Shown: piece by piece, positions 1-64,000 of the stretch
How the letters are laid out: every line of letters begins with the position of its first letter
Position numbering within the stretch: the first letter of the stretch is position 1
Assembly: GCA_021815445.1 (NCBI GenBank)
Contig: JAKAGM010000001.1
Span: 299,527 to 363,526 of the forward strand
From: a bacterium
Lineage (GTDB): Bacteria > Patescibacteriota > Patescibacteriia > UBA10025
Length of the DNA: 64,000 nt
Reading direction: 5' to 3'
Notes under the pieces: generated by a model
What the model was told of the DNA's origin: nothing
The model's input: only the letters and a program-made list of their open reading frames with translations
The model's database searches: none
Made by a program: the position numbers and the translations under genes

Positions 1-805
1 TGCTGTGAAAGATTCTGCTCCGATTTCGTCTGAAAGAGAATATGGCGCGCGCGCACCTCAAGTGCAGATTGTCCATTTTCCTGCACCGTTTTCTCTTCTT
101 CTTTTTTTATAATATGGTATCCGTATGATGTTTGGACGAGTTCATGAGTGATTTCCCCCACCTTCAGCTTGTCGAAAATCTGCGCATCAAATTCCGGAAC
201 AAGTTGGCCTCTTTTGACAAACCCTAGGTCACCCCCAAGTTTTTTGCCGCTTGCATCAGTGTTTCCCGGATCTTCCGAGTATTTATTAGCAAGCGCTGGA
301 AAATCAGCGCCAGGTTTGATCGCATCTGCGAGTACGTTCTCGGCTTTCTGTTTTTGGCTGTCATTATAGGCTTTCAATGCTTCCTTTTGCCCGGCATCCA
401 ATGTCTGCGCCCCTTGCTCGCGAAATTCAAGCAGTGGAGTTTCCCCTATCTGCTTAATTGCGTCCTGAATGTCCGTTACGCCAGGTAATTCAACAATCAC
501 GCGCCATGTGCTTCCAGTTTGGTTCGTTTGTACGATGGGTTCTGAAACGCCAAAAGCGTTCACGCGACGTTCAATGACGTCCCGCACACCTTCAGCGGCA
601 TTTTGTTTGTCCGCTGAGGCAAGCTGGCTGGTGTCGGCCGTGTAAACAAGTTCTGCGCCACCTTTGAGATCAAGCCCAAGATGAACTTTAAGCTCGCGCA
701 CCGTTGAGCCAATTTTTAAGTTGGGCCCTTTGGGATAATCAACGAGGCCTGCAAGCGCCGCGAGGATGAGTATACTAGCAAATGTTATCCAAACTTTTCT
801 GCGCA
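1..805 (-). CDS. Partial CDS (N-terminus in window, continues past position 1). SecD-like N-terminal TM plus periplasmic P1 head domain, followed by parvulin-type (PpiC/PrsA-like) PPIase domains.
   Basis: Manual reverse translation from the ATG at 803-805 gives MRRKVWITFASILILAALAGLVDYPKGP...LGLDLKGG...ERRVNAFGVSEPIVQTNQTGSTWRVIVELPGVTD...LLEFRE. This aligns with the E. coli SecD P1 head ([31 protein letters not shown]...TLEFR). It is followed by KYSEDPGNTDASGKKLGGDLGFVKRGQLVPEFD...SYGYHII (parvulin C-terminal half) and a second VRARHILF parvulin start. It is absent from the ORF track because there is no in-window stop. Confidence 0.6.
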
Positions 806-844
806 TGGAAATGTTAGAGTTATGTATCACATCTTAGCATAGCC

Positions 845-874
845 AAAAAACGCCCGCAATACACTAGCCGGGCG
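845..874 (-). terminator. Rho-independent terminator candidate downstream of the FG-GAP/L,D-transpeptidase gene
   Basis: Plus strand has aaaaaa then cgcccg-caatacactagc-cgggcg (6-bp GC stem). Read on the minus strand this is a hairpin followed by T6. Confidence 0.5.
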
Positions 875-901
875 AGCGCAAAACTGCGGATCGCGGCTTT
901 C

Positions 902-2308
902 TTAATCTCTGACTACCACCTTCGTGCCCATCGGAGCCCATTGATAAAGCCACTGTGCTTGCGAGTAGGGAATGTTCACGCAGCCGTGACTTTTCCTCCT
1001 GCCGAAATCATTATGCCAGTATGCTCCGTGAAGAAATCGAGGCCCGTCGTATCGCATATTCCAAAGGGTATTTGGAAGGTAATAACCGGGACCCTGATAC
1101 AGTTTTGAATACGTTTTTTCATAAATATTAAACGTCCCCTTGTGCGTGTCATACCCTGGTAATCCCGTGGAAACAAGAAAGCTGCGGACAACGCGGCCAT
1201 ACTCATACGCATATAATCTTTGCTCGTTTAAACTCACCTCTATGTATTTGGGGACATCGGTTTTCCCGTCGGCATTCCAGCTCGCAGGCGCAGTCACAAC
1301 TTCATCCTTGCCGTCACGCGTGAGGTCGCCTGCGGCGACATTAACACCTCCCCTAAAATCACTTTCATAGGAGAAAAAGTTTATTGCGTAGGGCTTTCCA
1401 TTTCCGTTGAACACCCGCACCTGCGGTCCGCCGCCTGACCGAGCTCCAACAATTATTTCATCAACCCCATTTCCATCAATGTCTCCTGACGACAAATCAA
1501 CTCCCCCCTTAAAACTGTCGCCGAAGGCCTTGAACATTCCAAAAGTAGTTTCTTTTCCCGCTCTGTTTACCACCTTTATCCAGGACAAATCCTGGCTTTG
1601 CACACCTGTAACGATTTCCGTGCTTGTGCCACCATTAACATTCGCAGTTGCTACCGTCACGCCGCCGCGGAAATTTCTATCAAAGGCAAAAAAGCTATCC
1701 ATTGGATGGCCAAAGCGGTTGAAAATCCGTACCTGCGGTCCGCCTCCGGGACCTGCGCCTACAATGATTTCTTTCTGACCGTCTCCGTTATAATCACCAA
1801 TGGCAATATTCACTCCTCCCCGGAATGATTCATTAAACGCATAAAAACCGGGTGTAAATTTCTGATGCCCGTTGACGTCAAAAACCCGCACATGGGGAGC
1901 TCCCCCTTGACGTGGCGCCGTAATTATTTCTTCCCGGCCATCACCGTCAAGATCGCCGACGGCAACATTAATCCCCGAACGCATATTTCGGTTATACGCA
2001 AGAAAGTGTGAGACCTCGCTTCCGTCTGCCCGGAGCACACGCACATTTGGTTCACCGCCCTGTCCCGGCGCAGTAACAATATCATCCAATCCAGTATCCT
2101 CAAGGTCTCCTACGGCTATCTGCACTCCCCCTTGAAATTTCTTGTCATACGGCACAATTGTTTTCTCGACCGTGTTCTGCTGGAACACCCTCACCTCGGG
2201 TGCGCGGGTGAAAGCAGCGTGGGCACTCGGTGCGGTAAAAACGAAAAGAACGCACAGGATAAATGTCCCAGCAAAAAAGAAGGGGTATGAGATAACTTTT
2301 GTTTTCAT
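902..2308 (-). CDS. Secreted FG-GAP repeat protein with C-terminal YkuD-type L,D-transpeptidase catalytic domain
   Basis: N-terminal signal peptide (MKTKVISYPFFFAGTFILCVLFVFTAPSAHA). Repeated GDxDGDG FG-GAP motifs (VGDLDGDGREEII, GDYNGDGQKEII, GDIDGNGVDEII). C-terminal HG...SHGCVN motif typical of the L,D-transpeptidase active site. Confidence 0.8.
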   Translation of the reverse strand: MKTKVISYPFFFAGTFILCVLFVFTAPSAHAAFTRAPEVRVFQQNTVEKTIVPYDKKFQGGVQIAVGDLEDTGLDDIVTAPGQGGEPNVRVLRADGSEVSHFLAYNRNMRSGINVAVGDLDGDGREEIITAPRQGGAPHVRVFDVNGHQKFTPGFYAFNESFRGGVNIAIGDYNGDGQKEIIVGAGPGGGPQVRIFNRFGHPMDSFFAFDRNFRGGVTVATANVNGGTSTEIVTGVQSQDLSWIKVVNRAGKETTFGMFKAFGDSFKGGVDLSSGDIDGNGVDEIIVGARSGGGPQVRVFNGNGKPYAINFFSYESDFRGGVNVAAGDLTRDGKDEVVTAPASWNADGKTDVPKYIEVSLNEQRLYAYEYGRVVRSFLVSTGLPGYDTHKGTFNIYEKTYSKLYQGPGYYLPNTLWNMRYDGPRFLHGAYWHNDFGRRKSHGCVNIPYSQAQWLYQWAPMGTKVVVRD

Positions 2309-2344
2309 TTTGATTTTATTGGCTTTTTTTGATTTTCTGTTTAT

Positions 2345-2376
2345 AGTATACCATCAAAACTCCTTTTTGTAAAGGG
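2345..2376 (-). promoter_or_regulatory. Extended -10 promoter candidate (TGgTATACT on minus strand) for the L,D-transpeptidase gene
   Basis: Minus-strand sequence ...ttttgaTGgTATACTataaac about 35 nt upstream of the ATG at 2308. The -35 is weak. Confidence 0.35.
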
Positions 2377-2415
2377 TAGGATGGCTATTCCTCTTGTTGC
2401 TATGACTACAGGAAA

Positions 2416-5163
2416 CTAAACAGTTCTCATCCTTCTTTGGTGCTCTTCGGTGTTGATCAGCCCGCACTTCTTATATTTCACGCCTGAGCCGCAAGGGCAG
2501 GGGTCGTTACGCCCAACTTTTTCCCCGTCAGAAGTTTTTGGCGTAGCTGATAATTGAGGCTTTTGCTCAGGATGAGGTTGCGCAGAGGACGATATGCTTT
2601 GAAATTGGCTTGGTTCGGACATCGAGATATTCGGAGTTTCGTGTAAGCGCTGAGCAAGCGGGGTTTCGGCCACAGCCTTCGCTGCGGCAACTTTATAGAT
2701 AGAATACACAATCTGCTTCTGTATATTATTCATTAACTCGGTAAAAAGTCTGTAAGCTTCTTTTTTGTACTCGACGAGAGGATCCTGCTGCGCATATCCG
2801 CGAAGACCTATTCCTTGACGCAGATGGTCCATGAGATCCAGGTGTTCTATCCAAAGCGTATCGATAGCCCTTAGATAGAGCGCACGCTCAATAGTATCCA
2901 TGAGGTCTGCATCATTCACCCGGCCGATCAATTCCTGATAGGACTTACTGGCGAGAGATGTAAGATACCCGATAATCGCAGTACGTGCTGTCGGTTCTTT
3001 CGGCATATCAGCAACATGACCGCGCATGTCCTCAAGCTTAATTCTGTCCTGAAGCGATATGGGGAAAATAGTGTCGACGACTTCATAGATCTCATCAATA
3101 TTCCAACGTGTTTGGTCGGGGTCCGAGGAGTGGAAAGAAACCACCTGCTCTATTTCTTGAGTTATCAGTTCCATGATTCTGGATCTGACATTTTTTTGTC
3201 CCTCGGCGAGCTTTGGGTTCGCTCCTCCCAGGATGCCCCTTCGGAGGCCGTATACTACCTCTCTGTGTTTATTAATAACATCGTCGTACTCTACAATATG
3301 CTTGCGAATATCAAAATTATGCCCCTCAACTTTTTTCTGGGCCGATTCTATTGATCTCGAAATCATCCTGTTCTCAATAGGCATATCATCAGGCACTCCG
3401 AGCCTATCCATCATGCCCTTCATCCTGTCCGACCCGAAAATGCGCATGAGGTCATCCTCCATGGAGACGTAAAACTGGCTTGAACCCGGATCGCCCTGGC
3501 GTCCGGAGCGTCCGCGCAACTGGTTGTCTATGCGCCGTGATTCATGCCGCTCAGTGCCTATCATATGCAGCCCTCCAAGCGACCGAACTTCATCGGCAAG
3601 TTTACTGTCAGGAGGATTCCCCCCTAAAATAATGTCGACTCCCCTACCAGCCATATTCGTCGCCACGGTGACAGCCCCCTTCCGTCCGGCTTGGGCGATA
3701 ATGAGCGCTTCTTTTTCATGGTTCTTAGCGTTTAAAATACTGCATTCGATCCCCTCCCTGCTGAGAATTTCGGCGACGAGCTCATTTTTTTCGATGGAGA
3801 TGGTCCCGATAAGCAGGGGCTGGCCGAGCTCATGACGGGTCTTGATCTCCCGAGCAAGCGCCTGAAACTTCCCTTTTTCATTTTTATATACGCGATCAGG
3901 CAGGTCCTTGCGTATCATCTCTTTATTGGGAGGGACCTGCACTGTTTCCAGTCGGTATATTTTGGCGAATTCCTCGGCTTCCGTTGCAGCGGTCCCGGTC
4001 ATGCCGGAAAGTTTTTTGTATAGCCTGAAATAATTCTGGAACGTTATTGTTGCGAGCGTTTGGCTTTCCTGTTTCACTTCTACGCCCTCTTTCGCCTCAA
4101 TTGCCTGGTGTAATCCTTCGGAGTAACGCCGTCCATACATGAGCCGGCCGGTAAACTCATCTACTATAATAATTTCACCCTCGCGGACCACATAATCACG
4201 ATCACGCTTAAATAGCGCCTTTGCCTTGAGCGCCTGCTCAACATGATGGACATTTTCTATTCCACCAGCCTCATAAATATTGCCGATGCCCAGAGAGCGC
4301 TCAATTTTAGTCATGCCTTCCTGGGTAAGTGAGGCGGCGCGCATTTTTTCATCAACATTATAGTCGGGTCCCTCTTCTAACCTTTGAACTAGCTGTGCGA
4401 ATTTATAATACAGCTGACTGGAATCCTCTGCCGGAGCGGATATGATAAGGGGGGTTCGCGCTTCGTCAATGAGGATACTGTCCACCTCATCCACTATGGC
4501 GAAGTTAAGCGACCTCTGCACACATTGCTCAAACGAGGGGGCCATATTGTCACGAAGGTAATCAAAACCGAATTCATTATTCGTGCCGTACGTAATATCA
4601 GCCGCGTAAGCTTCCTGCCTCAGTACCGGACGCAGGAAATTGGTTTGCGGGTCCTTACTCTCATACGAGGAGTCGTAGAGAAACGCTGCGTCATGCTGGA
4701 TACATGCAACGGACAGCCCGAGCGCTTCATAGAGCGGACCCATCCATGCGGTGTCCCGTTTGGCCAGATAGTCATTGACTGTTACCACATGCACTCCTTT
4801 TTGCGAAAGGGTGTTCAGACAAACGGCGAGCGTAGCAGCTAAGGTCTTGCCCTCCCCTGTCTTCATCTCAGCAACTTTGCCTTCATGTAAAACCATCCCG
4901 CCGATAAGCTGGACGTCAAAATGGCGCATGTGTAAGCTGCGCCTACTCTGCTCCCGTACAAGGGCAAATACGTCGGTGAGTATTTGGTCTATGGAGGTAC
5001 CCTGTTCGACCTTTTTTTTATATTCGATAAACAATCCGCGAAGTTTATCATCGGGAAGTTTTTTTAGGTTATCCTCAGCTGCATTAATGCTACGAACCTT
5101 CGATAGATAAGTATTGAGTGTGCGCCTATTCGGATCACCAAATAGGGTATGAAAAAGTGACAT
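2416..5163 (-). CDS. secA: Preprotein translocase ATPase SecA
   Basis: 915 aa. N-terminal DEAD-like motor (KTGEGKTLAATLAVCLN), preprotein cross-linking and helical scaffold regions, C-terminal zinc-binding tail CPCGSGVKYKKCG. Confidence 0.97.
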   Translation of the reverse strand: MSLFHTLFGDPNRRTLNTYLSKVRSINAAEDNLKKLPDDKLRGLFIEYKKKVEQGTSIDQILTDVFALVREQSRRSLHMRHFDVQLIGGMVLHEGKVAEMKTGEGKTLAATLAVCLNTLSQKGVHVVTVNDYLAKRDTAWMGPLYEALGLSVACIQHDAAFLYDSSYESKDPQTNFLRPVLRQEAYAADITYGTNNEFGFDYLRDNMAPSFEQCVQRSLNFAIVDEVDSILIDEARTPLIISAPAEDSSQLYYKFAQLVQRLEEGPDYNVDEKMRAASLTQEGMTKIERSLGIGNIYEAGGIENVHHVEQALKAKALFKRDRDYVVREGEIIIVDEFTGRLMYGRRYSEGLHQAIEAKEGVEVKQESQTLATITFQNYFRLYKKLSGMTGTAATEAEEFAKIYRLETVQVPPNKEMIRKDLPDRVYKNEKGKFQALAREIKTRHELGQPLLIGTISIEKNELVAEILSREGIECSILNAKNHEKEALIIAQAGRKGAVTVATNMAGRGVDIILGGNPPDSKLADEVRSLGGLHMIGTERHESRRIDNQLRGRSGRQGDPGSSQFYVSMEDDLMRIFGSDRMKGMMDRLGVPDDMPIENRMISRSIESAQKKVEGHNFDIRKHIVEYDDVINKHREVVYGLRRGILGGANPKLAEGQKNVRSRIMELITQEIEQVVSFHSSDPDQTRWNIDEIYEVVDTIFPISLQDRIKLEDMRGHVADMPKEPTARTAIIGYLTSLASKSYQELIGRVNDADLMDTIERALYLRAIDTLWIEHLDLMDHLRQGIGLRGYAQQDPLVEYKKEAYRLFTELMNNIQKQIVYSIYKVAAAKAVAETPLAQRLHETPNISMSEPSQFQSISSSAQPHPEQKPQLSATPKTSDGEKVGRNDPCPCGSGVKYKKCGLINTEEHQRRMRTV

Positions 5164-5247
5164 AGTGATGCTTATTGTATCGCGTTTGGACTAAAAGTAA
5201 AAGAGGGCGCTTGACCCCCTTATGTTCGTTGCTCACGGCTGAAACAC

Positions 5248-6135
5248 TTATGCTCCTTTCGGAATTCGTTTGGGATATGACTTGTAGCAAATCAGCTTGT
5301 GCACGATTTTTGCCGCAATAAAGTCAGGCGCTGCGACTCCAGGGATTGGCGCTAGCTCGACTACATCGGCGCCAACAACATTGCATGATCGGAAAACGAA
5401 ACGCAGTGTACTCATGAGGTCATCCCAAGTCCAACCTCCTGGCTCAGGAGTTCCTGTCGCGTGCATGAAGGATGGATCGAGGACATCAAGATCAATTGTC
5501 AAGTAGACGTGCTTTGTTAAACGGCCAAGTACCGCCTCAAATGGGGGCGGGCTGCCGTAGAAGACGTCATGCTGCCATCGGCGTGTGGAAATCGCTCGAG
5601 CTTCCTCGGCGCATTGACTTCGAATGCCGCATTGCACTACGTTCGAGACGACCTCTCGGCAACGTTTCATCACACATGCATGATTATATCGAGATCCCTC
5701 GTACTTCTCACGCAAATCGGTGTGCGCGTCAAGCTGGAGAATTGAAAGGTCATTGTACTTTCTTTGATACCCCCGCACAGCTCCAAGGGTAATAGAGTGT
5801 TCGCCGCCCAGCGTAATCTGAAATTTCCCGTATTGGGCGTTTTTTGCCGTAACGTGCTGAACCATATTAATCACCTGCGCCGGTGAATCAGTGGAAGGTT
5901 CCAGCTCGGGAAGCGTATATACCGGCAGTTTCGAAATATCTTGCTTCAATTCAATATCATAGAGCTCGACCTGCCTCGATGCTGTAATAATCGCTTGAGG
6001 GCCGAGACTCGTTCCGTGCTGATATGAAACAGTGCCTTCATATGGCACGGGAAAAATGACGACCCGGGACTTCTTGAAGTTCGGGTTTTCGATGCCGTAA
6101 TAATTATACGGGGGGCGTAGAGAGACTAAAGACAT
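5248..6135 (-). CDS. speB: Agmatinase (arginase/ureohydrolase family)
   Basis: 295 aa. GGEHSITLGAV, LQLDAHTDL and DLDVLDPSF...GTPEPGG match the Mn-binding arginase-fold motifs. Lies directly downstream of an arginine decarboxylase gene. Confidence 0.85.
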   Translation of the reverse strand: MSLVSLRPPYNYYGIENPNFKKSRVVIFPVPYEGTVSYQHGTSLGPQAIITASRQVELYDIELKQDISKLPVYTLPELEPSTDSPAQVINMVQHVTAKNAQYGKFQITLGGEHSITLGAVRGYQRKYNDLSILQLDAHTDLREKYEGSRYNHACVMKRCREVVSNVVQCGIRSQCAEEARAISTRRWQHDVFYGSPPPFEAVLGRLTKHVYLTIDLDVLDPSFMHATGTPEPGGWTWDDLMSTLRFVFRSCNVVGADVVELAPIPGVAAPDFIAAKIVHKLICYKSYPKRIPKGA

Positions 6136-6141
6136 AATAAG

Positions 6142-7683
6142 CTACCAACCAAAGAGTTTTCCCACTTCTTCTGCCGATTCTCGACGGCGTATTGTTTTCG
6201 CCTCACCGCTCGAAAGACTTATTTTAGCAGGAGAGGACAATAGGCAGTGATGCGAAGCAAGGGCGTCCTGATATGCTCCTGTGTCTAGGAAGGCCACATA
6301 GAGATTCTCCCCCTCTGGCAGATCCTCGAGCCGAGGAAGCAGAAGGTAAGCCCCGTGCGCAATGTATTTATCATCTGTGTCACAACTCAATCCTGCAAAC
6401 CAGCATCGGTGAAACTTTCGCGCGTCAAGCTTATTGATCGGAACAACGTGCCACATCTGGTGTATGGCCCAAGTATCGAGAAGATCGTTCATAAAACTCC
6501 CATCGATGATATACCACTTACGGGCATTCCCCTTGGGAATGTTCTTCATGGAGATGACTTTAAAAACCGAAATTTGCGCCGGTGCGATGATATAGCGCCC
6601 CCATTCACAGATAATATCTGGGTGATTTATTTTTTTCGATTCGCAAAAATGAACCATAAACTTGATAAGCTTCCTGACGAGATTATCGACACTGATGACT
6701 TTTGTGCGCTCGTAAGGTATCGGCATCCCGCCGCCGATATCCAATGTGTCTAATGACGGGTTAATTTTCTGTAAACGTACATAAAACTGCATTGCGCGTT
6801 TTACTGTATCAAGTATGTGTTTTGGTTGCTCAATTTGCGAGCCAACGTGATAGTGGAGTATTTTTAGGTTCTTTATCTTGCCAAGACGGAGAATTTCACG
6901 AGGAAGAAGCCCGAACCTGTTAATTCGCTTGTCCCAATGGGAATCGACTGAGACGTCAAGGTCTATGCGAATGCCGACATCTCCTCGGAATGCTTTTAAA
7001 AGTTCGTACTCATGGAGATCTTCGATGATGGGAATAATTTTCAGGTCATTACGCAGTAATTCATCGATCAGCTCAAGATACTTTTGATCCTTCGGGCCGT
7101 TACAGAGCACTTTTATTTTCGGATTGAAATTTTCCTGCTCCCACATCCTCTTGACTAAGTAGAGCTCATTATACGAGGCAACTTCGAGATTAGCGCCCTC
7201 TCCGACGAGAGGAAGGATAAACTCCTTGTTTTGGTTCACCTTCATTGGGTAATGGTAAAAAAACTTGCCTTTGTAACGCGAGATCTTGATGTAGAAATTG
7301 AAAATACTCAATAGGTCATCAAGCCTGTCCTTTGCGATAAACGGAAAGAAAAGCTCAAGAGGCGTACCGAATTTCTTCACAAGCTCTTTGACATTGTACA
7401 GATAGTTTCCTTCTTGCACGATAAGCTCACCGTCTTTTGCAATGTCAAAAACGTCGGTGTTGAAATCGGCATTACCGAGCTTCCAGAATTTCTTCTGCTT
7501 TCTGCTCTGGGGGCTGTTATACTTACCGACCTCCGTCTTGACATCAAGAGGAGTCGGAATCTTCATCTCAGGGAGCCAGCGCGCTAATACTTTTTTTTGG
7601 CTGTCTCCATTTGCTTCACTGCCTTCTTTGGTCAGGGTTAAGCTCTTCCTCGTGGTTGGCGCTGCGGTAATATGGTTATTCAT
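6142..7683 (-). CDS. speA: Biosynthetic arginine decarboxylase (fold-III PLP decarboxylase)
   Basis: 513 aa. HYHVGSQ...FYVRLQK...LDIGGGMPIPYE aligns with the E. coli SpeA HFHLGSQ...FYVELHK...DVGGGLGVDYEG motif. Operon partner of the agmatinase. Confidence 0.75.
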   Translation of the reverse strand: MNNHITAAPTTRKSLTLTKEGSEANGDSQKKVLARWLPEMKIPTPLDVKTEVGKYNSPQSRKQKKFWKLGNADFNTDVFDIAKDGELIVQEGNYLYNVKELVKKFGTPLELFFPFIAKDRLDDLLSIFNFYIKISRYKGKFFYHYPMKVNQNKEFILPLVGEGANLEVASYNELYLVKRMWEQENFNPKIKVLCNGPKDQKYLELIDELLRNDLKIIPIIEDLHEYELLKAFRGDVGIRIDLDVSVDSHWDKRINRFGLLPREILRLGKIKNLKILHYHVGSQIEQPKHILDTVKRAMQFYVRLQKINPSLDTLDIGGGMPIPYERTKVISVDNLVRKLIKFMVHFCESKKINHPDIICEWGRYIIAPAQISVFKVISMKNIPKGNARKWYIIDGSFMNDLLDTWAIHQMWHVVPINKLDARKFHRCWFAGLSCDTDDKYIAHGAYLLLPRLEDLPEGENLYVAFLDTGAYQDALASHHCLLSSPAKISLSSGEAKTIRRRESAEEVGKLFGW

Positions 7684-7792
7684 GTCTGGTTATAATATTT
7701 TTACAAATGGAATAGTATAGTTAAAACCTGAAAGACACAATGAAAAAAAGCTGTGGATAACTCAGGAAATGGCCGCACGTTAAAATATGTAC

Positions 7793-8125
7793 CTACAGGA
7801 AGGAAGCGCGGGGGGACCTTTTCCTCTGCGACTGGAGTTTTTCCTTATACCGCTCGACTTGCCTGACTAACTTAGGCATACAAAGATCAATAGCTTCCTG
7901 TATGTGCTCAGCCCTCTCGCCAGCTTTAAAATATCGCCCATTGACTAGCGCTGATGCTTCAGCACGGAATCTGACGCCCGTAGTTTGATTTTTGTCAGCA
8001 TCGAGCTCAACTTTTATTTCCTGTATGGACTTAGAAAAATGTGAAAGCTTTGCCGTATGCTTGATAACATATGCTTTCAGGGTATCGGTGAGCTTAAAGT
8101 CTTTTGCAGATATAATAACGTTCAT
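7793..8125 (-). CDS. hpf: Ribosome hibernation promoting factor (short HPF/RaiA family)
   Basis: 110 aa. MNVIISAKDFKLTDTLKAYV...IQEIKVELD...GERAEHIQEAIDL is the S30AE/YfiA fold pattern. Confidence 0.8.
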   Translation of the reverse strand: MNVIISAKDFKLTDTLKAYVIKHTAKLSHFSKSIQEIKVELDADKNQTTGVRFRAEASALVNGRYFKAGERAEHIQEAIDLCMPKLVRQVERYKEKLQSQRKRSPRASFL

Positions 8126-8133
8126 AATACAGA

Positions 8134-9021
8134 TTAGAATCCTACATATTTAATTTCTTCTTGAAGCTGTACGCCAAACTTGTCGCGGACTTGCTGTTTA
8201 ATATAGCTGATGAGAATAACGATATCTTCTGCGCGGGCGGCACCCGTATTAACGATAAAATTGGCGTGATCGGGAGAAACCATGGCTCCTCCAATCTTTT
8301 TACCTTTTAATCCGGCTTGCTCTATCAGCAGTCCGGCGGATTTTTGAGAAGGGTTCTTAAAAACGCACCCCGCGCATGCGTCACCCGCAGGTTGATGTCC
8401 TCGCTTTAAAATAAATTGACGGGCCAATTGCTTGATTTCAGCCGCAGGCGCGGAAGCAAGATCAAATTCAGCAGCGACAACCACTTCCTTGTCACTGTAC
8501 TTAAACCTGCTATATCGGTACGAGAAATCACACTGCGTTTTTGGAATTTTTTGCATTGTACCGTCCATCGACACGATGTGTACAAATGTTAAATGATCTG
8601 AAATCCATTTTTGCGAAGTGCCGGCGTTCCCTGCGACCGCCCCGCCGACAGTTCCTGGAATACCAGACAAATGCTCGAGCCCTGCGAGTCCGGCTTGCAT
8701 GGACTTCTGGACGCATTGCTGGAGCGGAGTGCCTGATTCTGCGACAAGATGGACACCGTCTATTGTCACCCCGACATTTCGGATACGAATGACCACCCCA
8801 TCAAAACCTTTGTCAGATACGAGGATATTACTTCCGCCGCCGAGGATAAAATGCGGAATCCCGAGTTCCACCGACGCGCGGACAGCCTTACCAATCTGCT
8901 CTCGGTTTTTAGCTTCGACGAAGTACTTAGCAGGACCGCCTATCTTAAATGTGGAGTATTGCGCCAAGGGTTCGTCAGTCTTGACGCCTGTAATGTAGTC
9001 AGCCAGCTTGCGCGATTTCAT
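8134..9021 (-). CDS. murB: UDP-N-acetylenolpyruvoylglucosamine reductase MurB
   Basis: 295 aa. FAD-binding N-terminus YSTFKIGGPAKYFVEAKN...ILGGGSNIL. Lies in the dcw cluster. Confidence 0.9.
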   Translation of the reverse strand: MKSRKLADYITGVKTDEPLAQYSTFKIGGPAKYFVEAKNREQIGKAVRASVELGIPHFILGGGSNILVSDKGFDGVVIRIRNVGVTIDGVHLVAESGTPLQQCVQKSMQAGLAGLEHLSGIPGTVGGAVAGNAGTSQKWISDHLTFVHIVSMDGTMQKIPKTQCDFSYRYSRFKYSDKEVVVAAEFDLASAPAAEIKQLARQFILKRGHQPAGDACAGCVFKNPSQKSAGLLIEQAGLKGKKIGGAMVSPDHANFIVNTGAARAEDIVILISYIKQQVRDKFGVQLQEEIKYVGF

Positions 9022-9074
9022 ACTAGACAGTGTAGCACACTTTCGTTGATCCGAGTGGACACGCCGCCACCTGC

Positions 9075-10403
9075 CTAACGCAATGCACGGGGTAGTTCAG
9101 AAAGAGCCCGCAAGAAATCTCCACTGATACGTGTGATGCTTCCGGCTCCCATAGTAATAACCACGTCTCCGCGCTTAAGTTGGGGCAGGACTCCAGAAAT
9201 GATACTGCCGAGCTGGGGGATATATTGCAAATCACGATGTTTGAGTATTTCATCAAACAGATTTTTCGCATTTATGCTCTCACCTGCCTCGCGTCCTTCG
9301 ACAAAAAAAATCTCAGTCAATACCAGCTTATCGGCGTCCTGAAATGAGTTGACGAAATCCTGAAAAAGCATCCTGGTCCTGTTGCGTTGATGCGGCTGAA
9401 AAATACACCATATTCTTCTGCCAGGGTACTTCTCTTTCGCCGCCTTGAGCGTAGCCCTGATTTCTGTAGGATGATGCGCATAGTCGTCAATAATCGTCAC
9501 CCCGTTGCTCTCACCCTTAACTTCAAATCTCCTCCAAATTCCCGGGAATTCTTTCAACGCAGAGGCTATAATATCCATAGCAACCCCCAGTTCACAGGCG
9601 AGCATACAAGCGGCAAGCGCATTGTTAATATTGTGTCTCCCTGGAATTTTAAGCGGTGTAATTTCAGATTCATGCGTGTCGCCCTTTCCGAACCATAACA
9701 CCCTGCTTCTCAGATGGTGGCACACATCAAGAACATTTCGATCTTCTATATTTGCAACGATAAAACCTTCCGGCGGGACTTTTTTGGCAAGGGCGTGGAA
9801 CGACTGCTTCACGTCATCCAGATCCTTATAAAAATCCAGATGATCTGCTTCAATGTTCGTGATAATCAGGCAATCAGGTTTATATCGAAGAAATGATGCT
9901 TGGTACTCGTCCCCTTCGACAATGAAGAATTTTCCATTTCCGACGAGAACGTTGCCGTCAAATCCGGGAACGAGACTCCCGACGATGACCGTAGGATCAA
10001 GCCCGGCTTTTTGGAAAATGCGTCCCACCATAGCCGAGGTCGTTGATTTGCCGTGCGTGCCTGCCACGACGATGCGGACATGCCCCTCCATCAGTTCACC
10101 GACCATTTCAGGGTAACTGAGTATTGCGATGCCCCGATGTTCTGCTTCTACCCGCTCGGGGTTATCCTTACTGATCGCCGGACTATAGACGAGGAGATCG
10201 ACATCCGCAGCCACGCTCTCCTTTCGATGCTCACCGAATATAACCGCAGCACCACGGGACACGAGAGCGTCGGTAATTGCAGATGGCGCAAGATCTGACC
10301 CCGAGACATGCTTGCCATGTACCAGCATATAGCGAGCGACGGCGGAAACGCCGATCCCGCCGATACCCACGAGGTGCACATGCTGAATTTGTCCCATATT
10401 CAT
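9075..10403 (-). CDS. murC: UDP-N-acetylmuramate--L-alanine ligase MurC
   Basis: 442 aa. VHLVGIGGIGVSAVA Rossmann start, Mur ligase central GTHGKSTTS P-loop and C-terminal domain. Confidence 0.9.
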   Translation of the reverse strand: MNMGQIQHVHLVGIGGIGVSAVARYMLVHGKHVSGSDLAPSAITDALVSRGAAVIFGEHRKESVAADVDLLVYSPAISKDNPERVEAEHRGIAILSYPEMVGELMEGHVRIVVAGTHGKSTTSAMVGRIFQKAGLDPTVIVGSLVPGFDGNVLVGNGKFFIVEGDEYQASFLRYKPDCLIITNIEADHLDFYKDLDDVKQSFHALAKKVPPEGFIVANIEDRNVLDVCHHLRSRVLWFGKGDTHESEITPLKIPGRHNINNALAACMLACELGVAMDIIASALKEFPGIWRRFEVKGESNGVTIIDDYAHHPTEIRATLKAAKEKYPGRRIWCIFQPHQRNRTRMLFQDFVNSFQDADKLVLTEIFFVEGREAGESINAKNLFDEILKHRDLQYIPQLGSIISGVLPQLKRGDVVITMGAGSITRISGDFLRALSELPRALR

Positions 10404-11458
10404 ACACTTCCAAGTGAACGAATGATGCTTGCGATCATTTTTCCCGAACCGGGTTTCGAAAACCGCGCGATAGCCCTCTCCAACCCAGCACGATCATCGG
10501 GACTTTGAAGAAGTCTGTCTATTTCGCGTGACAGACGTGAGGATGAAAATTCCTCTTGAGAAATGACCACTGCGGCATGAGACGCCGAGAATAAAGCTGC
10601 ATTATCTTCCTGCGGCGAATGTGGGAGTGGAACAAGGATGGAGGCTTTTCGAAGGTCGGAAAGTTCTGACAATATGGATGCACCAGCACGAGAAACGACG
10701 ATTGTCGCTGTTGCCAGTGCTTGATAAAGCTGGCGAGGTTTAAGAAATTCGAATTGTCTCAGCCGTTTGTTCGCGGTAAACCCTGGTGACTTGTTTTTTC
10801 CCGTAATTGCAGTTACATTCATTCGCTCGAGAATATGGGGAAGCGATCCGCCGAGAACTTTATTCATAAACAATGACCCGGTTCCCCCGCCGGTAATAAG
10901 AAGTAACGGCAAGTTTTCAGGAAATGACGGCAGATCTTTCGATCCCTGACGCGCATAAACTCGTGTAGGGTTCCCAGTCCAGATCGCCTTTGCGCCAGGG
11001 ATTCGATCAACAGTGGCTTGAAACCCAGTCGTTATCTTGGTACAGCAATAATGAGACATCGCAAGCGAGAGGCCCGGCTTGACGTCGGGTTGGTGAAACA
11101 CAATCTTTTTTCCTAGTAGCCACCCCGCCCAAACGCACGGCACGCTGACGTATCCACCCGCCGCAATAATGACGTCAGGCTGGAAACGCATGAAAATGAC
11201 CACTGCCTGTATGAAGCCTACTGCAACAAGAAAAGGCGCAACTGCTGTTTGCAGGCTGAGATAACGCCGAAACTTGCCACTGATCAATGTTGTGAAGGGA
11301 ATATGACATTCTGAGACCATTTCACGCTCGGGAAAACCCGACCTTGTTCCCACAAACAAAAATGAATGACGTGGCTGGTCGATATGCAGCTCATCCCACA
11401 ATGCGAGGAGTGGAGTGACCGACCCTGCCGTGCCGCCTCCGCACAGAGCGATGTTCAT
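10400..11458 (-). CDS. murG: Undecaprenyl-PP-MurNAc-pentapeptide GlcNAc transferase MurG (GT28)
   Basis: 352 aa. MNIALCGGGTAGSVTPLLAL N-terminal G-loop and C-terminal GT-B domain. 4-nt overlap with murC. Confidence 0.9.
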   Translation of the reverse strand: MNIALCGGGTAGSVTPLLALWDELHIDQPRHSFLFVGTRSGFPEREMVSECHIPFTTLISGKFRRYLSLQTAVAPFLVAVGFIQAVVIFMRFQPDVIIAAGGYVSVPCVWAGWLLGKKIVFHQPDVKPGLSLAMSHYCCTKITTGFQATVDRIPGAKAIWTGNPTRVYARQGSKDLPSFPENLPLLLITGGGTGSLFMNKVLGGSLPHILERMNVTAITGKNKSPGFTANKRLRQFEFLKPRQLYQALATATIVVSRAGASILSELSDLRKASILVPLPHSPQEDNAALFSASHAAVVISQEEFSSSRLSREIDRLLQSPDDRAGLERAIARFSKPGSGKMIASIIRSLGSV

Positions 11459-12561
11459 ACTGTTGAAGTTTGCTTTGAAATATTAAGCAGGACGCCCACG
11501 CAAGTTAATGATATTGCAAGTGCAGAACTCCCGTAACTGATAAAAGGTAAAGGGATCCCAGTAAGCGGTAATAGCCCGACCATCGCGCCTATATTGATAA
11601 GTGTCTGGACGGTAATCCAAGACGTAATACCGGCCGCCAGAAGTTTGCCGAATGTATCCGGCGCGCGACGCGCGGTCATAAAACCTCTTATCATGACAAT
11701 AAAATATAATCCGATCAACAGCAGTGAAAGAATAAATCCAAGTTCTTCGGCAATGACGGCAAATATCGAATCGCCGGTAACCTCCGGGAGAAAATTATAC
11801 TTCTGCCGTGAATGGCCGAGGCCGAGGCCGAATATTCCGCCTGATCCGACGGCAAGCAACGCCTGGTTGATATGATATCCGATACCCTGCGGGTCAAGAT
11901 CAGGGTTGAGAAAAACAGTGAGACGGTCCGCGCGGTACGACGAAGTTTTGATGAGAAGGTAAAAAAGGGCCAACCCGCCTCCGAACATCCATAGTAGATG
12001 TTTTATCGGAGCTCCGGCGACAAAATATACAATAATGGAGGTTATCGCTATAACCATGAGAGTGCCAAAGTCGGGCTCCATAATAATTAGCAGGCCCAAT
12101 GCTCCGAGAATTACCACAAAGGGTACGAGACCGTACGAAACATCTTTAATGGACTTGCCTCTTTTCTCAAGCCATGTCGCAAGGTACAAGATAAACGAGA
12201 ACTTCAAGAGTTCGGTTGGTTGAAATGTGTTCCCGGCTACAGCAATCCACCGGCGCGCACCGCCTGAGCCATAGCCGATTCCCGGGATAAAGACAGCGAT
12301 GAGTAAAATGACCGTGAGCACCAAAAGAGGAAGTGCAAATTTTTTCCAGCGGTGGTATTCAATCCTCGACGCCACATACATCCCCGCGATACCTATGAGA
12401 AGGCCGTAGATAATCTGATGATTAACCAAGTAATTGCTGCTGCCAAAGTGCTCATAGCTCACCACGCTTGATGCGGATGTAAGCATGACGATTCCAATAA
12501 CGACAATGATAAATACGCAGGCAAGCAAGGTATAGTCCGGGTGGTGTGGTCGCGTGCTCAT
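11455..12561 (-). CDS. ftsW: SEDS family cell division protein FtsW
   Basis: 368 aa polytopic membrane protein with FtsW/RodA family pattern. Positioned between murD and murG. Confidence 0.85.
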   Translation of the reverse strand: MSTRPHHPDYTLLACVFIIVVIGIVMLTSASSVVSYEHFGSSNYLVNHQIIYGLLIGIAGMYVASRIEYHRWKKFALPLLVLTVILLIAVFIPGIGYGSGGARRWIAVAGNTFQPTELLKFSFILYLATWLEKRGKSIKDVSYGLVPFVVILGALGLLIIMEPDFGTLMVIAITSIIVYFVAGAPIKHLLWMFGGGLALFYLLIKTSSYRADRLTVFLNPDLDPQGIGYHINQALLAVGSGGIFGLGLGHSRQKYNFLPEVTGDSIFAVIAEELGFILSLLLIGLYFIVMIRGFMTARRAPDTFGKLLAAGITSWITVQTLINIGAMVGLLPLTGIPLPFISYGSSALAISLTCVGVLLNISKQTSTV

Positions 12562-12566
12562 GGTAG

Positions 12567-13946
12567 TTACAGTTTCTTGACTGCTGCTACAAACTGGCGT
12601 CCGCGGTCGAATTCGTGGAGAAATAAGCCGAAACTCGCACTTCCAGGCGAAAGAATTACCGTGTCACCTTTTTTTGCACGGGCTGAAGCAAGTTTCACAG
12701 CGTGATCCATTGATCGGGCAAAAGAATGGGGGAATTTACGTTTCCTTAGTAAAGCACTGATCTTTGCTGTCGCTGTCCCTGGCAGCAATATGAGGCAGCC
12801 GACTTTACGAACAATTTCGCGTACAAAATTCGCATACGGAAGTTTTTTGTCCGCCCCTCCTGCGATAAGTATAATCCTTCCCGAGATTGTTTCGAGCGCC
12901 GCAACCGCAGATTCAGGATTTGTAGCAGTTGTGTCATTGATAAATCGGACGCCGTTTTTTACAGTAACAAGTTCCTGCCTTCCTGCGACTCCCCGAAAGT
13001 GTGACAAGGCAGAGGCAATATATTTCACGGGGACACCGACGGTATACGCAGCCGTGACGGCGGCCAAAGCATTTTCCCGATTGTGGCTTCCAGGAACCCT
13101 GATTGCATCAACCGGGCAAATAGCTTGCTCTATTTTCTTTGACCTGCACACCACAGTGTTGTCGCGGATAAAACAGGCCCGCTCGCGCTCTAACGGGTGT
13201 AATGAAAACCAAACTACTGTCCCGCCAGCTTTTTTAGCCAGAGACCTTGTTAGCTTATTATCAAAATTGAGAATAGTGAAGTCTTTTTTTGTCTGACGGG
13301 AAAAAATAACACTCTTGGCTTTAGCGTAGCCCGCCATAGTACCATGCGTGTTGAGATGGTCGGGAAACAAATTAGTGATTACTGCGAGATGGGGCTTCAA
13401 ACGGAAAAAACTCAAGTCCTCAAGTTGCCAGCTCGATAATTCGATTACCGTCGGATCTTGGCGCCGGATGCCCTTAAGCAAAGTTAAAGGACTCAAGCCG
13501 GGATTTCCTGCGAGAACGCTATGAGGCCACCTACGCAGAACCATGTCATAGAGCATGCGCGTTGTCGTCGTTTTTCCCTTCGTACCGGTAATCGCAAACA
13601 ACGGGCTTGGGGTTCTTTCAATAAACAATGAAATATCCGTAACTATGGGAATCCCCTGCTTCCTGGCAAACATTAGATACGGAGAATTGATTGGCACTCC
13701 GGGATTTTTGACAATGATATCAGACGACGCAACTACTGCTCTGGAATGACTGCCAAGCTCAAAACGAATCCCAAGTCCGCGCAGTTTCCTCAGAGAAGGA
13801 CGCAAAATCAGGGACGACCTGCGATCGGTGACCGTTACCGTCGCGCCTTGACCTACAAGCCATTGAGCCACACTTACTGCCCCTCCGTGCAGGCCGAGGC
13901 CGAAAACAAGCACTTTTTTCCCTTCCAGCTTTGTCAATGTAGACAT
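12567..13946 (-). CDS. murD: UDP-N-acetylmuramoylalanine--D-glutamate ligase MurD
   Basis: 459 aa. KVLVFGLGLHGGAVSVAQWL N-terminal Rossmann and Mur ligase domains (TGTKGKTTTT P-loop). Confidence 0.9.
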   Translation of the reverse strand: MSTLTKLEGKKVLVFGLGLHGGAVSVAQWLVGQGATVTVTDRRSSLILRPSLRKLRGLGIRFELGSHSRAVVASSDIIVKNPGVPINSPYLMFARKQGIPIVTDISLFIERTPSPLFAITGTKGKTTTTRMLYDMVLRRWPHSVLAGNPGLSPLTLLKGIRRQDPTVIELSSWQLEDLSFFRLKPHLAVITNLFPDHLNTHGTMAGYAKAKSVIFSRQTKKDFTILNFDNKLTRSLAKKAGGTVVWFSLHPLERERACFIRDNTVVCRSKKIEQAICPVDAIRVPGSHNRENALAAVTAAYTVGVPVKYIASALSHFRGVAGRQELVTVKNGVRFINDTTATNPESAVAALETISGRIILIAGGADKKLPYANFVREIVRKVGCLILLPGTATAKISALLRKRKFPHSFARSMDHAVKLASARAKKGDTVILSPGSASFGLFLHEFDRGRQFVAAVKKL

Positions 13947-13947
13947 G

Positions 13948-15003
13948 CTAGCGTTTATCTATAATCGCGAGTACAAGCCCAAGAAGCGCCGTGACACCGG
14001 CAATAATCCAAAATCGCATAACAATTTTTGGCTCTGACCAGCCTTTCGCTTCCAAGTGATGATGGATGGGAGCGGACAAAAAAACTTTCTTTTTAAAAAC
14101 CATGCGCCAAAGGAGTTGAATAACTACGGAGAGGGACACGACGGCAAAAACGAAACCAATAACCGGTAACAGCAGTGAAGCGTTGGTAAGCATGGCAATA
14201 ATACCGAGAGTTACCCCTAGCGACATTGACCCCGTATCACCCATAAAAAAACGTGCCGGATTGACATTAAACCATAAAAAGGCAAGAAGTGCGCCGATAA
14301 TTACGCCGCAAAAAGTTACCAGATCATATTTCCCCTGCGCAAATGCTATTCCTGCGTAGGCTACGAATGCAGGGAGAAGCGTCCCTCCAGCAAGTCCGTC
14401 AAGGCCGTCAATTTCATTTACCGAGAAGGCGGTCGCCGCAATCATAAAAATAAAAATTGGTATGTACCAAAGTCCGATATCAAAACTGCCCACAAACGGT
14501 ACATGGAGTGTTGTCCATCCAAGTTTCGAGTAAAACCAGTAGGCGCCAAAAATAGCAATTAGGAGATACAGCAAAAGTTTATGGCGGACCCTCAGCCCTC
14601 CGCCCTGCGGGCCGATACGTCGAACATTAAATAGATCATCGACAAGTCCGACAATCGCAGATACGACGAGTATGCCCAATGGGAGTAACGTTTCAGAGCG
14701 CGAAAGAAAATTAAATTTCTGCAGTGTTGAAAGCCACGGAAACGCGTCAGCGAGTAGAGCGAGAAGAAGCGTAACAATAACGACGGTACCCCAGATGAGG
14801 ACTCCGCCCATAGTAGGAGTGCCCTCTTTTTGGGCGTGCAACTTTGTGAAAATGGGAGTTTGATCAGAAGATCGTATCCGTTTTCCCAATTTATACTTAT
14901 AGAGATAATGAGTGACTGCAGGAGTAAGCAGTATAGCGATAACAAATGAGATAAAAGTAAGTATGAGGGTTCTGATAATGACAAAATCTATTTTTAGTAG
15001 CAT
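13948..15003 (-). CDS. mraY: Phospho-N-acetylmuramoyl-pentapeptide transferase MraY
   Basis: 351 aa. NEIDGLDGLAGG and ten-TM topology typical of MraY/WecA (PNPT) superfamily. Confidence 0.92.
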   Translation of the reverse strand: MLLKIDFVIIRTLILTFISFVIAILLTPAVTHYLYKYKLGKRIRSSDQTPIFTKLHAQKEGTPTMGGVLIWGTVVIVTLLLALLADAFPWLSTLQKFNFLSRSETLLPLGILVVSAIVGLVDDLFNVRRIGPQGGGLRVRHKLLLYLLIAIFGAYWFYSKLGWTTLHVPFVGSFDIGLWYIPIFIFMIAATAFSVNEIDGLDGLAGGTLLPAFVAYAGIAFAQGKYDLVTFCGVIIGALLAFLWFNVNPARFFMGDTGSMSLGVTLGIIAMLTNASLLLPVIGFVFAVVSLSVVIQLLWRMVFKKKVFLSAPIHHHLEAKGWSEPKIVMRFWIIAGVTALLGLVLAIIDKR

Positions 15004-15007
15004 AGTT

Positions 15008-15370
15008 TCAAAAAATATTTTTTATGACAAGTATCGAGGAAGTCAAAAAAATTATCTGCGCGACTAAAGAAAAAGAAGCCAGCAATACGTTTGAAAAATA
15101 ACTCTCTCTGATAATGACAGAAACGAAAAAGTTTATAGCAAGGGTAAGAAAAGCTAAGCAAGGAAAGATAAATATGTAATACCATGGACCAAAAAAATCT
15201 ATCCCGAGGTATACGGTATAATGCAGCGGGATGGAATCATTCACAGGGTGAACCTTGAGTGTCAACAGTACGATGTGGGCGACAAGAACCACCGCACTGC
15301 TTAAATACAGGGCGATGACTGATTGATTGTCCATAGCGTCAGTAAAACTCTTTTTGCTGAAACGTAGCAT
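15008..15370 (-). CDS. Small hypothetical membrane protein at head of dcw operon
   Basis: 120 aa with 3-4 hydrophobic segments, co-oriented and 5 nt from mraY. No recognisable family. Confidence 0.4.
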   Translation of the reverse strand: MLRFSKKSFTDAMDNQSVIALYLSSAVVLVAHIVLLTLKVHPVNDSIPLHYTVYLGIDFFGPWYYIFIFPCLAFLTLAINFFVSVIIRESYFSNVLLASFSLVAQIIFLTSSILVIKNIF

Positions 15371-15460
15371 GAACAGTATTGCCTATTGGCTAATAATACT
15401 CCGCAAATATCACAAAGTTTTTGTATTATACAACAAGACTGGCCTTTTTACAAGCGATTG

Positions 15461-15489
15461 ATTGACTATTGCATTTATTTTTGCTATAA
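15461..15489 (+). promoter_or_regulatory. Sigma-70-like promoter for pilB (TTGACT-17 nt-TATAAT)
   Basis: ttgact at 15461-15466, 17-nt spacer, tataat at 15484-15489, 18 nt upstream of the pilB ATG. In a 137-nt divergent intergenic region. Confidence 0.5.
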
Positions 15490-15507
15490 TATATTGGTAA
15501 AAATCGT

Positions 15508-17247
15508 ATGTTTAGTGAAGATGAAATCAAAAAGGTTATCCTTTCCAGCAGCATACTGACGGAGGATGTCCTTACGGTCAATGCTAAGGCAGCGGCCTCG
15601 AAAGGCATAGAGCTCGGCAAATACCTCGTCGAAAATAAAGTCGTCGGGGAAAATGTCCTTTATGAAGCTCTCGCAAATAGCAAGAAAATTCCTTTCATTG
15701 ACTTGCGGGATCAAACCATCCGGAAAGATATCCTCACTTTGCTCCCTGAGCCAATTTCGCAAAAACACCAGATCGTCGCTTTTGCAAAAGACGACCATGA
15801 AGTAAAAATCGCTACCCTGGATCCGTACAACATCCAGCTTTTTGAATTTATAAAGAAAAAAACGGGATTGAACGTCGAGGTGTCGCTCACTTCACCGACA
15901 GGGATCAAGGCGGCACTTGCGCAATATCACAAAGGACTTTCAGCTGAATTTAAAAAAATCACCAGCGGAGAAGAAACGGCAGATAGCCAAGATGAAGATA
16001 AAGAAAAAGATCTCAAGAAACTGGCCCATGACCTCCCCATTGTAAGAATAGTTGACACGCTACTGGAATACGCAATCTTTGAAAACGCTTCAGATATTCA
16101 CATCGAGCCCACTGAAAAAGAGACAGTCGTTCGCTACAGAGTCGACGGAATTCTGCGGGATGCCATGACTCTCCCTAAATCAGCGCACGCAGGTATCATC
16201 GCTCGCATCAAAGTGCTCTCAAGTCTTAAAATTGATGAGCATCGTTTGCCTCAGGACGGGAGATTTAAGGTCTCCACCCAGGAGCACAAAATTGCATTTC
16301 GTGTTTCGATACTTCCTGTTTTCGACGGCGAAAAGGTTGTGCTGAGACTGCTTAATGAATCAGCCCATGTGCTGACCCTTGAACAGCTTGGTATGCAGCC
16401 AAAAGCCCTCCTCGCCGTAAAGGACGCCCTCGATAAACCCCACGGCATTCTTCTGGTCACGGGCCCCACCGGCTCCGGAAAAACGACTACGCTGTATACA
16501 ATGCTGAATATTCTGAATACGTCGGACGTAAATATTTCAACAGTCGAAGATCCTATTGAATATCGAATGCCGAGAGTAAACCAAAGCCAGGTGAACCCGA
16601 AGATAGGCTTTACGTTTGCTAACGGATTGCGCTCCCTTCTTCGCCAAGATCCGGATATCATCATGGTAGGAGAAATCCGCGACAATGAAACCGCCGAGAT
16701 CGCCGCGAATGCCGCGATGACCGGCCACCTCGTGCTCAGCACTCTTCATACCAACGACGCGCCGTCATCACTTCCCCGCTTGTCAGAGATGGGAATTCCC
16801 TCATTTCTTATTGCATCGACGACAAATTTGATTATCGCTCAACGACTTGTGAGAAAAATTTGCCCTCACTGCATTTTAAGTTACACACTTTCAAAAAAAG
16901 CGATAAGTGAGCTTTCAAGGCAATTTGATGTGCCCATGATACTCATGACTCTTGAAAGAGAAGGCACCATACTCTCGGCAAAGGCTCCCCTTGAGTCTTT
17001 ACTGTTTTATAGGGGAAAGGGATGCAAACAGTGCAATAATTCCGGCTACAAAGGACGAATTGGAATTTATGAGGCACTCGTGGTATCAAAAAAAATGAGT
17101 GAACTGATTCTCAATAATGCCTCTACTGAAGAAATTCGACAGGCGGCAATAAAAGAAGGTATGATCACAATGCTACAGGACGGTTTTATAAAAGCAAAAA
17201 ATGGTATGACATCAATCGAGGAGGTCATCCGGGTAACAAAAGAATAA
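15508..17247 (+). CDS. pilB: Type IV pilus assembly ATPase PilB (GspE family)
   Basis: 579 aa. N-terminal T2SE_N domain. Walker A GPTGSGKTTTLY, Asp box, His box and tetracysteine (CPHC...CKQC) motif. Confidence 0.9.
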   Translation: MFSEDEIKKVILSSSILTEDVLTVNAKAAASKGIELGKYLVENKVVGENVLYEALANSKKIPFIDLRDQTIRKDILTLLPEPISQKHQIVAFAKDDHEVKIATLDPYNIQLFEFIKKKTGLNVEVSLTSPTGIKAALAQYHKGLSAEFKKITSGEETADSQDEDKEKDLKKLAHDLPIVRIVDTLLEYAIFENASDIHIEPTEKETVVRYRVDGILRDAMTLPKSAHAGIIARIKVLSSLKIDEHRLPQDGRFKVSTQEHKIAFRVSILPVFDGEKVVLRLLNESAHVLTLEQLGMQPKALLAVKDALDKPHGILLVTGPTGSGKTTTLYTMLNILNTSDVNISTVEDPIEYRMPRVNQSQVNPKIGFTFANGLRSLLRQDPDIIMVGEIRDNETAEIAANAAMTGHLVLSTLHTNDAPSSLPRLSEMGIPSFLIASTTNLIIAQRLVRKICPHCILSYTLSKKAISELSRQFDVPMILMTLEREGTILSAKAPLESLLFYRGKGCKQCNNSGYKGRIGIYEALVVSKKMSELILNNASTEEIRQAAIKEGMITMLQDGFIKAKNGMTSIEEVIRVTKE

Positions 17248-17255
17248 ACGTCGTT

Positions 17256-18470
17256 ATGCCACTATACGAATACACAGCCCGCACGCAGAATGGCCAACCC
17301 CAAGACGGCCATCTTGAGATATCAAGTGAAAAAGCGCTCGGAGAATACCTTACCTCACGGGGCCTGATCCTTACCAGCGTTAAGGCCGTCCAATCAAAGA
17401 GGGGCGGCATCGCATCTCTTTTCCGCCTGAGTCCGAAAGTTAATGTTGTACAGAAAATTTTCTTTTCTCAAAATCTCCAGGTGATGATTCGAACGGGCTT
17501 TTCTCTTTCAAATGCCCTTCATACGCTTGCCATGCAGACTGAGAGTAAAAAGTTTAAAGAAATCATCTTGGCCATGCAGAATGATGTCGAGAATGGCAAA
17601 TCTTTTTCTGAAGCCTTGAAAAAGTTTCCAACAGTATTTCCCGAATTGTTCGTTAATATGGTCGCTGCGGGCGAAGTGAGCGGCAAACTTGACGAGGTCT
17701 TACACCAATTAAGCCTCCAGCTTAAGAAGGATCACACGCTCATCAGCAAAGTTAAATCGGCGCTTACCTACCCCGCAATTGTTGTTTCAGCCATGCTCGG
17801 CCTCATCGTCGCCATGATGCTGTTTGTCATCCCCAACCTCTTGTCAGTTTTTGAAGAGGCGGGCGCGCAGCTTCCATTGCCCACGAGGGTGCTTATTTTT
17901 CTAACAAAATTTATCAGCGCCAACGGTGTCTGGATCTTACTCGGCGGTATTGCTTTTTGCTTTCTTGTATATCGAATAATTAAGACACGAAAAGGTAAGT
18001 ATTACTTTCACCTTTTTTTGCTCCAAAGTCCTGTTATGGGAAAGATTATAAAAAAAATAAACCTCGCGCGATTTACGAGAAGTCTCAGTTCGCTTTTGAA
18101 AACTGACATTCCGATAGTGCAGACCTTGCAGATTATTTCCCGTACCTTAGGCAATGTTCATTATCGTAATGCCATGATGAAAGCGTCGGAGGAGGTAAAA
18201 AAAGGCGTGAGCATTGTAAAAACACTTGAGATGTATCCGAAGCTTTTTCCGCCCATAGTGACCCAAATGGTGAGCGTCGGGGAGCAGAGCGGCACTCTCG
18301 ATACTATTGTCGAAGAGATAGCAAATTTTTATGAAGAAGACGTCGACACTACAATGGCTAACTTGTCCACAATTATTGAGCCTGCACTTATGCTCCTCCT
18401 CGGTGCAGGGGTTGCCGGATTAGCCGTTTCTATCATCCTGCCTATTTATAATCTTTCGCAGGCTATCTGA
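17256..18470 (+). CDS. pilC: Type IV pilus platform protein PilC (GspF family)
   Basis: 404 aa, two GspF repeats, 3 TM. Immediately downstream of pilB. Confidence 0.9.
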   Translation: MPLYEYTARTQNGQPQDGHLEISSEKALGEYLTSRGLILTSVKAVQSKRGGIASLFRLSPKVNVVQKIFFSQNLQVMIRTGFSLSNALHTLAMQTESKKFKEIILAMQNDVENGKSFSEALKKFPTVFPELFVNMVAAGEVSGKLDEVLHQLSLQLKKDHTLISKVKSALTYPAIVVSAMLGLIVAMMLFVIPNLLSVFEEAGAQLPLPTRVLIFLTKFISANGVWILLGGIAFCFLVYRIIKTRKGKYYFHLFLLQSPVMGKIIKKINLARFTRSLSSLLKTDIPIVQTLQIISRTLGNVHYRNAMMKASEEVKKGVSIVKTLEMYPKLFPPIVTQMVSVGEQSGTLDTIVEEIANFYEEDVDTTMANLSTIIEPALMLLLGAGVAGLAVSIILPIYNLSQAI

Positions 18471-18511
18471 CAGCGGATTATTCACCGACAGTCTGTAATA
18501 TTATTTCTCCA

Positions 18512-19588
18512 ATGTTTCGCTTCTCTCCCTTCACCAACGCATTCGGAATAGATATAAGTGATTTGCGCTTGAGACTTGTCCAAATTGCCAAGAGTGGACG
18601 TAAGCTCAAAGTGCGGTGCTACAACGAGCTTACCGTGCCAGAAGGGTTTATCGTCGACGGTGAAATCAAAAATTTTGCCAAACTCGTCGAGCTTCTCAAG
18701 CAGCTTGTTAAAGAAGCAAAAGGCGGAAAAGTCCTATCAAGCTATGTGATTGCGTCGTTGCCTGAAAGAAAGACATTCTTTAAGGTTTTGGATATTCCGC
18801 AACTTCCCGAAAAAGAAATTGAGGGCGCCGTACAGTGGGGTATAGAACAAAATATCCCCGTAAGCTTCGACTCAGTTTCATATGATTGGCAGACTCTTTC
18901 CCACGATTCCCAAAGTAATAAAACAACCATAGCGGTCGCCGCAATCCCCAAAGAAATACCCGAACAATACTCTGCGTTGCTGAAAGCAGCCAAGCTTGTA
19001 CCGATCGCGCTGGAGACCGAGTCAAATGCAATTGCACGCGCACTGATTGATCCCGCCCAGCATACCAAATCAGGCCTCATTATTATTGACTTAGGCGCAA
19101 GCCGCACATCACTTATTCTAGTCGACGAGGGCGTAATCCATTATTCATCCACTATTGAGCTCTCAGGATACGAAATGACCCAGACAATTGCAAGAAAATT
19201 CCAACTTACAATTGAGCAGGCCGAGAAGGCAAAGCTCATTTGCGGCCTCGATCAAAAAAAGGGAAAAGGTATTGTGCGCCAAGCTTTACTTCCTCTTTTT
19301 GCCGGCCTACAAAAAAAAACGCAAGAGGTTGAGATGTTTTATCACGCATCGCTTTCACGCAAACTCCCTCTTCGGGTTATCCTGTGCGGAGGTGTAAGCC
19401 AGATGGTAGGGCTGGATATATTCCTTACAGATGCACTGCATTTACCCGTTGAGCTTGGCAATCCTTTGAGGTTTGTTACGGGCGGATCAATAAAGAATAG
19501 TATCCCTAAGGAAAAAATACTTCCTTACACAACAGCGCTGGGATTAGCCCTGCGTCCCTTCCTTTCCAACGAACGATATTTCATATGA
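18512..19588 (+). CDS. pilM: Type IV pilus assembly protein PilM (actin-like ATPase fold)
   Basis: 358 aa. N-terminus FGIDISDLRLRLVQ matches the PilM/FtsA-like start. ATGA overlap with the next gene. Confidence 0.8.
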   Translation: MFRFSPFTNAFGIDISDLRLRLVQIAKSGRKLKVRCYNELTVPEGFIVDGEIKNFAKLVELLKQLVKEAKGGKVLSSYVIASLPERKTFFKVLDIPQLPEKEIEGAVQWGIEQNIPVSFDSVSYDWQTLSHDSQSNKTTIAVAAIPKEIPEQYSALLKAAKLVPIALETESNAIARALIDPAQHTKSGLIIIDLGASRTSLILVDEGVIHYSSTIELSGYEMTQTIARKFQLTIEQAEKAKLICGLDQKKGKGIVRQALLPLFAGLQKKTQEVEMFYHASLSRKLPLRVILCGGVSQMVGLDIFLTDALHLPVELGNPLRFVTGGSIKNSIPKEKILPYTTALGLALRPFLSNERYFI

Positions 19589-20154
19589 TTGCTCTTAATT
19601 TACTTTCAAAGCAGGACAAGCAGCTTGTTAAACAGAACATATACCTCAGGCTTACTCAGCGCTACGTGTTTACGGCAGTTTTTGCCGTAGCAATAATTGC
19701 AGGCGCATTGTTCGCCAATAAATATATTGCGCAAAAAAACATTGATGAGCTCCAGGGAAAAATTCAGGCTGCCACTCAAGCAACAATACTCGACCAGGGA
19801 GGGTCTCTACAGGATAATATCAAAAAAATAAACACCCAGCTTAAAGCCATCTCCGCTGTGCAGGCGAACTTTGTTCCGTGGGGACCAACTTTGGTCGACT
19901 TTTTTCATTATTTTCCAGCCGGGATTTCATTAAGCTCCTTTTCCGCTGATTCGGAAACAAAGGTTGTAAATATTCAGGGGACTGCAAAAACACGTGCTGA
20001 TCTTATAGCTTTTCGCGACTCGCTGAGTACTATTCCCTATTTTACCGCAACTCAATCCCCTGTTTCTGATCTTACCCAGCGTACCAATATCCAGTTCGAG
20101 GTAAGCGGAACGTTGAAAAGTAACTTTTGGAAACTGATTCCTCGATCGCAATGA
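19585..20154 (+). CDS. pilN: PilN-like bitopic pilus alignment protein
   Basis: 189 aa. Short cytoplasmic N-terminus, one TM (VFTAVFAVAIIAGALF), coiled-coil periplasmic region. Follows pilM. Confidence 0.6.
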   Translation: MIALNLLSKQDKQLVKQNIYLRLTQRYVFTAVFAVAIIAGALFANKYIAQKNIDELQGKIQAATQATILDQGGSLQDNIKKINTQLKAISAVQANFVPWGPTLVDFFHYFPAGISLSSFSADSETKVVNIQGTAKTRADLIAFRDSLSTIPYFTATQSPVSDLTQRTNIQFEVSGTLKSNFWKLIPRSQ

Positions 20155-20684
20155 CAACGTCTCCTGTGCAAAAAATATACATATACATCGGCATAGGGAT
20201 ACTGAGTGTTTTCGTGCTTTGGTTTTTTCTCTTAAGGCCAGAGATGCTGTCGTCTACGAAGCTCATCAGCGATTTTCGTGAACAGCGAGTATTCTTAGCA
20301 ACATTACTGAAAGAGCAGGAAAACCTCGCTACATCAAATAAGGATTTTACGGCGGTAAGCACACAGATAGAATCGTTAAAACCGATCATCCTCAAAACTG
20401 ATGAATCGCTAACATTTATTTCAGATGTGGAAAGTTACGCGGATGAAGAAGGGGTGGATGCAAAACTGAATCTTTCCCAACTCAGCTCCTCAACTGAGGT
20501 CCAGGACGTTCCGCTGGTCATCCGCGTAAAAGGGACTTTGGAAAAAACAATGAACTACATTCATCGTCTTGAGAGTTCCCAGTATTATATAGCCATTTCC
20601 TCTGTGAATATCACTCCAGTGAATGCCACTGATGTGACCGTTACACTTAATACCCATACGTATTGGATTGAGAAGGCGTTATGA
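20151..20684 (+). CDS. pilO: PilO-like bitopic pilus alignment protein
   Basis: Single TM then a coiled-coil/ferredoxin-like periplasmic domain. ATG at 20151 overlaps the pilN stop (ATGA). An alternative upstream ATG lies at 20127. Confidence 0.5.
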   Translation: MTTSPVQKIYIYIGIGILSVFVLWFFLLRPEMLSSTKLISDFREQRVFLATLLKEQENLATSNKDFTAVSTQIESLKPIILKTDESLTFISDVESYADEEGVDAKLNLSQLSSSTEVQDVPLVIRVKGTLEKTMNYIHRLESSQYYIAISSVNITPVNATDVTVTLNTHTYWIEKAL

Positions 20685-20977
20685 AGCTTCAATTCTCAAA
20701 ATTCAACAGATCTTTCTTTAGATACTTCTTTGTCATCCGCTCGAATATCGTCCTTGCCGGCATTATTGTGATCACGCTAGCCTTCATTGGTATGTATCTT
20801 AAAAGCCATCTACTGGACACTATTCTCCACCCAGCAGCAATTTCTGATTCTGTGGTAACAGCGCGACAACAGAAAATAAATATACTCTCTTTTAACACAA
20901 CGTTGCAGAATTACACAGCTAAGAAAGCTGCCCCAAAGTTAGAGGTCGGGACGCTTCACAATCCGTTTGCAGAATGA
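20681..20977 (+). CDS. Hypothetical small bitopic membrane protein, last gene of pil operon (PilP-like position)
   Basis: 98 aa, one TM (IVLAGIIVITLAFIGMYL). 4-nt overlap with pilO. Confidence 0.35.
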   Translation: MKLQFSKFNRSFFRYFFVIRSNIVLAGIIVITLAFIGMYLKSHLLDTILHPAAISDSVVTARQQKINILSFNTTLQNYTAKKAAPKLEVGTLHNPFAE

Positions 20978-21050
20978 ACTTTACTTGACAGGATCGACAT
21001 TTTTTTGATATCCTGCCAAATACCCATTTTTTATTTTTTAGCTTACTACT

Positions 21051-21377
21051 ATGGCACATGTTAAAGGAGTCGGAACAACCAGTCTCGGTCGAGAATCCGC
21101 TTCGAAACGCTTGGGAGTAAAAATATTCGCTGGTCAGCTGGCTCGTGCAGGGAGCATTCTCGTTAGGCAACGAGGAACGCGTTTTCATGCTGGAAAAAAT
21201 GTCGGACGGGGAAAGGACGATTCACTGTTCGCGATGGTCACGGGTAAAGTGCAGTTTGCAAAAAAAGTGAAGCGCGCATTTAATAACCGCTTAACCGAAA
21301 AAACGTTCATCCACGTTGTCCCTGCATCGAGCGAGCATGCCGAGTCTACCGCAAGGAGGCATGCAGAAAATCCCTGA
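21051..21377 (+). CDS. rpmA: 50S ribosomal protein L27 with ~14-aa C-terminal extension
   Basis: [29 protein letters not shown]...[24 protein letters not shown] aligns with the L27 consensus [24 protein letters not shown]...RQRGTKFHAG.NVG.GKDHTLFA. Confidence 0.9.
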
Positions 21378-22959
21378 AGAGGGGGTGTGGACGTATCGGT
21401 CGTGATTGAAATTCAGGGTGAAACTGGACCCCGACAAACCACGGGTGGTCTTTAAGCTCAACTATTTCAACTAAAAGCTTGTCCGGGGATACACCTGTGA
21501 TAGACATACCCGCTTCTTCAATTTGCTCGCGATACACGTTATTGAACTCATAGCGATGCCTGTGTCGTTCGAGAACCCGAGGAGCACCATATGCCTTGAG
21601 CGCCAATGAACCTTTGCTAAGGACACATGGCCAGCTTCCAAGACGCATTGAGGCGCCATACTCTTGCTTCATAAGTTTTTTTTCCTGTTCAGACATGATA
21701 TGGATTACAGGATCTTTTGTTTTTTCATCAAATTCAGTGCTATTCGCACCCTTGAGCTTCAGTACGGACCGCGCAAACTCGATGACTGCGATCTGCATGC
21801 CGAGGCACAACCCGAGGAATGGGACATTATGAGTTCTTGCATATCCTGCAGCGGAAATTTTTCCCTCAATACCGCGAGAACCAAAACCTCCGGGAATAAC
21901 AATACCATCGACACTTTGCAGGGTAGCCCATTCTTTTTTATCTTTCTTCTCTATTTTTTCCGCGTCAATCCACTCAAGCTTTAACTTGGCATTGTGATAA
22001 TACGTGGCTGATTTTAGCGCTTCCAGAACACTAAGGTAGGCATCGCCAAGTTCGGTGTATTTCCCCACCATACCAATCCGCACTGATTTTGTGGGGTGTT
22101 GAATCCGCCTCACGAGAGTTTTCCATGAACTTAAATTGGGCTTTTGTGTCTTAATCTGAAATTGGGAAAAAATTATATCCGAAATGCCATGCCGCTCGAG
22201 GTTCAAAGGAACTTCATAGATGCTTTTACTAGTCTGGGCTGGGATGACGGCCTTGACGGGGACATCGCAAAAAAGCGAGACTTTTTCCAAGTGCTCTTTT
22301 TTAATGGGATAATCTGCGCGGGCAATGATAATTTCAGGCTGGATTCCAAGGCGGCGTAGTTCACGGACACTTGCCTGTACCGGCTTCGTTTTGAGTTCAT
22401 GGGATGTCTTGAGGTAAGGAAGCAAAGCAACGTGCACGAAAAGGACGTTTTGGTTTCCCACCTCCTGGTGGAGCTGTCTGGCAGCTTCGAGAAAAGGCTC
22501 GCCTTCAATATCCCCAACCGTCCCGCCAATTTCCATAATCAGGAAATTGGCATTGCTTGATTTTGCAGTAGAATAAATCCTTTTTTTTATGGCATCGGTA
22601 ATGTGAGGGATGATTTGTATGGTTTTCCCGAGAAAGGTGCCCTTACGCTCTTTTGCGATGACTTCCTGATATGCCTGACCTGTAGTCATATTGCTTTCAG
22701 CATTCAAATTTACATCAAGAAACCGCTCGTAATGACCCAGGTCAAGGTCGGTTTCTGTGCCGTCCTCAAGCACATATACCTCACCGTGCTGGTATGGATT
22801 CATCGTACCGGGATCGACGTTGAGATACGGATCAAACTTTAAGCTAAAAACTCTGAAGTTCGTCGCCTTAAGTAATGCGCCAATGGATGACGCCACTATT
22901 CCTTTGCCTAATCCGGAGCAAACCCCTCCCGTAACGAATATGTACTTTGTCCCTGTCAT
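21346..22959 (-). CDS. pyrG: CTP synthase PyrG
   Basis: Start taken at the internal [21 protein letters not shown] (22957-22959), which abuts the rplI stop. The ORF-track 5-prime extension to 23079 overlaps rplI and is not family-like. C-terminal glutamine amidotransferase domain (GLCLGMQ). Confidence 0.93.
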
Positions 22960-22960
22960 G

Positions 22961-23407
22961 TTATTCTTTTTCAATATTGAGTTTAAGAGTATACGCCTTT
23001 GCTGACCGGTCCACGAGGGTGTATGTGTGTTCACCAGTTGTTTGTAGAGGCCGCGGCAGAACGATTGCGGTGTCGGCAAGAGATATGCCAGTTAGCCCGT
23101 GTATTCGTTTCTGAATATCCCGGGCAGTGATACTGCCAAAAAGCTTCCCTTGGTTATTTGCCTTTGCGCGGATGAATAGCGGTTCCTGGACGAGCCGTTC
23201 ATGGACAGCATGCACTTCTTCCACGAGTTTCCGGATTTTATCATCCTCTACCTTTCGTTCTCGAAGCAACTTTTTTTCTGCCTCAGGGGTCGAGGGAACA
23301 GCTAACTTTTGCGGAAAAAGGAAATTTCTTGCATAACCATCACTCACGGTACGTGTTGTCCCCTTTTTTGCTGTACCCTTAATTTCTTTGAGAAAAACTA
23401 CCTTCAT
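22961..23407 (-). CDS. rplI: 50S ribosomal protein L9
   Basis: 148 aa. [11 protein letters not shown]...[13 protein letters not shown] is the L9 N-domain signature. Confidence 0.9.
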
Positions 23408-23685
23408 GAGTAGTGAATGCCAAATTGAGTATAGGTGTCAGAGTCGTTTATCTGCTCGATCTCTAGTCTCTCGATATGGGATGCCCCGGGATGAGTTCGC
23501 AACCAGTCGCAGAGCTTTTGCACATTTTCCGGTATTCCCCTGCATACGATTAACGCCCCGCCCTCCTTCGTATTACGAACAAAACCTACGAGACTGAGGG
23601 CTTGAGCCTTTTCCTTTATCATCCATCTCAGGGAAACGCCCTGTACTCGACCATGTACCGTTATTGCATGGGTCAACCGGGTCAT
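23404..23685 (-). CDS. acyP: Acylphosphatase
   Basis: 93 aa. [12 protein letters not shown] matches the acylphosphatase signature V.G.VQGV.FR. Confidence 0.8.
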
Positions 23686-24947
23686 TTTGCTCGTACAACG
23701 TCTTGCGCCTCTTTGAGCTGTGTATCTATTCCCTTTGCAGCGTCGGCATCGTTCTGGGTAACTTTGACATCAGGGGTAATACCGTTTTGATCGATTGACC
23801 GACCCAGAGGGGTGAGCCACTCTGCAATGGTGATTTTCAGCGAAGAACCGTCGTTAAATTCCTCTAAATCCTGTACCACTCCCTTTCCAAATGTCTGCTC
23901 CCCAACAACCTTGGCGCGCTTATGGTCTTGAAGGGCGCCCGCGACAATCTCAGAAGCCGAGGCGCTCCCTTTATTCGTCAAGACCACGAGCGGAATAGTG
24001 CTCACGGTTCCCGCAGATTGTGAAGTATATGACTTCTCCTCTTTGTCTCGGAATCTTTCTGTGACAACCACTTGATTTTTCTCAGTGAGAAATGTCTCGG
24101 TAATATGCACGGCGGCGTCAAGGTATCCTCCAGGATTGTCCCTAAGGTCCAGGATGATATATTTTGGATTTTTTACGAGCATTTCGCGAACTGCACGGTC
24201 AAAGTTTGCATCGACGCGTGAATCAAAACTGGTAATCTGAATATACGCAACATCATTATCAAGCATGCGCCATACCACGCTGTCAAGAGTTATATTATCT
24301 CTTATAATAGTCAGTGTAAAGGGATCTTTAGTTCCTTCGCGGGCAAGCTGGAGGGCAACTTTGGTGCCTTTTGGCCCGCGTATCATTGTAATCGCCTCTG
24401 AAAGTGACAGGCCCTGGGTGTCGGTTGAATCTATTTTTAGTATCAGATCTCCCGCCTTTATTCCGCCCTTCTCAGCCGGGGAGTTGGCAAGCGGGGCAAT
24501 GACGGTGAGCATATCATCTTTGATGCCAATTTCAGCGCCGATTCCATCGAACTCCCCATCGAGTTCCTTGTTGTACTTTTCAGTCATCGCAGGATCGAGA
24601 AATACGGAATAAGGGTCGCCTAAACTCTGAACGAGTCCTGCAAGCGCGCCATAGTACAATTTGCTGGTGGTTTGCCCGCCACGCAGATAACGTGTCTGAA
24701 TAGCATCCCAAACTTTTTCAAACGCATCCGACTGGACTTGGCGCCCCGAGAGAGCTTGAGGAGCATGTAGAAGAAGCTGCGAGAAGGAGAGAGCTGGTGT
24801 GGAGTTCCGGAAAGAAGTCCAAAGTCCGACAAGGAGTCCAGCGGAGAATATTAAAGAACAAAGGAGCATGCCCGTAACAATAAGTCGTGTGCGCGATTTG
24901 CGTTTCATGGGAGGTTGACTTTGCATGCTGAATAGTGGTGTATTCAT
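23682..24947 (-). CDS. Carboxyl-terminal processing protease (S41, PDZ-containing)
   Basis: 421 aa. N-terminal TM anchor, PDZ region (GIKAGDLILKID). S41 catalytic region LTNKGSASASEIVAGALQD with a Ser/Lys dyad context. Confidence 0.88.
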   Translation of the reverse strand: MNTPLFSMQSQPPMKRKSRTRLIVTGMLLCSLIFSAGLLVGLWTSFRNSTPALSFSQLLLHAPQALSGRQVQSDAFEKVWDAIQTRYLRGGQTTSKLYYGALAGLVQSLGDPYSVFLDPAMTEKYNKELDGEFDGIGAEIGIKDDMLTVIAPLANSPAEKGGIKAGDLILKIDSTDTQGLSLSEAITMIRGPKGTKVALQLAREGTKDPFTLTIIRDNITLDSVVWRMLDNDVAYIQITSFDSRVDANFDRAVREMLVKNPKYIILDLRDNPGGYLDAAVHITETFLTEKNQVVVTERFRDKEEKSYTSQSAGTVSTIPLVVLTNKGSASASEIVAGALQDHKRAKVVGEQTFGKGVVQDLEEFNDGSSLKITIAEWLTPLGRSIDQNGITPDVKVTQNDADAAKGIDTQLKEAQDVVRAK

Positions 24948-26275
24948 GCTTTGTGTCGAGTGATATGTGCTCCGAGCTCTTTTAAGCGACCATCAATATG
25001 CTCATAACCTCTGTCAATACGTTCTATATGTTCGAGAGTACTTTCACCTTGGGCTATAAGCGCAGCGATAAGAAGAGTCGCCCCGGCGCGAATATCGAAC
25101 GAGGTAATCCTTTTGCCATACAAAATCGTAGGACCGTTAATCACAGCGGTATGTTGGTCAACAGTTTTGGCATCAGCACCCATACGTTGAAGTTCTTTAA
25201 TATACCCGAGTCTCCCATCGTACATGGTTTCAAAAATTCTCCCCATTCCCTTCGCCTGAGTCATAAGCACGCTTATCGGAGCCTGCAGGTCTGTAGGAAA
25301 CCCAGGGTAAGGGCGCGTATCTATCGAAATAGGTTCAAAAATAGTCGTTGGAAGAATACACAGTGTTGAATGCATGTTATCTTCACGTTCAAGTAAGTAC
25401 TGGACATTAGCTCGTTGCAGCACATTAAGGACGGCATCAAGATGGTCAGGACACACACCATGAATGTTGACTTTGCCCCGGCTCACCGCTGCAGCTATTG
25501 CAAACGTACCGGCCTCTATTCTGTCTGGGATTAATGTATAGTCAGACCCGTGAAGCTTTGATTGACCCCTGACGCGCAGTAAAGATGTTCCAATCCCGTC
25601 TATTTGCGCCCCCATCGAGTTGAGAAAACCGGCTAAATCGGATATTTCAGGCTCTGATGCCGCAAGATGTATCTCAGTTTCACCCTGGGCAAGACAGGCC
25701 GCCAGAAGAGCGTTCTCAGTAGCTGTTACGCTCATCTCGTCAAGGACGACTTTATTTCCTAGCAATTTTTTTGCCGAAAATGCATAGAGATCGTCATCGC
25801 GGTCAACCGATACGCCGAGCTGCTGCAAGGCGCGAATGTGCGTGTCTATCGGTCGTGCACCAATTAGGCATCCTCCGGGCAATGGAATCGTGACTTCGCC
25901 TGAACGGGCAAGAAGCGGGCCTACAACCATAATCGATGCACGCAGATGTTTCACGAGCTGATAGTCCGGATGCGTTGATGAAATAGTCTTGCAATGAATA
26001 CTTACCGTATTTTTATTGAAAGCTACCGCCGCGCCGATACCCTGAAGGATGGCAAGCAAAGAACGAACATCAGCTATATCCGGAACGTTACGAATTATAC
26101 ACGGTTCCGACGTCAAAAGAGCCGCAGCGAGTAATTTCAACGCCGCATTCTTTGCACCGCTCACGGTAATATCACCGTTTAACGAATTTCCGCCCTCAAT
26201 GAGAAAATACTCCATAATGGTATCGCATGTAGTATATGGAAATTCCCGCAGAAAATCAAGAATGGTCATGGACAT
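24944..26275 (-). CDS. murA: UDP-N-acetylglucosamine 1-carboxyvinyltransferase MurA
   Basis: 443 aa. FLIEGGNSLNGDITVSGAKNAALKLLAAALL, the EPSP-synthase-fold MurA N-terminus. Confidence 0.92.
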   Translation of the reverse strand: MSMTILDFLREFPYTTCDTIMEYFLIEGGNSLNGDITVSGAKNAALKLLAAALLTSEPCIIRNVPDIADVRSLLAILQGIGAAVAFNKNTVSIHCKTISSTHPDYQLVKHLRASIMVVGPLLARSGEVTIPLPGGCLIGARPIDTHIRALQQLGVSVDRDDDLYAFSAKKLLGNKVVLDEMSVTATENALLAACLAQGETEIHLAASEPEISDLAGFLNSMGAQIDGIGTSLLRVRGQSKLHGSDYTLIPDRIEAGTFAIAAAVSRGKVNIHGVCPDHLDAVLNVLQRANVQYLLEREDNMHSTLCILPTTIFEPISIDTRPYPGFPTDLQAPISVLMTQAKGMGRIFETMYDGRLGYIKELQRMGADAKTVDQHTAVINGPTILYGKRITSFDIRAGATLLIAALIAQGESTLEHIERIDRGYEHIDGRLKELGAHITRHKA

Positions 26276-26308
26276 TTCAGGTTCTGGATATTATACTTCC
26301 AGGAAAGT

Positions 26309-27637
26309 ATGTCTATCACTACGCGAAGAATATATTTTGCATCGCTTCTGCTGTTTTTTACGCTTGCTGCCCCTCTTCTGATTTACTATTCCCGAGGGTG
26401 GCGTTTTGATATCGGCACAAAAAAAATAGTCCTTACTGGAACACTTTCAATAACGACAGACCCGGCAGGCGTTTCCTTGAGTCTCGATGACAAAAATATC
26501 GGACGAAGCCCAATCAAGGCTATGAGGGTCGCTCCGGCGAATTATATGGTCAAGTTCTCTAAAGAGGGCTATTTCAGTCGCGAACAGCCGCTGGACATCG
26601 AGGAAGGCAAGGCCGCAGTATTAAATAAAGTTGACCTTTTTAAAAGCGAGTCCTCGAGGAATAGAGTACTCACCGGCGATATTTCGCTTTTTACCGAGTC
26701 CCCAGACAAAAAATACCGAGCGTCTATACTTCATACGCTCAGTGGCGATACCCTGATGATCCAAAAAAAGCCGGACACGCCCTTCGAGCCATTCGGAAAT
26801 TTTGCTCCACAATCTGTTTCATCAATTGTATGGAGTCCTGATGCTGCAAGTCTTGTGATTGAAACAAAGCTGGATGCCAGAAGAGAGTTTAGCCTCGCGA
26901 CCCTTGCGTCAAGACAGCTACAGTCGATACTTACGACTTCTGATGAGAAAATTCAGATACTCTGGGATCAAAATGACGGGTCGAGGTTGTATGTAAAAAA
27001 CGGGGATACAATTAGCCTTTTTGGCACTAAAAGTGTATACACTCTGCCCGGTAATACTTTAAGTCTGCTTATCCAAGGAAAAAAAGGTTTCTTTCTTGTT
27101 GAGCGGGATAACAAAACAATAGAACTTATCACACGCGGACTCAATGAATCAGTAGAATCAGAAACCGTAATCCAGGACAAACTTCCACTTTCACGCGAAG
27201 CTGCATTGTCGGCTCATCGAGACTATATGATCATCACTGATCCTACGAACAATTTGCTTTATGTTTTCCGAGCTTCAATAAGCAAACCTGCGCTTTTTTA
27301 TCAGGCCAGCTCAGTTACTTTTGCTGAATGGCAATTTGATCAGGATGCATTACTCTTCGGCAACGATCACGCATTGCACCTCCTCGGCCAAGATGGAACC
27401 GACCGGGTAGTGGTCCGTTATGCTGATATCATTCACAGCCCTACATGGATCTACAAAAAAAACCTGGCACTCCTCATCCATAACGGCTTTGTGACAGTTG
27501 CGGATCTCAATTATTCGCCGGCAGTCACATTAGAGCTCTTCCCGTTTGACGCCGCGACTATCTCGACTGATGAGAGCGGCAAATATATGTTTCTTGTTAC
27601 TCCTCAGGAGGTCACCGGCATTCAAATATCAAACTGA
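26309..27637 (+). CDS. Membrane-anchored PEGA-domain protein with large C-terminal extracytoplasmic region
   Basis: 442 aa. N-terminal TM (IYFASLLLFFTLAAPLLIYY), then TDPAGVSLSLDDKNIGRSPIK (PEGA-like). The remainder is beta-rich and uncharacterised. Confidence 0.5.
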   Translation: MSITTRRIYFASLLLFFTLAAPLLIYYSRGWRFDIGTKKIVLTGTLSITTDPAGVSLSLDDKNIGRSPIKAMRVAPANYMVKFSKEGYFSREQPLDIEEGKAAVLNKVDLFKSESSRNRVLTGDISLFTESPDKKYRASILHTLSGDTLMIQKKPDTPFEPFGNFAPQSVSSIVWSPDAASLVIETKLDARREFSLATLASRQLQSILTTSDEKIQILWDQNDGSRLYVKNGDTISLFGTKSVYTLPGNTLSLLIQGKKGFFLVERDNKTIELITRGLNESVESETVIQDKLPLSREAALSAHRDYMIITDPTNNLLYVFRASISKPALFYQASSVTFAEWQFDQDALLFGNDHALHLLGQDGTDRVVVRYADIIHSPTWIYKKNLALLIHNGFVTVADLNYSPAVTLELFPFDAATISTDESGKYMFLVTPQEVTGIQISN

Positions 27638-27682
27638 CTCCGGCTGTCGCCCGGTTAATCTGAAGAATCTGCCTATCGGTCA

Positions 27683-28423
27683 TCAGGAGGAAGATGATTT
27701 GTTTTTTGCCCACTTTGCCGCCAAAACCTGCGCTTCGAGAAGGGAGTCAAAAGATTCACCGCCGTCTCCCCACCACCCCTTGAGCACCTGATAGGTCATC
27801 ACCCCTTTTTGAATGTAGTAGTTGTTGACATCGGTAATTTCCAGCTCCCCTCGGTCAGAAGGTTTGAGGGTCTTAATGACATTGAACACATTTTTATCGT
27901 ACATATACACCCCAACCACCGCCAGATTGGTCGGCGGATTCTTGGGTTTCTCAATAATACGGGTTATTCGTTCATTTGTAATCTCCGCGACTCCGTACGA
28001 TTGAGGTTTTTTTACCTCCTTGAGAAATATTTTTGCGCCCGCTTTTTGCTTCTCAAACTCGTGAGCGGCAGCCGAGATGTCATCTTCTAGAATATTATCA
28101 CCGAGCACGACAACAATCTTCTGGTTATCAGCGAAGTCTTCCGCCAGCCCAAGAGCCTGCGCTATTCCACCGGCTCCTTCCTGAAAAGTATAGTGGATCT
28201 CATGCAGTCCGAACTCTTTGCCATCACCAAGCAGCCGGACAAAGTCCCCCGGGTTGCCGCCGCCCATGACCAGGAGGATATCTTTAATCCCTGCACGGGC
28301 AAGGGTCTCCAAAGGATAAAAAATCATCGGCTTATTGTACACGGGGAGCAAATGTTTGTTGGTTACCCGTGTAAGCGGGCGGAGACGGGTTGCATTGCCT
28401 CCGGCGAGTATGATGCCTTTCAT
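27683..28423 (-). CDS. rmlA: Glucose-1-phosphate thymidylyltransferase, short form (RmlA-like sugar nucleotidyltransferase)
   Basis: 246 aa. MKGIILAGGNATRLRPLTRVTNKHLLPVYNKPMIFYPLETL is the RmlA G-loop signature. Last gene of the rml operon. Confidence 0.85.
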   Translation of the reverse strand: MKGIILAGGNATRLRPLTRVTNKHLLPVYNKPMIFYPLETLARAGIKDILLVMGGGNPGDFVRLLGDGKEFGLHEIHYTFQEGAGGIAQALGLAEDFADNQKIVVVLGDNILEDDISAAAHEFEKQKAGAKIFLKEVKKPQSYGVAEITNERITRIIEKPKNPPTNLAVVGVYMYDKNVFNVIKTLKPSDRGELEITDVNNYYIQKGVMTYQVLKGWWGDGGESFDSLLEAQVLAAKWAKNKSSSS

Positions 28424-29268
28424 AAGGTTGGTTTAGTTGATAGATAATCCCTGAGCGCGTCCTGCCATTTTTGAAGTTTTGGGAGTTTGGTATTAATCAG
28501 CATTGAATACCGGGGACGTTGTGCGGGGCGTGGAAATGTGCCTGCAGGCACTGGAATCAGTGTACCACTCCATCCAATTTGGGCAAATATTTCCTTTGCG
28601 AAACCGTACCAAGTGCAACCACCAGCATTGGTGACATGGTATATCCCCCACGGGTTGTTTCCATCAACAATTTCCCGTGTCCGTCGAGCAAGATCGGATG
28701 CATAAGTTGGACAACTGAGCTCCTCGTCAATGACAGTAAGGGTTGATTTTTCATGCGAGAGCTTGAGCATTTTATCCACGAAGCTTTCCTTAGTCTCTTG
28801 GCTGGAACCAGGAGAACCAAAAAGACGAGATAGTCTTATCAGGTAATATTTTGTGCAACACCGTTGGAGCTCCTGCTCTCCAAGTGCCTTTGACCTGGCG
28901 TACGCGCTTATTGGAGACTGAGGAGCGTCTTCTGCATACCCTTCTTTTTTTTGACCATCAAATATGTAATCAGTGGAATAGTGGACCAAAATTGCCCCAA
29001 TCTCCTGAGCAACAGAGGCAAGGTATCCCACCGCATAACCGTTTACCCTATCTGCGGTTTCCGAGTCAGTTTCGGCCGCGTCAACATTATTATATGCGGC
29101 AGCATTGATGATAATTTCTGGGTGCAGGCTGGCAATTTTATTGAACGTGTCTTCCTTCTCCGTAATGTCAATTTCAGCCCTATCCCATAACGAAAGCTCA
29201 GAATCTGAAAATGTCCGGGCGAGCTCCTGCCCAAGCATTCCTCTGCTGCCTATGATCAGCGCCTTCAT
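28420..29268 (-). CDS. rmlD: dTDP-4-dehydrorhamnose reductase RmlD
   Basis: 282 aa. MKALIIGSRGMLGQEL Rossmann start and YxxxK context typical of RmlD. 4-nt overlap with rmlA. Confidence 0.85.
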   Translation of the reverse strand: MKALIIGSRGMLGQELARTFSDSELSLWDRAEIDITEKEDTFNKIASLHPEIIINAAAYNNVDAAETDSETADRVNGYAVGYLASVAQEIGAILVHYSTDYIFDGQKKEGYAEDAPQSPISAYARSKALGEQELQRCCTKYYLIRLSRLFGSPGSSQETKESFVDKMLKLSHEKSTLTVIDEELSCPTYASDLARRTREIVDGNNPWGIYHVTNAGGCTWYGFAKEIFAQIGWSGTLIPVPAGTFPRPAQRPRYSMLINTKLPKLQKWQDALRDYLSTKPTL

Positions 29269-29272
29269 ATTG

Positions 29273-30271
29273 TTATCGTTCGATGTATTGCCTGGTGTAG
29301 TATTCCTGGAACTTTTTGCTTTTGAGCCTTTTCCACCATGCAGGATTGTCTTTGTACCATTGAATCGTTTTTGTTATCCCCCGTTCAAAAGTTGTTTTCG
29401 GCTTCCAACCGAGATGTCTCAAACGGTCGGAGTTTATCGAATAGCGAAGATCATGGCCCGGCCTGTCTTTCACATATTCTATGGAACGCTCGTCTTTTCC
29501 AAGCTCATGAAGAATGAGGCGCGTCAATTCGATGTTTGTTATCCCCTCACCAGTCCCTATATTGTAGACTTCGCCCAGGGCGCCTTTGTGAAGGATGAGA
29601 TCAACCGCCCGGCAATGATCTTCTGTGTAAATCCACTCACGTTGGTTCAAACCTTTGCCGTAGAGCGGAACCTTTTTGCCTTCAAGAAGATTGGTGACAA
29701 AAAGAGGAATAACTTTCTCAGGATACTGGTTAGGTCCATAAAAATTAACGCTATGAGTCACAATGACCGGGGTGCCGTAGGTCCTGATAAAAGCCCGGCA
29801 GAGCATGTCACCGCCGGCCTTCGACGCTGAATACGGGCTGTTGGGCAGGAAGGGGCTTTCTTCGGTAAACTCCCCCTTTTCAATACTGCCGAACACTTCA
29901 TCCGTCGATATTTGAACCATCCTAGGAATTTTGTATTTCTCAACTGCTTCAAGGAGCGTGAGAGTGCCTATAACGTCGGTAACCGCAAAATCCCTCGCCT
30001 CCATAATTGAGCGGTCCACGTGAGTTTCAGCCGCGTAGTTTATAATAGCATCAACGCCTCGTGCAACATCACCGACGCATTTCGCATCCGCAATATCGCC
30101 GCGCATAAAACCATATCGGGGATTTTGTTCTACATCTCTGAGATTTTCAGGGTTTCCCGCGTACGTCAGTTTATCAAGGTTCACCACCTCATAGTCCTCA
30201 TACTTCTCGAGGATATAGCGTATAAAGTTGGATCCCATGAACCCGGCGCCGCCGGTAACAAGTATTCGCAT
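29273..30271 (-). CDS. rmlB: dTDP-glucose 4,6-dehydratase RmlB
   Basis: 332 aa. MRILVTGGAGFMGSNFIRYIL...AAETHVDRSI...YSASKA is the extended-SDR RmlB pattern. Confidence 0.9.
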   Translation of the reverse strand: MRILVTGGAGFMGSNFIRYILEKYEDYEVVNLDKLTYAGNPENLRDVEQNPRYGFMRGDIADAKCVGDVARGVDAIINYAAETHVDRSIMEARDFAVTDVIGTLTLLEAVEKYKIPRMVQISTDEVFGSIEKGEFTEESPFLPNSPYSASKAGGDMLCRAFIRTYGTPVIVTHSVNFYGPNQYPEKVIPLFVTNLLEGKKVPLYGKGLNQREWIYTEDHCRAVDLILHKGALGEVYNIGTGEGITNIELTRLILHELGKDERSIEYVKDRPGHDLRYSINSDRLRHLGWKPKTTFERGITKTIQWYKDNPAWWKRLKSKKFQEYYTRQYIER

Positions 30272-30280
30272 AAGGTTAAC

Positions 30281-31558
<1,278 letters not shown>

Positions 31559-32074
31559 TTAGTATTCTTTTAACCAATCAAAACCAATCCGAGGATCATC
31601 GTGCGGAATGCGCTGTTCATCAGGCTGCTTGGGATTGTAGGGTTCTGTCGTATGATAAAAAAGGAGTACAGGATCGTCGCTCAGCACTTTATACCCATGT
31701 GCAACGCCCGTAGGTATGACCACGAGCTTATAGTCATTCTCGCCAGCCATAATGACTTGTGTTACGCCATATGTTCGGGATTGCTCACGGAGATCATAAA
31801 GCACAATCATGGCTTTTCCCGTTGCGGCAAACCATAGATCATCCTGACGTTTATGCCAGTGAAACGCTTTGACTGTCCCCTTGTGGGCTACGGTAAATGT
31901 CGTCTGGCCGAATTGGCGGAGAAGTTTTTCATCCGCCCGTAAGACTTCCATGAGGAACCCAGGATTAGATGACACTTCACCATCCTCAACAATATCAGGG
32001 AAAACACGAAGTTTTTTTATGACAACGCCATTGATCATACGATTCCTAAATCCTCTTCTCATTATACCTTCCAT
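31559..32074 (-). CDS. rmlC: dTDP-4-dehydrorhamnose 3,5-epimerase-like cupin (RmlC)
   Basis: 171 aa. FHWHKRQDDLWFAATGKAMIVLYDLR ... GVAHGY resembles the RmlC RGLHFQ...DLR and HGF motifs. Operon position with rmlBDA. Confidence 0.72.
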   Translation of the reverse strand: MEGIMRRGFRNRMINGVVIKKLRVFPDIVEDGEVSSNPGFLMEVLRADEKLLRQFGQTTFTVAHKGTVKAFHWHKRQDDLWFAATGKAMIVLYDLREQSRTYGVTQVIMAGENDYKLVVIPTGVAHGYKVLSDDPVLLFYHTTEPYNPKQPDEQRIPHDDPRIGFDWLKEY

Positions 32075-32492
32075 TTAATAAAGTCAAGGAAAAAAAGACA
32101 ATAAGCACGGTGACTATAGCTAACAATACAGAGAAATGCCCAACTGTGCGAGTTTGCCGGTATACAATGCCAGCTGAAGTGAGCGCCAAAATTGATCCAA
32201 TGCAGTATTCCTTGATGCCCGGTTTCTGGAATGTATATTGAGCCTCTTCGTTATGCACAAAAACACTAATTACTCCACTCACTGCAGCTATAGCGAGTAT
32301 GGCGTTAATATTAAAATAATTCGAGACGAAACTTGCACTCATGCTCTCGAGAAGGTACAAGCAAAGATACGTCACCAGGGAAACTTTGAATAGCTCAACT
32401 ATAACTAGCAAGTAAAAATGTGTCCAGAACCCCGCCTTTTTATCCTTGAGAAACATAACCCCTCTCACTTTCTTAATTGCCGGGTGAGCCAA
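32046..32492 (-). CDS. Small polytopic membrane protein, paralog B (GtrA/ArnE-ArnF-like candidate)
   Basis: 148 aa, ~4 hydrophobic helices. FKVSLVTYLCLYLLESMSASFVSNYFNINAILAIAAVSGVIS aligns with FKISLLTYLLFYVIENLYPGFISDYFNTNILLAITALSGTAS of the ORF at 36125-36544. Confidence 0.5.
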   Translation of the reverse strand: MAHPAIKKVRGVMFLKDKKAGFWTHFYLLVIVELFKVSLVTYLCLYLLESMSASFVSNYFNINAILAIAAVSGVISVFVHNEEAQYTFQKPGIKEYCIGSILALTSAGIVYRQTRTVGHFSVLLAIVTVLIVFFSLTLLNGRYNEKRI

Positions 32493-34231
32493 GAAGACAA
32501 TTTCGGGAAAAAGTTTTTGATCGTAATAGGATCTTTGTGGAAAGTAATTGTCAGTTCTTTTATTTTCATTGTCCGGTTATGTTCAGGCAAACCAGGAAAG
32601 TCGATAATGAAATGGGCAAGAATATCTTTTCCTTTATCTAAATAAAGGTACTGGGGTTCAATTGTCGCATCAGCGACTAGCCAATCCCCCTCAGTACGTG
32701 GCTGAGGATAATCGGCAATTATATAGTCATAATCGTCTATATGCTCAACGCTATCCACTTGGGCGACTGAGGCGTAATCTTGATTAAAGATCTGGCTTTT
32801 ATCCAAAGCGAAGAACCCGTCGCCCTGGATATAAACGTCATTGCCCGGCGATACTATTGCCGTTACCCCGGTGAGATTATTGATCTGAGCCGGCGAATTA
32901 ATCGCTGTCAATCTAAGGTCAAGACGACCGACTTTAAGCGTTTGAAGGCTTTCTGGATGCGATGTTTGCGCGCTGATTTTTGTGCTAGTGGTATAGACAG
33001 TAGTCGGCGTCAATACCTTTTCACCGAGTATATCTTTATACGCCTTGCTGTCAGTGAGGTAGATATTTCCCTTAAATACAATAAGATGCTGGGCAGTTGA
33101 AATATTTTTTATGAAAATGTCGTCAGGAGCGTTAATTTTTATTTTGTAAACGCCTTCGGGTAAATTTTCTCGAAAAACCTTCAAGGATCTCTCCTGGGTA
33201 ACAATGCTGCTTGCCTGCGTATCTCCGTCATCAGGCAATTTCTCTTCACCTACTGCTACGCCGCCTGAATCTTCGATAGACACAGAAAAAACGTCAGGAC
33301 CATCATGCCTGTTGCTATCCTGTATATTGAAAAGAAAGTTGAGATTTTCATTCTTTCCGATGTAGGTATCTATCTCGTGCGCCCCGCGAATACTTTTATT
33401 AATAATCGTTTCCTGTCCGCTCGGTTGGTAGCCTGGTAAATGTATGTATTTTGCGACGTTGTAATTATACTCCGCGATTTTGGATATAGCCGGTATGTTA
33501 GAAGTAAACTCTTCTATGGTGGAGTATAACGGCTTGCTTCGAATGGTGGGCACACTTTCCTCTGTGATTTTTTCGAGCGTATCCTGATACCTCGCCTCGA
33601 CAATTTGCTGCTCAGTAAGCATCGCCTGCATACGCTCAGAGTTGAGGTTGACACTGGGGCCGTAGTTTTTTTCTATATTTACCAAAGTTTGTGTTCTTGC
33701 ATCATCAAGCTTCTTTTTCTGGACAGGAAATGCTTTTTTCTTTTCCAAAGTTTCTCGGTAACGAGCATTGTCTTTTTGCCAGAGAACGATATCGCCCTGA
33801 CTTATTTTGTCCCAATAGTCGGGCAGATTATCAAGTGTGGCATTTTGAAAGGCCATATTTTCCAAATGATAGGCACCACTTGGTAATTTGGCGCCAAGGC
33901 GAGTTACCGGCTGGCCGTTTGGATTTTGGTAGGTTAAAATGACGTTTGCACTTTTGAAAGGGCGAGGTACTTTCACATCAAAGTAGGTCGGGTTTGTCGT
34001 AATTAGCTGAAAATAATCGATGTTGCCGGAAATATTTTTTGTCCCGATTAATTTGTCCGGTTCTTTTGACGCAAAATTCCTGACGAGAAGCGAGGGTTGA
34101 TTTGGATGGTAAACAATCTTTAAGGTGCCGCCAAGTACCAGGTGTTTATCTACTAACCAAACAAACAGAACTATCGGCGCAAGCCAAAGTATGATTTTTA
34201 CTGCTCGTAATGGTATATGGTGTTCGTCCAT
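32465..34231 (-). CDS. Large N-terminally anchored extracytoplasmic protein, unknown function
   Basis: 588 aa. TM at residues ~10-28 (IILWLAPIVLFVWLV), remainder hydrophilic. Lies between the GT-C gene and small-membrane paralog B. Confidence 0.5.
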   Translation of the reverse strand: MDEHHIPLRAVKIILWLAPIVLFVWLVDKHLVLGGTLKIVYHPNQPSLLVRNFASKEPDKLIGTKNISGNIDYFQLITTNPTYFDVKVPRPFKSANVILTYQNPNGQPVTRLGAKLPSGAYHLENMAFQNATLDNLPDYWDKISQGDIVLWQKDNARYRETLEKKKAFPVQKKKLDDARTQTLVNIEKNYGPSVNLNSERMQAMLTEQQIVEARYQDTLEKITEESVPTIRSKPLYSTIEEFTSNIPAISKIAEYNYNVAKYIHLPGYQPSGQETIINKSIRGAHEIDTYIGKNENLNFLFNIQDSNRHDGPDVFSVSIEDSGGVAVGEEKLPDDGDTQASSIVTQERSLKVFRENLPEGVYKIKINAPDDIFIKNISTAQHLIVFKGNIYLTDSKAYKDILGEKVLTPTTVYTTSTKISAQTSHPESLQTLKVGRLDLRLTAINSPAQINNLTGVTAIVSPGNDVYIQGDGFFALDKSQIFNQDYASVAQVDSVEHIDDYDYIIADYPQPRTEGDWLVADATIEPQYLYLDKGKDILAHFIIDFPGLPEHNRTMKIKELTITFHKDPITIKNFFPKLSSWLTRQLRK

Positions 34232-34282
34232 AAAATCACATGGTACTTCACACTATGCAATATTTCTGCAGATAAATCAATA

Positions 34283-35974
34283 TCAACGCCCGATGCGGTA
34301 TAAGATCTCGCCGTTTTTACTTAAACTTACAACCGGACTTGCGGAGAACCCTCTCGAGGTGATGTCGTCCAATGCGCTGTTGCCAACAAATGGGTCAAAA
34401 TAGAAATATACCGTTGTTTGTCTCAGCAATGCATCGAGGAATCTATCGCGTGTTGTGATATCTGACGGAAGATTCACAATCACTTTACGCTGGGGGAAAA
34501 AGAGCTTATCGGCCGTACCAGAAATGATAACCGAAGCCGATTCTGTCCGGCTCTCGACGATTTTTTCTCTGTTATTATTTTGCTTCATATTTTCCTTTAG
34601 CGGGACGAGTCCGTATGAAGCGTCAAAGAGAACAGTCATGGCCGCACCGAGTAAAAATATTGCCACCACGGACACAACGACCATGCGTCCCAAGACGCCA
34701 TTCTTGAAAAAGCTCGCGAGTTTTTGGAGACCAAATATAAAAAATGGGATCCCAAAAATATATATTGGCAACCAATATCGTAGATACGAAGATCCCAGAA
34801 CAATCACCGATTGATCTGAGAACTCAGTAAAGATATATGAACCATAATAAATAATCAGCCATAGGGATATAACAAAGAATACCAGCGCATAGATTACTTG
34901 CGGTCGCGGTAGCGGCGGTGCGGGAGGGTGAGAATCAACATGCGGGAAAAATTTCACAATGAACGGTAGAGAAACTCTTCGCACTAGTAAAAGTATTCCG
35001 ATAATAAGGAGGAGCGAGAAAATCGGTGAAAAAAGAAACAGGTACTGGTATGCCGCCACGCTCATACGATGAAAATTCAGACCAAACGGAAGAATCAACT
35101 GCCATAAACGTTCAAAATCAGAATGCGAAACGACATTGGTGACTGAAACCGATATATCCGAGACACTCGGCAAAGGAGCGTATCCAAAAGAATCCCATGA
35201 ACCATAGAGTTGGTGATTATAAAAGAAGATTGGGGCAAAAACCAGGAGACTTGCACCTAAAAAAATGAGGACATGAAACAATCGAATCCGTGCTTTATGC
35301 AGAATTCCCATCAACAGGAGCATTATGACGACCCACGGGGCCTCGGATGTTCTCACTGCAAGAGCGAGCCCGAAAAAAATTCCTGAAAGAAAATACAAAA
35401 GCGTACTGCCACCTTTTGATCTTTTGGAATGGGAGCCGTGTAACAAAAAATAGAGGCCAACTATGATCAGAGAGACGAACAGGCTGTTGTGAAACATTCC
35501 TCGGGATGCGTAATACCAAAAAGGCGGAAGAATAAAAAGCATCAAAGACGAATAAAACGCGATAGTCTTTGAGAAAATCTGCTTGAGCAGCAAATAGAAA
35601 AAAACCACACTGACTGCTGCCATAAACGGCGTGAAGAGAGTCATGGACGCAATTCCCGTAAATTTTGCTATGGCGCCGTACAACATTGGAAGTCCCAGGA
35701 AACTGACTGGAACAGTATACCCGTTAACCAAGGTCATGCTTCGCGGTATAACCAAAGCCCCGGCTAACGTATTGAGCGGCTCATGGTATCGAAGCGAGTT
35801 ATGCTGCGCGAATAATCCCCCAAAAAAATAATTCGCGGTCTCGTCGGGAGATGCAAAACGACTTGGCATTCGATAAGAAAACCATAAATAGATGAAAAAA
35901 AAGACAATACAAAATCCAACTATGATGAGTAGCTTTTTATCAACTCGGGTATTCGTTAAACTCTGCATCTGCAT
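34283..35974 (-). CDS. GT-C fold glycosyltransferase (ArnT/PMT-like, lipid-linked sugar donor)
   Basis: 563 aa with ~11-13 TM segments. First extracytoplasmic loop carries FASPDETANYFFG, a DE-type motif like the ArnT/PMT (GT83/GT39) loop-1 motif. C-terminal soluble domain. Confidence 0.6.
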   Translation of the reverse strand: MQMQSLTNTRVDKKLLIIVGFCIVFFFIYLWFSYRMPSRFASPDETANYFFGGLFAQHNSLRYHEPLNTLAGALVIPRSMTLVNGYTVPVSFLGLPMLYGAIAKFTGIASMTLFTPFMAAVSVVFFYLLLKQIFSKTIAFYSSLMLFILPPFWYYASRGMFHNSLFVSLIIVGLYFLLHGSHSKRSKGGSTLLYFLSGIFFGLALAVRTSEAPWVVIMLLLMGILHKARIRLFHVLIFLGASLLVFAPIFFYNHQLYGSWDSFGYAPLPSVSDISVSVTNVVSHSDFERLWQLILPFGLNFHRMSVAAYQYLFLFSPIFSLLLIIGILLLVRRVSLPFIVKFFPHVDSHPPAPPLPRPQVIYALVFFVISLWLIIYYGSYIFTEFSDQSVIVLGSSYLRYWLPIYIFGIPFFIFGLQKLASFFKNGVLGRMVVVSVVAIFLLGAAMTVLFDASYGLVPLKENMKQNNNREKIVESRTESASVIISGTADKLFFPQRKVIVNLPSDITTRDRFLDALLRQTTVYFYFDPFVGNSALDDITSRGFSASPVVSLSKNGEILYRIGR

Positions 35975-36124
35975 TGTGTTAGTATATCATCTTTCGAGCC
36001 TTTCCAACACCTGGCGTAAGAGACGCAGAAATAAACTATAAGCACCCGTGCAAACGCCGCACTGGCATTCTTTAACAAAATCAAAATGAGCCGGGTATAC
36101 TACGGTACCAAAAAAACTTTATTC

Positions 36125-36544
36125 CTAAGACTCCTCGAGTCCCTCGTCTTCCTCAAATAAGATAAATAAAGAAATCAGAACTATGGTGGCACCGACCAAC
36201 CCAGAGATCACATATCTCAACCAGCCGGACATTTGCAAATTATAGAAGGTGATCCCAGTCGCAAGCGTGGTAACTAAAAAAACGATACCTAGATCCTTCC
36301 ATAAAGCAAGCTTTCGTTGTCCCGTTAAATTTTCGGACCATAAAGCAGAGGCTGTCCCGCTTAAGGCGGTTATTGCAAGTAATATGTTGGTATTAAAATA
36401 ATCCGAAATAAATCCCGGGTAAAGGTTTTCAATGACATAGAACAGTAAATAAGTAAGCAGTGAAATTTTAAAAATTTCGTTCAATATTGTGCGCGCAAAT
36501 CCCAAAATATCAACATTTGTGGAGGTTTGTGGTTTTAATATCAT
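36125..36544 (-). CDS. Small polytopic membrane protein, paralog A (GtrA/ArnE-ArnF-like candidate)
   Basis: 139 aa, ~4 TM, acidic C-terminal tail. Clear paralog of 32046-32492. First gene of the minus-strand glycan operon. Confidence 0.5.
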   Translation of the reverse strand: MILKPQTSTNVDILGFARTILNEIFKISLLTYLLFYVIENLYPGFISDYFNTNILLAITALSGTASALWSENLTGQRKLALWKDLGIVFLVTTLATGITFYNLQMSGWLRYVISGLVGATIVLISLFILFEEDEGLEES

Positions 36545-36778
36545 ACTTGCCTTTATTGTCTCAAATATCGATTCGATCCATCTAAGCTTTTATAAAATTC
36601 ATATTTCAGCAATTTATTTTCCGCTAGAATACTTATTGTAATTTGAGCCTTCTGGCTTCGACCCGGATGAAGCGCCTTTTGCACATACGTTACTTAGTAT
36701 ATCAGCCAACTTCCAACATTACAAAAAGTGGTAACCCGGCCCCTTTTTATTGATTTCAAAAAATCGCCTCGGCGACTA

Positions 36779-36807
36779 TTGACAAAAGCGTACACGTATG
36801 TTAGCAT
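36779..36807 (+). promoter_or_regulatory. Sigma-70-like promoter candidate (TTGACA-17-TAGCAT) upstream of 36940 gene
   Basis: ttgaca at 36779-36784, 17-nt spacer, tagcat at 36802-36807. A second ttgaca is at 36828-36833. Long leader. Confidence 0.35.
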
Positions 36808-36919
36808 TTTTAGTCAAATAAAAGAATAAAAGTAAGTTGACAATGTAACCACGCACACTTACAGTGATGCGTCTGATAGTGAAAGGTAAAGAGCTCTTGT
36901 CATTCACTGAGGGATAACC

Positions 36920-36934
36920 CCGAACCGAACCGAA
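36920..36934. repeat. Short tandem repeat (ccgaa)x3 immediately upstream of start codon
   Basis: ccgaaccgaaccgaa read directly, 5 nt before the ATG at 36940. Confidence 0.4.
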
Positions 36935-36939
36935 ACCCA

Positions 36940-37782
36940 ATGTCCAAGGAGGCTCCATTGAACACACCGTACCCTTATCCAGTATTAACTGTCGGGAACG
37001 ATCCCGAAGGATTCTTTCGTGAGCTCCGCGTTCACGGCATTCATCGTTGGGAACAGCTGACTGAACCGCTTCTGGTGCCGGAATACCGGGAGCAGCGGAG
37101 CCCTCTGACACCTGCTCAAGAAAGAGCGACAACGATGTTTGTTCCCCGGATCGAGGTCATCGACTTCCGGGAGCCCGGCGCTAACGAGGCGTTCACCGGG
37201 GTCAGGTTGAACACCAAGCCCTGGGCGTCGTGTTTCACTCTTCTCCCTCAGGACCCCCATGAGCTTGATGGCTACGACACTCATCGTGAATGGGTTGACC
37301 AGCTGACACCCGATGAGATCGGCGAGGCATTGATTCCCCTGACCTTCGAATTCAAGCACGGTGTGGGCGATCTCTACCCCGGCGCTGAGCACGATGCATG
37401 CACGATAGTGACCCCGTCAGGAGTTCCGAACAAGGACGAATGGCCGCGGGGCTTTGACAGCCTCGAAGACTGCGCACGACGCGAGTTCAGGAACGAGTTC
37501 GGACTCGACCTGGAAAACGTAACGCCCCTCGGTCCTCGGGTCTACGGATTCAGTGTGAGTCCGAGGCGTTCCAATGAAACGGTTCAGCCCTTCTGGGTCG
37601 AGCCGAAACTCCCGCTCGAGTTTCATCCGCGGAAATCGGGCAAGAGTGAACAGCTCTTGCCGTTCCTGATCACGGTGAACGACTATCGGGAGCTCGTTCG
37701 CCGGAAACTGCTCATTGAGATTTACAGCGCAGGGATCGTGTACATCGCCCTCGAGCACCTTGGGCGACTGCAGATCGTCTGA
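36940..37782 (+). CDS. Hypothetical protein in GC-rich insert (possible degenerate Nudix-like box)
   Basis: 280 aa. Visibly higher GC than its flanks. REFRNEFGL resembles, but does not match, the Nudix REUXEEXGU core. A perfect aaggagg lies just after the annotated ATG, with a TTG 5 nt further on, so the true start may be slightly downstream. Confidence 0.45.
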   Translation: MSKEAPLNTPYPYPVLTVGNDPEGFFRELRVHGIHRWEQLTEPLLVPEYREQRSPLTPAQERATTMFVPRIEVIDFREPGANEAFTGVRLNTKPWASCFTLLPQDPHELDGYDTHREWVDQLTPDEIGEALIPLTFEFKHGVGDLYPGAEHDACTIVTPSGVPNKDEWPRGFDSLEDCARREFRNEFGLDLENVTPLGPRVYGFSVSPRRSNETVQPFWVEPKLPLEFHPRKSGKSEQLLPFLITVNDYRELVRRKLLIEIYSAGIVYIALEHLGRLQIV

Positions 37783-37811
37783 CCGCGGTAATCTCGTTTT
37801 CCTGATTTTCA

Positions 37812-37841
37812 CGCGCTTGCCATTTGGCGGCGCGTTTTTTT
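37812..37841 (+). terminator. Rho-independent terminator for the 36940-37782 gene
   Basis: cgcgc-ttgccatttggcg-gcgcg GC-rich hairpin followed by T7 (37835-37841). Confidence 0.5.
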
Positions 37842-37853
37842 AAATAAAAAAAC

Positions 37854-37874
37854 GGGAGAAGCTATACTTCTCCC
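37854..37874 (-). terminator. Rho-independent terminator for the 37891-38955 minus-strand gene
   Basis: Perfect hairpin gggagaag-ctata-cttctccc. On the minus strand it is followed by a T7 run (plus-strand aaataaaaaaa at 37843-37852). Confidence 0.6.
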
Positions 37875-37890
37875 GACATGCCTCGCGGTT

Positions 37891-38955
37891 TTACAACAGC
37901 GAGAGAATAAACCGTGCAGACCTTTCCGCATTTTGCCCATCGAGGCGAAAATTGGCCACCTGAGCTGCCGTGAGACCCAGATCCCCTTTTAGCGCCAGTT
38001 TGAGCTGGGAACACAGTTCCTCATAGCCTGCAGCCATTGTCGAGCATCCGAGGGAAACAACCGGCGGGACATCCATAGAGTTCCCGGTCGACGCCCTGAA
38101 TAGAGAGAGCCCGGCATCAGGATAGAGAACGGAGATGGTCTGCTTCCTGATGGTGGCCGACTCTACGAGAATCGTCGAGTACATCGAGAGTATGACGTCG
38201 CTCGCTGCCAGAAGCTGCTGGGTGGAAAAGCCCGACCCGTCGACAAGAATTCCGCCCGAAAAACATTTGATGGCCTCTTGCCATATTGGCAGTTCATCAG
38301 GGGCATTGTTGCCCATTGCCGGGTGCGCCCGGGGGATCAGATATACCGAGTTGTCGCCGAGCTCATTGAGCGCTCGCACAATCTCGGCAAGCACCGATCC
38401 GCTCCCTTGCCACTGTCCGCCGTACAGTACGATGCGTCCTTGTGGCGGGATGCCTAGCTGCAATCGAACCTTTGACGCTTCTGCCGCAACATCGTACCCC
38501 GCGTACTTGTCGAGTGCGGGGAACCCCGTTGCCCGAATATTCTCGGAAGGAAAGCCAGGCCAGGCCTCCTCAACCAATCTGGCGCCGATGCCATCATTCA
38601 CGATGATGTAATCAGGCCTATAGTCAGGTGCCCGCCAAGCATCATACAGGTACCCTGCCCAGTAGTCCTGGAGCGCAACCACTTGAGTTGATTTGCGAAG
38701 ATAAAGGATAAGGTCCCTCCCGACTCCGCCTTGTGAGCACATGCTGGTTACCAGTGTTTTTGGATAATCCATGGCAAGCAGCGTTTCGACGGATTGAGCT
38801 TGGACAAATACTTCGCCCGATCCGGCTAATATTTCCACAGCCTTACCGTTCGCAAAAAGCTCGACCTGCGCGCCATGAGACCTTATGGCTTTCACCACAG
38901 GAACTATCCCGGCAGTTCCCCCCGTGTCTTTGCACACACACCAAATGTCCGCCAA
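37891..38955 (-). CDS. GT-B fold glycosyltransferase-like protein (GT1/GT28-like) in GC-rich insert
   Basis: 354 aa. N-terminal GGTAG G-loop. C-domain IVLYGGQWQGSGS ... ASDVILSMYSTILVESATIRKQTISVLYPDAG resembles the GT1/MurG-type C-terminal nucleotide-sugar binding region. Confidence 0.5.
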   Translation of the reverse strand: MADIWCVCKDTGGTAGIVPVVKAIRSHGAQVELFANGKAVEILAGSGEVFVQAQSVETLLAMDYPKTLVTSMCSQGGVGRDLILYLRKSTQVVALQDYWAGYLYDAWRAPDYRPDYIIVNDGIGARLVEEAWPGFPSENIRATGFPALDKYAGYDVAAEASKVRLQLGIPPQGRIVLYGGQWQGSGSVLAEIVRALNELGDNSVYLIPRAHPAMGNNAPDELPIWQEAIKCFSGGILVDGSGFSTQQLLAASDVILSMYSTILVESATIRKQTISVLYPDAGLSLFRASTGNSMDVPPVVSLGCSTMAAGYEELCSQLKLALKGDLGLTAAQVANFRLDGQNAERSARFILSLL

Positions 38956-39203
38956 TCTCCACCTCCCTTTAATTGGGTCCGTTTACGGTTTGGAAATGAA
39001 CATGCCTTCAAAAGTGCAAACTGCCAGGAAAAAAAAGATTTTATTGATCTGACGGAACATTATAACTTATTAATTATCATCTGTCAAGGCCGTTCCTACC
39101 ACATTGATGCTGTGATATAGCTGTTATTTCCTTGCATTTTCAGCATTCTGGAAAGCACCCTTTCCAAATAGGACCGTTTCTGTTATGATGGGAACTGAAG
39201 CTT

Positions 39204-39572
39204 ATGGTAAAAAAATGGCTTATTTACTGTTTAGCTGGAGTTTGCGTACTCGTGCTTATTGCGCTCGTCCTGACCATTTGGTTGCCTGTCTTCGTCGCAT
39301 TTAGGTCGGTTTTCGGCTTCGTCTGTCTTTTTTTCTTACCAGGGTACATCTGGAGTTACGTTTTTTGGCGAGGGGGCGAAATAGACGGTACTGAACGCTG
39401 GATACTTGGTATTATGCTCTCTGTTGTTTCTGTCCCTCTGCTGGTTTTTTTTCTCAATAAGATCGGAATAAAAATAAACATCGTTAATGTATTACTGGAA
39501 AGTTTTGTACTTATGCTCTCCTCGTTAATTATCATTTACTACAAAAAAATTAAATCTAAACCATCGCTATGA
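39204..39572 (+). CDS. Small 4-TM membrane protein, hypothetical
   Basis: 122 aa, four hydrophobic helices. 4-nt overlap with the downstream epimerase gene. Tatgat -10-like element at 39183-39188. Confidence 0.45.
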   Translation: MVKKWLIYCLAGVCVLVLIALVLTIWLPVFVAFRSVFGFVCLFFLPGYIWSYVFWRGGEIDGTERWILGIMLSVVSVPLLVFFLNKIGIKINIVNVLLESFVLMLSSLIIIYYKKIKSKPSL

Positions 39573-40552
39573 GGACAGAGAGATTCGCACTTGTATGCGG
39601 CGCCGGAGGTTTTATTGGCAGTCACCTTGTTAGTCGGCTCAAATCTGAAGGATTTTGGGTTCGCGGCGTTGATATAAAAAAACCTGAATTTAGTGAATCG
39701 ACCGCTGACGAGTTTGTCATCGGTGACCTTCGCAACCCGCTCGTGTGCCAAAAAGTGCTCGACAGGCCATTTGATGAAGTGTACCAGCTAGCTGCTGATA
39801 TGGGTGGCGCCGGATACATCTTTACAAAGGATCATGATGCTGATGTCATGCACAATTCAGCAACTGTCAATCTGAATATGGTCTTTTACGGCCAAAAAGC
39901 GGGGGTAAAAAAAATATTCTTCTCCTCTTCAGCCTGCATTTACGCTGAATACAACCAAATGGATCCGGATAACCCAAAGTGCTCGGAGGATTCCGCGTAT
40001 CCTGCCATGCCGGATAGCGAGTATGGTTGGGAAAAGCTCTTCAGTGAACGATTATACCTTTCGTTCAGGAGAAATTACGGCCTCAATGCAAAAATCGCCC
40101 GGTTTCACAATGTTTACGGTCCGGAAGGAGCATGGGACGGCGGCAGAGAAAAAGCTCCGGCAGCTTTGTGTCGTAAAGTTGCCCAGGCAACTGATGGCGG
40201 TGAAATAGAGATGTGGGGTGACGGAAAACAGACGCGGTCTTTCCTTTACATTGATCAATGCCTGGACGGGGTGAGAAGACTTATGGATTCGCCCGATTTC
40301 AATGGACCGGTGAATATCGGTTCCGAGGAAATGGTCACTATCAACCAGCTTGCGGAAATGATTATGGAGATTGCAGGAAAAAAACTGCGCATACACCATA
40401 TCCCCGGACCGCTGGGTGTAAAGGGTCGGAAATCGGACAATAAGCTTATTAGAGAGAAATTGCGGTGGGAGCCTACAGAGCCCCTATCCATAGGGTTGGG
40501 AAAAACATACCGTTGGATTGAACGTCAGATTGTTAATCAAAAGGGATCATAA
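39569..40552 (+). CDS. NAD-dependent nucleotide-sugar epimerase/dehydratase (extended SDR)
   Basis: 327 aa. CGAGGFIGSHLVSRL Rossmann motif and YxxxK region (YGWEKL). Specific sugar substrate not assignable. Confidence 0.8.
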   Translation: MRTERFALVCGAGGFIGSHLVSRLKSEGFWVRGVDIKKPEFSESTADEFVIGDLRNPLVCQKVLDRPFDEVYQLAADMGGAGYIFTKDHDADVMHNSATVNLNMVFYGQKAGVKKIFFSSSACIYAEYNQMDPDNPKCSEDSAYPAMPDSEYGWEKLFSERLYLSFRRNYGLNAKIARFHNVYGPEGAWDGGREKAPAALCRKVAQATDGGEIEMWGDGKQTRSFLYIDQCLDGVRRLMDSPDFNGPVNIGSEEMVTINQLAEMIMEIAGKKLRIHHIPGPLGVKGRKSDNKLIREKLRWEPTEPLSIGLGKTYRWIERQIVNQKGS

Positions 40553-40566
40553 TTCAGCACCCCCTA

Positions 40567-41397
40567 ATGGCCTATCAAGAAGTAACTACGATCAAACCAA
40601 AAAAGGGTTGGGTGGGGGTTAATGTAAAAGAACTATGGCGCTATCGAGAGCTTTTTTTTATTTTTGTATGGCGTGATATTAAAATACGATACAAGCAGAC
40701 GGCAATAGGCGTACTCTGGGCTATCCTGCAGCCATTTTTGTTAATGGTAGTGTTTTCAATCTTTTTTGGCTCATTCGCCAAAATGCCGTCAAACGGGGTC
40801 CCCTACCCTATTTTCGTTTTTTCAGGTCTGCTTTTTTGGAATTATTTTTCTGTTTCACTGACGAATGCAAGCGACTCATTAGTCAGTAATGAGAATATTT
40901 TAAAAAAAATATATTTCCCCCGTTTAATCCTTCCCCTGTCGCCCACGATGACACCTCTCGTTGATTTTGCAATCGCCTTCATTGTGCTCATCGGAATGCT
41001 TTTTTATTATCATTTTACGCCCACGCTCATCGGCATCGTCATATTGCCGCTGCTCCTTTTTACGTCCTTTCTCTCCGCGTCGGGTTTGGGAATGTTTTTA
41101 GCCGCCATAAACGTCAGATACCGCGACATAAGATATGCCCTCCCCTTTTTTATTCAAAGCCTTTTGTTTGTCACTCCGGTAATTTATCCGACAAGCATTG
41201 TTTCTTCGCAATACCAATGGATCCTCAAATTGAACCCAATGACCGGAATCATCGAGGCGGCTAGGGCCGGCATTGTTGGCGGCAAACAAATTGATTTCAC
41301 GTTACTGGCAATTTCTGGGATTATCGCCGCAGCGATTTTTTTGTTTGGAATATTTTATTTTAGGAAAACTGAGCGGATATTCGCTGATGTCGCCTAA
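40567..41397 (+). CDS. wzm: ABC-2 type polysaccharide export permease (Wzm/TagG-like)
   Basis: 276 aa, 6 TM. ABC-2 family pattern (IKIRYKQTAIGVLWAILQPFL). Precedes the ATPase. Confidence 0.85.
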   Translation: MAYQEVTTIKPKKGWVGVNVKELWRYRELFFIFVWRDIKIRYKQTAIGVLWAILQPFLLMVVFSIFFGSFAKMPSNGVPYPIFVFSGLLFWNYFSVSLTNASDSLVSNENILKKIYFPRLILPLSPTMTPLVDFAIAFIVLIGMLFYYHFTPTLIGIVILPLLLFTSFLSASGLGMFLAAINVRYRDIRYALPFFIQSLLFVTPVIYPTSIVSSQYQWILKLNPMTGIIEAARAGIVGGKQIDFTLLAISGIIAAAIFLFGIFYFRKTERIFADVA

Positions 41398-42676
41398 TAC
41401 TATGCAGGACGAAATCATAAAAGTAAACAACATTTCTAAATCCTACACCATTACGCATCGCGAATCTTACGAAACCATACGCGATAAAGTAACTGAACTT
41501 GCGAAAAAGCCGTTTCAAATGTTTGCTGGCCGCACACATACTGAAAAAGAAAAGTTCTGGGCACTGAGAGATGTCCAATTTTCAGTCAAACAGGGCGAGC
41601 GCTTGGGAATCATAGGAAGAAATGGCGCCGGCAAAAGCACACTCTTAAAGATTTTGTCCCAGATTACGTATCCGACCGCCGGCGATGTAATGTTGCGGGG
41701 ACGGGTAGCTAGTCTGCTCGAGGTCGGTACTGGCTTCCACCCCGAGCTGACCGGCAGAGAAAATATATTCCTGAATGGAGCCATATTAGGGATGAAACAA
41801 TCGGAAATAAGAAAAAAATTTGATGAAATAGTCGCGTTTGCTGAGATTGAACAATTTCTTGATACACCCGTTAAACGATATTCATCAGGGATGTACGTGA
41901 GGCTCGCTTTTGCGGTTGCCGCACATTTGGAGCCTGAAATACTAATCATTGACGAAGTCTTAGCCGTCGGCGACACGCAATTCCAGAAAAAATGCCTAGG
42001 TAAAATGGAGGATGTGGCAAAAGGAGGCAGGACAATACTTTTTGTCAGCCACAACATGGGTTCGATACATAAATTGTGCGATTCTTGCATATGGCTTGAC
42101 CGGGGGAAAGTTGTCGCGGCCGGTGATCCGCAAAATGTCATCATGCAGTATTTGGACTACCAAAGTAAGGGACGCGCAATTTTTACGCAGGAACATCAAT
42201 CAAAAAAAAAGATGAACTTAAGAAAAGTATTCCTGTTGGACGGAAGAGCTCAAATCGGCCGTTTAGTCAACTTCGATGACGATGTTTTGATAGCTATTGA
42301 GTATGAGATTAATCAAGAAGTGAATAACTGCCTCGTCTGGTTTACGCTCTCATCAGGCGACGGTATTGAGATTCTCTGCAGTACGGACTATGATCTCCAC
42401 CCCGAGCTCAAAGGCCCAAGATCCAAAGGTTATTACCGTACAACTGCTGTGATTCCAAAAAAGGTCCTCAGTCCAGGCAGCTATAATATCTTAGTCGGAA
42501 TTAATTCGAATAATTTACCCAGTGAAACTTTTGATCGGATTGAGACTATTTCATTTGATGTGGTAGACAACGGCAGTTCACCTAAAGCCATGTTTGGGGA
42601 AATGTCGCGAAGTGGATTTTTACAGCCTTTTTTGGACTGGCAAACGCAAAAAGTTTCTGAAAAAACGGATTCTTAA
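41387..42676 (+). CDS. wzt: ABC transporter ATPase Wzt/TagH-like with C-terminal glycan-binding extension
   Basis: Walker A GRNGAGKST, signature YSSGMYVRLAF, Walker B ILIIDE. ~170-aa C-terminal beta-rich extension, as in O-antigen-binding Wzt. Start chosen at the in-frame ATG 41387 (the ORF-track start 41273 overlaps wzm extensively). Confidence 0.85.
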   Translation: MSPNTMQDEIIKVNNISKSYTITHRESYETIRDKVTELAKKPFQMFAGRTHTEKEKFWALRDVQFSVKQGERLGIIGRNGAGKSTLLKILSQITYPTAGDVMLRGRVASLLEVGTGFHPELTGRENIFLNGAILGMKQSEIRKKFDEIVAFAEIEQFLDTPVKRYSSGMYVRLAFAVAAHLEPEILIIDEVLAVGDTQFQKKCLGKMEDVAKGGRTILFVSHNMGSIHKLCDSCIWLDRGKVVAAGDPQNVIMQYLDYQSKGRAIFTQEHQSKKKMNLRKVFLLDGRAQIGRLVNFDDDVLIAIEYEINQEVNNCLVWFTLSSGDGIEILCSTDYDLHPELKGPRSKGYYRTTAVIPKKVLSPGSYNILVGINSNNLPSETFDRIETISFDVVDNGSSPKAMFGEMSRSGFLQPFLDWQTQKVSEKTDS

Positions 42677-42710
42677 TAATACTACTATCGGCTCAAAACT
42701 AAAAAACACT

Positions 42711-43427
42711 ATGATACTGAATAAGAAAATACTTACAATCATACCTGCTCGCGGAGGATCTAAGCGTTTGCCGGGAAAAAATATCAAGCTTTTGGCCGGC
42801 AAACCGATGATTGCATATGCGATCGAGGCTGCCAGAAAATCGAAATATACTGACAATATAATTGTTACGACGGATGACCAAAAAATTGCTGATATCGCCG
42901 CGAAATATGGAGCTGATGTCCCGTTTATACGGCCGACCGAGTTGGCCACTGACGAAGCCAAGAGCATCGACGTTATCATCCACGCCGTAGATTTCTTCGA
43001 GACACAGAAGGGCTTTTTGATAGATTTGATAATCTTGATTCAACCGACCTCGCCGCTCGTTATTTCGACGGATGTTGACGCGGTCATTGAAAAAATACTC
43101 CAAGCAGAGACAAAAAGTTGTGCAACTGTGTTTAAGGTTACACAGAGACCCGAGTGGATGTACGTAATCCACCAGGGTGAATCGAAGCCCTTTCTGACTG
43201 CGCATAACACTGACCTGCCGAGTCAGGAACTGAAAGAACTCTATTGTTTAAATGGCGCCGTCTATGCCATGCGTCGTGATACGGTCATGAAAGACAGGTT
43301 GGTAATAGACAATAAAAGCTTCTCAACTGTCATTATACCCAGGGAAAGATCGGTGGACGTGGACGAGCTGTATGACTTTGAGCTAGCTGAAGCTATTCTA
43401 AAAAATCATGCCAACAAGACAAGATAA
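42711..43427 (+). CDS. CMP-nonulosonic acid synthetase (acylneuraminate cytidylyltransferase family; NeuA/LegF-like)
   Basis: MILNKKILTIIPARGGSKRLPGKNIKLLAGKPMIAYAIEAA is the CMP-NeuAc/CMP-Kdo synthetase family N-terminus. Start taken at 42711 rather than ORF-track 42594. Confidence 0.85.
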   Translation: MILNKKILTIIPARGGSKRLPGKNIKLLAGKPMIAYAIEAARKSKYTDNIIVTTDDQKIADIAAKYGADVPFIRPTELATDEAKSIDVIIHAVDFFETQKGFLIDLIILIQPTSPLVISTDVDAVIEKILQAETKSCATVFKVTQRPEWMYVIHQGESKPFLTAHNTDLPSQELKELYCLNGAVYAMRRDTVMKDRLVIDNKSFSTVIIPRERSVDVDELYDFELAEAILKNHANKTR

Positions 43428-44481
43428 CCTAAACATTCAGATCGGTGATAAACGGATCAGCTATCATGATGAGGTTTTTGTTATTGCCGAGGCAGGGGTA
43501 AATCATAACGGACGTCTTAATCTGGCATTGAAGCTTGTCGACGCCGCTGCGCAAGCCGGTGCTCATGCGGTAAAATTTCAGACTTTCAAAGCCCACCAGG
43601 TTGTGGTAAAAAAAACGCCGATGGCTGAGTATCAAAAAAAGAACATTGCACGTAAACAAAGCCAACTGGCTATGTTAAAAAAAGTTGAATTACAAGAAGC
43701 ATTCTACGACAAAATAATTAAGCACTGCAAAAGAAGGAAAATTATTTTTCTTTCCACACCGCACGGCGGATTTGAGAGCATTGATTTTCTTCATTCCCTC
43801 GACGTGCCTGCGTATAAATTTGGCTCAGGAGATTTGAATAACACGCCTGTGCTCCAATACGCTGCGCGATTCGGAAAACCCATGATACTCGGTACCGGAA
43901 TGTCCACACTGCAAGAGGTAAAAAACGCAATCGCGGTCATCAGAAAAACCGGAAACAATAAAATAATCGTATTGCATGCAACGACCAATTACCCATGCCC
44001 TCCCCAAGAAGTCAACTTACAATCAATGGTAACAATGATGCACGCTGTACGTTGCCTCGTGGGCTATTCTGACCATACGTTAGGGATTGAGACGTCATCA
44101 GCTGCTGTCGCACTAAAGGCATGCATGATCGAGAAACACTTCACGTTAAACAAAAAATTGCCCGGTCCGGATCATAAATGTTCAGCTGAACCGAAGGAGC
44201 TTCAAACTTTAATAGACCGCATACGATACATTCACACGATATTGGGTTCACCAGTTAAGCAGCCGAACCCTAGCGAACTGAGAATGTTAAAGACTGTTCG
44301 AAAAAGCATTGTCACGTTATCTGAAATAAAAAAAGATGAGTTTTTTACACCAAAAAACTTAGGGATTAAGAGGCCTGGGACGGGTCTGGATCCAAAATAT
44401 TATTACAGGATCATCGGCAAAAAAGCATTACAGAACATTCGCCCAGATGTTCTGCTGACAAAAAAACATTATGCAGAGTAA
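43408..44481 (+). CDS. neuB: Nonulosonic acid synthase (NeuB/LegI family, C-terminal SAF domain)
   Basis: 357 aa. VIAEAGVNHNG...AGAHAVKFQTFKA is the NeuB TIM-barrel signature. SAF-like C-terminus. Confidence 0.9.
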   Translation: MPTRQDNLNIQIGDKRISYHDEVFVIAEAGVNHNGRLNLALKLVDAAAQAGAHAVKFQTFKAHQVVVKKTPMAEYQKKNIARKQSQLAMLKKVELQEAFYDKIIKHCKRRKIIFLSTPHGGFESIDFLHSLDVPAYKFGSGDLNNTPVLQYAARFGKPMILGTGMSTLQEVKNAIAVIRKTGNNKIIVLHATTNYPCPPQEVNLQSMVTMMHAVRCLVGYSDHTLGIETSSAAVALKACMIEKHFTLNKKLPGPDHKCSAEPKELQTLIDRIRYIHTILGSPVKQPNPSELRMLKTVRKSIVTLSEIKKDEFFTPKNLGIKRPGTGLDPKYYYRIIGKKALQNIRPDVLLTKKHYAE

Positions 44482-45628
44482 AAAGAAAAAAGTAGCATAC
44501 ATTACCGGTAATCGCGCCGATTTCGGATTAATGACACCGGTATTGCTGGCGATGAGGAAAAGCAAAAAGTTGTCACTTACGGTATATGCAACCGGCATGC
44601 ATCTCATGCCGGAATTTGGGCGCACTCTGAAAGAAGTAAAAAAGATATTTCCTGACGTGAAAGTGATCAGCGCCATTTTCAAATCAGACGGCAATAAAGG
44701 GATGGCAAGTTTTTCCTCAGCATACATTAAACGTCTGGTGGAGATGTTTACCAAAGACCGACCGGACTTTGTTATTACGTTGGGTGATCGAGTTGAGATG
44801 CTCTGTACGGCGCTTACCTGTCTTTACATGCATATCCCGAGCGGTCAGCTGCACGGCGGCGAAAAGACTTCCACAGTTGATGAAATTGCGCGCCATACAA
44901 TTACCAAACTTTCCAATCTGCATTTCCCGGCAACGCGTGTATCAGCCCAGAGAATCGAAAAAATGGGCGAAGAAAAGTGGCGCATACACATAGTTGGCGC
45001 CCCTGCGCTTGATATGATATTACACGGCAATTTGCCGAGCAAAAGGGAGGTTTACCGGTTTCTCGATATCAGGCCGTCGCTTCCATATATCCTAGTTACC
45101 CAGCATCCCGTTAGCCAAGAATGGACTGAATCCGGGAGACAAATGAGAGAAACGCTGCGCGCCGTCAAACACTTCGGCATACCTGTTGTAGTTACATACC
45201 CCAACGCAGATGCCGGTGGAAGAGTAATGATAAGGGAAATTAATAAAGAGGAGGGAAACTCATTATTCAGGATCAAGCCGAGCATCCCTTATGCATATTT
45301 CCTGGCAATTGAAAAATATGCGGCAGTCTGGGTTGGGAACAGCAGCGGGGCAATGATTGAGTCATCCTCTTTCCATACTCCGGTCGTCAATGTGGGCGAC
45401 CGTCAAAAAGGCAGAGAACGAGGTTTGAATGTTATTGACAGCCCTCACATACATACACGAATAGAAAAAGCCATCCGGAAATCACTGTCTGACAAAAAAT
45501 ATCGTAAACGACTTCAAAAGATTAAGAACCCGTGGGGTGACGGAAAAACTGGGATGAGGGTCGTAAAAATTCTAGAAAAAACTGATTTCAATACACAATT
45601 GCTCAACAAGCATTTAACTTATGACTAA
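44471..45628 (+). CDS. neuC: Hydrolysing UDP/GDP-N-acetylhexosamine 2-epimerase (NeuC/LegG-like)
   Basis: 385 aa. VAYITGNRADFGLMTPVL ... HGGE ... HPVSQEW ... VGNSSG matches the NeuC-type hydrolysing 2-epimerase pattern. Confidence 0.85.
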   Translation: MQSKKKKVAYITGNRADFGLMTPVLLAMRKSKKLSLTVYATGMHLMPEFGRTLKEVKKIFPDVKVISAIFKSDGNKGMASFSSAYIKRLVEMFTKDRPDFVITLGDRVEMLCTALTCLYMHIPSGQLHGGEKTSTVDEIARHTITKLSNLHFPATRVSAQRIEKMGEEKWRIHIVGAPALDMILHGNLPSKREVYRFLDIRPSLPYILVTQHPVSQEWTESGRQMRETLRAVKHFGIPVVVTYPNADAGGRVMIREINKEEGNSLFRIKPSIPYAYFLAIEKYAAVWVGNSSGAMIESSSFHTPVVNVGDRQKGRERGLNVIDSPHIHTRIEKAIRKSLSDKKYRKRLQKIKNPWGDGKTGMRVVKILEKTDFNTQLLNKHLTYD

Positions 45629-46226
45629 AAAAGTAATCATCGTAGGTGCCGGAGAAAATGGATATGTTATAGTGAACATATTGAAAAGAAAGTACAGTAT
45701 CGCCGGTTTTCTTGATGATAGAAAGAGAGGAAAACACATTCTTGGTAAAATTAATCAGTTCTCTAAATATAAAAAAAGTCATCTTTTTTTTGTAAATATT
45801 GGGAATAACAAGGTGAGAAAGAATATTTATCTGCTGATGAAGTCCGCCGGAGCAAAATTCGTTAATGCGATTCATGTCTTGTCTTTTGTAGAAAAAACTG
45901 CTAAAATTGGTGAAAATGTTTTTATCGGAGCTATGACCTACATAAATGTAAACGCCTCCATTGGCGACAATTCTTTCATTAATAACGGCTGCATTATCGA
46001 GCACGATAATGAGATTTCCGCGCACACACATGTTGCACCTGGCGTGATAACGGGAGGACGTGTCGTCATTGGTACGGGTTCGTTTATAGGACTTGGCAGC
46101 CGCATTAATGACCACACTAAGATAGGAAATAATGTAACCATCGGATCTGGTTCAGTCGTCATCGGCCCGATTGCGAGCAATACCACTGCGGTGGGTATTC
46201 CCGCTCATATAATTAAAAAATTATGA
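45621..46226 (+). CDS. Left-handed beta-helix sugar N-acetyltransferase (NeuD/PglD/LegH-like)
   Basis: 201 aa. N-terminal Rossmann-like IIVGAGENG and C-terminal hexapeptide repeats (IGDNSFINNGCIIEHDN..., IGTGSFIGLGSRIN...). Confidence 0.8.
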   Translation: MTKKVIIVGAGENGYVIVNILKRKYSIAGFLDDRKRGKHILGKINQFSKYKKSHLFFVNIGNNKVRKNIYLLMKSAGAKFVNAIHVLSFVEKTAKIGENVFIGAMTYINVNASIGDNSFINNGCIIEHDNEISAHTHVAPGVITGGRVVIGTGSFIGLGSRINDHTKIGNNVTIGSGSVVIGPIASNTTAVGIPAHIIKKL

Positions 46227-47335
46227 AAAATTTTCCCGTTGCACGACCTTTTATTGATCGTAAAGACATTGATGGAGTAGTCGGCGTGCTGAAGTCCGGA
46301 TTGCTTTCTTTCGGGCCCAAGTATCTCCAATTTGAAAAACAAATTGCGAAATATACTGGGACCAGGTACGCATGCGCCGTTTCGAATGGCACCTGCGGCC
46401 TGCATTTGGCGGTCAAAGCTCTTAACCTTCACCCGGGCGATGAAGTAATCACGTCACCATTTTCCTTCATATCCTCTTCAAACTGCCTTCTCTTTGAGGG
46501 TGTCGTGCCAAGATTTATTGATATCCAGGAAAATACGTTTAACATGGATCCGAAATATCTCGATAAAAGCGTAACAAAAAAAACCAAAGCAATCCTCGCG
46601 GTACATATATTCGGACAGTCAGCTGATATGACTGAAATTATGGCATTTGCTAGACGGCATCATTTGCCGGTCATCGAGGATTCTTGTGAAAGCCTGGGAT
46701 CAAGATATATGGGAAAAATGACCGGGTCTATAGGTGATGTAGGTGTGTACGCCTTTTATCCCAATAAACAAATGACTACGGGCGAAGGAGGGATTGTTGT
46801 AACAAAATCAAAAAAAATTCGTGACATTTGCGTGAGTTTAAGAAACCAGGGCCGGAACAACCGCAATGATTGGCTGGTTCATGAAAGAGTCGGATACAAT
46901 TACCGGATGGATGAAATGAGCGCATCGTTAGGAATCACCCAACTTCACAAATTAAATTGGATGATAAATGAAAAAAGGAAGATCGCTTCATGGTACTCAT
47001 CTGAATTGGATGGACATAGATCGATCCGCGTACCGCGCATCGGCGTTAATCGAACGCATTCTTGGTTTGTGTACGTGATCCGTGTTACTAACGGCTCTCG
47101 CGATAAGATTATAAAAAAACTTGAACGAGAAAATATTTTCACGAAACCCTATCTTCCGGTGATACATCTCCAGCCATTTATGAAACAAATGTTCCATTAC
47201 AAAAAGGGGGCTTTTCCGATCGCGGAAAAAATCTCTTCTCAAACACTCGCGCTCCCCTTTTACATCGGGTTGACACGAGAAGATGTCGCATATATATCAC
47301 GTAAATTAATCTCTGTGATTAAGAATTATGATTAA
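46223..47335 (+). CDS. DegT/DnrJ/EryC1-type PLP aminotransferase (LegC/PglE-like)
   Basis: 370 aa. GPKYLQFEKQIAKYTGTRYACAVSNGTCGLHLA and a conserved lysine region. Typical nucleotide-sugar 4-aminotransferase. Confidence 0.9.
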   Translation: MKNFPVARPFIDRKDIDGVVGVLKSGLLSFGPKYLQFEKQIAKYTGTRYACAVSNGTCGLHLAVKALNLHPGDEVITSPFSFISSSNCLLFEGVVPRFIDIQENTFNMDPKYLDKSVTKKTKAILAVHIFGQSADMTEIMAFARRHHLPVIEDSCESLGSRYMGKMTGSIGDVGVYAFYPNKQMTTGEGGIVVTKSKKIRDICVSLRNQGRNNRNDWLVHERVGYNYRMDEMSASLGITQLHKLNWMINEKRKIASWYSSELDGHRSIRVPRIGVNRTHSWFVYVIRVTNGSRDKIIKKLERENIFTKPYLPVIHLQPFMKQMFHYKKGAFPIAEKISSQTLALPFYIGLTREDVAYISRKLISVIKNYD

Positions 47336-48323
47336 ATATTTTCAGAATAAAATAATACTGGTAACTGGAGGGACTGGTTCAATAGGCTCCGAGCTGGTCA
47401 AACAGCTTATTACATATAAGCCGAAACAGTTACGTATTTTCTCGCGCGACGAAAGCAAACAGTACTACCTTATGGAGCAAATTGACCATCCGAGTAACGT
47501 CAGGTTTTTTATCGGCGATGTGAGGGACCAGGAACGTCTGGATTTGGCATTCCAAAATGTAGACGTGGTATTCCACGCCGCAGCGATGAAGCACGTTCCC
47601 TTGTGCGAGTACAACCCATTTGAAGCGGTAAAAACCAATATCGTAGGATCTCAAAATGTCATTAACGCCGCTCTAAAACATAATGTTGACAAGGTTGTCG
47701 CGATTTCAACCGATAAAGCCGCAAACCCGAGTAATGTCATGGGAACCTCAAAGCTCATGATGGAAAAACTTATAATAAATGCAAATTTTTACCGCGGCTG
47801 GGCTAGAACAAAATTTTCTTGCGTACGCTTCGGGAATGTCGCCTGGGCAAGAGGGTCAGTTCTTCCGCTATGGAAAAAACAGGCAGAAAGAGGGAATTCC
47901 ATTAAAATTACCAACCATGACATGACACGTTTTTTTATGTCTATTCCTCAGGCCAGGGATTTAGTTTTAAAAACTGCAAGCTTGGCATACGGCGGGGAGA
48001 TTTTCATTTTAAAGATGTCATCAATAAGAATCATCGATTTGGCAAAGATTTTTGTCAAAAAATATTATCCCGATAGGAAAATAAGAATCGTCAAAACAGG
48101 AAATCGACCCGGAGAAAAGATGCACGAAGATTTGTACGTTCCCAATATTACACCGAAGGCAATATTTGAAAATGACGAAATTCTCATAATAATTCCCGAG
48201 CTTGAAATATATGACCTTAAACAGCCCGAAAGAGAGTACAAAGGCTTTAGGAAAAAGCTCAGTTATGCGGATTATTGTTCCGATAAATCAATCAATGTAA
48301 GTAGGGTGAGAAATGTTATATAA
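47328..48323 (+). CDS. UDP/GDP-GlcNAc 4,6-dehydratase, short FlaA1/PseB/LegB type
   Basis: 331 aa. IILVTGGTGSIGSELVKQL...AAMKHVPLCEYNP...TDKAANPSNVMGTSK is the short-form polysaccharide biosynthesis (CapD-like) dehydratase pattern. Confidence 0.85.
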   Translation: MIKYFQNKIILVTGGTGSIGSELVKQLITYKPKQLRIFSRDESKQYYLMEQIDHPSNVRFFIGDVRDQERLDLAFQNVDVVFHAAAMKHVPLCEYNPFEAVKTNIVGSQNVINAALKHNVDKVVAISTDKAANPSNVMGTSKLMMEKLIINANFYRGWARTKFSCVRFGNVAWARGSVLPLWKKQAERGNSIKITNHDMTRFFMSIPQARDLVLKTASLAYGGEIFILKMSSIRIIDLAKIFVKKYYPDRKIRIVKTGNRPGEKMHEDLYVPNITPKAIFENDEILIIIPELEIYDLKQPEREYKGFRKKLSYADYCSDKSINVSRVRNVI

Positions 48324-48339
48324 ATTTAATTATCGGTAA

Positions 48340-49209
48340 ATGAAAAAAGGGGTCAACATTAGGATAATCCCGAGGCTTGACATTAAGGGTCCCAACCTGG
48401 TCAAAGGAATTCATTTGGAAGGTTTACGCGTATTGGGTAAACCGGAGGATTTCGCCAAGCGTTACTATGAAATGGGCGCCGACGAACTTCTCTATGTCGA
48501 CGTCGTCGCAAGTTTGTACAACAGAAACAGTTTGCACGACATCATCTCTAGAACTGCTAAGGAGATATTCATACCCATGACAGTTGGCGGAGGCATACGT
48601 ACAATTGATGACATAAAATCTGTATTGCGGGCGGGTGCGGACAAGGTTGCCCTAAATACCGCAGCAATAAAGAATCCTGAGATCATACGGGAAGCCGCAA
48701 CCATCTTTGGCTCGTCAACAGTCACCATCGCAATAGAAGCGATAAAACAGCCAAACGGCGACTACCTCGCCTACACTGATAACGGTCGTGAATTCACTGG
48801 GGTGGAAGTGCTCGACTGGGCAAAAAAAATTGAATCACTCGGGGCCGGAGAAATCTTGCTCACATCGATAGACAGGGAGGGTACGGGATTGGGTTTCGAT
48901 AAAGAATTAACTAAGCGCATTGCTGCTGCGGTTTCGATACCTGTAGTAGCATGCGGAGGTCCCGGAAAACTTGAGCATATTTATGAGGTTATACATGAAT
49001 CACAGGCTGATGCGGTGGCGATAGCCTCGATGCTGCACTATGATCTCATTGGCCAGGGTAACGCCTCAGCGAAGTATGAAGGCGAAGGAAATACGGAATT
49101 CCTAAAGAAAAAAACAGGCACATTCGGCAAAATTACCAACACGAACATTTCCGCTATAAAAAAATATTTATTTGAACACGACATTCCTTGTCGGTACAGA
49201 AATGAATAA
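48340..49209 (+). CDS. HisF-like cyclase subunit (WbuY-type, glycan amidotransfer)
   Basis: 289 aa. IIPRLDIKGPNLVKG...ADELLYVDV...PMTVGGGIRT is the imidazole-glycerol-phosphate synthase HisF fold. Located in the glycan locus rather than a his operon. Confidence 0.85.
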   Translation: MKKGVNIRIIPRLDIKGPNLVKGIHLEGLRVLGKPEDFAKRYYEMGADELLYVDVVASLYNRNSLHDIISRTAKEIFIPMTVGGGIRTIDDIKSVLRAGADKVALNTAAIKNPEIIREAATIFGSSTVTIAIEAIKQPNGDYLAYTDNGREFTGVEVLDWAKKIESLGAGEILLTSIDREGTGLGFDKELTKRIAAAVSIPVVACGGPGKLEHIYEVIHESQADAVAIASMLHYDLIGQGNASAKYEGEGNTEFLKKKTGTFGKITNTNISAIKKYLFEHDIPCRYRNE

Positions 49210-49885
49210 AACAAACCCAAGGATAGCAATTATTGATTATAAATTGAGCAACCTTTTCAGCGTCAAACATGCATGCGAGTTCGTCGGCATGAATGCTGAA
49301 ATAACATCCTCGCGCGATGATGTTTTAAATGCAGACGGTGCGATTCTGCCAGGTGTAGGGGCGTTCGGCGATGCAATGAAAAATTTAGAAAATTTAAACC
49401 TTGTCAGCGCAATTAAAGAGTTCGTCAAATCCGGAAAACCGCTCATGGGCATTTGCCTCGGACTTCAGTTGCTTTTTTCTGAAAGCGAAGAATTTGGCCC
49501 TCATAAAGGCCTCGGCATTATCCCCGGTAAAGTTGTAAAATTTCCTTCCATAAATTCGGATGGGCGCGTCATAAAGGTTCCTCAAATAGGGTGGAATACA
49601 ATTCATACGCCGGACTCAGATCCTCTCAAATGGCAGAATACTCCCCTCTTAGGAATTGCCGACGGCGAATTTATGTATTTTGTTCATTCCTACTATATTA
49701 TCCCTGACAATACGAGGGATGTGCTGACGACTACGACATACGACACAATCACGTATGCGTCAAGCATACTGCATGATAATGTCATTGCGTTCCAATTCCA
49801 TCCCGAAAAAAGCGGGATAGAGGGCGTCAAAATATATAAGAACTGGGCCTTACACCTAAAAAAATTAAATAACCCGAATATATGA
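49172..49885 (+). CDS. HisH-like class I glutamine amidotransferase (WbuX-type)
   Basis: RIAIIDYKLSNLFSV ... GICLGLQLL (catalytic Cys) ... QFHPEKS. An alternative start at 49202 (MNKTNP) avoids the overlap with the HisF-like gene. Confidence 0.85.
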   Translation: MNTTFLVGTEMNKTNPRIAIIDYKLSNLFSVKHACEFVGMNAEITSSRDDVLNADGAILPGVGAFGDAMKNLENLNLVSAIKEFVKSGKPLMGICLGLQLLFSESEEFGPHKGLGIIPGKVVKFPSINSDGRVIKVPQIGWNTIHTPDSDPLKWQNTPLLGIADGEFMYFVHSYYIIPDNTRDVLTTTTYDTITYASSILHDNVIAFQFHPEKSGIEGVKIYKNWALHLKKLNNPNI

Positions 49886-51102
49886 CTTTAAAGACCATGT
49901 ATGATCTCCCAGAAAAAGTGATTTTTTGCAAACGGTGTGTTATTTCCAATCAACGACCGGCTTCAACCCCGGAGTTCAGGCACACAAAAACTGCAAAAAA
50001 AGTTACGATTAATATAGATTCACAGGGAGTGTGTGACGCATGCCGGCAGGCTGAGGTTAAGGAAAAAATTGACTGGAGCAAACGTGAAAAGGAACTCGTC
50101 GTTTTGCTTGATAAATACCGTAAAAATGACGGAAGTTATGATTGCATCGTGCCCGGAAGTGGCGGCAAGGACAGCGCCTTTCAGGCGCACACTTTAAAAT
50201 ACAAATATGGCATGCATCCATTAACGGTAACTTGGCCTCCGATCCTCTACACTGACTATGGTTATCAAAATTTTAAAAATTGGATTGAAATTGGCGGTTT
50301 TGATAATATCACATTCAAGCAAAACGGACGGGTGATGAAACTGCTTACGAGACTGGCAATCGAAAACCTTTTTCACCCTTTTCAGACATTCATTCTTGGG
50401 CAGAAAAATCTCGGACCAAAAATCGCTTTAAAGTACAAAATTCCCCTGATTTTTTACGGAGAAAATGAAGCGGAATACGGAAACCCAATTGCCGAAAACG
50501 CAACATCCCTTCGCGATAAATCTTACTATGCAATGGAAAATCTTGACGAAGTATACCTCGGGGGCGTTTCGATTCCGGAACTTATAAAAAAATATAACAT
50601 CCAGCTAGCGGACCTTATGGCTTTTCTCCCCCCACGGGCAGAAGATTTAGACTCCTCAAAAATTGAAGTGCACTATTTAGGATATTACCTCAAATGGACG
50701 CCGCAAGAAGTTTATTATTACGCGGTTGAAAATACCGGTTTTAAGGCACGCCCTTTTCGCACACAGGGCACCTATAGCAAATATAATAGCATCGACGATA
50801 AAATCGACGATCTGCATTATTACACGACTCACATCAAATTCGGGATTGGTCGGGCGACATACGACGCTTCGCAGGAAATAAGGAATAGACACCTAACACG
50901 CGAAGACGGCAAAGCGCTCGTCAAACGTTTTGACGGCGAATTTCCAGATCGATATTTTGACGAAATAATGAACTATATAGGCATGGAGCCGAAACATTTC
51001 TTCGAATTATGTGATAAATTCAGACCGTCTCATTTGTGGAAAAAAATTGATGGTGAGTGGAAATTGCGTCACACTGTGAATAGTGACGGCACAGACGATT
51101 AA
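49882..51102 (+). CDS. N-acetyl sugar amidotransferase, PP-loop ATPase (PseA/WbuZ/WbpG-like)
   Basis: 406 aa. N-terminal Cys cluster (CKRC...C..C) and PP-loop VPGSGGKDS. Family partner of the HisH/HisF-like pair in acetamidino-sugar formation. Confidence 0.8.
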   Translation: MTLKTMYDLPEKVIFCKRCVISNQRPASTPEFRHTKTAKKVTINIDSQGVCDACRQAEVKEKIDWSKREKELVVLLDKYRKNDGSYDCIVPGSGGKDSAFQAHTLKYKYGMHPLTVTWPPILYTDYGYQNFKNWIEIGGFDNITFKQNGRVMKLLTRLAIENLFHPFQTFILGQKNLGPKIALKYKIPLIFYGENEAEYGNPIAENATSLRDKSYYAMENLDEVYLGGVSIPELIKKYNIQLADLMAFLPPRAEDLDSSKIEVHYLGYYLKWTPQEVYYYAVENTGFKARPFRTQGTYSKYNSIDDKIDDLHYYTTHIKFGIGRATYDASQEIRNRHLTREDGKALVKRFDGEFPDRYFDEIMNYIGMEPKHFFELCDKFRPSHLWKKIDGEWKLRHTVNSDGTDD

Positions 51103-52093
51103 GCAAATAATACTCACCCATATGAAAACAGCAGTCATTATCGGTGCAGGACAGCTTGGAAGCAGACATCTTCAAGCGCTTAAATCAGTGACAACTGCCC
51201 TTGAGATTTATGTTATCGATCCTTCAGATAAGTCCCTCAAAGTCGCGAAAGAACGATACGATACTATTGACTCCAAACAACCTAAGCAGCGAGTGACATT
51301 TGCTAATTCTTTACCGGACTCTTTGGATATAGAAATAGCAATTGTAGCTACAAATGCGGATGTTCGAAGAACTGTTGTTGAAAAAATGCTGCGTACAGCC
51401 AAAGTAAGACATCTCATATTGGAAAAACTACTGTTCAGCAAACCGGAAGATTATCCTGCGGTAGCAAAGCTGCTAAGAGAAAAAAACGTTGCGTGCTGGG
51501 TAAATTGCAGCATGAGAACTATGCCTTTTTATCAAACCCTTCAAAAACACTTTAAAGACCTACCGCTCACATACACGGTGACAGGCAGTCAATTCGGGTT
51601 AGTGACTAACGCAATTCATTACCTTGACCATGTGGCTTTCCTTACTGGGTGTCCTGACTTTACTATTTCGACTCAATATTTAAATCCCCGACCCATTGAG
51701 AGTAAACGACCAGGATTTTTGGAACTTAACGGTACGCTGCTTGCCGAGTACCAAAATGGCAGTATCGCTGCGCTTACATGCTACTCTGATGGCAATGCCC
51801 CGGTTGTAGTAGAGATCTGCAACCAAGACTACCGCTGTATATCACGGGAATCGGAGAAACTAGCATGGATTTCGAACCAAAAACAAAACTGGCAGTGGAG
51901 CGAGGTACCCTCAAACTTACCCTACCAAAGCGCAATGACTACCGATGTGGTTGAAGAATTGTTAAAAAAGGGGACGTGTTCCTTGACTCCTTACGCTGAA
52001 TCGATGTCCATCCACCTTAACCTGTTGCCAAAATTACAGGAATTCCTCGATAGAAAATCCACCAAGCAATTTGATCATTATCCATTTACGTAA
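51083..52093 (+). CDS. NAD(P)-binding oxidoreductase (Gfo/Idh/MocA-like)
   Basis: KTAVIIGAGQLGSRHLQAL Rossmann motif. An alternative start at 51122 avoids a 20-nt overlap. Confidence 0.55.
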   Translation: MTAQTIKQIILTHMKTAVIIGAGQLGSRHLQALKSVTTALEIYVIDPSDKSLKVAKERYDTIDSKQPKQRVTFANSLPDSLDIEIAIVATNADVRRTVVEKMLRTAKVRHLILEKLLFSKPEDYPAVAKLLREKNVACWVNCSMRTMPFYQTLQKHFKDLPLTYTVTGSQFGLVTNAIHYLDHVAFLTGCPDFTISTQYLNPRPIESKRPGFLELNGTLLAEYQNGSIAALTCYSDGNAPVVVEICNQDYRCISRESEKLAWISNQKQNWQWSEVPSNLPYQSAMTTDVVEELLKKGTCSLTPYAESMSIHLNLLPKLQEFLDRKSTKQFDHYPFT

Positions 52094-53077
52094 ATGAACA
52101 GCGCATCCCATCCAAAAGTTCTACTCATAGGTACCGGTCCAATAGGTATCGAATACGCAAAAATACTCCAGGCGTTGCGGAAAGACTTTTTAGTTGTGGG
52201 TCGTAGTGAATCATCGTGTAAAAATTTTTTCAGTCAAACAGGAGTTACTGCCCAAATGGGGGGAATACAGGAATGGTTCAGCGTGCACCCGAATATACAT
52301 AGTGACCAGATAGAAAAGGTTATCATCGCTGTCAGCGAAAATGAACTCGGCATTGTGACGCTTACCTGCCTGGAACATGGATGTAATAACATCCTGGTAG
52401 AGAAGCCGGGGGGATTAAATATTGAGGAAATTAAAAAAGTAGAAAGTACATCCAAAAAAAAACATGCTCTCGTTTTTGTTGGGTATAACCGTCGTCAGTA
52501 TGCTTCAGTGAAAATGTGCAAAAAATTGCTTGCAGACGACGGAGGCGTGACGTCTTTTAATTTTGAATTTACTGAATGGGGACACGTCATCCAAGATCTA
52601 AAAAAAGCTGCAGGCGTAAAAGAACAATGGTTTCTGCATAATTCTACGCATGTGATTGACCTTGCATTTTTTCTGGGCGGAAATCCAAAAAAAATAGTGA
52701 CATTTACAAAAGGTTCGTTACCTTGGCATCCTTCGGGGTCGATCTTTGCGGGTGCTGGTGAGTCTTCTTCAGGGGCATTATTCTCTTATCAAGCAAATTG
52801 GTCGGCGCCTGGTCGGTGGGGCGTAGAGGTATTAACATCAAAACATAGATTCATTTTACGTCCTTTGGAAAAACTTCAGATGCAAAAAATCGGATCCGTC
52901 GAGATTTCGGAAGTCCCGTTGGAAGATCGGTACGACAAGGAGTTTAAACCCGGTTTTTACGAGCAAACCAATGCTTTTCTGACTGAAAACTACGACCTTC
53001 TGTGTTCAATTGAAGAGCAAAAGAGAAATTGTGCCACTTATGAAAAAATCTCAGGCAACACCCACAGTTTGGTATGA
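52094..53077 (+). CDS. NAD(P)-binding oxidoreductase (Gfo/Idh/MocA-like), second copy
   Basis: 327 aa. KVLLIGTGPIGIEYAKIL Rossmann motif. Same architecture as the preceding gene but a distinct sequence. Confidence 0.55.
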   Translation: MNSASHPKVLLIGTGPIGIEYAKILQALRKDFLVVGRSESSCKNFFSQTGVTAQMGGIQEWFSVHPNIHSDQIEKVIIAVSENELGIVTLTCLEHGCNNILVEKPGGLNIEEIKKVESTSKKKHALVFVGYNRRQYASVKMCKKLLADDGGVTSFNFEFTEWGHVIQDLKKAAGVKEQWFLHNSTHVIDLAFFLGGNPKKIVTFTKGSLPWHPSGSIFAGAGESSSGALFSYQANWSAPGRWGVEVLTSKHRFILRPLEKLQMQKIGSVEISEVPLEDRYDKEFKPGFYEQTNAFLTENYDLLCSIEEQKRNCATYEKISGNTHSLV

Positions 53078-53829
53078 TGGCAGCTGATCTTGGTTGTGGA
53101 GTAAATAAAACGAGGGATACCGTGGGCATCGACCGATTCCCGCTTGAGGGTGTCGATGTTGTTGTCGACCTCAATAAATTCCCATACCCCTTTGCCGATA
53201 ACTCGTTTGACGTCTTCTACCTCAATGACATCATCGAACATTTACCCGACACCATTGGAGTTATGGAGGAATTATACAGATTATGTAAACCAAACGCTCA
53301 CATCTACATACGAGTTATAAATTGGAACAGTAAATTAAACGCCGAGGACCCGACGCATGTAAAAGCATTCACTGAACATACATTTGATTTCTTTGGAAAA
53401 TACGCATTACGTTCCTACTATAGTAAGGCGAGATTTGAAGTTGTATCCTGTGAGTACCAATTCAACGCAAAAGTGGAAAAATACATAAAAAACCGTCGCC
53501 TCATGAAATTCCTAGGTACTTATTTGAATAACGTTTTAGAGGGTCTCAATTTTGACCTGCGGTGTGTAAAAAATACAACATCCCCCAGCGAACATGAACC
53601 TCGTCAGGATCGGGATATTTTTTCGCTTATCAGGTGTCCGCATTGCATCGGTGATAAAGAAACAAAGGATAACTCCAGTTTAACTATTTACAACACCGAC
53701 TGGCTTCTGTGCAGCAACCCTCATTGCAAAAGAAAATACCCGATAGTAAATGGGACCCCCCTGCTCACCTTAAAGGATGGTAATAAACGGATATCCGTAC
53801 AGCCGGAATCACTTGCAACAATAACCTAA
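53074..53829 (+). CDS. Class I SAM-dependent methyltransferase with C-terminal Trm112-like zinc ribbon
   Basis: DLGCGVNKT motif I, DVFYLNDIIEHL motif II-III. C-terminal CPHC...CSNPHCKRKYPIVNGTPLL resembles the Trm112 zinc-ribbon (YPI.dGIP.L) element. Confidence 0.8.
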   Translation: MMAADLGCGVNKTRDTVGIDRFPLEGVDVVVDLNKFPYPFADNSFDVFYLNDIIEHLPDTIGVMEELYRLCKPNAHIYIRVINWNSKLNAEDPTHVKAFTEHTFDFFGKYALRSYYSKARFEVVSCEYQFNAKVEKYIKNRRLMKFLGTYLNNVLEGLNFDLRCVKNTTSPSEHEPRQDRDIFSLIRCPHCIGDKETKDNSSLTIYNTDWLLCSNPHCKRKYPIVNGTPLLTLKDGNKRISVQPESLATIT

Positions 53830-53839
53830 TGTATCGTAC

Positions 53840-54790
53840 ATGACCCAATCGATTTTCAGAAAATATTATTCTTCCGAATCGCTTGTTGATAAATTCTCGA
53901 GTGATCAATCATCGGGCGTCGATGTGATTATTCCCATTATTCACACAAATGAACTGTGGGAAAGCAATTTGCATTCTATGTACCGGGAAATTCCGATTCG
54001 GCGTTTGCTTATCGGTGACGGCGGATGCAAGGATAATTCCATTGAAGTGGTAAAGAAGTTTCCGCGAGTAAAAATTTTTGACCATAGGTCATTCGTTTCA
54101 CTCGGATATAGCATCAAAAAGCTAATCGAGCAAGTCGAGTCCGAATGGTTTATTTACCTTCACTCAGATGTTTATATTCCCGCCGGTTGGTTTATCGAAA
54201 TGTCAAAGAATAAAAAAAACTACGACTGGTTTGAGTGTAACCAGCGCATAACGGCGCTCATTGAATATCCCCTTGATTACACGGGGATCCATCGACCGTT
54301 TTCGGGAAGCCAGATGGGGAAAAAAGAAATATTTTCGTCCGTCCTGGGTAAGATAGATGATGACTTTCTTTATCGAAATGAGGATATAATTTTTTCAGAG
54401 TTAATCCAAAAAGAGGGGTACCGATACGGCAGGGTTAAGTCAACTTTTCACTACCATCAATTAATGCACAAAGAGGGACCATGGGAGCGAAAAATATCCT
54501 CTGTCGACTTTATCGTGGAAAAGTCAAAAGAGGAGGAGTTTAGAGAGTCAAATATGCAAATCAGGGGGATCATTAAATATCTCGATCCGACTGACGCTCA
54601 CGCAGATATGATTCAAATTCATATTGCAAAGTTGTTGTCGAAACATCTTCTCCAAAAAAAGAAATTTGTGCGATGGGTTGAGCAAACCAATCCGGCATGG
54701 AAAAAACTCATCAAGCGAAGGTTAAAAAAGATTGCTTTGCTTAATGCCGTTAAACGCGCATATGCATTAATTCCCGGCTGGTTGAGGTAG
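53840..54790 (+). CDS. Putative GT-A fold glycosyltransferase
   Basis: 316 aa. VDVIIPIIHTNE ... IGDGGCKDNS ... YLHSDV resemble GT2-like nucleotide-binding and DxD elements. Weak assignment. Confidence 0.4.
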   Translation: MTQSIFRKYYSSESLVDKFSSDQSSGVDVIIPIIHTNELWESNLHSMYREIPIRRLLIGDGGCKDNSIEVVKKFPRVKIFDHRSFVSLGYSIKKLIEQVESEWFIYLHSDVYIPAGWFIEMSKNKKNYDWFECNQRITALIEYPLDYTGIHRPFSGSQMGKKEIFSSVLGKIDDDFLYRNEDIIFSELIQKEGYRYGRVKSTFHYHQLMHKEGPWERKISSVDFIVEKSKEEEFRESNMQIRGIIKYLDPTDAHADMIQIHIAKLLSKHLLQKKKFVRWVEQTNPAWKKLIKRRLKKIALLNAVKRAYALIPGWLR

Positions 54791-54801
54791 CCGACACAAG
54801 T

Positions 54802-56244
54802 ATGAAAAAAAAAGTTTTAGTGATTATTCATTCAAACACCTATTTTAATGAGTTGTTTAAATTAGCCAGAATGCTTTTACACTCCGAGGCGTATGAACCG
54901 ATTTTGTTATTTCCCGTAAACTACTCCAGAAAAGACGATAATGTTGCGACTTGCTTGCATAATGGATTAACTTGTCTCGATGAATTAGGTACTCAGCTGA
55001 AACACGCAAGTGTTAAAAATACCGGCGTAACAGCGTCAACGTTTCCTTTACATAATGTGACTGCCTCTTTGCGTACCTGGGTGCGAAACATGCTCAAAAT
55101 CATCCAAATTGACTTCATTTTCGGGACTTTGTACATGATTCTATTTCTGAAAAGACGAATCTCATTCGCTCAAGAGGTCATTAAAAAGCACAATTGTGAA
55201 CTCATAGTCGTGGGTGGCGATCTTGTACATTATGATTCTTCCGCATTTATCCGCGCGGGGCATGAATTGGGCGTTAAGTCCGTCATCATACCTTGCACGA
55301 TGTCAAACGCCCTTGAGATGGCGGAATCATACTACGGTGACAAGCGCTATTCGATGTCAACTCTTGGTAACTGGCTTGCGGGTAAGCTGATGCCTGAGTG
55401 GACCTATATACATAAGGGAAAAAAAATGCTTCGGACTCCGGCCGACCGTGCATTTGCTATGTATTTTCTCCGCCTCTCCCCCCCATTTCCGTGGATAAAT
55501 AACAGCTCCTTTGCAGATGCCATTGCGGCAGAGAGCGAGATGATGAGGCTGTATTACACTCGAGAAGGGATACCAAACGCTCAGATAACAATTACAGGAT
55601 CCCCCTCTCATGATATTTTGGCGAGTGCCGAAAAAAAGCTTGATACCGAGAAACATACTATTTTCCGGGAGTTGAATCTCAACCCGGGAAAACCGGTCAT
55701 TTTATCCCCCCTGGTGCCAAATCAACACTACCTCGCCGGGGGAAGACCTGAATGCGAATTTCGCACTTATGAGGAACTAATCGAATTCTGGGTACATGCC
55801 ATTTCGAAGATGAGCTCGTCTCATAATATTTTAATAAATCTCCACCCTTCAATGAAAATTGATGATTATAGGAAATTTGAGAAAAATGGAGTTACAATTT
55901 CCGACGCTGACATAACATCACTCATACCTTACTGTGATTTCTTTGTAGCAAGCGTTTCTTCAGTCATTCGGTGGGCCATTGCGTGCGGCAAGCCTGTCCT
56001 TAATTATGACATATATAAATTCCGATACACTGATTACCTCTACCAACCAGCGGTGATCACTACTGAGAAAAAAGGGGATTTTCTGAATTTCTTGGAAAGG
56101 TTGAGCCATGACGCCGCATATTTACGCGAGTTATCGCTGAAGCAAAAAATTTTTTCGAGGAAATGGGGTATCCTTGATGGCAAAGCGCACGTCAGAATCA
56201 TCCAGTTGTTTGATTTGCTCACCAAATCGGGAGTACATGCCTAG
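54802..56244 (+). CDS. Large GT-B-like transferase, tandem paralog 1 (Capsule_synth/KpsS-KpsC-like candidate)
   Basis: 480 aa. N-terminus KVLVIIHSNTYFNELFKLARML. C-terminal FFVASVSSVIRWAIACGKPVLNYDIYKF resembles the ...TINSgvGlEAL..GKPV..G...Y motif of beta-Kdo/sialyl-type Capsule_synth transferases. Confidence 0.45.
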   Translation: MKKKVLVIIHSNTYFNELFKLARMLLHSEAYEPILLFPVNYSRKDDNVATCLHNGLTCLDELGTQLKHASVKNTGVTASTFPLHNVTASLRTWVRNMLKIIQIDFIFGTLYMILFLKRRISFAQEVIKKHNCELIVVGGDLVHYDSSAFIRAGHELGVKSVIIPCTMSNALEMAESYYGDKRYSMSTLGNWLAGKLMPEWTYIHKGKKMLRTPADRAFAMYFLRLSPPFPWINNSSFADAIAAESEMMRLYYTREGIPNAQITITGSPSHDILASAEKKLDTEKHTIFRELNLNPGKPVILSPLVPNQHYLAGGRPECEFRTYEELIEFWVHAISKMSSSHNILINLHPSMKIDDYRKFEKNGVTISDADITSLIPYCDFFVASVSSVIRWAIACGKPVLNYDIYKFRYTDYLYQPAVITTEKKGDFLNFLERLSHDAAYLRELSLKQKIFSRKWGILDGKAHVRIIQLFDLLTKSGVHA

Positions 56245-57595
56245 ATTCATACTCTTTGTCGTAAATACAAACACATATTTCTCCGTATTATTCAATTTAG
56301 CCAGGCGGTTTAAGGCGTCTTCTTTCGCCATCCATATCGTGTTTGATGGAGGCTACCCTACCCTTCAACACGATATCGAACGCTGCCGAACAGCAAGACT
56401 AGATTTTTCCATTAGAAACGAGTACGGTTTTTCGAATAATTATTTCATCCGCGTCCTTCAGTTAATCTTATCGAGGGGGTCCCTTGGCAAATTCGTTAAA
56501 TCCTATCTCCAGACGCTCTATGATATCCGATCAATTAAGCAGCTACTGCAACAAAAACAGCCGGATTTTATCGCCCTGGCGGCTGATAACGTCGCATATT
56601 CCACCGCGTTATATATTAAGCTCGGACATACCCTCGGCATAAAAACAGTCGTTTTTCCGCAGTGGTTAGCTAATGCGAAAGAGCCCGTGGAATTTATCAT
56701 TAATGACGATGATTATGAAGTGAAATCTGTTTACTCAAAACTTATTGCCAGGTTCTTTCCCAAGTGGACTTTTTCTGTGAATGGAAAAACATTGCTTCGT
56801 CTGCCTGCTCAAAAAATACTTCTCAAGGAGCTATTTGGCATCTCGCCCAAACTCCCATGGATACTGCATAGCGGAGATGCCGATCGTATCGCTTTAGAAA
56901 GCCGGGCGATGAAAGCATTTTCCAGGAGAATTGGCTTGCCGGATGAACAAACCATTGTAACAGGTTCATTGGAGCTAGACATGTTGTGCGATATAAAGAA
57001 ACACTCTGCAATTTTGCGCCATAAACTCTACGCTAGATACGGATTTGCAAAATCACGCCCCCTTGTGATTACCGCCCTGCCGCCTGATTTCTACACACAT
57101 ACCGGAGGGAGGCCTCAAAGCGAATTTAAAAATTACCGAGAGCTTTTGAATAAGTGGATTGATGCTTTCAAAGTCAATAACCCGGCGAATTTACTGGTTT
57201 GCGTTCATCCCTCTGTAGATAAAAAAAACTTTTCACTGGCTGAGACTGCATACATGAAGCTCTGCAGGGAAGATTTAATTAACGTTTTACCACTTGGGGA
57301 CTTGTTCGTAGCAAGTGTTTCCGCTACTATTCAGTGGGCAATCTGCGTAAATATCCCGACTATAAACTATGACGTTTACCAATATGACTACGATGAATAT
57401 AAGCATGTTGCGGGCGTTATTACTGTTCGCGATTACCACAATTTTAAAACGACGCTGAAACATCTGACACAGCGGCCGGCTGAAATCGAGGAGCTGAGGA
57501 AAAAGCAAAGCAAAATCTCAGACATGTGGGGAACTCTCGATGGTCATTCATTCGACCGTATACAATCATTAATCGATTCTCTCGATAAAGCATGA
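56237..57595 (+). CDS. Large GT-B-like transferase, tandem paralog 2
   Basis: Aligns with the preceding gene at both ends (FILFVVNTNTYFSVLFNLARRF; LFVASVSATIQWAICVNIPTINYDVYQYDY; C-terminal WGTLDGHSFDRIQSLID vs WGILDGKAHVRIIQLFD). Start at ATG 56237 (8-nt overlap) preferred over ORF-track 56174. Confidence 0.45.
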   Translation: MPRFILFVVNTNTYFSVLFNLARRFKASSFAIHIVFDGGYPTLQHDIERCRTARLDFSIRNEYGFSNNYFIRVLQLILSRGSLGKFVKSYLQTLYDIRSIKQLLQQKQPDFIALAADNVAYSTALYIKLGHTLGIKTVVFPQWLANAKEPVEFIINDDDYEVKSVYSKLIARFFPKWTFSVNGKTLLRLPAQKILLKELFGISPKLPWILHSGDADRIALESRAMKAFSRRIGLPDEQTIVTGSLELDMLCDIKKHSAILRHKLYARYGFAKSRPLVITALPPDFYTHTGGRPQSEFKNYRELLNKWIDAFKVNNPANLLVCVHPSVDKKNFSLAETAYMKLCREDLINVLPLGDLFVASVSATIQWAICVNIPTINYDVYQYDYDEYKHVAGVITVRDYHNFKTTLKHLTQRPAEIEELRKKQSKISDMWGTLDGHSFDRIQSLIDSLDKA

Positions 57596-58473
57596 TCTCC
57601 AAAATCGCAAAATTTCTTAAAGAGTTGGCGCTTCTGGTCGAATCAGTTGTTAAAATTCTTTTTTTCTCAAATTTTCAACCCCCGATCAGGAACCTGCGCA
57701 TAGACTCTTCCAAGCCCTCGGTTATACTTGGAAACGGCCCGTCCCTGACTACAACGCTGTCTGACTACCCAGCATTTTTTGTTAATAAAACAAATATTTG
57801 CGTGAATGATTTTGCTGATTCAGACTATTTCGAAAAAATTAAACCCACCATATACGTTTTTACCGACCCGACATACTGGATGACATCAGCGTCGGCGAGA
57901 ATTCAAAACCAACTCGAGCTGTACAAGCAAAAGATGGTAAATAACGTTACCTGGAAAATGACGATTATCTTGCCTTTCGCGGCAAAAAAATGGAATTATT
58001 TCATTGATGTCCCAAAAAAAAATACTAATATATCGATTTGCTACATTAATACGACCGAGGTCAATTGTTTCAAGCGTCTGCGCTTTTATTTGTATAGTAG
58101 AAACTTAGCTATTCCACCAATGCAAAATGTCATTGTTGCAGCTCTCTTTATATCCGTAAACGTGGGAATAAAAACGGCCTACCTTGTCGGGGCTGATCAT
58201 TCATGGCATGAAAGCTTTTTTGTAGGAAATGATAATATCCTCTATTTAAAAAACAAGCGTTTCCAAGATAGAGAAGAGGCGACGTATTCTCCGTTTTATC
58301 AGGATCCCGGTGAAACACTTCCCTATCGAATGGATAATCTACTTTTCGCCCTGGCGAGAATGTTTCAAGGCTACCGCGAACTTGAAGAGTATGCGAAACT
58401 ACATCATGCGAAAATATTTAATGCAAGCACGAAGTCATATATTGACGCCTTTGAAAGATATAAAATATCATAA
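57592..58473 (+). CDS. GT42/DUF115 (MAF_flag10)-like CMP-nonulosonate transferase
   Basis: VILGNGPSL ... ICVNDFADSDYFEK ... VAALFISVNVGIKTAYLVGADHSW parallels Campylobacter Cst-II/Maf motifs IIAGNGPSL ... FRCNQFYFED ... CAVAIALGYKEIYLSGIDFY. ATGA overlap with the upstream gene. Confidence 0.65.
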   Translation: MISKIAKFLKELALLVESVVKILFFSNFQPPIRNLRIDSSKPSVILGNGPSLTTTLSDYPAFFVNKTNICVNDFADSDYFEKIKPTIYVFTDPTYWMTSASARIQNQLELYKQKMVNNVTWKMTIILPFAAKKWNYFIDVPKKNTNISICYINTTEVNCFKRLRFYLYSRNLAIPPMQNVIVAALFISVNVGIKTAYLVGADHSWHESFFVGNDNILYLKNKRFQDREEATYSPFYQDPGETLPYRMDNLLFALARMFQGYRELEEYAKLHHAKIFNASTKSYIDAFERYKIS

Positions 58474-58481
58474 TACCAACC

Positions 58482-59153
58482 ATGAACAACATCTTGCTCA
58501 ACCCACTGACGATATATATAAAGAGGCTGCTGGTTGCATTAAGCTTGCAGACGGTTAATTATAAAAAACACCTGTCCATTGGCAATATGAGTGTGGTAAA
58601 AAATTGCCATTTTGGAACATACAATACTATATATGAGAATGCACGCCTCATCGACGTTACCGTTGGCGATTTTACCTACTTTTCCAGCAATTCGTGGGTT
58701 AGCAACGCCGTTATTGGTAAATTCTGCTCAATCGGTCCCGGAGTCATGTGCGGATTAGGCATACATCCAACTTCATTCGTATCGACCCATCCAGCTTTTT
58801 ACTCGACTCAAAAACAAGCTCAAGTAACATTTGCAACCAAGAATCTTTTTGATGAACATAAAATGACAAACATCGGCAATGATGTCTGGATTGGTGCTCG
58901 TGCAATCATACTTGACGGGGTCACAATCGGTGACGGAGCAATCATTGCCGCAGGTGCAGTAGTGACAAAAAATGTTGCTCCCTATGCGATAATGGGTGGG
59001 GTTCCTGCGACTATCATTAAATACCGATTTGGAGACGACGAAATTAAGTCGTTATTGCGACTACAGTGGTGGAATAGAGACCCTCAATGGTTACAACTTC
59101 ACTCAGAACAGTTCACAAAAGTATCAGAATTCCTCAGGTCTAGGTCCGGATAA
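58482..59153 (+). CDS. Hexapeptide-repeat O-acetyltransferase (XAT/CatB-Vat-like)
   Basis: 223 aa. VWIGARAIILDGVTIGDGAIIAAGAVVTKNVAPYAIMGGVPATIIKYRF is the left-handed beta-helix xenobiotic acetyltransferase C-terminus. Confidence 0.85.
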   Translation: MNNILLNPLTIYIKRLLVALSLQTVNYKKHLSIGNMSVVKNCHFGTYNTIYENARLIDVTVGDFTYFSSNSWVSNAVIGKFCSIGPGVMCGLGIHPTSFVSTHPAFYSTQKQAQVTFATKNLFDEHKMTNIGNDVWIGARAIILDGVTIGDGAIIAAGAVVTKNVAPYAIMGGVPATIIKYRFGDDEIKSLLRLQWWNRDPQWLQLHSEQFTKVSEFLRSRSG

Positions 59154-59183
59154 AGCCGCCTACTAGATTTAGGAAGGGTTCAG

Positions 59184-59999
59184 TCATGTAGCCGAATTCA
59201 TCAAGCGCTGGCGTTTTTTTTCGATTCGCACGCTGATATCATAGCCGAATATAATCACCGCTATACCGCGTAGTAGGTAAAAATACTGCGATAACCTGAT
59301 AAACAGGCCTTTTGAGTATTTTCTCTGAAGTTGAAATGATTCAAAGAGATGTTTCATGGTTTTAGTCGCACTTTTTGTCTGCATATAATAGCGAGCATTC
59401 GAAATAACCCATGGGAGTGTAATAGGCTCAGCTACCGCGGCCATGCGAAGCCATAAATCATAATCCATAGACAGGTGTAAGCTCTCGTCAATAAGCCCGA
59501 CTTTTAGGAAAAAATCCTTCCGATAAAAGCAGCTTGGTTGGACTATAGTATCCACACATAGTAATTTATTTTTTGAGTATACTTCCGGCATTTTCACCAC
59601 GAATTCGCGACCCTCTAAATCGACAAATTTCCATCCCCCATACCCCCACTGAGCTTCCGGGTACTTGAGAAATTGCTCGACGACGCTACCAAGAACCTGC
59701 GGTTCATAATAGTCGTCAGAATTCAAGTATGTGAGCAACTCGCCGGTGGCAAGCTTGGATCCCTTATTAATCGCATCAGACTGGCCGCGGTCAGGCTCGG
59801 AAATAAATCGGAAACGGATACCTTTTTTTTCGATTAACGGTCTAAATTTTTCCACAATGTGCGCCGTTTCGTCAGTAGACTTCCCGTCAACAATAATGAA
59901 CTCAAGATCTAGGTCGTCAGGCTGGCGCAATATACTCTCAATAGTCTGAGAAATAAATTTGCCCTGATTGAACGATGGTGTGATAATTGAAAGTCGCAT
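59184..59999 (-). CDS. Family 2 glycosyltransferase (GT-A)
   Basis: 271 aa. LSIITPSFNQGKFISQTIESIL...IIVDGKSTD...LNSDD(Y) are GT2 N-terminal and DxD motifs. Confidence 0.88.
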   Translation of the reverse strand: MRLSIITPSFNQGKFISQTIESILRQPDDLDLEFIIVDGKSTDETAHIVEKFRPLIEKKGIRFRFISEPDRGQSDAINKGSKLATGELLTYLNSDDYYEPQVLGSVVEQFLKYPEAQWGYGGWKFVDLEGREFVVKMPEVYSKNKLLCVDTIVQPSCFYRKDFFLKVGLIDESLHLSMDYDLWLRMAAVAEPITLPWVISNARYYMQTKSATKTMKHLFESFQLQRKYSKGLFIRLSQYFYLLRGIAVIIFGYDISVRIEKKRQRLMNSAT

Positions 60000-60008
60000 A
60001 ATATATTT

Positions 60009-61556
60009 TTACATTATTTTAAATAGTGAGACGTCCCGTCCGCTAAACAAGGATATATAATGATTGTTTTGGTATAACGCGATGAGCGCATCTAATTTGC
60101 CGTTGCCTTCGAAGCTGTTTTTCATGAATAAAAAGTACTTTACGTTCTTCTCCTTAAAATACCTTAAACTTGAATCGGCCGATGGAGTATTTAAGGCAAT
60201 ACAACCGACATCAGCAGCATTGCAAAGCGTCCTACTCGTGGAAAAGTAACGTATATCACGGTCGGTGAGCATGCTGTCGTGGTATGTTTCAGATACGGCG
60301 TTGAAATTTGAATATACTAAATCATCCTTGCCTGAGACTTGATTCAATAATCGGAGTGCCTCGATTTGCTGCGCTGTCACCTTGTTAGATTGATTATACA
60401 GATTATAAACCCTATTAGCGCCGGCTGTAACTATCAATACTATAAAAATTGAAGAGATCACTACCATAATTTTCCTATTGAATCCCATGCGCGACAACTG
60501 AAAAATATAAAAAGCAGAAAAAACAGCTACAACGGTCCCCGCTAAAAAGATTATTCTTTCGAAATAGAAATTAACCCCAAGTTTATACGTTTGTGAGAGA
60601 CCCGCTATCACAATAAAAAATATAACCGGCAATAATTTGTAGGAGCGTATATTTTCTTTAAAACGGGTTACATATACCAATATGCCAAGGCATGCGGTAA
60701 CGAAGACGAAATCACCAAGATACGTGTGAAACTCGGAAAAAGGGATTACTTTCATAAATTTATTTGACGAAATTGAAAGCCAAAAAGCATGTTTCGCCTC
60801 TTTAAAAACAGGCAAATAAAGTTTAAAGAAGAAAAGAAGCGGTAAAAACAACAGGCATATGGCCAATAATCGAAAATACCTATTCAAAGCAAAAAAGATT
60901 TTCTTGATTTCGCTTCTGAGTGTTTTGTTGATTCCTATAAGTAATGCCACATATACTATGTATGTCAAAATGTAAATCGGCGCAGTTAAATAATTATGAG
61001 TTAGGTATAGTGCTAGGAGAAACACCGCAATTAGAATGGGGTAGATTTTTTTTCTGGTTGCAAAATATTTGTATGTAAAATAATAAGTAATATTAATGTA
61101 CACAAAGGCCAGAAGGTTGGAAACTGTTGAACCGATAAATAAACGTATTATTGAAAAACTTCCTAAGAGCGCAATGGGAAGAAGTATTGAGGAAAATTTT
61201 CCGTAAATCCTGCCAACTAAATAGCAACTGAGGAGCAACAACAGAATGAGGAATATCTGATATATCGAAAAAAGTGGGAAAACAATATCGAGATTAGTCA
61301 CGATATTCAGTAAAGCAAGATTTAAGTCGGTTAGTGGAGCCGTATATGCCCCCGAACCGTGGTACGTGAGCTGATAAGGCTTGGGCAAAGTATTATTATC
61401 CACAATCCAATGCACATCATTAATATAAACAGCCGCATCAACGCCAGGCGGCACTGGCTTAACAACTGCATAGAGAAAGATTGCAACCCCAAGGCAAAAA
61501 ACAAAAAAAAGCATTAGGCTAAATAAAATTTGCGCGTGTTTACGATAAAAATTCAT
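60009..61556 (-). CDS. Polytopic membrane protein with C-terminal soluble domain (candidate GT-C/polymerase/oligosaccharyltransferase-like)
   Basis: 515 aa with ~11 hydrophobic segments. Acidic/aromatic first external loop (PPGVDAAVYINDVHW). ~150-aa hydrophilic C-terminus. No firm family. Confidence 0.5.
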   Translation of the reverse strand: MNFYRKHAQILFSLMLFFVFCLGVAIFLYAVVKPVPPGVDAAVYINDVHWIVDNNTLPKPYQLTYHGSGAYTAPLTDLNLALLNIVTNLDIVFPLFSIYQIFLILLLLLSCYLVGRIYGKFSSILLPIALLGSFSIIRLFIGSTVSNLLAFVYINITYYFTYKYFATRKKIYPILIAVFLLALYLTHNYLTAPIYILTYIVYVALLIGINKTLRSEIKKIFFALNRYFRLLAICLLFLPLLFFFKLYLPVFKEAKHAFWLSISSNKFMKVIPFSEFHTYLGDFVFVTACLGILVYVTRFKENIRSYKLLPVIFFIVIAGLSQTYKLGVNFYFERIIFLAGTVVAVFSAFYIFQLSRMGFNRKIMVVISSIFIVLIVTAGANRVYNLYNQSNKVTAQQIEALRLLNQVSGKDDLVYSNFNAVSETYHDSMLTDRDIRYFSTSRTLCNAADVGCIALNTPSADSSLRYFKEKNVKYFLFMKNSFEGNGKLDALIALYQNNHYISLFSGRDVSLFKIM

Positions 61557-61579
61557 AAAACGAATTTGTTACGACCATG

Positions 61580-62731
61580 CTATATTGTAACATTTCTTTT
61601 GCTAAGTATCGAGACGTAAACATTTTCCAGCTGCTGAGCGATCAGGTCCCAGGTATTGTTTCTGGAAACTTTTTCATATCCAGTTTTTCCCATTATGAGG
61701 CTACGATCCGGATGAAGAGTTAGGTAGTCTATTTTTTCCACTAACTCACCAAGGTTTCCTTTCTCAAAAAGCAATCCGTCCTTCCCGTCCTCTACAACTG
61801 ATTGAAGCGCGGGCAAGTTGCTCGCTACCACCGGTTTCCCGCACGCAAATGCCTCTATGAGAACAATCCCAAACGATTCATTGTCAGATGGAAGGACCAA
61901 AAAGTCAGATTGGTGAAGATACTGACTGATCTCTTTGTTCGCTACTCTTCCGATAAAAGTAATGTGTTTGCTAATTCCCAATTGAATGGCCAAGTCCTCG
62001 TATGCCTGGCGCATGTCACCGTCACCGATCACAATCAAATGTGTTGGGGCCGCTGTGAGCGGGATAACTTTCATGAGCAGGTCCAATCTTTTGTAGTAGT
62101 GGGCCCTATCGAGCGCTCCAATGAAACATATTATCGGGATCTGGCTCGGAATGTGAAATTTCTTTCTCATGTCAACCCCACGGCCAGTGCTCACAAAATC
62201 ACGAAGGTTGATGCCGTTCGGAATTATTATTATTTTTTCATTAATGTTCTTAAGGGATAAAATTTGCGAGCTGTTAATATGATTTCGAGTAAGTGCTATT
62301 ATTTTGTTTGCGTCATACATGACGTGTTTTCTGAAAAGACCATTATACGTTGAAAAAATCGCCTTTCTGAGGATGCTGTCCCCCTGGATATCAACGTGAT
62401 AATTAACTACATAGGGTATGTGATACTGACGGGCAGCATTTCTCACAAATATATCCCCTCCGAAAAATGGGTAATGTAAGTGGAGCATATCAAAATCTGC
62501 TAATTTCTTGCGAAGAGATGGTATAAAGCTTGCATTACCAACAGTCAATAGGGGTCTTATATACTGTATCTTAAATGGGGTGATCCCGTGATATCGCCCA
62601 TGGCGTGGCCACGGCACGAATACGGTGACTGCATGCCCACGTCGGCTCAAGGCTTCAGCTTGATAAAAACATACATTACCTATCCCCCCCTCGTAAGGAG
62701 GAAATGTTGAGCTAATATGCGCAATGTTCAT
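61580..62731 (-). CDS. Family 4 glycosyltransferase (GT-B, retaining)
   Basis: 383 aa. MNIAHISSTFPPYEGGIGNV N-terminus. C-terminal E...E GT4 region (IVLIEAFACGKPVVASN). Confidence 0.9.
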   Translation of the reverse strand: MNIAHISSTFPPYEGGIGNVCFYQAEALSRRGHAVTVFVPWPRHGRYHGITPFKIQYIRPLLTVGNASFIPSLRKKLADFDMLHLHYPFFGGDIFVRNAARQYHIPYVVNYHVDIQGDSILRKAIFSTYNGLFRKHVMYDANKIIALTRNHINSSQILSLKNINEKIIIIPNGINLRDFVSTGRGVDMRKKFHIPSQIPIICFIGALDRAHYYKRLDLLMKVIPLTAAPTHLIVIGDGDMRQAYEDLAIQLGISKHITFIGRVANKEISQYLHQSDFLVLPSDNESFGIVLIEAFACGKPVVASNLPALQSVVEDGKDGLLFEKGNLGELVEKIDYLTLHPDRSLIMGKTGYEKVSRNNTWDLIAQQLENVYVSILSKRNVTI

Positions 62732-62744
62732 CTCTCGCTGACCG

Positions 62745-63782
62745 TTATTCTGTTAGGCTAAGCTCCTTAACGGGAATACCAAAGCGACGAAACCATGAAA
62801 CAATCTCCTTGCTTCCAACAACAGTGTATTTCCGCACTGCTTTCCTTTTTGCTACTATGCGCGGCAAAGATACGATTGCGGATATCCACGCCGAACATAC
62901 TATCATGACTAAGCGTACCCCGGAGGATTCCCCTGCCAATTTTGCCGCTGAGCCCTTCCGTGCAAAAACTCCGTATAACTGGTAACAATACCTCTGTAAA
63001 GTATAGAGGGGGCTGCGAAGTAAAAGTGGTAAAGGAAACAGCTTTGCCGCGAACCACACCCTGTTCCTTTCTACCAAGAATGCTTTGCGTGCCGAGTATT
63101 TGCCCACAGTTGCAGAGTATCTGTGATACAGCTTAGCATCCGGAACGTACAGACATGTCCACCCTCCTAATCTGGCGCGAAATCCCAGATCGCTGTCTTC
63201 AAGGAAAAATTGGTAATCTTCATCGAATAACCCTATCGTATCAAGCATATCTTTTCGATACATCCCCGCACACCCGCTTGGAAAAAAAACCTCTAGGGAT
63301 TTATCAAACTGCCCGCTGTCTCTCTGCATCCTTCCTCTCCCTCGGCAAATACCGTCGGGATAAATGAGTAAGCCGGTGCTGTCTATGACGTCACGACGGT
63401 AGAAGTTCAATATTTTGGTCGCCCACATTCCTACGGCTGGCAGAGACCTTTCGGCAGCTTCAACCAATCGGGATAAGAAGTTTTCATCAAGTTCAACATC
63501 GTTGTTCAGCACCAACACATATTTTCCTTTTGCCAACCGTATCCCGGCATTATTACCAGCTGAAAAGCTGTTTTCTGCGCAAATAACGGTAGTAATTCTA
63601 TCCGATCTCCCGTTGAGATACTGGAGCGATCCGTCTGTTGACCCGGTATCTACAAAGATGACCTCGTAGCGGGTATACGTTTGCTTGAAAATGGATGAAA
63701 TGAGTGCTTCAAGAAATTTTCGTCCGTTTCGGTTGAGAATGATAAGCGAAATAACGGGGTATGATCCCATAACTGAAGGCAT
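62745..63782 (-). CDS. Family 2 glycosyltransferase (GT-A)
   Basis: VISLIILNRNGRKFLEALISSI...VIFVDTGSTDGS...NNDVEL...(D)SDLGFR. ATG at 63780-63782 chosen. The ORF track extends to a TTG at 63797. Confidence 0.85.
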   Translation of the reverse strand: MPSVMGSYPVISLIILNRNGRKFLEALISSIFKQTYTRYEVIFVDTGSTDGSLQYLNGRSDRITTVICAENSFSAGNNAGIRLAKGKYVLVLNNDVELDENFLSRLVEAAERSLPAVGMWATKILNFYRRDVIDSTGLLIYPDGICRGRGRMQRDSGQFDKSLEVFFPSGCAGMYRKDMLDTIGLFDEDYQFFLEDSDLGFRARLGGWTCLYVPDAKLYHRYSATVGKYSARKAFLVERNRVWFAAKLFPLPLLLRSPLYTLQRYCYQLYGVFARKGSAAKLAGESSGVRLVMIVCSAWISAIVSLPRIVAKRKAVRKYTVVGSKEIVSWFRRFGIPVKELSLTE

Positions 63783-63783
63783 G

Positions 63784-64000
63784 CTAACGTTTTTCAATTG
63801 TCTTCAGGGTCTCTTCTCGGGTGAACGCTTCAATCCGTTTTTCCATGCGTCTAACAATTACATAATTTCTAAACGTAATGCCAAAGAGTACAACGATTGC
63901 CACCACAACGACGAGGTCAAACGTACGGCTAATACTAAAACTTGTCAGTATGAACTGCACGCTCCGCGGATAAATAACGACAGCGATAAGTCCTACCCAC
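63784..64000 (-). CDS. Partial CDS (C-terminus only) of a hydrophobic membrane protein, first visible gene of the minus-strand glycosyltransferase operon
   Basis: Reverse translation ...WVGLIAVVIYPRSVQFILTSFSISRTFDLVVVVAIVVLFGITFRNYVIVRRMEKRIEAFTREETLKTIEKR with stop at 63784-63786, 1 nt from the next gene start. Confidence 0.4.
   Translation of the reverse strand, partial: WVGLIAVVIYPRSVQFILTSFSISRTFDLVVVVAIVVLFGITFRNYVIVRRMEKRIEAFTREETLKTIEKR

Follow-up and report, generated by a model that had tools for sequence, protein, structure and literature searches.

The segment at 36940-38955 of the window (the whole 64-kb stretch of DNA analysed here) is, on balance, best read as an old and foreign-derived accessory islet of two genes within a surface-glycan locus of Patescibacteria (CPR), coding for a Nudix protein that would act on NDP-sugars and a GT-B protein that would use a cytidine-linked donor. 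The locus around it holds dTDP-rhamnose (rml) genes, a Wzm/Wzt ABC exporter and legionaminic-type nonulosonate genes. Patescibacteria are uncultured episymbionts whose surface glycans probably mediate attachment to the host, and to our knowledge almost nothing is known about how these glycans are built and diversified. As a foreign addition the pair looks old and its acquisition looks like a fairly ordinary kind of horizontal transfer. The case nevertheless shows one variable slot in a patescibacterial glycan locus, gives folds to two proteins that are unnamed in public databases, and flags a GT-B family that accompanies nonulosonate genes and whose N-terminal domain is uncharacterised. The real puzzle lies in an excess of GC at third codon positions (GC3) that has survived between lineages whose synonymous sites are saturated. 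The segment and its borders contain the following features:

36545-36957, no strand: AT-rich intergenic region (the "leader" of the original prediction) between the divergent gene g139 (minus strand) and the Nudix gene (plus strand), from the ORF map
36779-36807, plus strand: predicted sigma-70-like promoter of the Nudix gene, TTGACA, 17 nt, TAGCAT, with an extended -10 TG (10/12 in the consensus scan)
36920-36934, plus strand: perfect (CCGAA)3 tandem repeat of the 5'UTR, short and found once in the window
36946-36952, plus strand: putative Shine-Dalgarno sequence AAGGAGG of the Nudix gene, 5 nt upstream of TTG 36958
36958-37782, plus strand: Nudix gene g280, 274 aa from TTG 36958 (280 aa if read from ATG 36940)
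37811-37841, plus strand: predicted intrinsic terminator of the Nudix gene, hairpin 37811-37835 and U7 to 37841 (-16.2 kcal/mol, z -3.3)
37846-37875, minus strand: predicted intrinsic terminator of the GT-B gene, 10-bp stem 37875-37853 and U7 to 37846 (-16.2 kcal/mol, z -5.9)
37891-38955, minus strand: GT-B gene g354, 354 aa from TTG 38955
38957-38967, minus strand: strong Shine-Dalgarno sequence GGAGGTGGAG upstream of TTG 38955, read on the minus strand
39059-39087, minus strand: predicted sigma-70-like promoter of the GT-B gene, TTGACA, 17 nt, TATAAT, a perfect consensus (12/12 in the scan)

The ORF map places 36940-37782 (plus strand) and 37891-38955 (minus strand) in convergent orientation, and the islet is made up of two independent single-gene units, each with its own promoter and Shine-Dalgarno sequence, and is not an operon. 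Sigma-70-like matches in 36000-39600 number 11 versus 3.9 expected. When the intergenic region is aligned with that of the sister locus L001 (see below), the -35 and -10 boxes at 36779-36807 form the best-conserved block and a second match at 36837-36865 is not conserved; L001 also keeps TTGACA and a TATAxT box of the GT-B gene promoter. Convergent genes with paired, back-to-back terminators had been proposed at 37812-37841 and 37854-37874, in agreement with our coordinates; both terminators are kept in L001 with compensatory changes in their stems, and they would share an A/T tract and insulate the two units from each other. The promoters and terminators of the pair look host-like. Judging from the position of its Shine-Dalgarno sequence, TTG 36958 is the most likely start of the Nudix gene, and the same CCAAGGAGG-spacer-TTG arrangement is found in L001. 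For the GT-B gene the TTG start given in the original prediction is the right one and the 348-aa database call is not, as the N-terminus (IWxVCKDxGGT) is conserved across the family.

The segment had also been described as markedly GC-rich, and windowed GC bears this out (56.0% versus 44.7% in the rest of the window), the z being 3.8 relative to the other 2-kb windows, none of which exceeds 51%. Among the 52 genes of the window the two rank first and second for both GC and GC3, the latter amounting to 0.673 in g280 (z +5.6) and 0.600 in g354 (z +3.7) against a background of 0.461 ± 0.038, i.e., an excess of 21 and 14 points, respectively. The dinucleotide signature distance of the segment is 0.084, and only 3 of 116 other windows show a larger one. 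This anomaly is confined to two adjacent, unrelated genes and leaves neighbours and spacers unaffected. Part of the GC1/GC2 excess is intrinsic to the families, because the protein compositions of g280 and g354 are typical of them (within 1 sd of the family means) and proteins of both families are richer in Gly, Ala, Arg and Pro than the average protein of the window. The GC3 bias, on the other hand, is not an intrinsic property of the two families, since their homologues in 10 other loci match their own neighbours in GC3 (z -1.5 to +1.4).

The best homologues of both genes are found in a related patescibacterial MAG (SO_2017_GW1_133, locus L001/L010), at 68% and 66% identity and in identical synteny. 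The flanking enzymes of the two loci are 65-86% identical, so that the pair lies at the low end of the range. Three further loci (L094, L096 and L097) share the backbone, defined as g563, g588 and a small membrane protein followed by (an AdoHcyase gene and) the rml genes, but lack both genes; in L094 the empty site is visible, with the DUF1616 gene 62 bp from the g563 homologue. The presence/absence pattern of the two genes is identical across the five loci. Missing from three loci with this backbone, the pair is an addition to the locus, as had been suspected. Eleven contigs of the window's organism carry it, as do two independent JGI samples of the sister, and it is therefore not an assembly artefact. 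Between the window and L001 synonymous sites are essentially saturated: at four-fold sites values of 0.25-0.38 were observed in 17 of 18 genes, where about 0.25 is expected at random, and the DUF1616 gene gave 0.50 (n = 24). A recent or strain-specific insert was rejected, since a sister with saturated synonymous sites has the pair in identical synteny. Of the laterally acquired module proposed originally, what holds is the deviating composition and the absence from three related loci; its closest homologues and their synteny speak against any recent arrival. The pair is rather old and vertically co-inherited, because the nearest relative carries both genes in the same order.

The 280-aa protein, listed in the original prediction as being of unknown fold, turned out to be a Nudix protein. 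It matches the Pfam family NUDIX (PF00293; 23.9 bits, cutoff 21.1) at residues 173-237, and among its 83 distant relatives 29 of the 40 aligned match NUDIX as well (best E 9e-10). An AF2 model (pLDDT 92.2, pTM 0.89) predicts the alpha/beta/alpha Nudix fold and the two-domain architecture of the NudF/NudK type, with an N-terminal dimerisation domain and a Nudix domain. Foldseek with this model retrieved 138 PDB chains at E ≤ 0.001, of which the best 50 are all Nudix enzymes, with 3o6z, 5c7q and 9drf leading at E of about 1e-8 and target-length-normalised TM-scores of 0.7-0.78, and 1g0s and 2yvm also present; the top matches as a group reach 0.64-0.78 over 190-230 columns (E 6e-9 to 1e-7), the best one being E. 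coli GDP-mannose hydrolase. On the basis of this model we assign g280 to the two-domain Nudix proteins of the NudK/ADP-ribose-pyrophosphatase type. In sequence searches it matched no NCBIfam family at E ≤ 0.1, phmmer against the PDB gave nothing relevant, and the protein falls outside the curated equivalog models of the NudF/NudK type.

The modelled g280 has the two domains (N-terminal beta domain and Nudix domain) of E. coli NudK/YffH, the Bdellovibrio NDP-sugar hydrolase, NudF and Thermus Ndx2, and a Nudix box is present in variant form. However, its sequence identity to enzymes of the NudK/NudF type is only 12-18%, and the TM-score normalised by query length is only about 0.5, the extra parts being some 60 residues at the N-terminus and, peculiar to the window and L001 proteins, a helical insert of about 25 aa (~107-131). 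With respect to the reference Nudix box (GX5EX7REUXEEXGU) that of g280 is a variant, G161-x5-E167-(6-aa insert)-x7-R181-E182-F-R-N185-E186-F-G188-L (REFRNEFGL), in which G161, E167, R181, E182, E186 and G188 are kept. It differs from the NudK/NudF type in the loop of six residues inserted after E167 and in N185, which replaces the first E of the EE pair (Q in a few relatives), both features being present in L001 as well; because of this replacement the enzyme may be less active or act differently. A canonical box is found in the shortest family members (e.g., P0044: G-VPRRD-E-PMDVCAK-REFMEETGI). Nudix proteins of the g280 type are restricted to the window's organism and its sister among 5.8 billion clustered proteins searched, and g280 is the only Nudix-like ORF of the window. 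The enzyme would cleave an NDP-sugar to NMP and sugar-1-phosphate and could thereby trim or regulate the activated-sugar pool of the locus. Such regulation is thought to be the role of Gmm/WcaH (NudD), the Nudix enzyme in the colanic-acid cluster, which belongs to a different, single-domain Nudix subfamily and cleaves at sugar C1; Gmm/WcaH was not among the sequence or structural matches retrieved for g280.

The other protein had been called GT-B-like, and its match to PF04464 lies above threshold (32.4 bits, cutoff 22.1), covering profile positions 133-283 of 367 only. As far as its sequence tells, g354 is a member of an uncharacterised GT-B family of about 350 aa, found here only on Patescibacteria-type contigs, whose C-terminal, nucleotide-binding half resembles that of TagB/TagF CDP-polyol phosphotransferases; 29 of the 37 members match PF04464 (best E 3.5e-16) and 17 match PF02350, weakly. 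The family profile retrieves Cps3D (2e-6), TagF (9e-4) and TarL (3e-3) from the PDB, and the alignment to TagF keeps GFPALD (TagF GYPRxD), PRAHPAM and SMYST (TagF TDYSS) in g354. The His of PRAHPAM does not vary within the family (H205 in P0003, equivalent to H211 of the 354-aa protein), the family motif 'ipraHprm' being aligned with TagF 'llrmHyli' and Cps3D 'ifrgHhlv'. It aligns with the invariant His TagF H584/TarL H433 of the C-terminal subdomain, which contacts the donor alpha-phosphate (PMC10901376). The catalytic-base His (TagF H444/TarL H300) could not be located in g354, as the Pfam and PDB alignments miss the N-terminal half; this half shows an invariant Q-D-x-W, N-D and D143 in the family and no invariant His, and a profile of residues 1-142 found no relative among solved structures.

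With TagB/TarB primases and TagF/TarL/Cps3D g354 therefore shares the above-threshold Pfam match, the motifs GYPxxD, His and (D/M)YS(S/T), and a primase-like size, but unlike TagF-like enzymes it aligns in its C-terminal half only, the N-terminal half having no solved relative. With 24.3 bits against a cutoff of 500 for NF041711 (TarB) it also lies outside the TarB/TagB primase equivalog, and the window ORFs scanned against Pfam and NCBIfam (about half of those of at least 150 aa) included no synthase gene for CDP-glycerol or CDP-ribitol. Genomic neighbourhoods of the family point to nonulosonates, with genes for NeuB (nonulosonate synthase) and CMP-nonulosonate synthetase as habitual neighbours: 6 of 9 independent contexts have NeuB at a distance of 5 kb or less, and in locus L100 the g354 homologue sits between NeuB and a cytidylyltransferase (CTP_transf_3). 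A GT-B fold is also common to g354 and NeuC/LegG and PseG, and hhalign matches the family profile to the NeuC of the window with 41% probability across the C-terminal half, in which the terminal DGxxAxR motif is included; g354 itself, however, has no match to PF02350 (UDP-GlcNAc 2-epimerase, NeuC/WecB) at E ≤ 0.1, and the window already encodes a bona fide NeuC above the equivalog cutoff. In Tannerella forsythia the TagB-domain proteins Tanf_01245/TFUB4_00887 are required for Pse/Leg addition (PMC5420450), and the TagB-domain protein SpsB of the Leg cluster of B. subtilis is not needed for Leg transfer (PMC7439481). The Tannerella proteins belong to the NCBIfam family BFO_1060 and are, as in the g354 family, TagB-like GT-B proteins encoded beside nonulosonate genes. 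The match of g354 to BFO_1060 is faint (E 2.6e-4, residues 244-276), and two BFO_1060-like genes of the window, putative nonulosonate transferases at 54802-57595, match it far better and are unrelated to the g354 family profile (hhalign probability 4%). We consider that g354 may decorate the glycan from a cytidine-nucleotide-linked donor, either CMP-nonulosonate or a CDP-polyol, the main alternative being a NeuC/PseG-like role as NDP-sugar hydrolase. The existing NeuC and the two BFO_1060-like genes in the island are a point against the need for g354.

The functional link between the two genes is weakened by the fact that they do not form an operon and that their families are not adjacent elsewhere. 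They could be unrelated neighbours, the Nudix gene representing a relocated housekeeping enzyme and only the GT-B gene serving glycan synthesis, a reading to which we give somewhat less than even chances. It agrees with the neighbours of the Nudix family in other CPR genomes, which are tRNA synthetase, ribosomal-protein and EF-Ts genes, with a GT-B family that has no Nudix neighbour elsewhere among the loci examined, where neither family adjoins the other, and with the convergent arrangement and the separate promoters and terminators. Yet both genes display the same compositional anomaly and the same presence and absence over five loci, and the outgroups keep a different, NudE-like Nudix gene inside the rml operon, which is missing from the window and L001. 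The latter suggests that a Nudix activity is wanted in the locus, and g280 may stand in for the NudE/NudF-like gene of the outgroup operons.

As for the origin of the islet, an ancestor common to the two known carrier lineages would have taken up the pair, probably from a GC-richer patescibacterium, at the site between g563 and the DUF1616 gene; since then the pair would have been inherited with its flanks, ameliorating unevenly. The donor, if any, was probably another CPR bacterium, because all contexts of both families that were named or examined are of Patescibacteria type; on one contig of this type, with 57.6% GC, lies a homologue of 49% identity and 63% GC. Neighbour-joining gave star-like trees for both families, with the clade of window and L001 not nested in a GC-rich clade, and these trees name no donor. 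No integrase, transposase or tRNA ORFs were found between 35974 and 39204, no repeats of note at the segment borders, and no phage or plasmid similarity of the segment. The islet resembles horizontally acquired genes of O-antigen and capsule loci in its sharp compositional border within a variable glycan locus and its absence from related loci; it differs from them in being GC-richer rather than AT-richer, in its size of 2 kb, in lacking mobility signatures and in being common to two lineages with saturated synonymous sites.

A GC3 excess that predates the split of these lineages should be largely erased, because synonymous sites are saturated, and what survives in the window fits a single ancient acquisition only marginally. 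The ancestor might already have had the pair, its resident copies having been overwritten fairly recently in the window lineage by alleles of a GC-richer relative (carrying the same pair) through homologous recombination, so that an old synteny would bear a young GC3 signal. Such a later replacement is in line with the state of L001, where an elevated GC3 is confined to the Nudix gene (0.593, z +2.4) and the GT-B gene does not depart from its host at all (0.446, z +0.2), and with the identity of the pair to its L001 counterparts, at the low end for enzymes of the locus. The region on one side of g563, moreover, holds different cargo in every lineage and thus behaves as a recombination hot spot. 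We still regard a replacement as unlikely, as no GC-rich carrier of a g280-type Nudix gene appeared among the clustered proteins searched, and the promoters and terminators in the spacers flanking and separating the genes match those of L001 and have the AT-rich composition of the host, so that the replaced tract would have to end exactly at the borders of the coding sequences.

Even less probable, in our view, is that no transfer took place, i.e., that the genes are native and were lost in the outgroups, their GC richness being a gene-specific equilibrium of amino-acid composition and selection or local mutational bias on codons. The patescibacterial range of both families, their family-typical, Gly/Ala/Arg/Pro-rich proteins, the host-type regulatory signals and an excess that persists in two lineages despite saturated synonymous divergence would all accord with it. 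But the strongest outlier is GC3, which is independent of amino-acid composition, the homologues elsewhere have GC3 like that of their neighbours, the GT-B gene of L001 has lost the excess entirely, the dinucleotide signature is atypical, and the anomaly takes in two adjacent unrelated genes but spares the neighbours and spacers. At a similarly low level we place the idea that the GT-B family forms a new class of the nonulosonate pathway (it may then comprise CMP-nonulosonate-dependent transferases, or hydrolases replacing NeuC/PseG with a novel N-terminal catalytic domain), with the Nudix protein as a dedicated partner that displaced the NudE-like enzyme and a GC3 excess due to selection instead of unfinished amelioration.

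The 395 nt at 36545-36939 upstream of the islet are intergenic and AT-rich. They had been taken for a leader with promoter-like elements, and promoters are indeed seen, but this is an ordinary divergent promoter region: 36545-36957 has a GC content of 36-41% and no Rfam match, and the predicted fold of the 5'UTR is no better than that of shuffled sequences (z 0.02). The sister locus lacks the (CCGAA)3 repeat, which falls in a gap of the L001 alignment and is therefore probably a neutral product of slippage.

Genes for SecA, Mur ligases, a type IV pilus ATPase, CTP synthase and MurA occupy the left part of the window; the right part is a surface-glycan island with the following components:

rmlA, rmlD, rmlB and rmlC, plus an adenosylhomocysteinase gene in their midst
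two large proteins of unknown kind, g588 and g563
a DUF1616 membrane protein and an SDR epimerase
a Wzm/Wzt exporter
a nonulosonate pathway of a PseF-like cytidylyltransferase, NeuB, NeuC, a PglD-like acetyltransferase, a DegT aminotransferase and a PseB-like dehydratase
a WbuX/HisH/HisF-like amidotransferase set, methyltransferase and GT2 genes, and two tandem BFO_1060/TagB-like genes

Inside this island, the segment 36940-38955, which holds the Nudix gene g280 (plus strand) and the gene g354 of a 354-aa GT-B protein (minus strand), has a GC content of 56.0% as compared to 44.7% in the rest of the window. All other 2-kb windows stay at or below 51% (z = 3.8 for the segment), and the GC-rich insert of the original prediction is thus a real and sharply bounded rise. 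In a ranking of the window's 52 non-overlapping genes, the pair takes the first two places in GC and in third-codon-position GC (GC3), with GC3 values of 0.673 (g280) and 0.600 (g354) against 0.461 ± 0.038 in the remaining genes (z +5.6 and +3.7). GC1 is also elevated (z +2.6 and +2.1) and GC2 to a lesser extent, and part of this excess is intrinsic, since both proteins have the amino-acid composition usual in their respective families. The dinucleotide signature, which is independent of GC, is more deviant than that of 113 of 116 other windows, and the tetranucleotide profile falls in the lowest tenth. GC3 richness as a property of the families themselves was ruled out, as homologues of both genes in ten other loci resemble their own neighbours (z -1.5 to +1.4).

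When metagenomes were scanned with the adjacent protein g588, three more loci emerged, L094, L096 and L097 (36-38% GC), with a common backbone of g563, g588 and a small membrane protein, followed by (adenosylhomocysteinase and) rml genes. Neither tblastn nor profile HMMs found a relative of g280 or g354 in these outgroup loci, and in L094 only 62 bp separate a DUF1616 gene from the homologue of g563, i.e., the site is empty; the interval in the window measures 3.2 kb. In the nearest relative, Patescibacteria group bacterium SO_2017_GW1_133 (a GenBank MAG), the corresponding sister locus L001 has the pair at the same site with both orientations unchanged. The laterally acquired module postulated earlier therefore stands as an addition to the locus, absent from three outgroups and with an empty site, but not as a recent event, given its age and shared synteny. 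It is not an assembly chimera, as 11 contigs of the window's organism carry the pair, and two JGI samples, independent of each other, show it in the relative. Both family trees are star-like and indicate no donor; a 49%-identical homologue, itself at 63% GC, resides on a Patescibacteria-type contig of 57.6% GC. The islet is probably of foreign, intra-CPR origin. A mobile-element, phage or plasmid origin was dismissed, and so was the reading as an anti-phage defence system: blastn against phage and plasmid collections and PADLOC gave no matches, and no flanking or border repeats or mobility genes were found.

The pair is old and has been inherited stably, and its signals are adapted to the host. 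Its proteins share 68% (g280) and 66% (g354) identity with their orthologues in the sister locus L001, as compared to 65-86% for the flanking enzymes, and the order of the genes is identical over 20 kb despite saturated synonymous sites: four-fold synonymous identity is 0.25-0.38 in 17 of 18 genes, with ~0.25 expected at random, and 0.50 in the short DUF1616 gene (n = 24 sites). Protein identity across the 18 orthologue pairs extends from 29% (PEGA-domain protein) to 86% (epimerase, Wzm), so that the locus is a patchwork of genes with strongly unequal rates or histories. If the pair had entered before the split, such saturated divergence should have wiped out a foreign GC3 signal for the most part, but in the window the excess still amounts to 21 (g280) and 14 (g354) points. 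The sister orthologue of g354 is fully host-like (GC3 0.446, z +0.2), and that of g280 remains elevated (0.593, z +2.4). The excess would be explained more easily if alleles had been replaced later in the window's lineage, or if the composition of the pair were under selection, than by a single old acquisition, which would call for a very GC-rich donor before the two lineages split and is just tenable given a noisy estimate from about 100 sites per gene.

The two ORFs are convergent, and the 108 bp between them contain two hairpin-plus-U-run terminators, one per strand, joined by a shared A/T tract; ORF map, terminator scan and folds all agree with the arrangement that had been predicted. The signals around the pair are:

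36779-36807, plus strand, conserved promoter of g280 (TTGACA, 17 nt, TAGCAT, TG extension)
36920-36934, upstream of g280, (CCGAA)3
37811-37835, plus strand, terminator stem of g280, U-run to 37841 (-16.2 kcal/mol, z -3.3 against shuffles)
37875-37853, minus strand, terminator stem of g354, U-run to 37846 (-16.2 kcal/mol, z -5.9 against shuffles)
39087-39059, minus strand, sigma-70-like promoter of g354, perfect consensus

The sister locus keeps the promoter boxes and both terminators, the stems of the latter with compensatory changes. The 395 nt upstream of the pair, AT-rich and intergenic with several sigma-70-like matches, had been taken for a leader with promoter-like elements; these elements are conserved only in part, and the region has no predicted structure. 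Alignment with the sister locus revealed no conservation of (CCGAA)3 or of a second promoter-like site, Rfam gave no match (whole window at gathering threshold, 36400-39300 at E ≤ 1), and the 5'UTRs of both genes (~140 nt for g280, from the conserved promoter) fold no better than shuffles, so that a riboswitch or structured leader upstream of g280 was rejected. Both upstream regions are ordinary divergent promoter regions. Alignment to the sister locus and to the family N-termini places the start of g280 at TTG 36958, preceded by AAGGAGG, which is probably the true start and yields 274 aa; the public call (ATG 36940, no Shine-Dalgarno) appears 6 codons overlong. The start of g354 at TTG 38955 is confirmed by a strong Shine-Dalgarno and the family N-terminus IWAVCKDPGGT; here the public call (38937) appears 6 codons short, and the JGI call of the L001 homologue ~16 codons short.

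The product of g280, originally considered a 280-aa protein of unknown fold, proved to belong to the Nudix proteins. Pfam NUDIX gives a short match just over threshold in g280 and is matched by 29 of 40 aligned family members. A word-indexed search of 5.8 billion proteins returned one homologue only (68% identity, sister contig), an exhaustive HMMER search of 1.84 billion representatives 83 distant relatives (~225-245 aa, 26-37% identity), and a further homology search with the family alignment 3 proteins only; one relative, from Candidatus Magasanikbacteria, is named a NUDIX protein. The 40-sequence alignment produced a confident AlphaFold2 model (pLDDT 92.2, pTM 0.89), whereas 2 sequences gave a pLDDT of 36. 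The best Foldseek matches in the PDB (E 6e-9 to 1e-7, target-length-normalised TM-score 0.64-0.78) are the GDP-mannose hydrolase YffH/NudK of E. coli, an NDP-sugar hydrolase of Bdellovibrio, and ADP-ribose diphosphatases together with Thermus Ndx2, which assigns the model to the two-domain NDP-sugar/ADP-ribose pyrophosphatase fold. The Nudix box is canonical in the shortest family members. That of g280 and its sister reads G161-x5-E167, a 6-residue insertion, x7 and R181-E182-F-R-N185-E186-F-G188-L, so that the first Glu of the EE pair is Asn (N185), and both have a ~25-residue insertion (about 107-131) that is missing in the rest of the family. By its fold, g280 is a Nudix protein of the NDP-sugar-pyrophosphatase type, with a variant box.

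Elsewhere, the g280 family is located among housekeeping genes. In two outgroup loci the rml operon contains a canonical NudE/NudF-like Nudix gene (178-200 aa, box RELHEETGI), flanked by the adenosylhomocysteinase gene and rmlB:

L094:13802-14338, NudE/NudF-like Nudix gene
L096:13855-14454, NudE/NudF-like Nudix gene

It is absent from this position in the window, where just 9 bp separate rmlB from the adenosylhomocysteinase gene, and in the sister, and g280 is the sole Nudix-like ORF of the 64-kb window. This would be consistent with one NDP-sugar pyrophosphatase having been displaced by another of the same structural class.

For g354, PF04464 (CDP-glycerol glycerophosphotransferase) scores over threshold, in the central part of the model only, in support of the GT-B-like nature proposed for this protein. 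Its 41 homologues (35-66% identity, one from Candidatus Yanofskybacteria) are all ~350 aa long, and 29 of 37 family members match PF04464. The family profile matches Cps3D, a TagF-like capsule polymerase (2e-6), TagF (9e-4) and TarL (3e-3). GYPAlD and SMYST of the family align with GYPRxD and TDYSS of TagF, respectively, and raHPrm with the invariant His of TagF and TarL, which has a donor-phosphate role (PMC10901376). By sequence, no solved structure matches the first 140 residues of g354, and the catalytic-base His of TagF is therefore not locatable in it. NeuB, the nonulosonate synthase, is encoded within 5 kb of the gene in six of nine independent contexts (window/L001, L005, L006, L009, L098, L100), and in L100 the homologue sits between NeuB and a CMP-nonulosonate-synthetase-type gene; nonulosonate genes are absent in the other three. 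In Tannerella forsythia the addition of pseudaminic/legionaminic acid needs TagB-domain proteins (PMC5420450), but in B. subtilis SpsB is not needed for Leg transfer (PMC7439481). Family motifs, neighbourhoods and the TagB-domain literature lead us to read g354 as a nonulosonate-associated GT-B enzyme, which most likely would handle a cytidine-nucleotide-linked donor; its family is an uncharacterised, nonulosonate-associated, TagB-like one. The main alternative is a NeuC/PseG-like hydrolase role: PF02350 (UDP-GlcNAc 2-epimerase) is matched by 17 of the 37 members, and hhalign relates the family to the window's NeuC with 41% probability over the C-terminal half. A relationship to the BFO_1060-like transferases of the island was ruled out by an hhalign probability of 4%. 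EamA/DMT-type transporters flank g354 homologues in two independent nonulosonate loci (L005:6988-10211; L006/L007:6960-9074).

The tandem ~475-aa genes of the island (54802-56244 and 56174-57595, plus strand) show a weak match to BFO_1060, i.e., to putative nonulosonate transferases of the Tannerella type, and the first of them has a match to PF04464 too; g354 is a less likely candidate than these two for the role of the island's own nonulosonate transferase. The nonulosonate genes are followed by a trio of HisF-like, HisH-like and WbuX genes (48340-51102, plus strand; WbuX is an N-acetyl sugar amidotransferase, 363 bits), which suggests an acetamidino-modified sugar as in Leg5Am7Ac. The adenosylhomocysteinase gene (30281-31537, minus strand) is full-length (NCBIfam equivalog, 619 bits) and is kept inside the dTDP-rhamnose operon in L001, L094 and L096 as well; together with the methyltransferase genes of the island, it hints at heavy SAM-dependent methylation of the glycan.

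The SDR epimerase adjoining the pair (39569-40552, plus strand), absent at the corresponding position of L094, shares 65-79% identity with proteins from a wide range of unrelated phyla (Bacteroidales, Gammaproteobacteria, Pirellulales, Chloroflexota, an archaeon), for which reason a scan of genome contigs with it brought up mostly unrelated phyla; it is either extremely conserved or has itself been widely exchanged. Directly upstream of g280 and divergent from it lies g139 (36125-36544, minus strand), which shares 32% identity with its paralogue g136, the small membrane protein beside rmlC (32046-32456, minus strand). The sister locus has a single copy of this type and none beside the pair, so that g139 represents an extra lineage-specific occupant of a variable slot. 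Homology of g139 to the small genes beside family Nudix genes in other CPR genomes was rejected, those being cupin-like and unrelated. The large proteins g588 and g563 (32465-35974, minus strand) have no Pfam domains; the latter, g563, spans the membrane several times and faintly matches the putative glycosyltransferase LA_3751/3752. Their backbone is common to at least five lineages (window, L001, L094, L096, L097) at only 38-44% identity, and different cargo DNA is found on the far side of g563 in every one of them, which makes this site look like a hot spot of gene content.

Follow-up and report, generated by a model that had tools for sequence, protein, structure and literature searches.

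Six consecutive genes on the plus strand (42711–48323) of the window, the 64,000-nucleotide stretch of DNA analysed here, most likely direct the synthesis of a CMP-activated, legionaminic-acid-type (sialic-acid-like) sugar. They make up no more than the core of a surface-glycan locus spanning 25 kb. Based on sequence comparisons, we estimate a probability of about 0.72 that the core encodes a UDP-linked legionaminic-acid-type nonulosonate pathway, whose product would be tailored by the surrounding array and exported within a glycan by Wzm/Wzt. The membership of the enzymes in their families, their intactness, the operon-like packing, and the fact that both related and distant CPR genomes conserve the locus were observed directly. 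The source contig spans 877,264 bp, and the best named SecA relatives belong to Ca. Kerfeldbacteria/Patescibacteria (68% identity), in agreement with the small-genome, CPR-like host of the original prediction. Its core reading, a complete legionaminic-type cassette in such a genome, withstood every test run.

Families were assigned with Pfam and NCBIfam/TIGR profiles at curated cut-offs and by comparison with the sequences of PDB chains. As predicted, the genes are consecutive and overlapping: six complete ORFs fit the coordinates exactly, and their five junctions overlap by 20, 11, 8, 4, and 8 nt in gene order. All six enzyme families named beforehand are present, and each ORF is intact and covers its profile over the full length. 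On the strand, the CMP-nonulosonate synthetase is followed by NeuB, the NeuC-type epimerase, the PglD/NeuD acetyltransferase, the DegT aminotransferase, and the Polysacc_synt_2 dehydratase; the order first listed was the reverse, that is, the biochemical one.

The third gene (44471–45628) encodes a UDP-sugar 2-epimerase of the hydrolysing NeuC/LegG type, which exceeds the cut-off of TIGR03568 (361.7 vs 235.9) and stays below that of the WecB model (104.3 vs 210.15). Its top PDB match is 5ZLR, the hydrolysing GDP/UDP-N,N'-diacetylbacillosamine (diNAcBac) 2-epimerase of Acinetobacter baumannii (195.5 bits), while WecB-type chains score 63 bits or less. The preceding gene (43408–44481) encodes a nonulosonate synthase of the NeuB/LegI type (PF03102, E 1.6e-86) with a C-terminal SAF domain (PF08666, 26 bits vs a cut-off of 21); it passes TIGR03569 (425.5 vs 399.65) and falls below the PseI model (278 vs 340.25). 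The checks on these two enzymes, for a SAF domain and for a hydrolysing rather than a non-hydrolysing epimerase, thus favoured the predicted types. Among PDB chains, NeuB scores best with SpsE of Bacillus subtilis (201.7 bits), followed by Neisseria meningitidis NeuB (183.6) and PseI (165.7). Since the nearest solved structures are SpsE, from the proven B. subtilis Leg pathway, and a diNAcBac hydrolysing 2-epimerase, both enzymes support a Leg-type pathway. In a neighbour-joining tree with few references, the window NeuB falls in a CPR clade, with SpsE (Leg) and N. meningitidis NeuB (Neu) both outside, and the legionaminic call is based on gene content and conserved synteny rather than on this tree. 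The tyrosine published as Leg-diagnostic at N. meningitidis position 184 (PMC7371886) is Thr in the window protein and Ala in SpsE. The first gene (42711–43427) encodes the CMP-nonulosonate synthetase, a cytidylyltransferase of the NeuA/LegF/PseF family (PF02348 CTP_transf_3, E 1.3e-31); its top NCBIfam match is PseF, below cut-off (179.8 vs 205.7 bits), and its nearest PDB chains are the NeuA/CMP-Neu5Ac synthetases 9FTB and 6IFD (~112 bits).

The fourth gene (45621–46226) encodes a PglD/NeuD-family hexapeptide N-acetyltransferase (PglD_N and Hexapep; TIGR03570, 178.9 vs 160.8). The protein matches PerB (4EA7, 89.9 bits) and PglD (78 bits), and its His128 aligns with the PerB position mutated from His to Asn in 4EAA. 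The PLP-dependent sugar 4-aminotransferase of the DegT family (46223–47335; PF01041, E 1.6e-112) carries the PLP-lysine motif AFYPNK...GEGG from residue 177. It remains under the cut-offs of both PseC (293 vs 423.5) and LegC (268.5 vs 420), and its best PDB match is perosamine synthase (235 bits), with PglE and PseC at ~145. The last gene (47328–48323) encodes a short soluble UDP-GlcNAc 4,6-dehydratase (Polysacc_synt_2; PF02719, E 7e-103), which is 44.7% identical to FlaA1 and scores 257 bits with FlaA1, 253 with Pen, 224 with CapE, and 175 with PglF; it falls below the PseB (332.9 vs 407.75) and LegB (74 vs 475) models. An STDK motif begins at residue 127, and M138 and K142 form an M-x3-K motif in which Met138 replaces the SDR tyrosine; this position is Met or Leu in the six CPR homologues aligned. 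The predicted short FlaA1-type dehydratase was therefore recovered in size and overall similarity but not in catalysis. CapE, a 5-epimerising enzyme, also aligns with Met at this position, so retention of configuration at C5 by the window enzyme is not secured.

The cassette sits in a co-directional array of about 20 plus-strand genes (39204–59153), of which 19 (40567–59153) overlap or are separated by at most 34 nt; the head pair starting at 39204 overlap each other. This pair encodes a DUF1616 membrane protein (39204–39572; PF07760) and an SDR epimerase/reductase (39569–40552; PF01370; top NCBIfam match GDP-fucose-synthase-like, 103 bits, far under cut-off), both syntenic in three related genomes (L045–L047). 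The Wzm permease (40567–41397; PF01061) and the Wzt ATPase with a Wzt_C carbohydrate-binding domain (41387–42676; PF00005 and PF14524) of a glycan ABC exporter follow, and they precede the cassette in these genomes too. Downstream lies an acetamidino module. Its WbuZ-like HisF-like cyclase subunit (48340–49209; PF00977; TIGR03572 WbuZ, 272.4 vs a cut-off of 299.7; AglZ/HisF2 acetamidino family, 203) adjoins the cassette in L006–L008, L010, L041, and L045–L047. The WbuY-like HisH-like glutamine amidotransferase subunit (49202–49885, start taken from the public gene call; PF00117; TIGR01855, 195.9 vs 105.4) is followed by a WbuX-family N-acetyl sugar amidotransferase (49882–51102; TIGR03573, 363.4 vs 203.2), 58–78% identical across the CPR loci L006, L008, L010, and L041. 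WbuX amidotransferases, whose family includes PseA, act on N-acetylated amino sugars.

Two tandem Gfo/Idh/MocA-type oxidoreductases (51122–52093 and 52094–53077; PF01408) are likewise retained alongside the cassette, in L007, L008, and L045–L047. Next come an SAM-dependent methyltransferase (53074–53829; Methyltransf_11/23), in the same position in L045–L047, and a GT2-family glycosyltransferase (53840–54790; PF00535, E 9e-6). A GT-B glycosyltransferase of an uncharacterised family (54802–56244), a candidate CMP-nonulosonate transferase, is followed by its paralogue (56243–57595; 30% identity, E 3e-77; NF046086, 38.2 bits), with an HP motif within VCVHPS. A candidate Maf-like nonulosonate transferase is the MptE-like/DUF115 protein with a GNGPSL motif (57592–58473; PF01973, 25.2 bits vs a cut-off of 34.6; GNGPS at residue 47), a 27%-identical homologue of which lies near the cassette of L044. 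The last gene of the array encodes another hexapeptide acetyltransferase, this one of the xenobiotic/O-acetyltransferase type (58482–59153; PF00132), whose top NCBIfam matches, TIGR03308 and CatB/Vat O-acetyltransferases, are all under cut-off. On the minus strand, a TagB/Glyphos_transf-like GT-B gene (37891–38955; PF04464, 32.4 bits) lies inside a 55.7% GC island, and 40–46% identical homologues occur between or adjoining cassette genes in the Yanofskybacteria nonulosonate loci L005, L007, and L008. A convergent minus-strand glycan-assembly unit (59184–63797) encodes GT2 (PF00535), a 515-aa polytopic membrane protein with no family match by profile search, GT4 (PF00534/PF13439), and GT2 (PF00535). 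The window yielded neither an initiating transferase nor an acceptor.

From this content, we infer substrates, stereochemistry, tailoring order, transferases, and acceptor. The reactions would run opposite to the gene order. After the dehydratase, the DegT enzyme would install the C4 amine and the PglD/NeuD acetyltransferase would form UDP-diNAcBac. The NeuC-type enzyme would then remove UDP and epimerise C2 to give 2,4-diacetamido-2,4,6-trideoxy-mannose, which NeuB would condense with PEP to 5,7-diacetamido-3,5,7,9-tetradeoxy-nonulosonate, and the cytidylyltransferase would produce the CMP-sugar. The downstream genes probably tailor the nonulosonate: WbuX may convert one N-acetyl group to acetamidino with ammonia from glutamine delivered by the HisH/HisF-like pair, and the Gfo/Idh/MocA enzymes, methyltransferase, and second acetyltransferase are further candidates. 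The GT-B and DUF115-like transferases might attach the sugar to a lipid-linked glycan at the cytoplasmic face, and Wzm/Wzt would carry the finished glycan to the CPR cell surface.

The proposed choice of a legionaminic over a pseudaminic route was upheld by the NeuC-type epimerase, the PglD/NeuD-type acetyltransferase, the NeuB score below the PseI cut-off, and the absence of PseG and a GNAT PseH from the locus. To our knowledge, characterised Pse-type routes use the hydrolase PseG rather than a NeuC-type enzyme. This also weighs against another 5,7-diamino nonulosonate, a distinctly less probable product: an epimer such as 8-epi- or 4-epi-Leg could arise via the Gfo/Idh/MocA pair and the SDR, or inversion of C5 by the PseB-like dehydratase could lead to a new stereoisomer. 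The dehydratase is indeed nearest overall to PseB and Pen (PseB 257 vs PglF 175 bits) but lacks the catalytic Tyr of PseB, and the aminotransferase scores below cut-off with both the PseC and the LegC models. The two Gfo/Idh/MocA genes and the SDR are conserved in the locus, and A. baumannii ElaA (Gfo/Idh/MocA) and ElaC (SDR), which epimerise C8 of CMP-Leg5,7Ac2, provide a precedent (PMC13656337). By analogy with ElaA only, the pair might modify the sugar by redox chemistry or epimerisation; the first of the two proteins has no sequence match to PDB chains at E<=0.01.

Two separate products are less likely still. NeuC, NeuB, and the cytidylyltransferase would then make CMP-Neu5Ac from UDP-GlcNAc, with the NeuD-type protein as an O-acetyltransferase, and the dehydratase and aminotransferase would supply a bacillosamine/QuiNAc4N-type sugar to the same glycan. 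NCBI names the model passed by NeuB N-acetylneuraminate synthase, TIGR03570 spans NeuD-type and PglB/VioB-type sugar acetyltransferases, Leg and Neu are unseparated in the tree, and the gap between SpsE and N. meningitidis NeuB is small (202 vs 184 bits). However, the six genes are all coupled in translation, NeuB and NeuC are accompanied by the dehydratase and aminotransferase in six of the seven long CPR loci, distant lineages included, and the nearest solved relative of NeuC is a diNAcBac epimerase. Moreover, profile scanning of the locus ORFs revealed no PglC-type phosphoglycosyltransferase, the direct consumer of diNAcBac, for a bacillosamine-type reducing-end sugar; the WbuX substrate preference better suits a di-N-acetylated sugar; and three close homologues are named diacetyllegionaminate synthase by JGI automatic annotation.

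The legionaminic-type locus is syntenic throughout in the three related genomes, which come from independent samples (NeuB identity 64–69%): in L046, the entire array is collinear at ~70% nucleotide identity, and gene order is identical in L047 and the more distant L045. The core cassette also occurs in Falkow-, Yanofsky-, Roizman- and Staskawiczbacteria, Minisyncoccia, and Paceibacterota. The original framing as a rarity did not hold, because the cassette is common in CPR and recurs in many lineages; the locus is a further solid instance of a known pathway in an ultrasmall Patescibacteria (CPR) bacterium. The cassette has a lower GC content (42.4%) than the 1–31 kb region (47.0%), as predicted, but this is not particular to the six genes, because the glycan locus (39.2–63.8 kb, 42.3%) and the 31.0–36.9 kb region (42.7%) are equally low. 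It is very improbable that the block is a horizontal acquisition, either recent or already in decay, that serves no function in the host: GC is ~5 points under the housekeeping region, but the low GC spans the entire 25-kb locus and beyond, the ORFs are intact, NeuB clusters with CPR sequences and no foreign donor, and collinearity extends across the related genomes. Contrary to the placement next to T4P genes, PilB/C/M/N/O (15508–20684) lie 22 kb upstream, with housekeeping genes between.

Compared with known systems, the pseudaminic pathway (PseB, C, H, G, I, F) shares a short PseB-like dehydratase, a DegT aminotransferase, a NeuB-family synthase, and a cytidylyltransferase, but the locus lacks its PseG and GNAT PseH, and all four corresponding Pse models score under cut-off. 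The GDP-linked Leg pathway of Campylobacter jejuni (LegB, C, H, G, I, F) has the same reaction logic, with NeuC-type LegG and NeuB-type LegI; unlike LegB, the window dehydratase belongs to the UDP-GlcNAc Polysacc_synt_2 family, and LegB and LegC scores are low. The B. subtilis sps pathway (SpsM, C, D, G, E, F) is likewise UDP-linked and begins with a short soluble Polysacc_synt_2 dehydratase. SpsM, a UDP-GlcNAc 4,6-dehydratase complemented by PglF and not by PseB, also has Met for the SDR tyrosine (M146/K150 vs M138/K142), but spsM lies at a separate locus, whereas the six window genes are contiguous (PMC7439481). Furthermore, the window NeuB shares only 37% identity with SpsE and falls outside the SpsE branch. 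The Pse/Leg-derivative transferases of Tannerella forsythia (Tanf_01245, TFUB4_00887, BFO_1060; ~445 aa, HP motif, genes adjoining nonulosonate genes; PMC5420450) are GT-B/TagB-like, as are the two window paralogues, which match the BFO_1060 family model weakly and have an invariant HP motif. By analogy, the locus resembles the O-chain locus of Legionella pneumophila serogroup 1, which makes a polymer of the acetamidino derivative Leg5Am7Ac. LPS should not be assumed as the acceptor, because genes for lipid A, core, and an O-antigen ligase are absent from the window. Legionella lpg0966, the dehydratase gene, lies outside the O-chain locus, whereas that of the window is the last cassette gene. 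By described function, both loci combine an aminotransferase, a NeuD-type acetyltransferase, NeuC, NeuB, NeuA, Wzm/Wzt, an O-acetyltransferase, and a methyltransferase, which in L. pneumophila acts on the acetimidoyl group (PMC3766260).

The region at 42711-48323 is filled exactly by six complete ORFs in the ORF listing, all on the + strand, which overlap in turn by 20, 11, 8, 4, and 8 nt. Based on Pfam and NCBIfam profile scans with the cut-offs of the models, these ORFs encode a cytidylyltransferase, that is, a CMP-nonulosonate synthetase (42711-43427, +; PF02348, E 1e-31, 1.3e-31 in full), a NeuB with a SAF domain (43408-44481, +; PF03102, E 2e-86), a hydrolysing NeuC-type 2-epimerase (44471-45628, +; TIGR03568, 361.7 versus a cut-off of 235.9), a PglD_N plus hexapeptide acetyltransferase (45621-46226, +; TIGR03570, 178.9 versus 160.8), a DegT aminotransferase (46223-47335, +; PF01041, E 1.6e-112), and a Polysacc_synt_2 dehydratase of 331 aa (47328-48323, +; Pfam E 7e-103). 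The complete ORFs and profile matches bear out the original prediction of six consecutive overlapping genes of a nonulosonate pathway, and the six-gene cassette is confirmed as an observation. The enzyme families listed in that prediction are all present, although on the strand the genes run in the opposite direction to its biochemical listing.

The epimerase had been taken for a NeuC-type rather than a WecB-type enzyme, which holds: it scores above the NeuC cut-off and far below that of the wecB model (104.3 versus 210.15). Its nearest solved structure is the GDP/UDP-diNAcBac hydrolysing 2-epimerase of A. baumannii (5ZLR, 195.5 bits), with WecB-type structures at no more than 63 bits. The aminotransferase is nearest to perosamine synthases in the PDB (235 bits) and contains the PLP-Lys motif; its subfamily was left unassigned because it scores under both the PseC and the LegC cut-offs. 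PerB and PglD are the PDB chains nearest to the acetyltransferase, whose His128 corresponds in the alignment to the PerB residue changed from His to Asn in 4EAA. Similarly, the solved structures nearest to the cytidylyltransferase are NeuA enzymes.

For NeuB, the score is above the NeuB_NnaB cut-off (425.5 versus 399.65) and below that of PseI (278 versus 340.25), and together with the SAF domain this upholds the proposed NeuB-type synthase. No LegI-specific NCBIfam model matched the protein. Its nearest solved structure is SpsE of the B. subtilis legionaminic pathway (201.7 bits), followed by N. meningitidis NeuB (NmNeuB, 183.6) and C. jejuni PseI (165.7). In a neighbor-joining tree of 48 sequences, in which SpsE and NmNeuB, transcribed from PDB alignments, served as the single legionaminic and the single neuraminic reference, the window NeuB lies inside a clade of CPR (Patescibacteria) sequences. 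Because SpsE (37% identity) and NmNeuB (33.5%) both sit outside this clade, the tree gives no legionaminic versus neuraminic assignment; at 29% identity, Helicobacter PseI lies farthest from the window NeuB. At the published diagnostic positions, the window NeuB reads G-S-G-D, with Asp at the position of the catalytic Glu134 of N. meningitidis, a change reported for archaeal and eukaryotic synthases (PMC8208679). The second Gly of this motif is shared with NmNeuB, SpsE has Tyr there, and Phe is reported around this position in pseudaminic enzymes, in a numbering not exactly matched to the alignment used here (PMC7371886). At Nm position 184, where legionaminic enzymes are expected to have Tyr (PMC7371886), the window NeuB has Thr, which fits none of the neuraminic, legionaminic, or pseudaminic patterns of that study, N. 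meningitidis has Asn (N184), and SpsE has Ala. Since SpsE, itself an enzyme of the legionaminic pathway, has Ala instead of Tyr, the rule does not transfer, and we set residue 184 aside as a legionaminic marker.

The dehydratase scores 257 bits against H. pylori FlaA1/PseB, 253 against B. thuringiensis Pen, 224 against CapE, and 175 against PglF in the PDB, so that it is nearer overall to PseB than to PglF; it is nevertheless under the PseB equivalog cut-off (332.9 versus 407.75). Its motif consists of STDK from residue 127 followed by M138-x3-K142, with Met138 where the SDR tyrosine is expected. This position is Met or Leu in six aligned CPR homologues, Tyr in FlaA1 and Pen, and Met in SpsM and CapE. 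CapE epimerises C5, and because it carries Met as well, Met for Tyr is no proof of C5 retention; we therefore rejected this substitution as a decisive sign of a C5-retaining dehydratase. The UDP-linked legionaminic pathway of B. subtilis starts with SpsM, a short soluble UDP-GlcNAc 4,6-dehydratase for which the corresponding Met/Lys pair (M146/K150) has been shown to be required and which is complemented by PglF but not by PseB (PMC7439481).

Four of the enzymes expected of a UDP-linked legionaminic route, namely, a DegT C4-aminotransferase, a PglD/NeuD-type left-handed beta-helix N-acetyltransferase, a hydrolysing 2-epimerase, and a CMP-nonulosonate synthetase, are encoded; the Polysacc_synt_2 protein may be the C5-retaining dehydratase, and NeuB the synthase specific for 2,4-diacetamido-2,4,6-trideoxymannose (LegI). 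The genes of a Neu5Ac route are also present, as NeuC, NeuB, and NeuA types, but the dehydratase and aminotransferase genes are translationally coupled to the others and co-conserved in CPR loci. As to a pseudaminic route, the PseI and PseB equivalogs both score under cut-off, the PseB tyrosine is absent, and a profile scan of ORFs of at least 150 aa at 39-64 kb found neither the PseG hydrolase nor the GNAT PseH. The preference for the legionaminic over the pseudaminic route, which had been argued from the NeuC-type epimerase and the hexapeptide acetyltransferase, is thus supported. Collectively, the sequence comparisons support a UDP-linked legionaminic-type CMP-nonulosonate pathway of a CPR bacterium, with the D-glycero-D-galacto configuration of the 5,7-diamino-3,5,7,9-tetradeoxynonulosonate product as a prediction only, because the dehydratase, aminotransferase, and N-acetyltransferase genes are translationally coupled to those of NeuC, NeuB, and the cytidylyltransferase, PseG and PseH are absent from the ORFs scanned, the NeuC homologue is nearest to a diNAcBac epimerase and NeuB to SpsE, and the synteny is conserved in other CPR genomes.

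The cassette lies in the middle of an array of 20 co-directional genes (39204-59153), with gaps of at most 34 nt from Wzm onward. Upstream are genes for a DUF1616 protein, an SDR epimerase/reductase, and the ABC glycan exporter Wzm and Wzt, the latter with a Wzt_C domain; PF01061, PF00005, and PF14524 (38.3 bits versus a cut-off of 30.4) are all matched. Downstream are a HisF-like protein of the WbuZ type, a HisH-like protein, and the N-acetyl sugar amidotransferase WbuX, which together make up an acetamidino module: WbuX (363.4 versus 203.2) and HisH (195.9 versus 105.4) are above cut-off, and WbuZ (272.4) is just under its cut-off of 299.7. Past WbuX follow two Gfo/Idh/MocA oxidoreductases, the first without a match among solved chains in a PDB sequence search, a methyltransferase, a GT2, and two paralogous GT-B proteins, and the array ends with an MptE/DUF115-like protein with a GNGPSL motif (57592-58473, +) and a second hexapeptide acetyltransferase. 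A convergent unit past the array encodes a GT2, a polytopic membrane protein, a GT4, and another GT2. The cassette and the acetamidino module are best described as parts of an ABC-transporter-dependent surface-glycan locus.

The HisF/HisH-like genes (48340-49885) adjoin WbuX and score close to the WbuZ/AglZ acetamidino families. The lineage usually has no amino-acid biosynthesis, and the pair should not be scored as histidine biosynthesis in metabolic reconstruction.

The tandem GT-B paralogues (54802-57595, +; candidate TRANSFERASES) are 30% identical to each other and belong to a family of approximately 120 proteins. Bacteroidota, Myxococcales, Flavobacteriales, and Pseudomonadota MAGs also encode members of this family, and all members with a name are annotated as hypothetical. 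In a 63-sequence alignment, H348-P349 is invariant, as are P230, W231, G266, P376, S386, A392, P398, and D459; the paralogues contain the HP motif, and the D/E-D/E-G motif is absent from them. The BFO_1060 family includes T. forsythia transferases for pseudaminic and legionaminic acid derivatives; like TagB, these have a GT-B fold, and they carry an HP motif (PMC5420450). Against the model of this family (NF046086, cut-off 200), the paralogues score 26.8 and 38.2 bits, so that any similarity would be remote at best. A PDB sequence search gave no match for the GT-B protein or the MptE-like protein, and a single-sequence AF2 model of the latter had a pLDDT of 37 and no usable fold.

Two large polytopic membrane proteins (34283-35974, -, and 60009-61556, -) flank the glycan locus, have no Pfam match, and resemble GT-C/PMT proteins; a PMT_2 protein is encoded in the upstream flank of the equivalent locus of one related genome (L045). 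These proteins could be transferases of the glycan to its acceptor. Additionally, an island of 2.1 kb (36900-39000) has a GC content of 55.7% between flanks of 42-43% and contains a NUDIX-like ORF (36940-37782, +) together with the gene of a TagB-like GT-B protein (37891-38955, -). This gene pair is also raised in GC in a second related genome (L046; 50.4% versus 41.5%), and the TagB-like GT-B homologues of Yanofskybacteria have 45-48% GC versus 40-42% for their loci.

The host had been described as a small-genome, CPR-like bacterium, and this is supported by an 877,264-bp contig of a metagenome assembly that encodes the identical NeuB, with copies of up to 881 kb, and by SecA, whose closest named relatives are Candidatus Kerfeldbacteria and 'Patescibacteria group' MAGs (60-68% identity). 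The cassette is lower in GC (42.4%) than the housekeeping genes at 1-31 kb (47.0%), as predicted; however, the low GC characterises the glycan locus as a whole (42.3% at 39.2-63.8 kb) and not the six genes alone, and positions 31.0-36.9 kb have 42.7%. The window also encodes mur genes, SecA, CTP synthase, and the type IV pilus (T4P) proteins PilB, C, M, N, and O (15508-20684). In contrast to the predicted neighborhood, the T4P genes and the cassette are 22 kb apart with housekeeping genes between them. The prepilin motif G[FMYW][TS][LIM][LIVM]E occurs nowhere in the window, which leaves a pilin as glycosylation target, or another functional link to T4P, unsupported. Scanning the window with Rfam and for tRNA genes gave no hits.

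Several other genes of the window deserve mention. An arginase/agmatinase-family gene adjoins a PLP-dependent Orn/Arg decarboxylase gene beside secA (5248-7683, -), and this pair may serve polyamine synthesis. An L,D-transpeptidase (YkuD) fused to FG-GAP repeats (902-2308, -) and a PEGA-domain protein of 442 aa (26309-27637, +) are probable cell-envelope proteins.

In a scan of GTDB species representatives, the nearest relatives of NeuB (50-64% identity) come from Falkowbacteria, Yanofskybacteria, Minisyncoccia, Roizmanbacteria, Staskawiczbacteria, and Paceibacterota MAGs. A protein search listed 120 clusters (57-69% identity), and all of those with a named lineage are from Patescibacteria. 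The DegT and Polysacc_synt_2 genes of the cassette also occur together with NeuB and NeuC in six of seven long CPR loci, often with WbuXYZ. Moreover, three related genomes from independent samples have an unchanged gene order from DUF1616 to GT2, with approximately 70% nucleotide identity to the window in the case of L046. This distribution and the shared gene order indicate that the locus is inherited, conserved in the lineage, and common in CPR rather than a singular acquisition.

Two CPR loci contain a second, distant NeuB paralogue (30-31% identity) approximately 8 kb upstream of the main cassette (L005, 1712-2866; L041, 1973-2845), a hint that some CPR genomes encode two pathways for nonulosonates. 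Another locus (L003, CAYPRN010000054.1) is a 5.7-kb contig labelled 'uncultured Gammaproteobacteria' whose NeuB is sister to that of the Falkowbacteria locus L002; CPR-like genes for WbuX, WbuY, and a cytidylyltransferase lie on this contig as well, which is probably of CPR origin and mis-binned.

The pathway itself is textbook knowledge, and its occurrence in an environmental lineage is not very surprising. A full-text literature search found no paper on nonulosonate synthesis in CPR, and a large NeuB survey (PMC8208679) does not mention CPR lineages. The cassette is auto-annotated in databases, undocumented in the literature searched, widespread in CPR, and conventional in its chemistry.

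A life attached to host cells is generally assumed for CPR bacteria, and to our knowledge very little has been described of the chemistry of their surfaces. That a genome of approximately 0.9 Mb has a conserved locus of approximately 25 kb for a surface sugar that is acidic and resembles sialic acid suggests that the glycan is important to these bacteria. The locus offers a tractable entry point to CPR surface biology with concrete targets for testing. As a tentative reading, to which we give a probability of roughly 0.3, this lineage would devote approximately 2.8% of its 0.88-Mb genome to a Legionella-like oligo- or poly-legionaminic coat, perhaps with acetamidino, methyl, and acetyl modifications, in which the HP-motif GT-B family would supply the CMP-nonulosonate transferases or polymerases and Wzm/Wzt the export. 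If this reading is true, CPR would have their first described surface polymer system based on nonulosonates, the GT-B family would be a new family of nonulosonate transferases, and the glycan would plausibly be relevant to host attachment or phage evasion.

Two known systems provide comparisons. ElaA oxidises C8 of CMP-Leg5,7Ac2 during 8-epimerisation, and the Gfo/Idh/MocA pair of the window recalls this enzyme, by analogy only (PMC13656337). The O-chain locus of L. pneumophila serogroup 1 directs an N-methylated and 8-O-acetylated Leg5Am7Ac homopolymer exported by Wzm/Wzt, and the array of the window mirrors this locus in its combination of genes (PMC3766260).

Follow-up and report, generated by a model that had tools for sequence, protein, structure and literature searches.

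A HisF/HisH-like pair and an N-acetyl sugar amidotransferase beside a legionaminic-type cassette: a likely acetamidino modification system in a Patescibacteria/CPR bacterium

What purpose do genes for a HisF-like and a HisH-like protein serve when they stand directly before a gene for a PP-loop sugar amidotransferase? The question is raised by positions 48340-51102 of a 64-kb stretch of DNA (the window, by which I mean the whole stretch that was analysed) from a Kerfeldbacteria-like member of the Patescibacteria/CPR. A sequence-only reading had proposed that the three genes are contiguous and form an acetamidino modification module. ORF coordinates and family matches agree with the former: the interval runs from the start of the HisF-like ORF at 48340 to the stop of the PP-loop ORF at 51102, and holds three co-directional, overlapping genes in the order HisF-like, HisH-like, N-acetyl sugar amidotransferase (NASAT).

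48340..49209, + strand: HisF-like (beta/alpha)8 barrel, 289 aa, PF00977 (E 4e-64)
49202..49885, + strand: HisH-like class I glutaminase, 227 aa, TIGR01855 (196 bits)
49882..51102, + strand: NASAT (WbuX/WbpG/PseA/PtmG family), PP-loop ATP pyrophosphatase, 406 aa, TIGR03573

For the HisH-like gene I adopted the start at 49202, as called on the source contig, in preference to a longer TTG ORF from 49172. The HisF-like stop and the HisH-like start then overlap by 8 nt (ATGAATAA), and the HisH-like and NASAT genes by the 4 nt ATGA. In the ORF listing, the minus strand has no ORF of at least 80 aa at these positions.

The amidotransferase

The third protein matches TIGR03573, the model by which the earlier reading had suggested checking it, over profile positions 2-342 of 344 with 363.4 bits (E 1.4e-108), which is above the trusted cutoff of 203.2. 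Its earlier description as PseA/WbuZ-like is half right: it is of the PseA/PtmG/WbuX type, but it is not WbuZ, as NCBIfam, which names these families after E. coli O145, gives the name WbuX (TIGR03573) to the PP-loop enzyme and WbuZ (TIGR03572) to the HisF-like protein. The HisH-like protein would presumably be WbuY under the same scheme. The SGGKDS motif already noticed by eye occupies residues 93-98 (S93-G-G-K-D-S98), fits the SGGxDS PP-loop defined as a NASAT motif (PMC10607449) and is invariant in 78 of 78 relatives. The zinc motif CxxC...[GN]xCxxC is present as C16-K-R-C19 and G49-V-C51-D-A-C54; all four cysteines are found in the same 78 relatives and align with the zinc ligands of the Legionella pneumophila NASAT 8WEX.

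This Legionella enzyme is the closest solved relative (E 4e-159, 59% identity over 397 positions). The 15-residue segment between its Cys pairs is kept gap-free in the window NASAT, and according to the 8WEX paper this segment is peculiar to the Legionella enzyme and missing from other NASATs (PMC10607449). [quoted passage not shown]

The sugar and its modification

The trio had been said to lie directly after a legionaminic cassette, and six genes of that type do precede it:

42711-43427, + strand: CMP-transferase (NeuA-type); PseF model below cutoff
43408-44481, + strand: NeuB-type synthase; TIGR03569, 425.5 against a cutoff of 399.65
44471-45628, + strand: NeuC-type hydrolysing 2-epimerase; TIGR03568, 361.7 against 235.9
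45621-46226, + strand: NeuD/PglD-type N-acetyltransferase; TIGR03570, 178.9 against 160.8
46223-47335, + strand: sugar aminotransferase; PseC and LegC models below cutoff
47328-48323, + strand: UDP-GlcNAc 4,6-dehydratase-like SDR; PseB model below cutoff

The NeuB, NeuC and NeuD/PglD types thus score above their cutoffs, instead of the PseI, PseG and PseH types, and the PseI model stays sub-cutoff in the cassette. In the PDB, the NeuC-like protein matches the GDP/UDP-diNAc-bacillosamine 2-epimerase 5ZLR best. As these three types pass, the NeuC-like protein is nearest to a diNAc-bacillosamine 2-epimerase and PseG and PseH types are absent from the cassette, I read it as the legionaminic (Leg) rather than the pseudaminic (Pse) route. 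A further SDR epimerase/reductase gene is located in the cluster (39569-40552), and rml genes occur in the window.

Downstream of the trio, three more genes follow:

51122-52093, + strand: Gfo/Idh/MocA NAD(P) oxidoreductase 1, PF01408
52094-53077, + strand: Gfo/Idh/MocA NAD(P) oxidoreductase 2, PF01408
53074..53829, + strand: class I SAM-dependent methyltransferase, 251 aa, PF08241/PF13489

Of 80 related loci, 14 contain both Gfo/Idh/MocA genes, and in 9 of 72 the two come immediately 3' of NASAT. The tandem pair is a recurrent accessory of the trio, with a putative role in oxidation and reduction (epimerisation) of the nonulosonic acid. A PDB sequence search for kinship to ElaA, the CMP-Leg C8 oxidase, gave no relative for the first protein and marginal generic matches only (E ~1e-4), of no use, for the second. 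The methyltransferase has no NCBIfam match, its homologs are found only in two syntenic CPR loci (L002, 74%; L003, 41%), and the two Gfo/Idh/MocA genes separate it from NASAT. It could be an amidine N-methylase, and is equally a candidate for a chain-terminating enzyme read by the C-terminal domain of Wzt.

A stereoisomer of legionaminic acid is conceivable as the product, as the dehydratase is nearer to the inverting enzymes, FlaA1/PseB 2GN4 (E 2e-75) and CapE, than to the retaining PglF 5BJU (E 3e-50), and two oxidoreductase genes come after the trio. The same machinery would then act on a 4-epi, 8-epi or L-series nonulosonic acid, place the amidine at N7, or both. This alternative has a real, if minor, chance of being correct. 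The aminotransferase, the dehydratase and the cytidylyltransferase all score below the Pse as well as the Leg equivalog cutoffs; in Acinetobacter baumannii the Gfo/Idh/MocA protein ElaA oxidises C8 of CMP-Leg5,7Ac2 during 8-epimerisation (PMC13656337), and Campylobacter jejuni PseA forms an amidine at C7 of Pse (PMC5378307). Against it speak the Leg-type scores and the bacillosamine-like NeuC protein, the fact that no solved structure is recognisably related in sequence to either Gfo/Idh/MocA protein, and the 5-amidino product of the closest NASAT.

Improbable, in my view, is a second alternative, in which the trio forms the amidine not on the nonulosonic acid but on another amino sugar that enters the glycan, namely a derivative of a UDP-hexosamine. 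There is precedent in WbuX, which acts on L-FucNAc, and in WbpG, which acts on ManNAc3NAcA (PMC10607449), and the additional SDR gene and the rml genes would be compatible with such a substrate. However, the cluster holds no pathway of the FnlA/B/C or WbpA/B/D/E/I type, the closest characterised homolog (59%) is the enzyme of L. pneumophila, in which legionaminic acid is the sugar that bears the acetamidino group (PMC3766260), and the Legionella-type segment between the Cys pairs is retained. Moreover, this NASAT subfamily keeps the company of nonulosonic acid genes: NeuA, NeuB and NeuC all lie within 10 kb in 58 of 66 related loci. Amidino and nonulosonic acid genes occur together in several CPR/Patescibacteria genomes (L002, L003, L027, L030, L054 and this window).

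The HisF-like and HisH-like proteins

The HisH-like protein exceeds the cutoff of TIGR01855 (195.9 bits against 105.4), and its triad C95/H210/E212, invariant in 77 of 77 homologs, places it among the HisH-type class I glutamine amidotransferases. The HisF-like protein is less easily named. It stays below the cutoffs for WbuZ (TIGR03572, 272.4 bits against 299.7), for NF038364 (203 against 310) and for HisF (TIGR00735, 268.1 against 294.55), WbuZ being the closest curated model at this sub-threshold level. It is encoded, in overlapping genes, beside a HisH-like protein and NASAT, as are WbuZ/HisF2 paralogs; since its WbuZ/HisF2 scores are below the cutoffs, I file it as a HisF-superfamily paralog of the NASAT-linked clade and not as a WbuZ equivalog.

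D11 and D130 (Thermotoga maritima numbering) form the catalytic pair of HisF. The window protein retains the first as D14, together with K22 (K19 in HisF), D101, both phosphate sites and the ammonia-gate residues R8/E49/K102/E171; the NASAT-linked homologs show no variation at D11, K19, the gate positions or the phosphate sites. At the position of D130 it carries E133, and this Glu is present in 70 of 70 linked homologs. All 70 also share an insertion of about 30 residues after beta-strand 8, with an invariant E249-G250-N251, which is absent from the 253-aa HisF chains. Because Glu130 and the EGN insertion occur in every one of them, the NASAT-linked proteins are, judged by their sequences, dedicated paralogs and not housekeeping HisF. 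By these two features the paralogs are easily told from true HisF in annotation, and both are targets for mutagenesis of the role of the HisF-like protein in acetamidino formation.

The order and strand of the three genes are kept in 71 of 75 informative related loci from many phyla. No fusion among HisF-, HisH- and NASAT-like ORFs, which would speak for a physical complex, was found in 80 loci, the long ORFs there being over-extended starts. Mirror-tree (Mantel) correlations were 0.84 for HisF-HisH, 0.69 for NASAT-HisF, 0.66 for NASAT-HisH and 0.62 for NASAT-NeuB; as shared phylogeny confounds them all, these values do not discriminate the trio from the Leg genes. The question behind them was whether the three genes evolve together but independently of the Leg genes; the NASAT-HisF and NASAT-HisH correlations are barely above that of NASAT-NeuB.

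CPR bacteria usually lack amino acid biosynthesis. That the pair is a housekeeping imidazole glycerol phosphate synthase adjoining a sugar enzyme by chance is hardly credible: in its favour are the HisH equivalog score, the nearly equal bits of the HisF-like protein on HisF (268) and WbuZ (272) and the intact D11, K19, gate and phosphate-binding sites, and against it stand the CPR host, the Glu at position 130 with its accompanying insertion, the fixed position upstream of NASAT across phyla, the overlapping stop and start codons with the NASAT gene and, as the earlier reading had proposed to verify, the lack of any histidine operon context, profile and family searches having found no hisA/B/C/D/G/I gene in the whole 64-kb window, which is part of an 877-kb contig. 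The sequence-only reading had named such a housekeeping pair as the outcome that would overturn it; the NASAT linkage and the paralog-specific changes in HisF point the other way.

The explanation that I consider likely, with some confidence, is that the trio is a dedicated glutamine-dependent amidotransferase system that converts an N-acetyl to an acetamidino group on a nonulosonic acid of the legionaminic type, as first proposed; the TIGR03573 match, the kinship to 8WEX, the Leg-type neighbours, the overlaps between the genes, the Legionella and Campylobacter precedents, the HisF-like signatures, the lack of his-pathway genes in the window and the conserved linkage all argue for it. The substrate would most likely be the CMP-activated sugar made by the products of the six upstream genes, and the amidine would most likely be at N5. 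In the channelling complex that I envisage, the HisH-like subunit would hydrolyse glutamine to ammonia by means of Cys95-His210-Glu212, and the HisF-like barrel would dock on it and pass the ammonia through its core, of which it should be capable as the interface Asp and the four gate residues are retained. NASAT would bind ATP at its PP-loop and adenylate the carbonyl oxygen of the acetamido group with release of PPi, after which ammonia would displace AMP to give the amidine; its predicted docking site is the C-terminal, catalytic face of the barrel, which also bears the insertion. Downstream glycosyltransferases would then incorporate the modified sugar into a surface glycan for export by Wzm/Wzt. 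Counted against this explanation are the scores of the HisF-like protein below both the WbuZ and the HisF cutoffs, the lack of fusions in the related loci and the weak mirror-tree contrast with NeuB, and also the inverting-type affinity of the dehydratase, the two oxidoreductases, the hexosamine substrates of other NASATs and the little-known function of the family.

The host, the glycan and known systems

The presumed exporter is encoded before the cassette:

40567-41397, + strand: Wzm permease; NF050109/NF050108 and TagH-like matches (Wzm/Wzt pair), PF01061 on the source contig
41387-42676, + strand: Wzt ATPase with C-terminal carbohydrate-binding domain; PF00005, PF14524 (Wzt_C) on the source contig

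These matches indicate that Wzm/Wzt is the ABC exporter of the glycan. LPS, flagella and an outer membrane are expected to be absent from CPR bacteria, and the glycan is therefore probably a wall polymer exported by Wzm/Wzt. The earlier parallel with legionaminic acid holds for the cassette and for the kinship of NASAT to the Legionella enzyme; because the host is a CPR bacterium, O-antigen and flagellin glycan can serve only as analogies.

Two linked readings go further, and their joint truth is doubtful. In the first, a CPR genome of about 0.9 Mb may devote about 20 kb to the exported polymer, which may contain much of a legionaminic-type acid that bears an amidino group and is possibly N-methylated and epimerised, and may form the main coat of the cell; such a coat would be relevant to host attachment or phage evasion. 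In the second, the NASAT-linked HisF clade, with its Glu130, EGN insertion and phosphate sites, may be no passive ammonia pipe, and may be the centre of regulation in an obligate complex of three proteins, glutaminase, channel and synthetase, that senses the nucleotide sugar.

As such, the acetamidino machinery is familiar and found in many bacteria, and nothing about it is unusual here except its tiny-genome CPR host. The module changes little, as it is textbook-level glycobiology and automatic annotation already reports it in many metagenome-assembled genomes. The literature searched contained no paper that links CPR/Patescibacteria with nonulosonic or legionaminic acids, and that minimal-genome epibionts should devote so much to a sialic-acid-like surface sugar is a concrete clue to the face that they show to hosts and phages.

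Among known systems, imidazole glycerol phosphate synthase has in common with the window proteins the folds, the glutaminase triad, the Asp at the HisF-HisH interface, the gate, D11, K19 and the phosphate sites, and differs in having D130 rather than Glu, and in the EGN insertion, the NASAT partner and the missing his context of the window. The WbuX/WbuY/WbuZ system of E. coli O145 (L-FucNAm) and the WbpG system of Pseudomonas aeruginosa O5 (ManNAc3NAmA) have the same three-protein composition. These systems use UDP-hexosamine derivatives, though, and the window HisF-like protein is below the WbuZ cutoff; at the DNA level, blastn in distant mode, meant to reach the O145 wbuXYZ genes, found no match of the trio in any of the complete E. 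coli genomes.

In C. jejuni, PtmG (Cj1324) converts CMP-Leg5Ac7Ac to CMP-Leg5Am7Ac and PtmH (Cj1325/6) N-methylates the product (PMC3766260), the amidination taking place at the CMP-sugar stage (PMC5378307). The likeness lies in a NASAT-family enzyme acting on a CMP-nonulosonic acid and in a methyltransferase that methylates the amidine there (PMC3766260; PMC5378307), the window enzyme being a candidate for that role. The Campylobacter sugar is transferred to flagellin by Maf proteins, whereas the window, in which no flagellar genes were found, indicates an ABC-transporter-dependent polymer.

The nearest system is that of L. pneumophila, whose O-antigen sugar is 5-acetamidino legionaminic acid and in which the step from CMP-Leg5Ac7Ac to CMP-Leg5Am7Ac is ascribed to ORF28 (lpg0748, homologous to ptmG) (PMC3766260). 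The ORF28-22 operon includes NeuA/B/C/D, and lpg0749 is annotated as HisF (PMC3766260; PMC3694923); taken as ORF28-ORF21, the locus comprises lpg0748 (the NASAT of 8WEX), lpg0749, a HisH gene, NeuA, NeuB, NeuC, NeuD and an aminotransferase, and ORF8 N-methylates the amidine. Both loci thus contain NASAT, HisF-like, HisH-like, NeuA-D and aminotransferase genes and have a polymer exported by Wzm/Wzt, and their NASATs, at 59% identity, have an identical PP-loop, spacing of the zinc-binding Cys and inter-Cys segment (PMC10607449, PMC3766260, PMC3694923). They differ in gene order: the window trio follows the Leg cassette as HisF-HisH-NASAT, and in Legionella, by the locus tags, NASAT adjoins HisF at the opposite end. 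The PseB-like dehydratase gene of the window is part of the cluster, whereas the one that Legionella is said to use, lpg0966, is not in the locus (PMC3766260). The window also adds two Gfo/Idh/MocA genes, and its host, unlike Legionella, is a CPR bacterium, for which no outer membrane is expected.

The trio and its glycan cluster

The genes at 48340-51102, which the sequence-only reading took for a HisF-like, HisH-like and PP-loop trio, are located base-exactly there as three plus-strand ORFs whose families are confirmed by profile matches, and on the opposite strand of this interval no ORF reaches 80 aa. They belong to a cluster of 21 ORFs (39204-59153) running in one direction with intergenic gaps of at most 34 nt; the HisF-like and HisH-like genes overlap by 8 nt, and the HisH-like gene and that of the N-acetyl sugar amidotransferase (NASAT) by 4 nt.

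Genes of the glycan cluster, with window coordinates and strand
39204-39572, +, 122-aa ORF without family match
39569-40552, +, SDR
40567-41397, +, Wzm
41387-42676, +, Wzt with C-terminal Wzt_C (PF14524) carbohydrate-binding domain
42711-43427, +, CMP-transferase (NeuA-like)
43408-44481, +, NeuB-type synthase
44471-45628, +, NeuC-type hydrolysing 2-epimerase
45621-46226, +, NeuD/PglD-type acetyltransferase
46223-47335, +, aminotransferase
47328-48323, +, 4,6-dehydratase
48340-49209, +, ORF 1, HisF-type barrel, 289 aa (PF00977, E 4e-64)
start 49202, +, ORF 2, HisH-type glutaminase, 227 aa (TIGR01855, 196 bits, cutoff 105)
49882-51102, +, ORF 3, NASAT, 406 aa (TIGR03573, 363 bits, cutoff 203)
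51122-52093 and 52094-53077, +, two tandem Gfo/Idh/MocA oxidoreductases
53074-53829, +, SAM methyltransferase
53840-54790, +, GT2
54802-56244 and 56237-57595, +, two paralogous large transferases (weak TagF-like / BFO_1060-like matches)
57592-58473, +, MptE/Maf-like protein (weak)
58482-59153, +, hexapeptide acetyltransferase

The start of the HisH-like gene follows the gene call of the source contig, a longer TTG ORF being set aside. The NASAT, well over the TIGR03573 cutoff, carries the PP-loop S93-GGKD-S98 and a zinc-type motif, C16xxC19...G49xC51xxC54. It had been named PseA/WbuZ-like; the PP-loop assignment stands and the WbuZ label does not, as the PP-loop enzyme is WbuX and WbuZ the HisF-like protein. 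The latter reaches 272 bits with TIGR03572 (WbuZ) and 268 with TIGR00735 (HisF), each slightly under the curated cutoff.

The upstream cassette appears to encode a legionaminic-type and not a pseudaminic route, as the NeuB, NeuC and NeuD models score above cutoff, the cluster proteins stay under cutoff for the PseI, PseF, PseC, LegC and PseB models, and the nearest solved structure to the NeuC-like protein is a GDP/UDP-diNAc-bacillosamine 2-epimerase. The 4,6-dehydratase, however, resembles inverting enzymes of the PseB/CapE kind more than PglF, so the product may be a stereoisomer of legionaminic acid. Further downstream, the large paralogues (about 450-480 aa), with weak C-terminal matches to TagF-like glycerophosphotransferases and the BFO_1060 glycosyltransferase family, are together with the MptE/Maf-like protein candidate nonulosonic-acid transferases or polymerases.

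Conservation of the trio and the HisF-like paralog

NASAT homologs number in the thousands, and the trio is a further case of a well-known, very widespread module; public MAG annotations already label such proteins 'N-acetyl sugar amidotransferase'. Scanning one genome per species gave 80 loci with NASATs 72-82% identical, which, chosen as the closest relatives of the window NASAT, describe its subfamily and not the whole family. They span Bacteroidota, Deltaproteobacteria, Omnitrophota, Planctomycetes, Elusimicrobia, Firmicutes and Verrucomicrobia, together with five genomes of Patescibacteria (CPR). The HisF-like and HisH-like genes lie immediately upstream of NASAT, with order and strand kept, in 71 of 75 loci whose upstream sequence is long enough, and NeuA, NeuB and NeuC homologs are also present in 58 of the 66 with at least 9 kb upstream. 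Tblastn with 20 cluster proteins (the 122-aa ORF was left out) shows synteny for all 20 genes in one CPR locus, L002, and for most in another, L003. Judged by mean pairwise identity, the trio (NASAT 76.5%, minimum 66%; HisF-like 64.6%; HisH-like 52.1%) has diverged far less than the genes for the sugar backbone (NeuB 54.4%, NeuC 40.2%, NeuA 38.7%). The conservation of NASAT across phyla (L002-L081) is striking, far beyond that of NeuB, NeuC and NeuA in the same loci.

When 70 HisF-like ORFs linked to NASAT are aligned with two solved HisF sequences, D11, K19, the HisH-interface D98, the ammonia gate (R5, E46, K99, E167), the phosphate-binding glycines, N103 and T104 are invariant or near-invariant. 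At position 130, where HisF has its second catalytic aspartate, all 70 linked proteins have Glu (window residue 133). In all 70, too, the beta-8 'LHY' motif is followed by an insertion of some 30 residues (window residues 238-270), with an invariant Glu-Gly-Asn (EGN) inside (window 249-251, 70/70); the insertion agrees with the median length of 286 aa, since solved HisF chains have 253 aa and align with the window protein only up to residue 237. By analogy with the known HisF fold, it would lie in a beta-alpha loop on the catalytic face, opposite HisH. A housekeeping HisF role is rejected on D130E, the EGN insertion, the fixed NASAT linkage and the lack of histidine-pathway genes in the rest of the window, and the proposal of dedicated HisF/HisH paralogs outside any histidine operon is borne out. 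D130E and the EGN insertion cleanly tell the HisF paralogs linked to NASAT apart from true HisF, and could be used as markers in annotation and targets in mutagenesis; they and the CPR host are mildly new.

The host and its probable exported glycan

SecA proteins from Candidatus Kerfeldbacteria and other Patescibacteria share 60-68% identity with the window SecA, and as essentially all named matches are Patescibacteria, the host is, by this marker, a CPR bacterium. An 877 kb metagenome contig (ENA ERZ27237554, k141_1660939) carries an identical NASAT in unchanged gene order. The identical protein occurs on 11 public-assembly contigs between 50 kb and 1 Mb long, and an identical SecA on contigs up to 881 kb, so the organism has been assembled repeatedly; the source contig may represent a nearly complete CPR genome. 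A literature search on CPR and nonulosonic acids found no paper connecting them in the library searched. The CPR group has small genomes and little amino-acid biosynthesis, which also makes a housekeeping his role unlikely, and is not known to make LPS; the glycan is more naturally read as a wall-associated polymer that a TagGH-like Wzm/Wzt transporter exports.

Other window genes include secA, arginase and decarboxylase genes, a mur/ftsW cell-wall cluster, pilB/pilC/pilM, pyrG, aroA and rmlABCD. The dTDP-rhamnose genes (27683-32074, minus strand: rmlA, rmlD, rmlB and an rmlC-like ORF) have an S-adenosylhomocysteine (AdoHcy) hydrolase among them (30281-31537), and a 171-aa ORF (31559-32074) has overlapping matches to dTDP_sugar_isom and Polysacc_synt_C. 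Three large ORFs (588, 563 and 515 aa; 32465-35974 and 60009-61556) without Pfam or NCBIfam match flank the glycan cluster; they lie in a region whose G+C is lower, at 0.41-0.43 versus 0.47-0.51 in the first 12 kb. Near the mur/ftsW cluster, at 15508-20684 and 902-2308, are genes for type IV pilus assembly (encoding PilB-, PilC- and PilM-like proteins, with two small ORFs without matches) and for an L,D-transpeptidase with FG-GAP repeats, which fits a CPR cell bearing pili and peptidoglycan.

Wzt C-terminal carbohydrate-binding domains in known systems recognise a chain-terminating cap, and the Wzt_C domain suggests that the exported polymer bears a defined terminal cap. The methyltransferase, two genes away from the trio, has a DLGCG glycine-rich SAM motif at residues 5-9 after an unusually short N-terminus, and a C-terminal part of about 170 aa without family match; it matches no curated family model, and among the 80 loci tblastn finds homologs only in the syntenic CPR loci L002 (74%) and L003 (41%). 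The amidine N-methylation suggested for it earlier has precedents in PtmH and Legionella ORF8 (PMC3766260; PMC13306086), and, given the Wzt_C domain, a role as chain terminator would be an equally good reading.

The Gfo/Idh/MocA pair accompanies the trio in 14/80 loci from unrelated phyla (about 50% identity), directly downstream of NASAT in 9/72, and PDB sequence searches with both proteins gave no usable match to solved structures. The pair may oxidise and reduce (epimerise) the nonulosonic acid, like ElaA, a Gfo/Idh/MocA protein of A. baumannii that oxidises CMP-Leg5,7Ac2 at C8 during 8-epimerisation (PMC13656337).

Proposed amidination and the Legionella and Campylobacter systems

The nearest solved protein to the NASAT is 8WEX from L. 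pneumophila (E 4e-159, 59% identity). Its authors report a PP-loop domain of Rossmann-like fold, a zinc site of four cysteines, density resembling PPi and a pocket that is wide, and infer ATP -> AMP + PPi chemistry (PMC10607449). A disordered 15-residue inter-Cys segment of 8WEX is reported absent from other NASATs (PMC10607449); the window NASAT retains it, gap-free, which places it in the Legionella-type subfamily. In L. pneumophila the ptmG homolog ORF28 (lpg0748) is credited with turning CMP-Leg5Ac7Ac into CMP-Leg5Am7Ac (PMC3766260); NeuA/B/C/D are co-transcribed with it, and lpg0749 encodes a homolog of HisF (PMC3766260; PMC3694923). Amidination in Campylobacter takes place at the CMP-sugar (PMC5378307).

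From the 8WEX likeness and these precedents, a four-step amidination is proposed as the most likely mechanism. Ammonia would be released by the HisH-like glutaminase and conducted through the HisF-like barrel, presumably within a ternary complex; NASAT would adenylate the acetamido oxygen, and ammonia would displace AMP to give an amidine, probably at N5, on a CMP-legionaminic-type sugar. The acetamidino interpretation thus appears essentially right, given the likeness to 8WEX and the adjoining legionaminic-type cassette; the parallels drawn with O-antigen and flagellin are, in a CPR host, analogies only.
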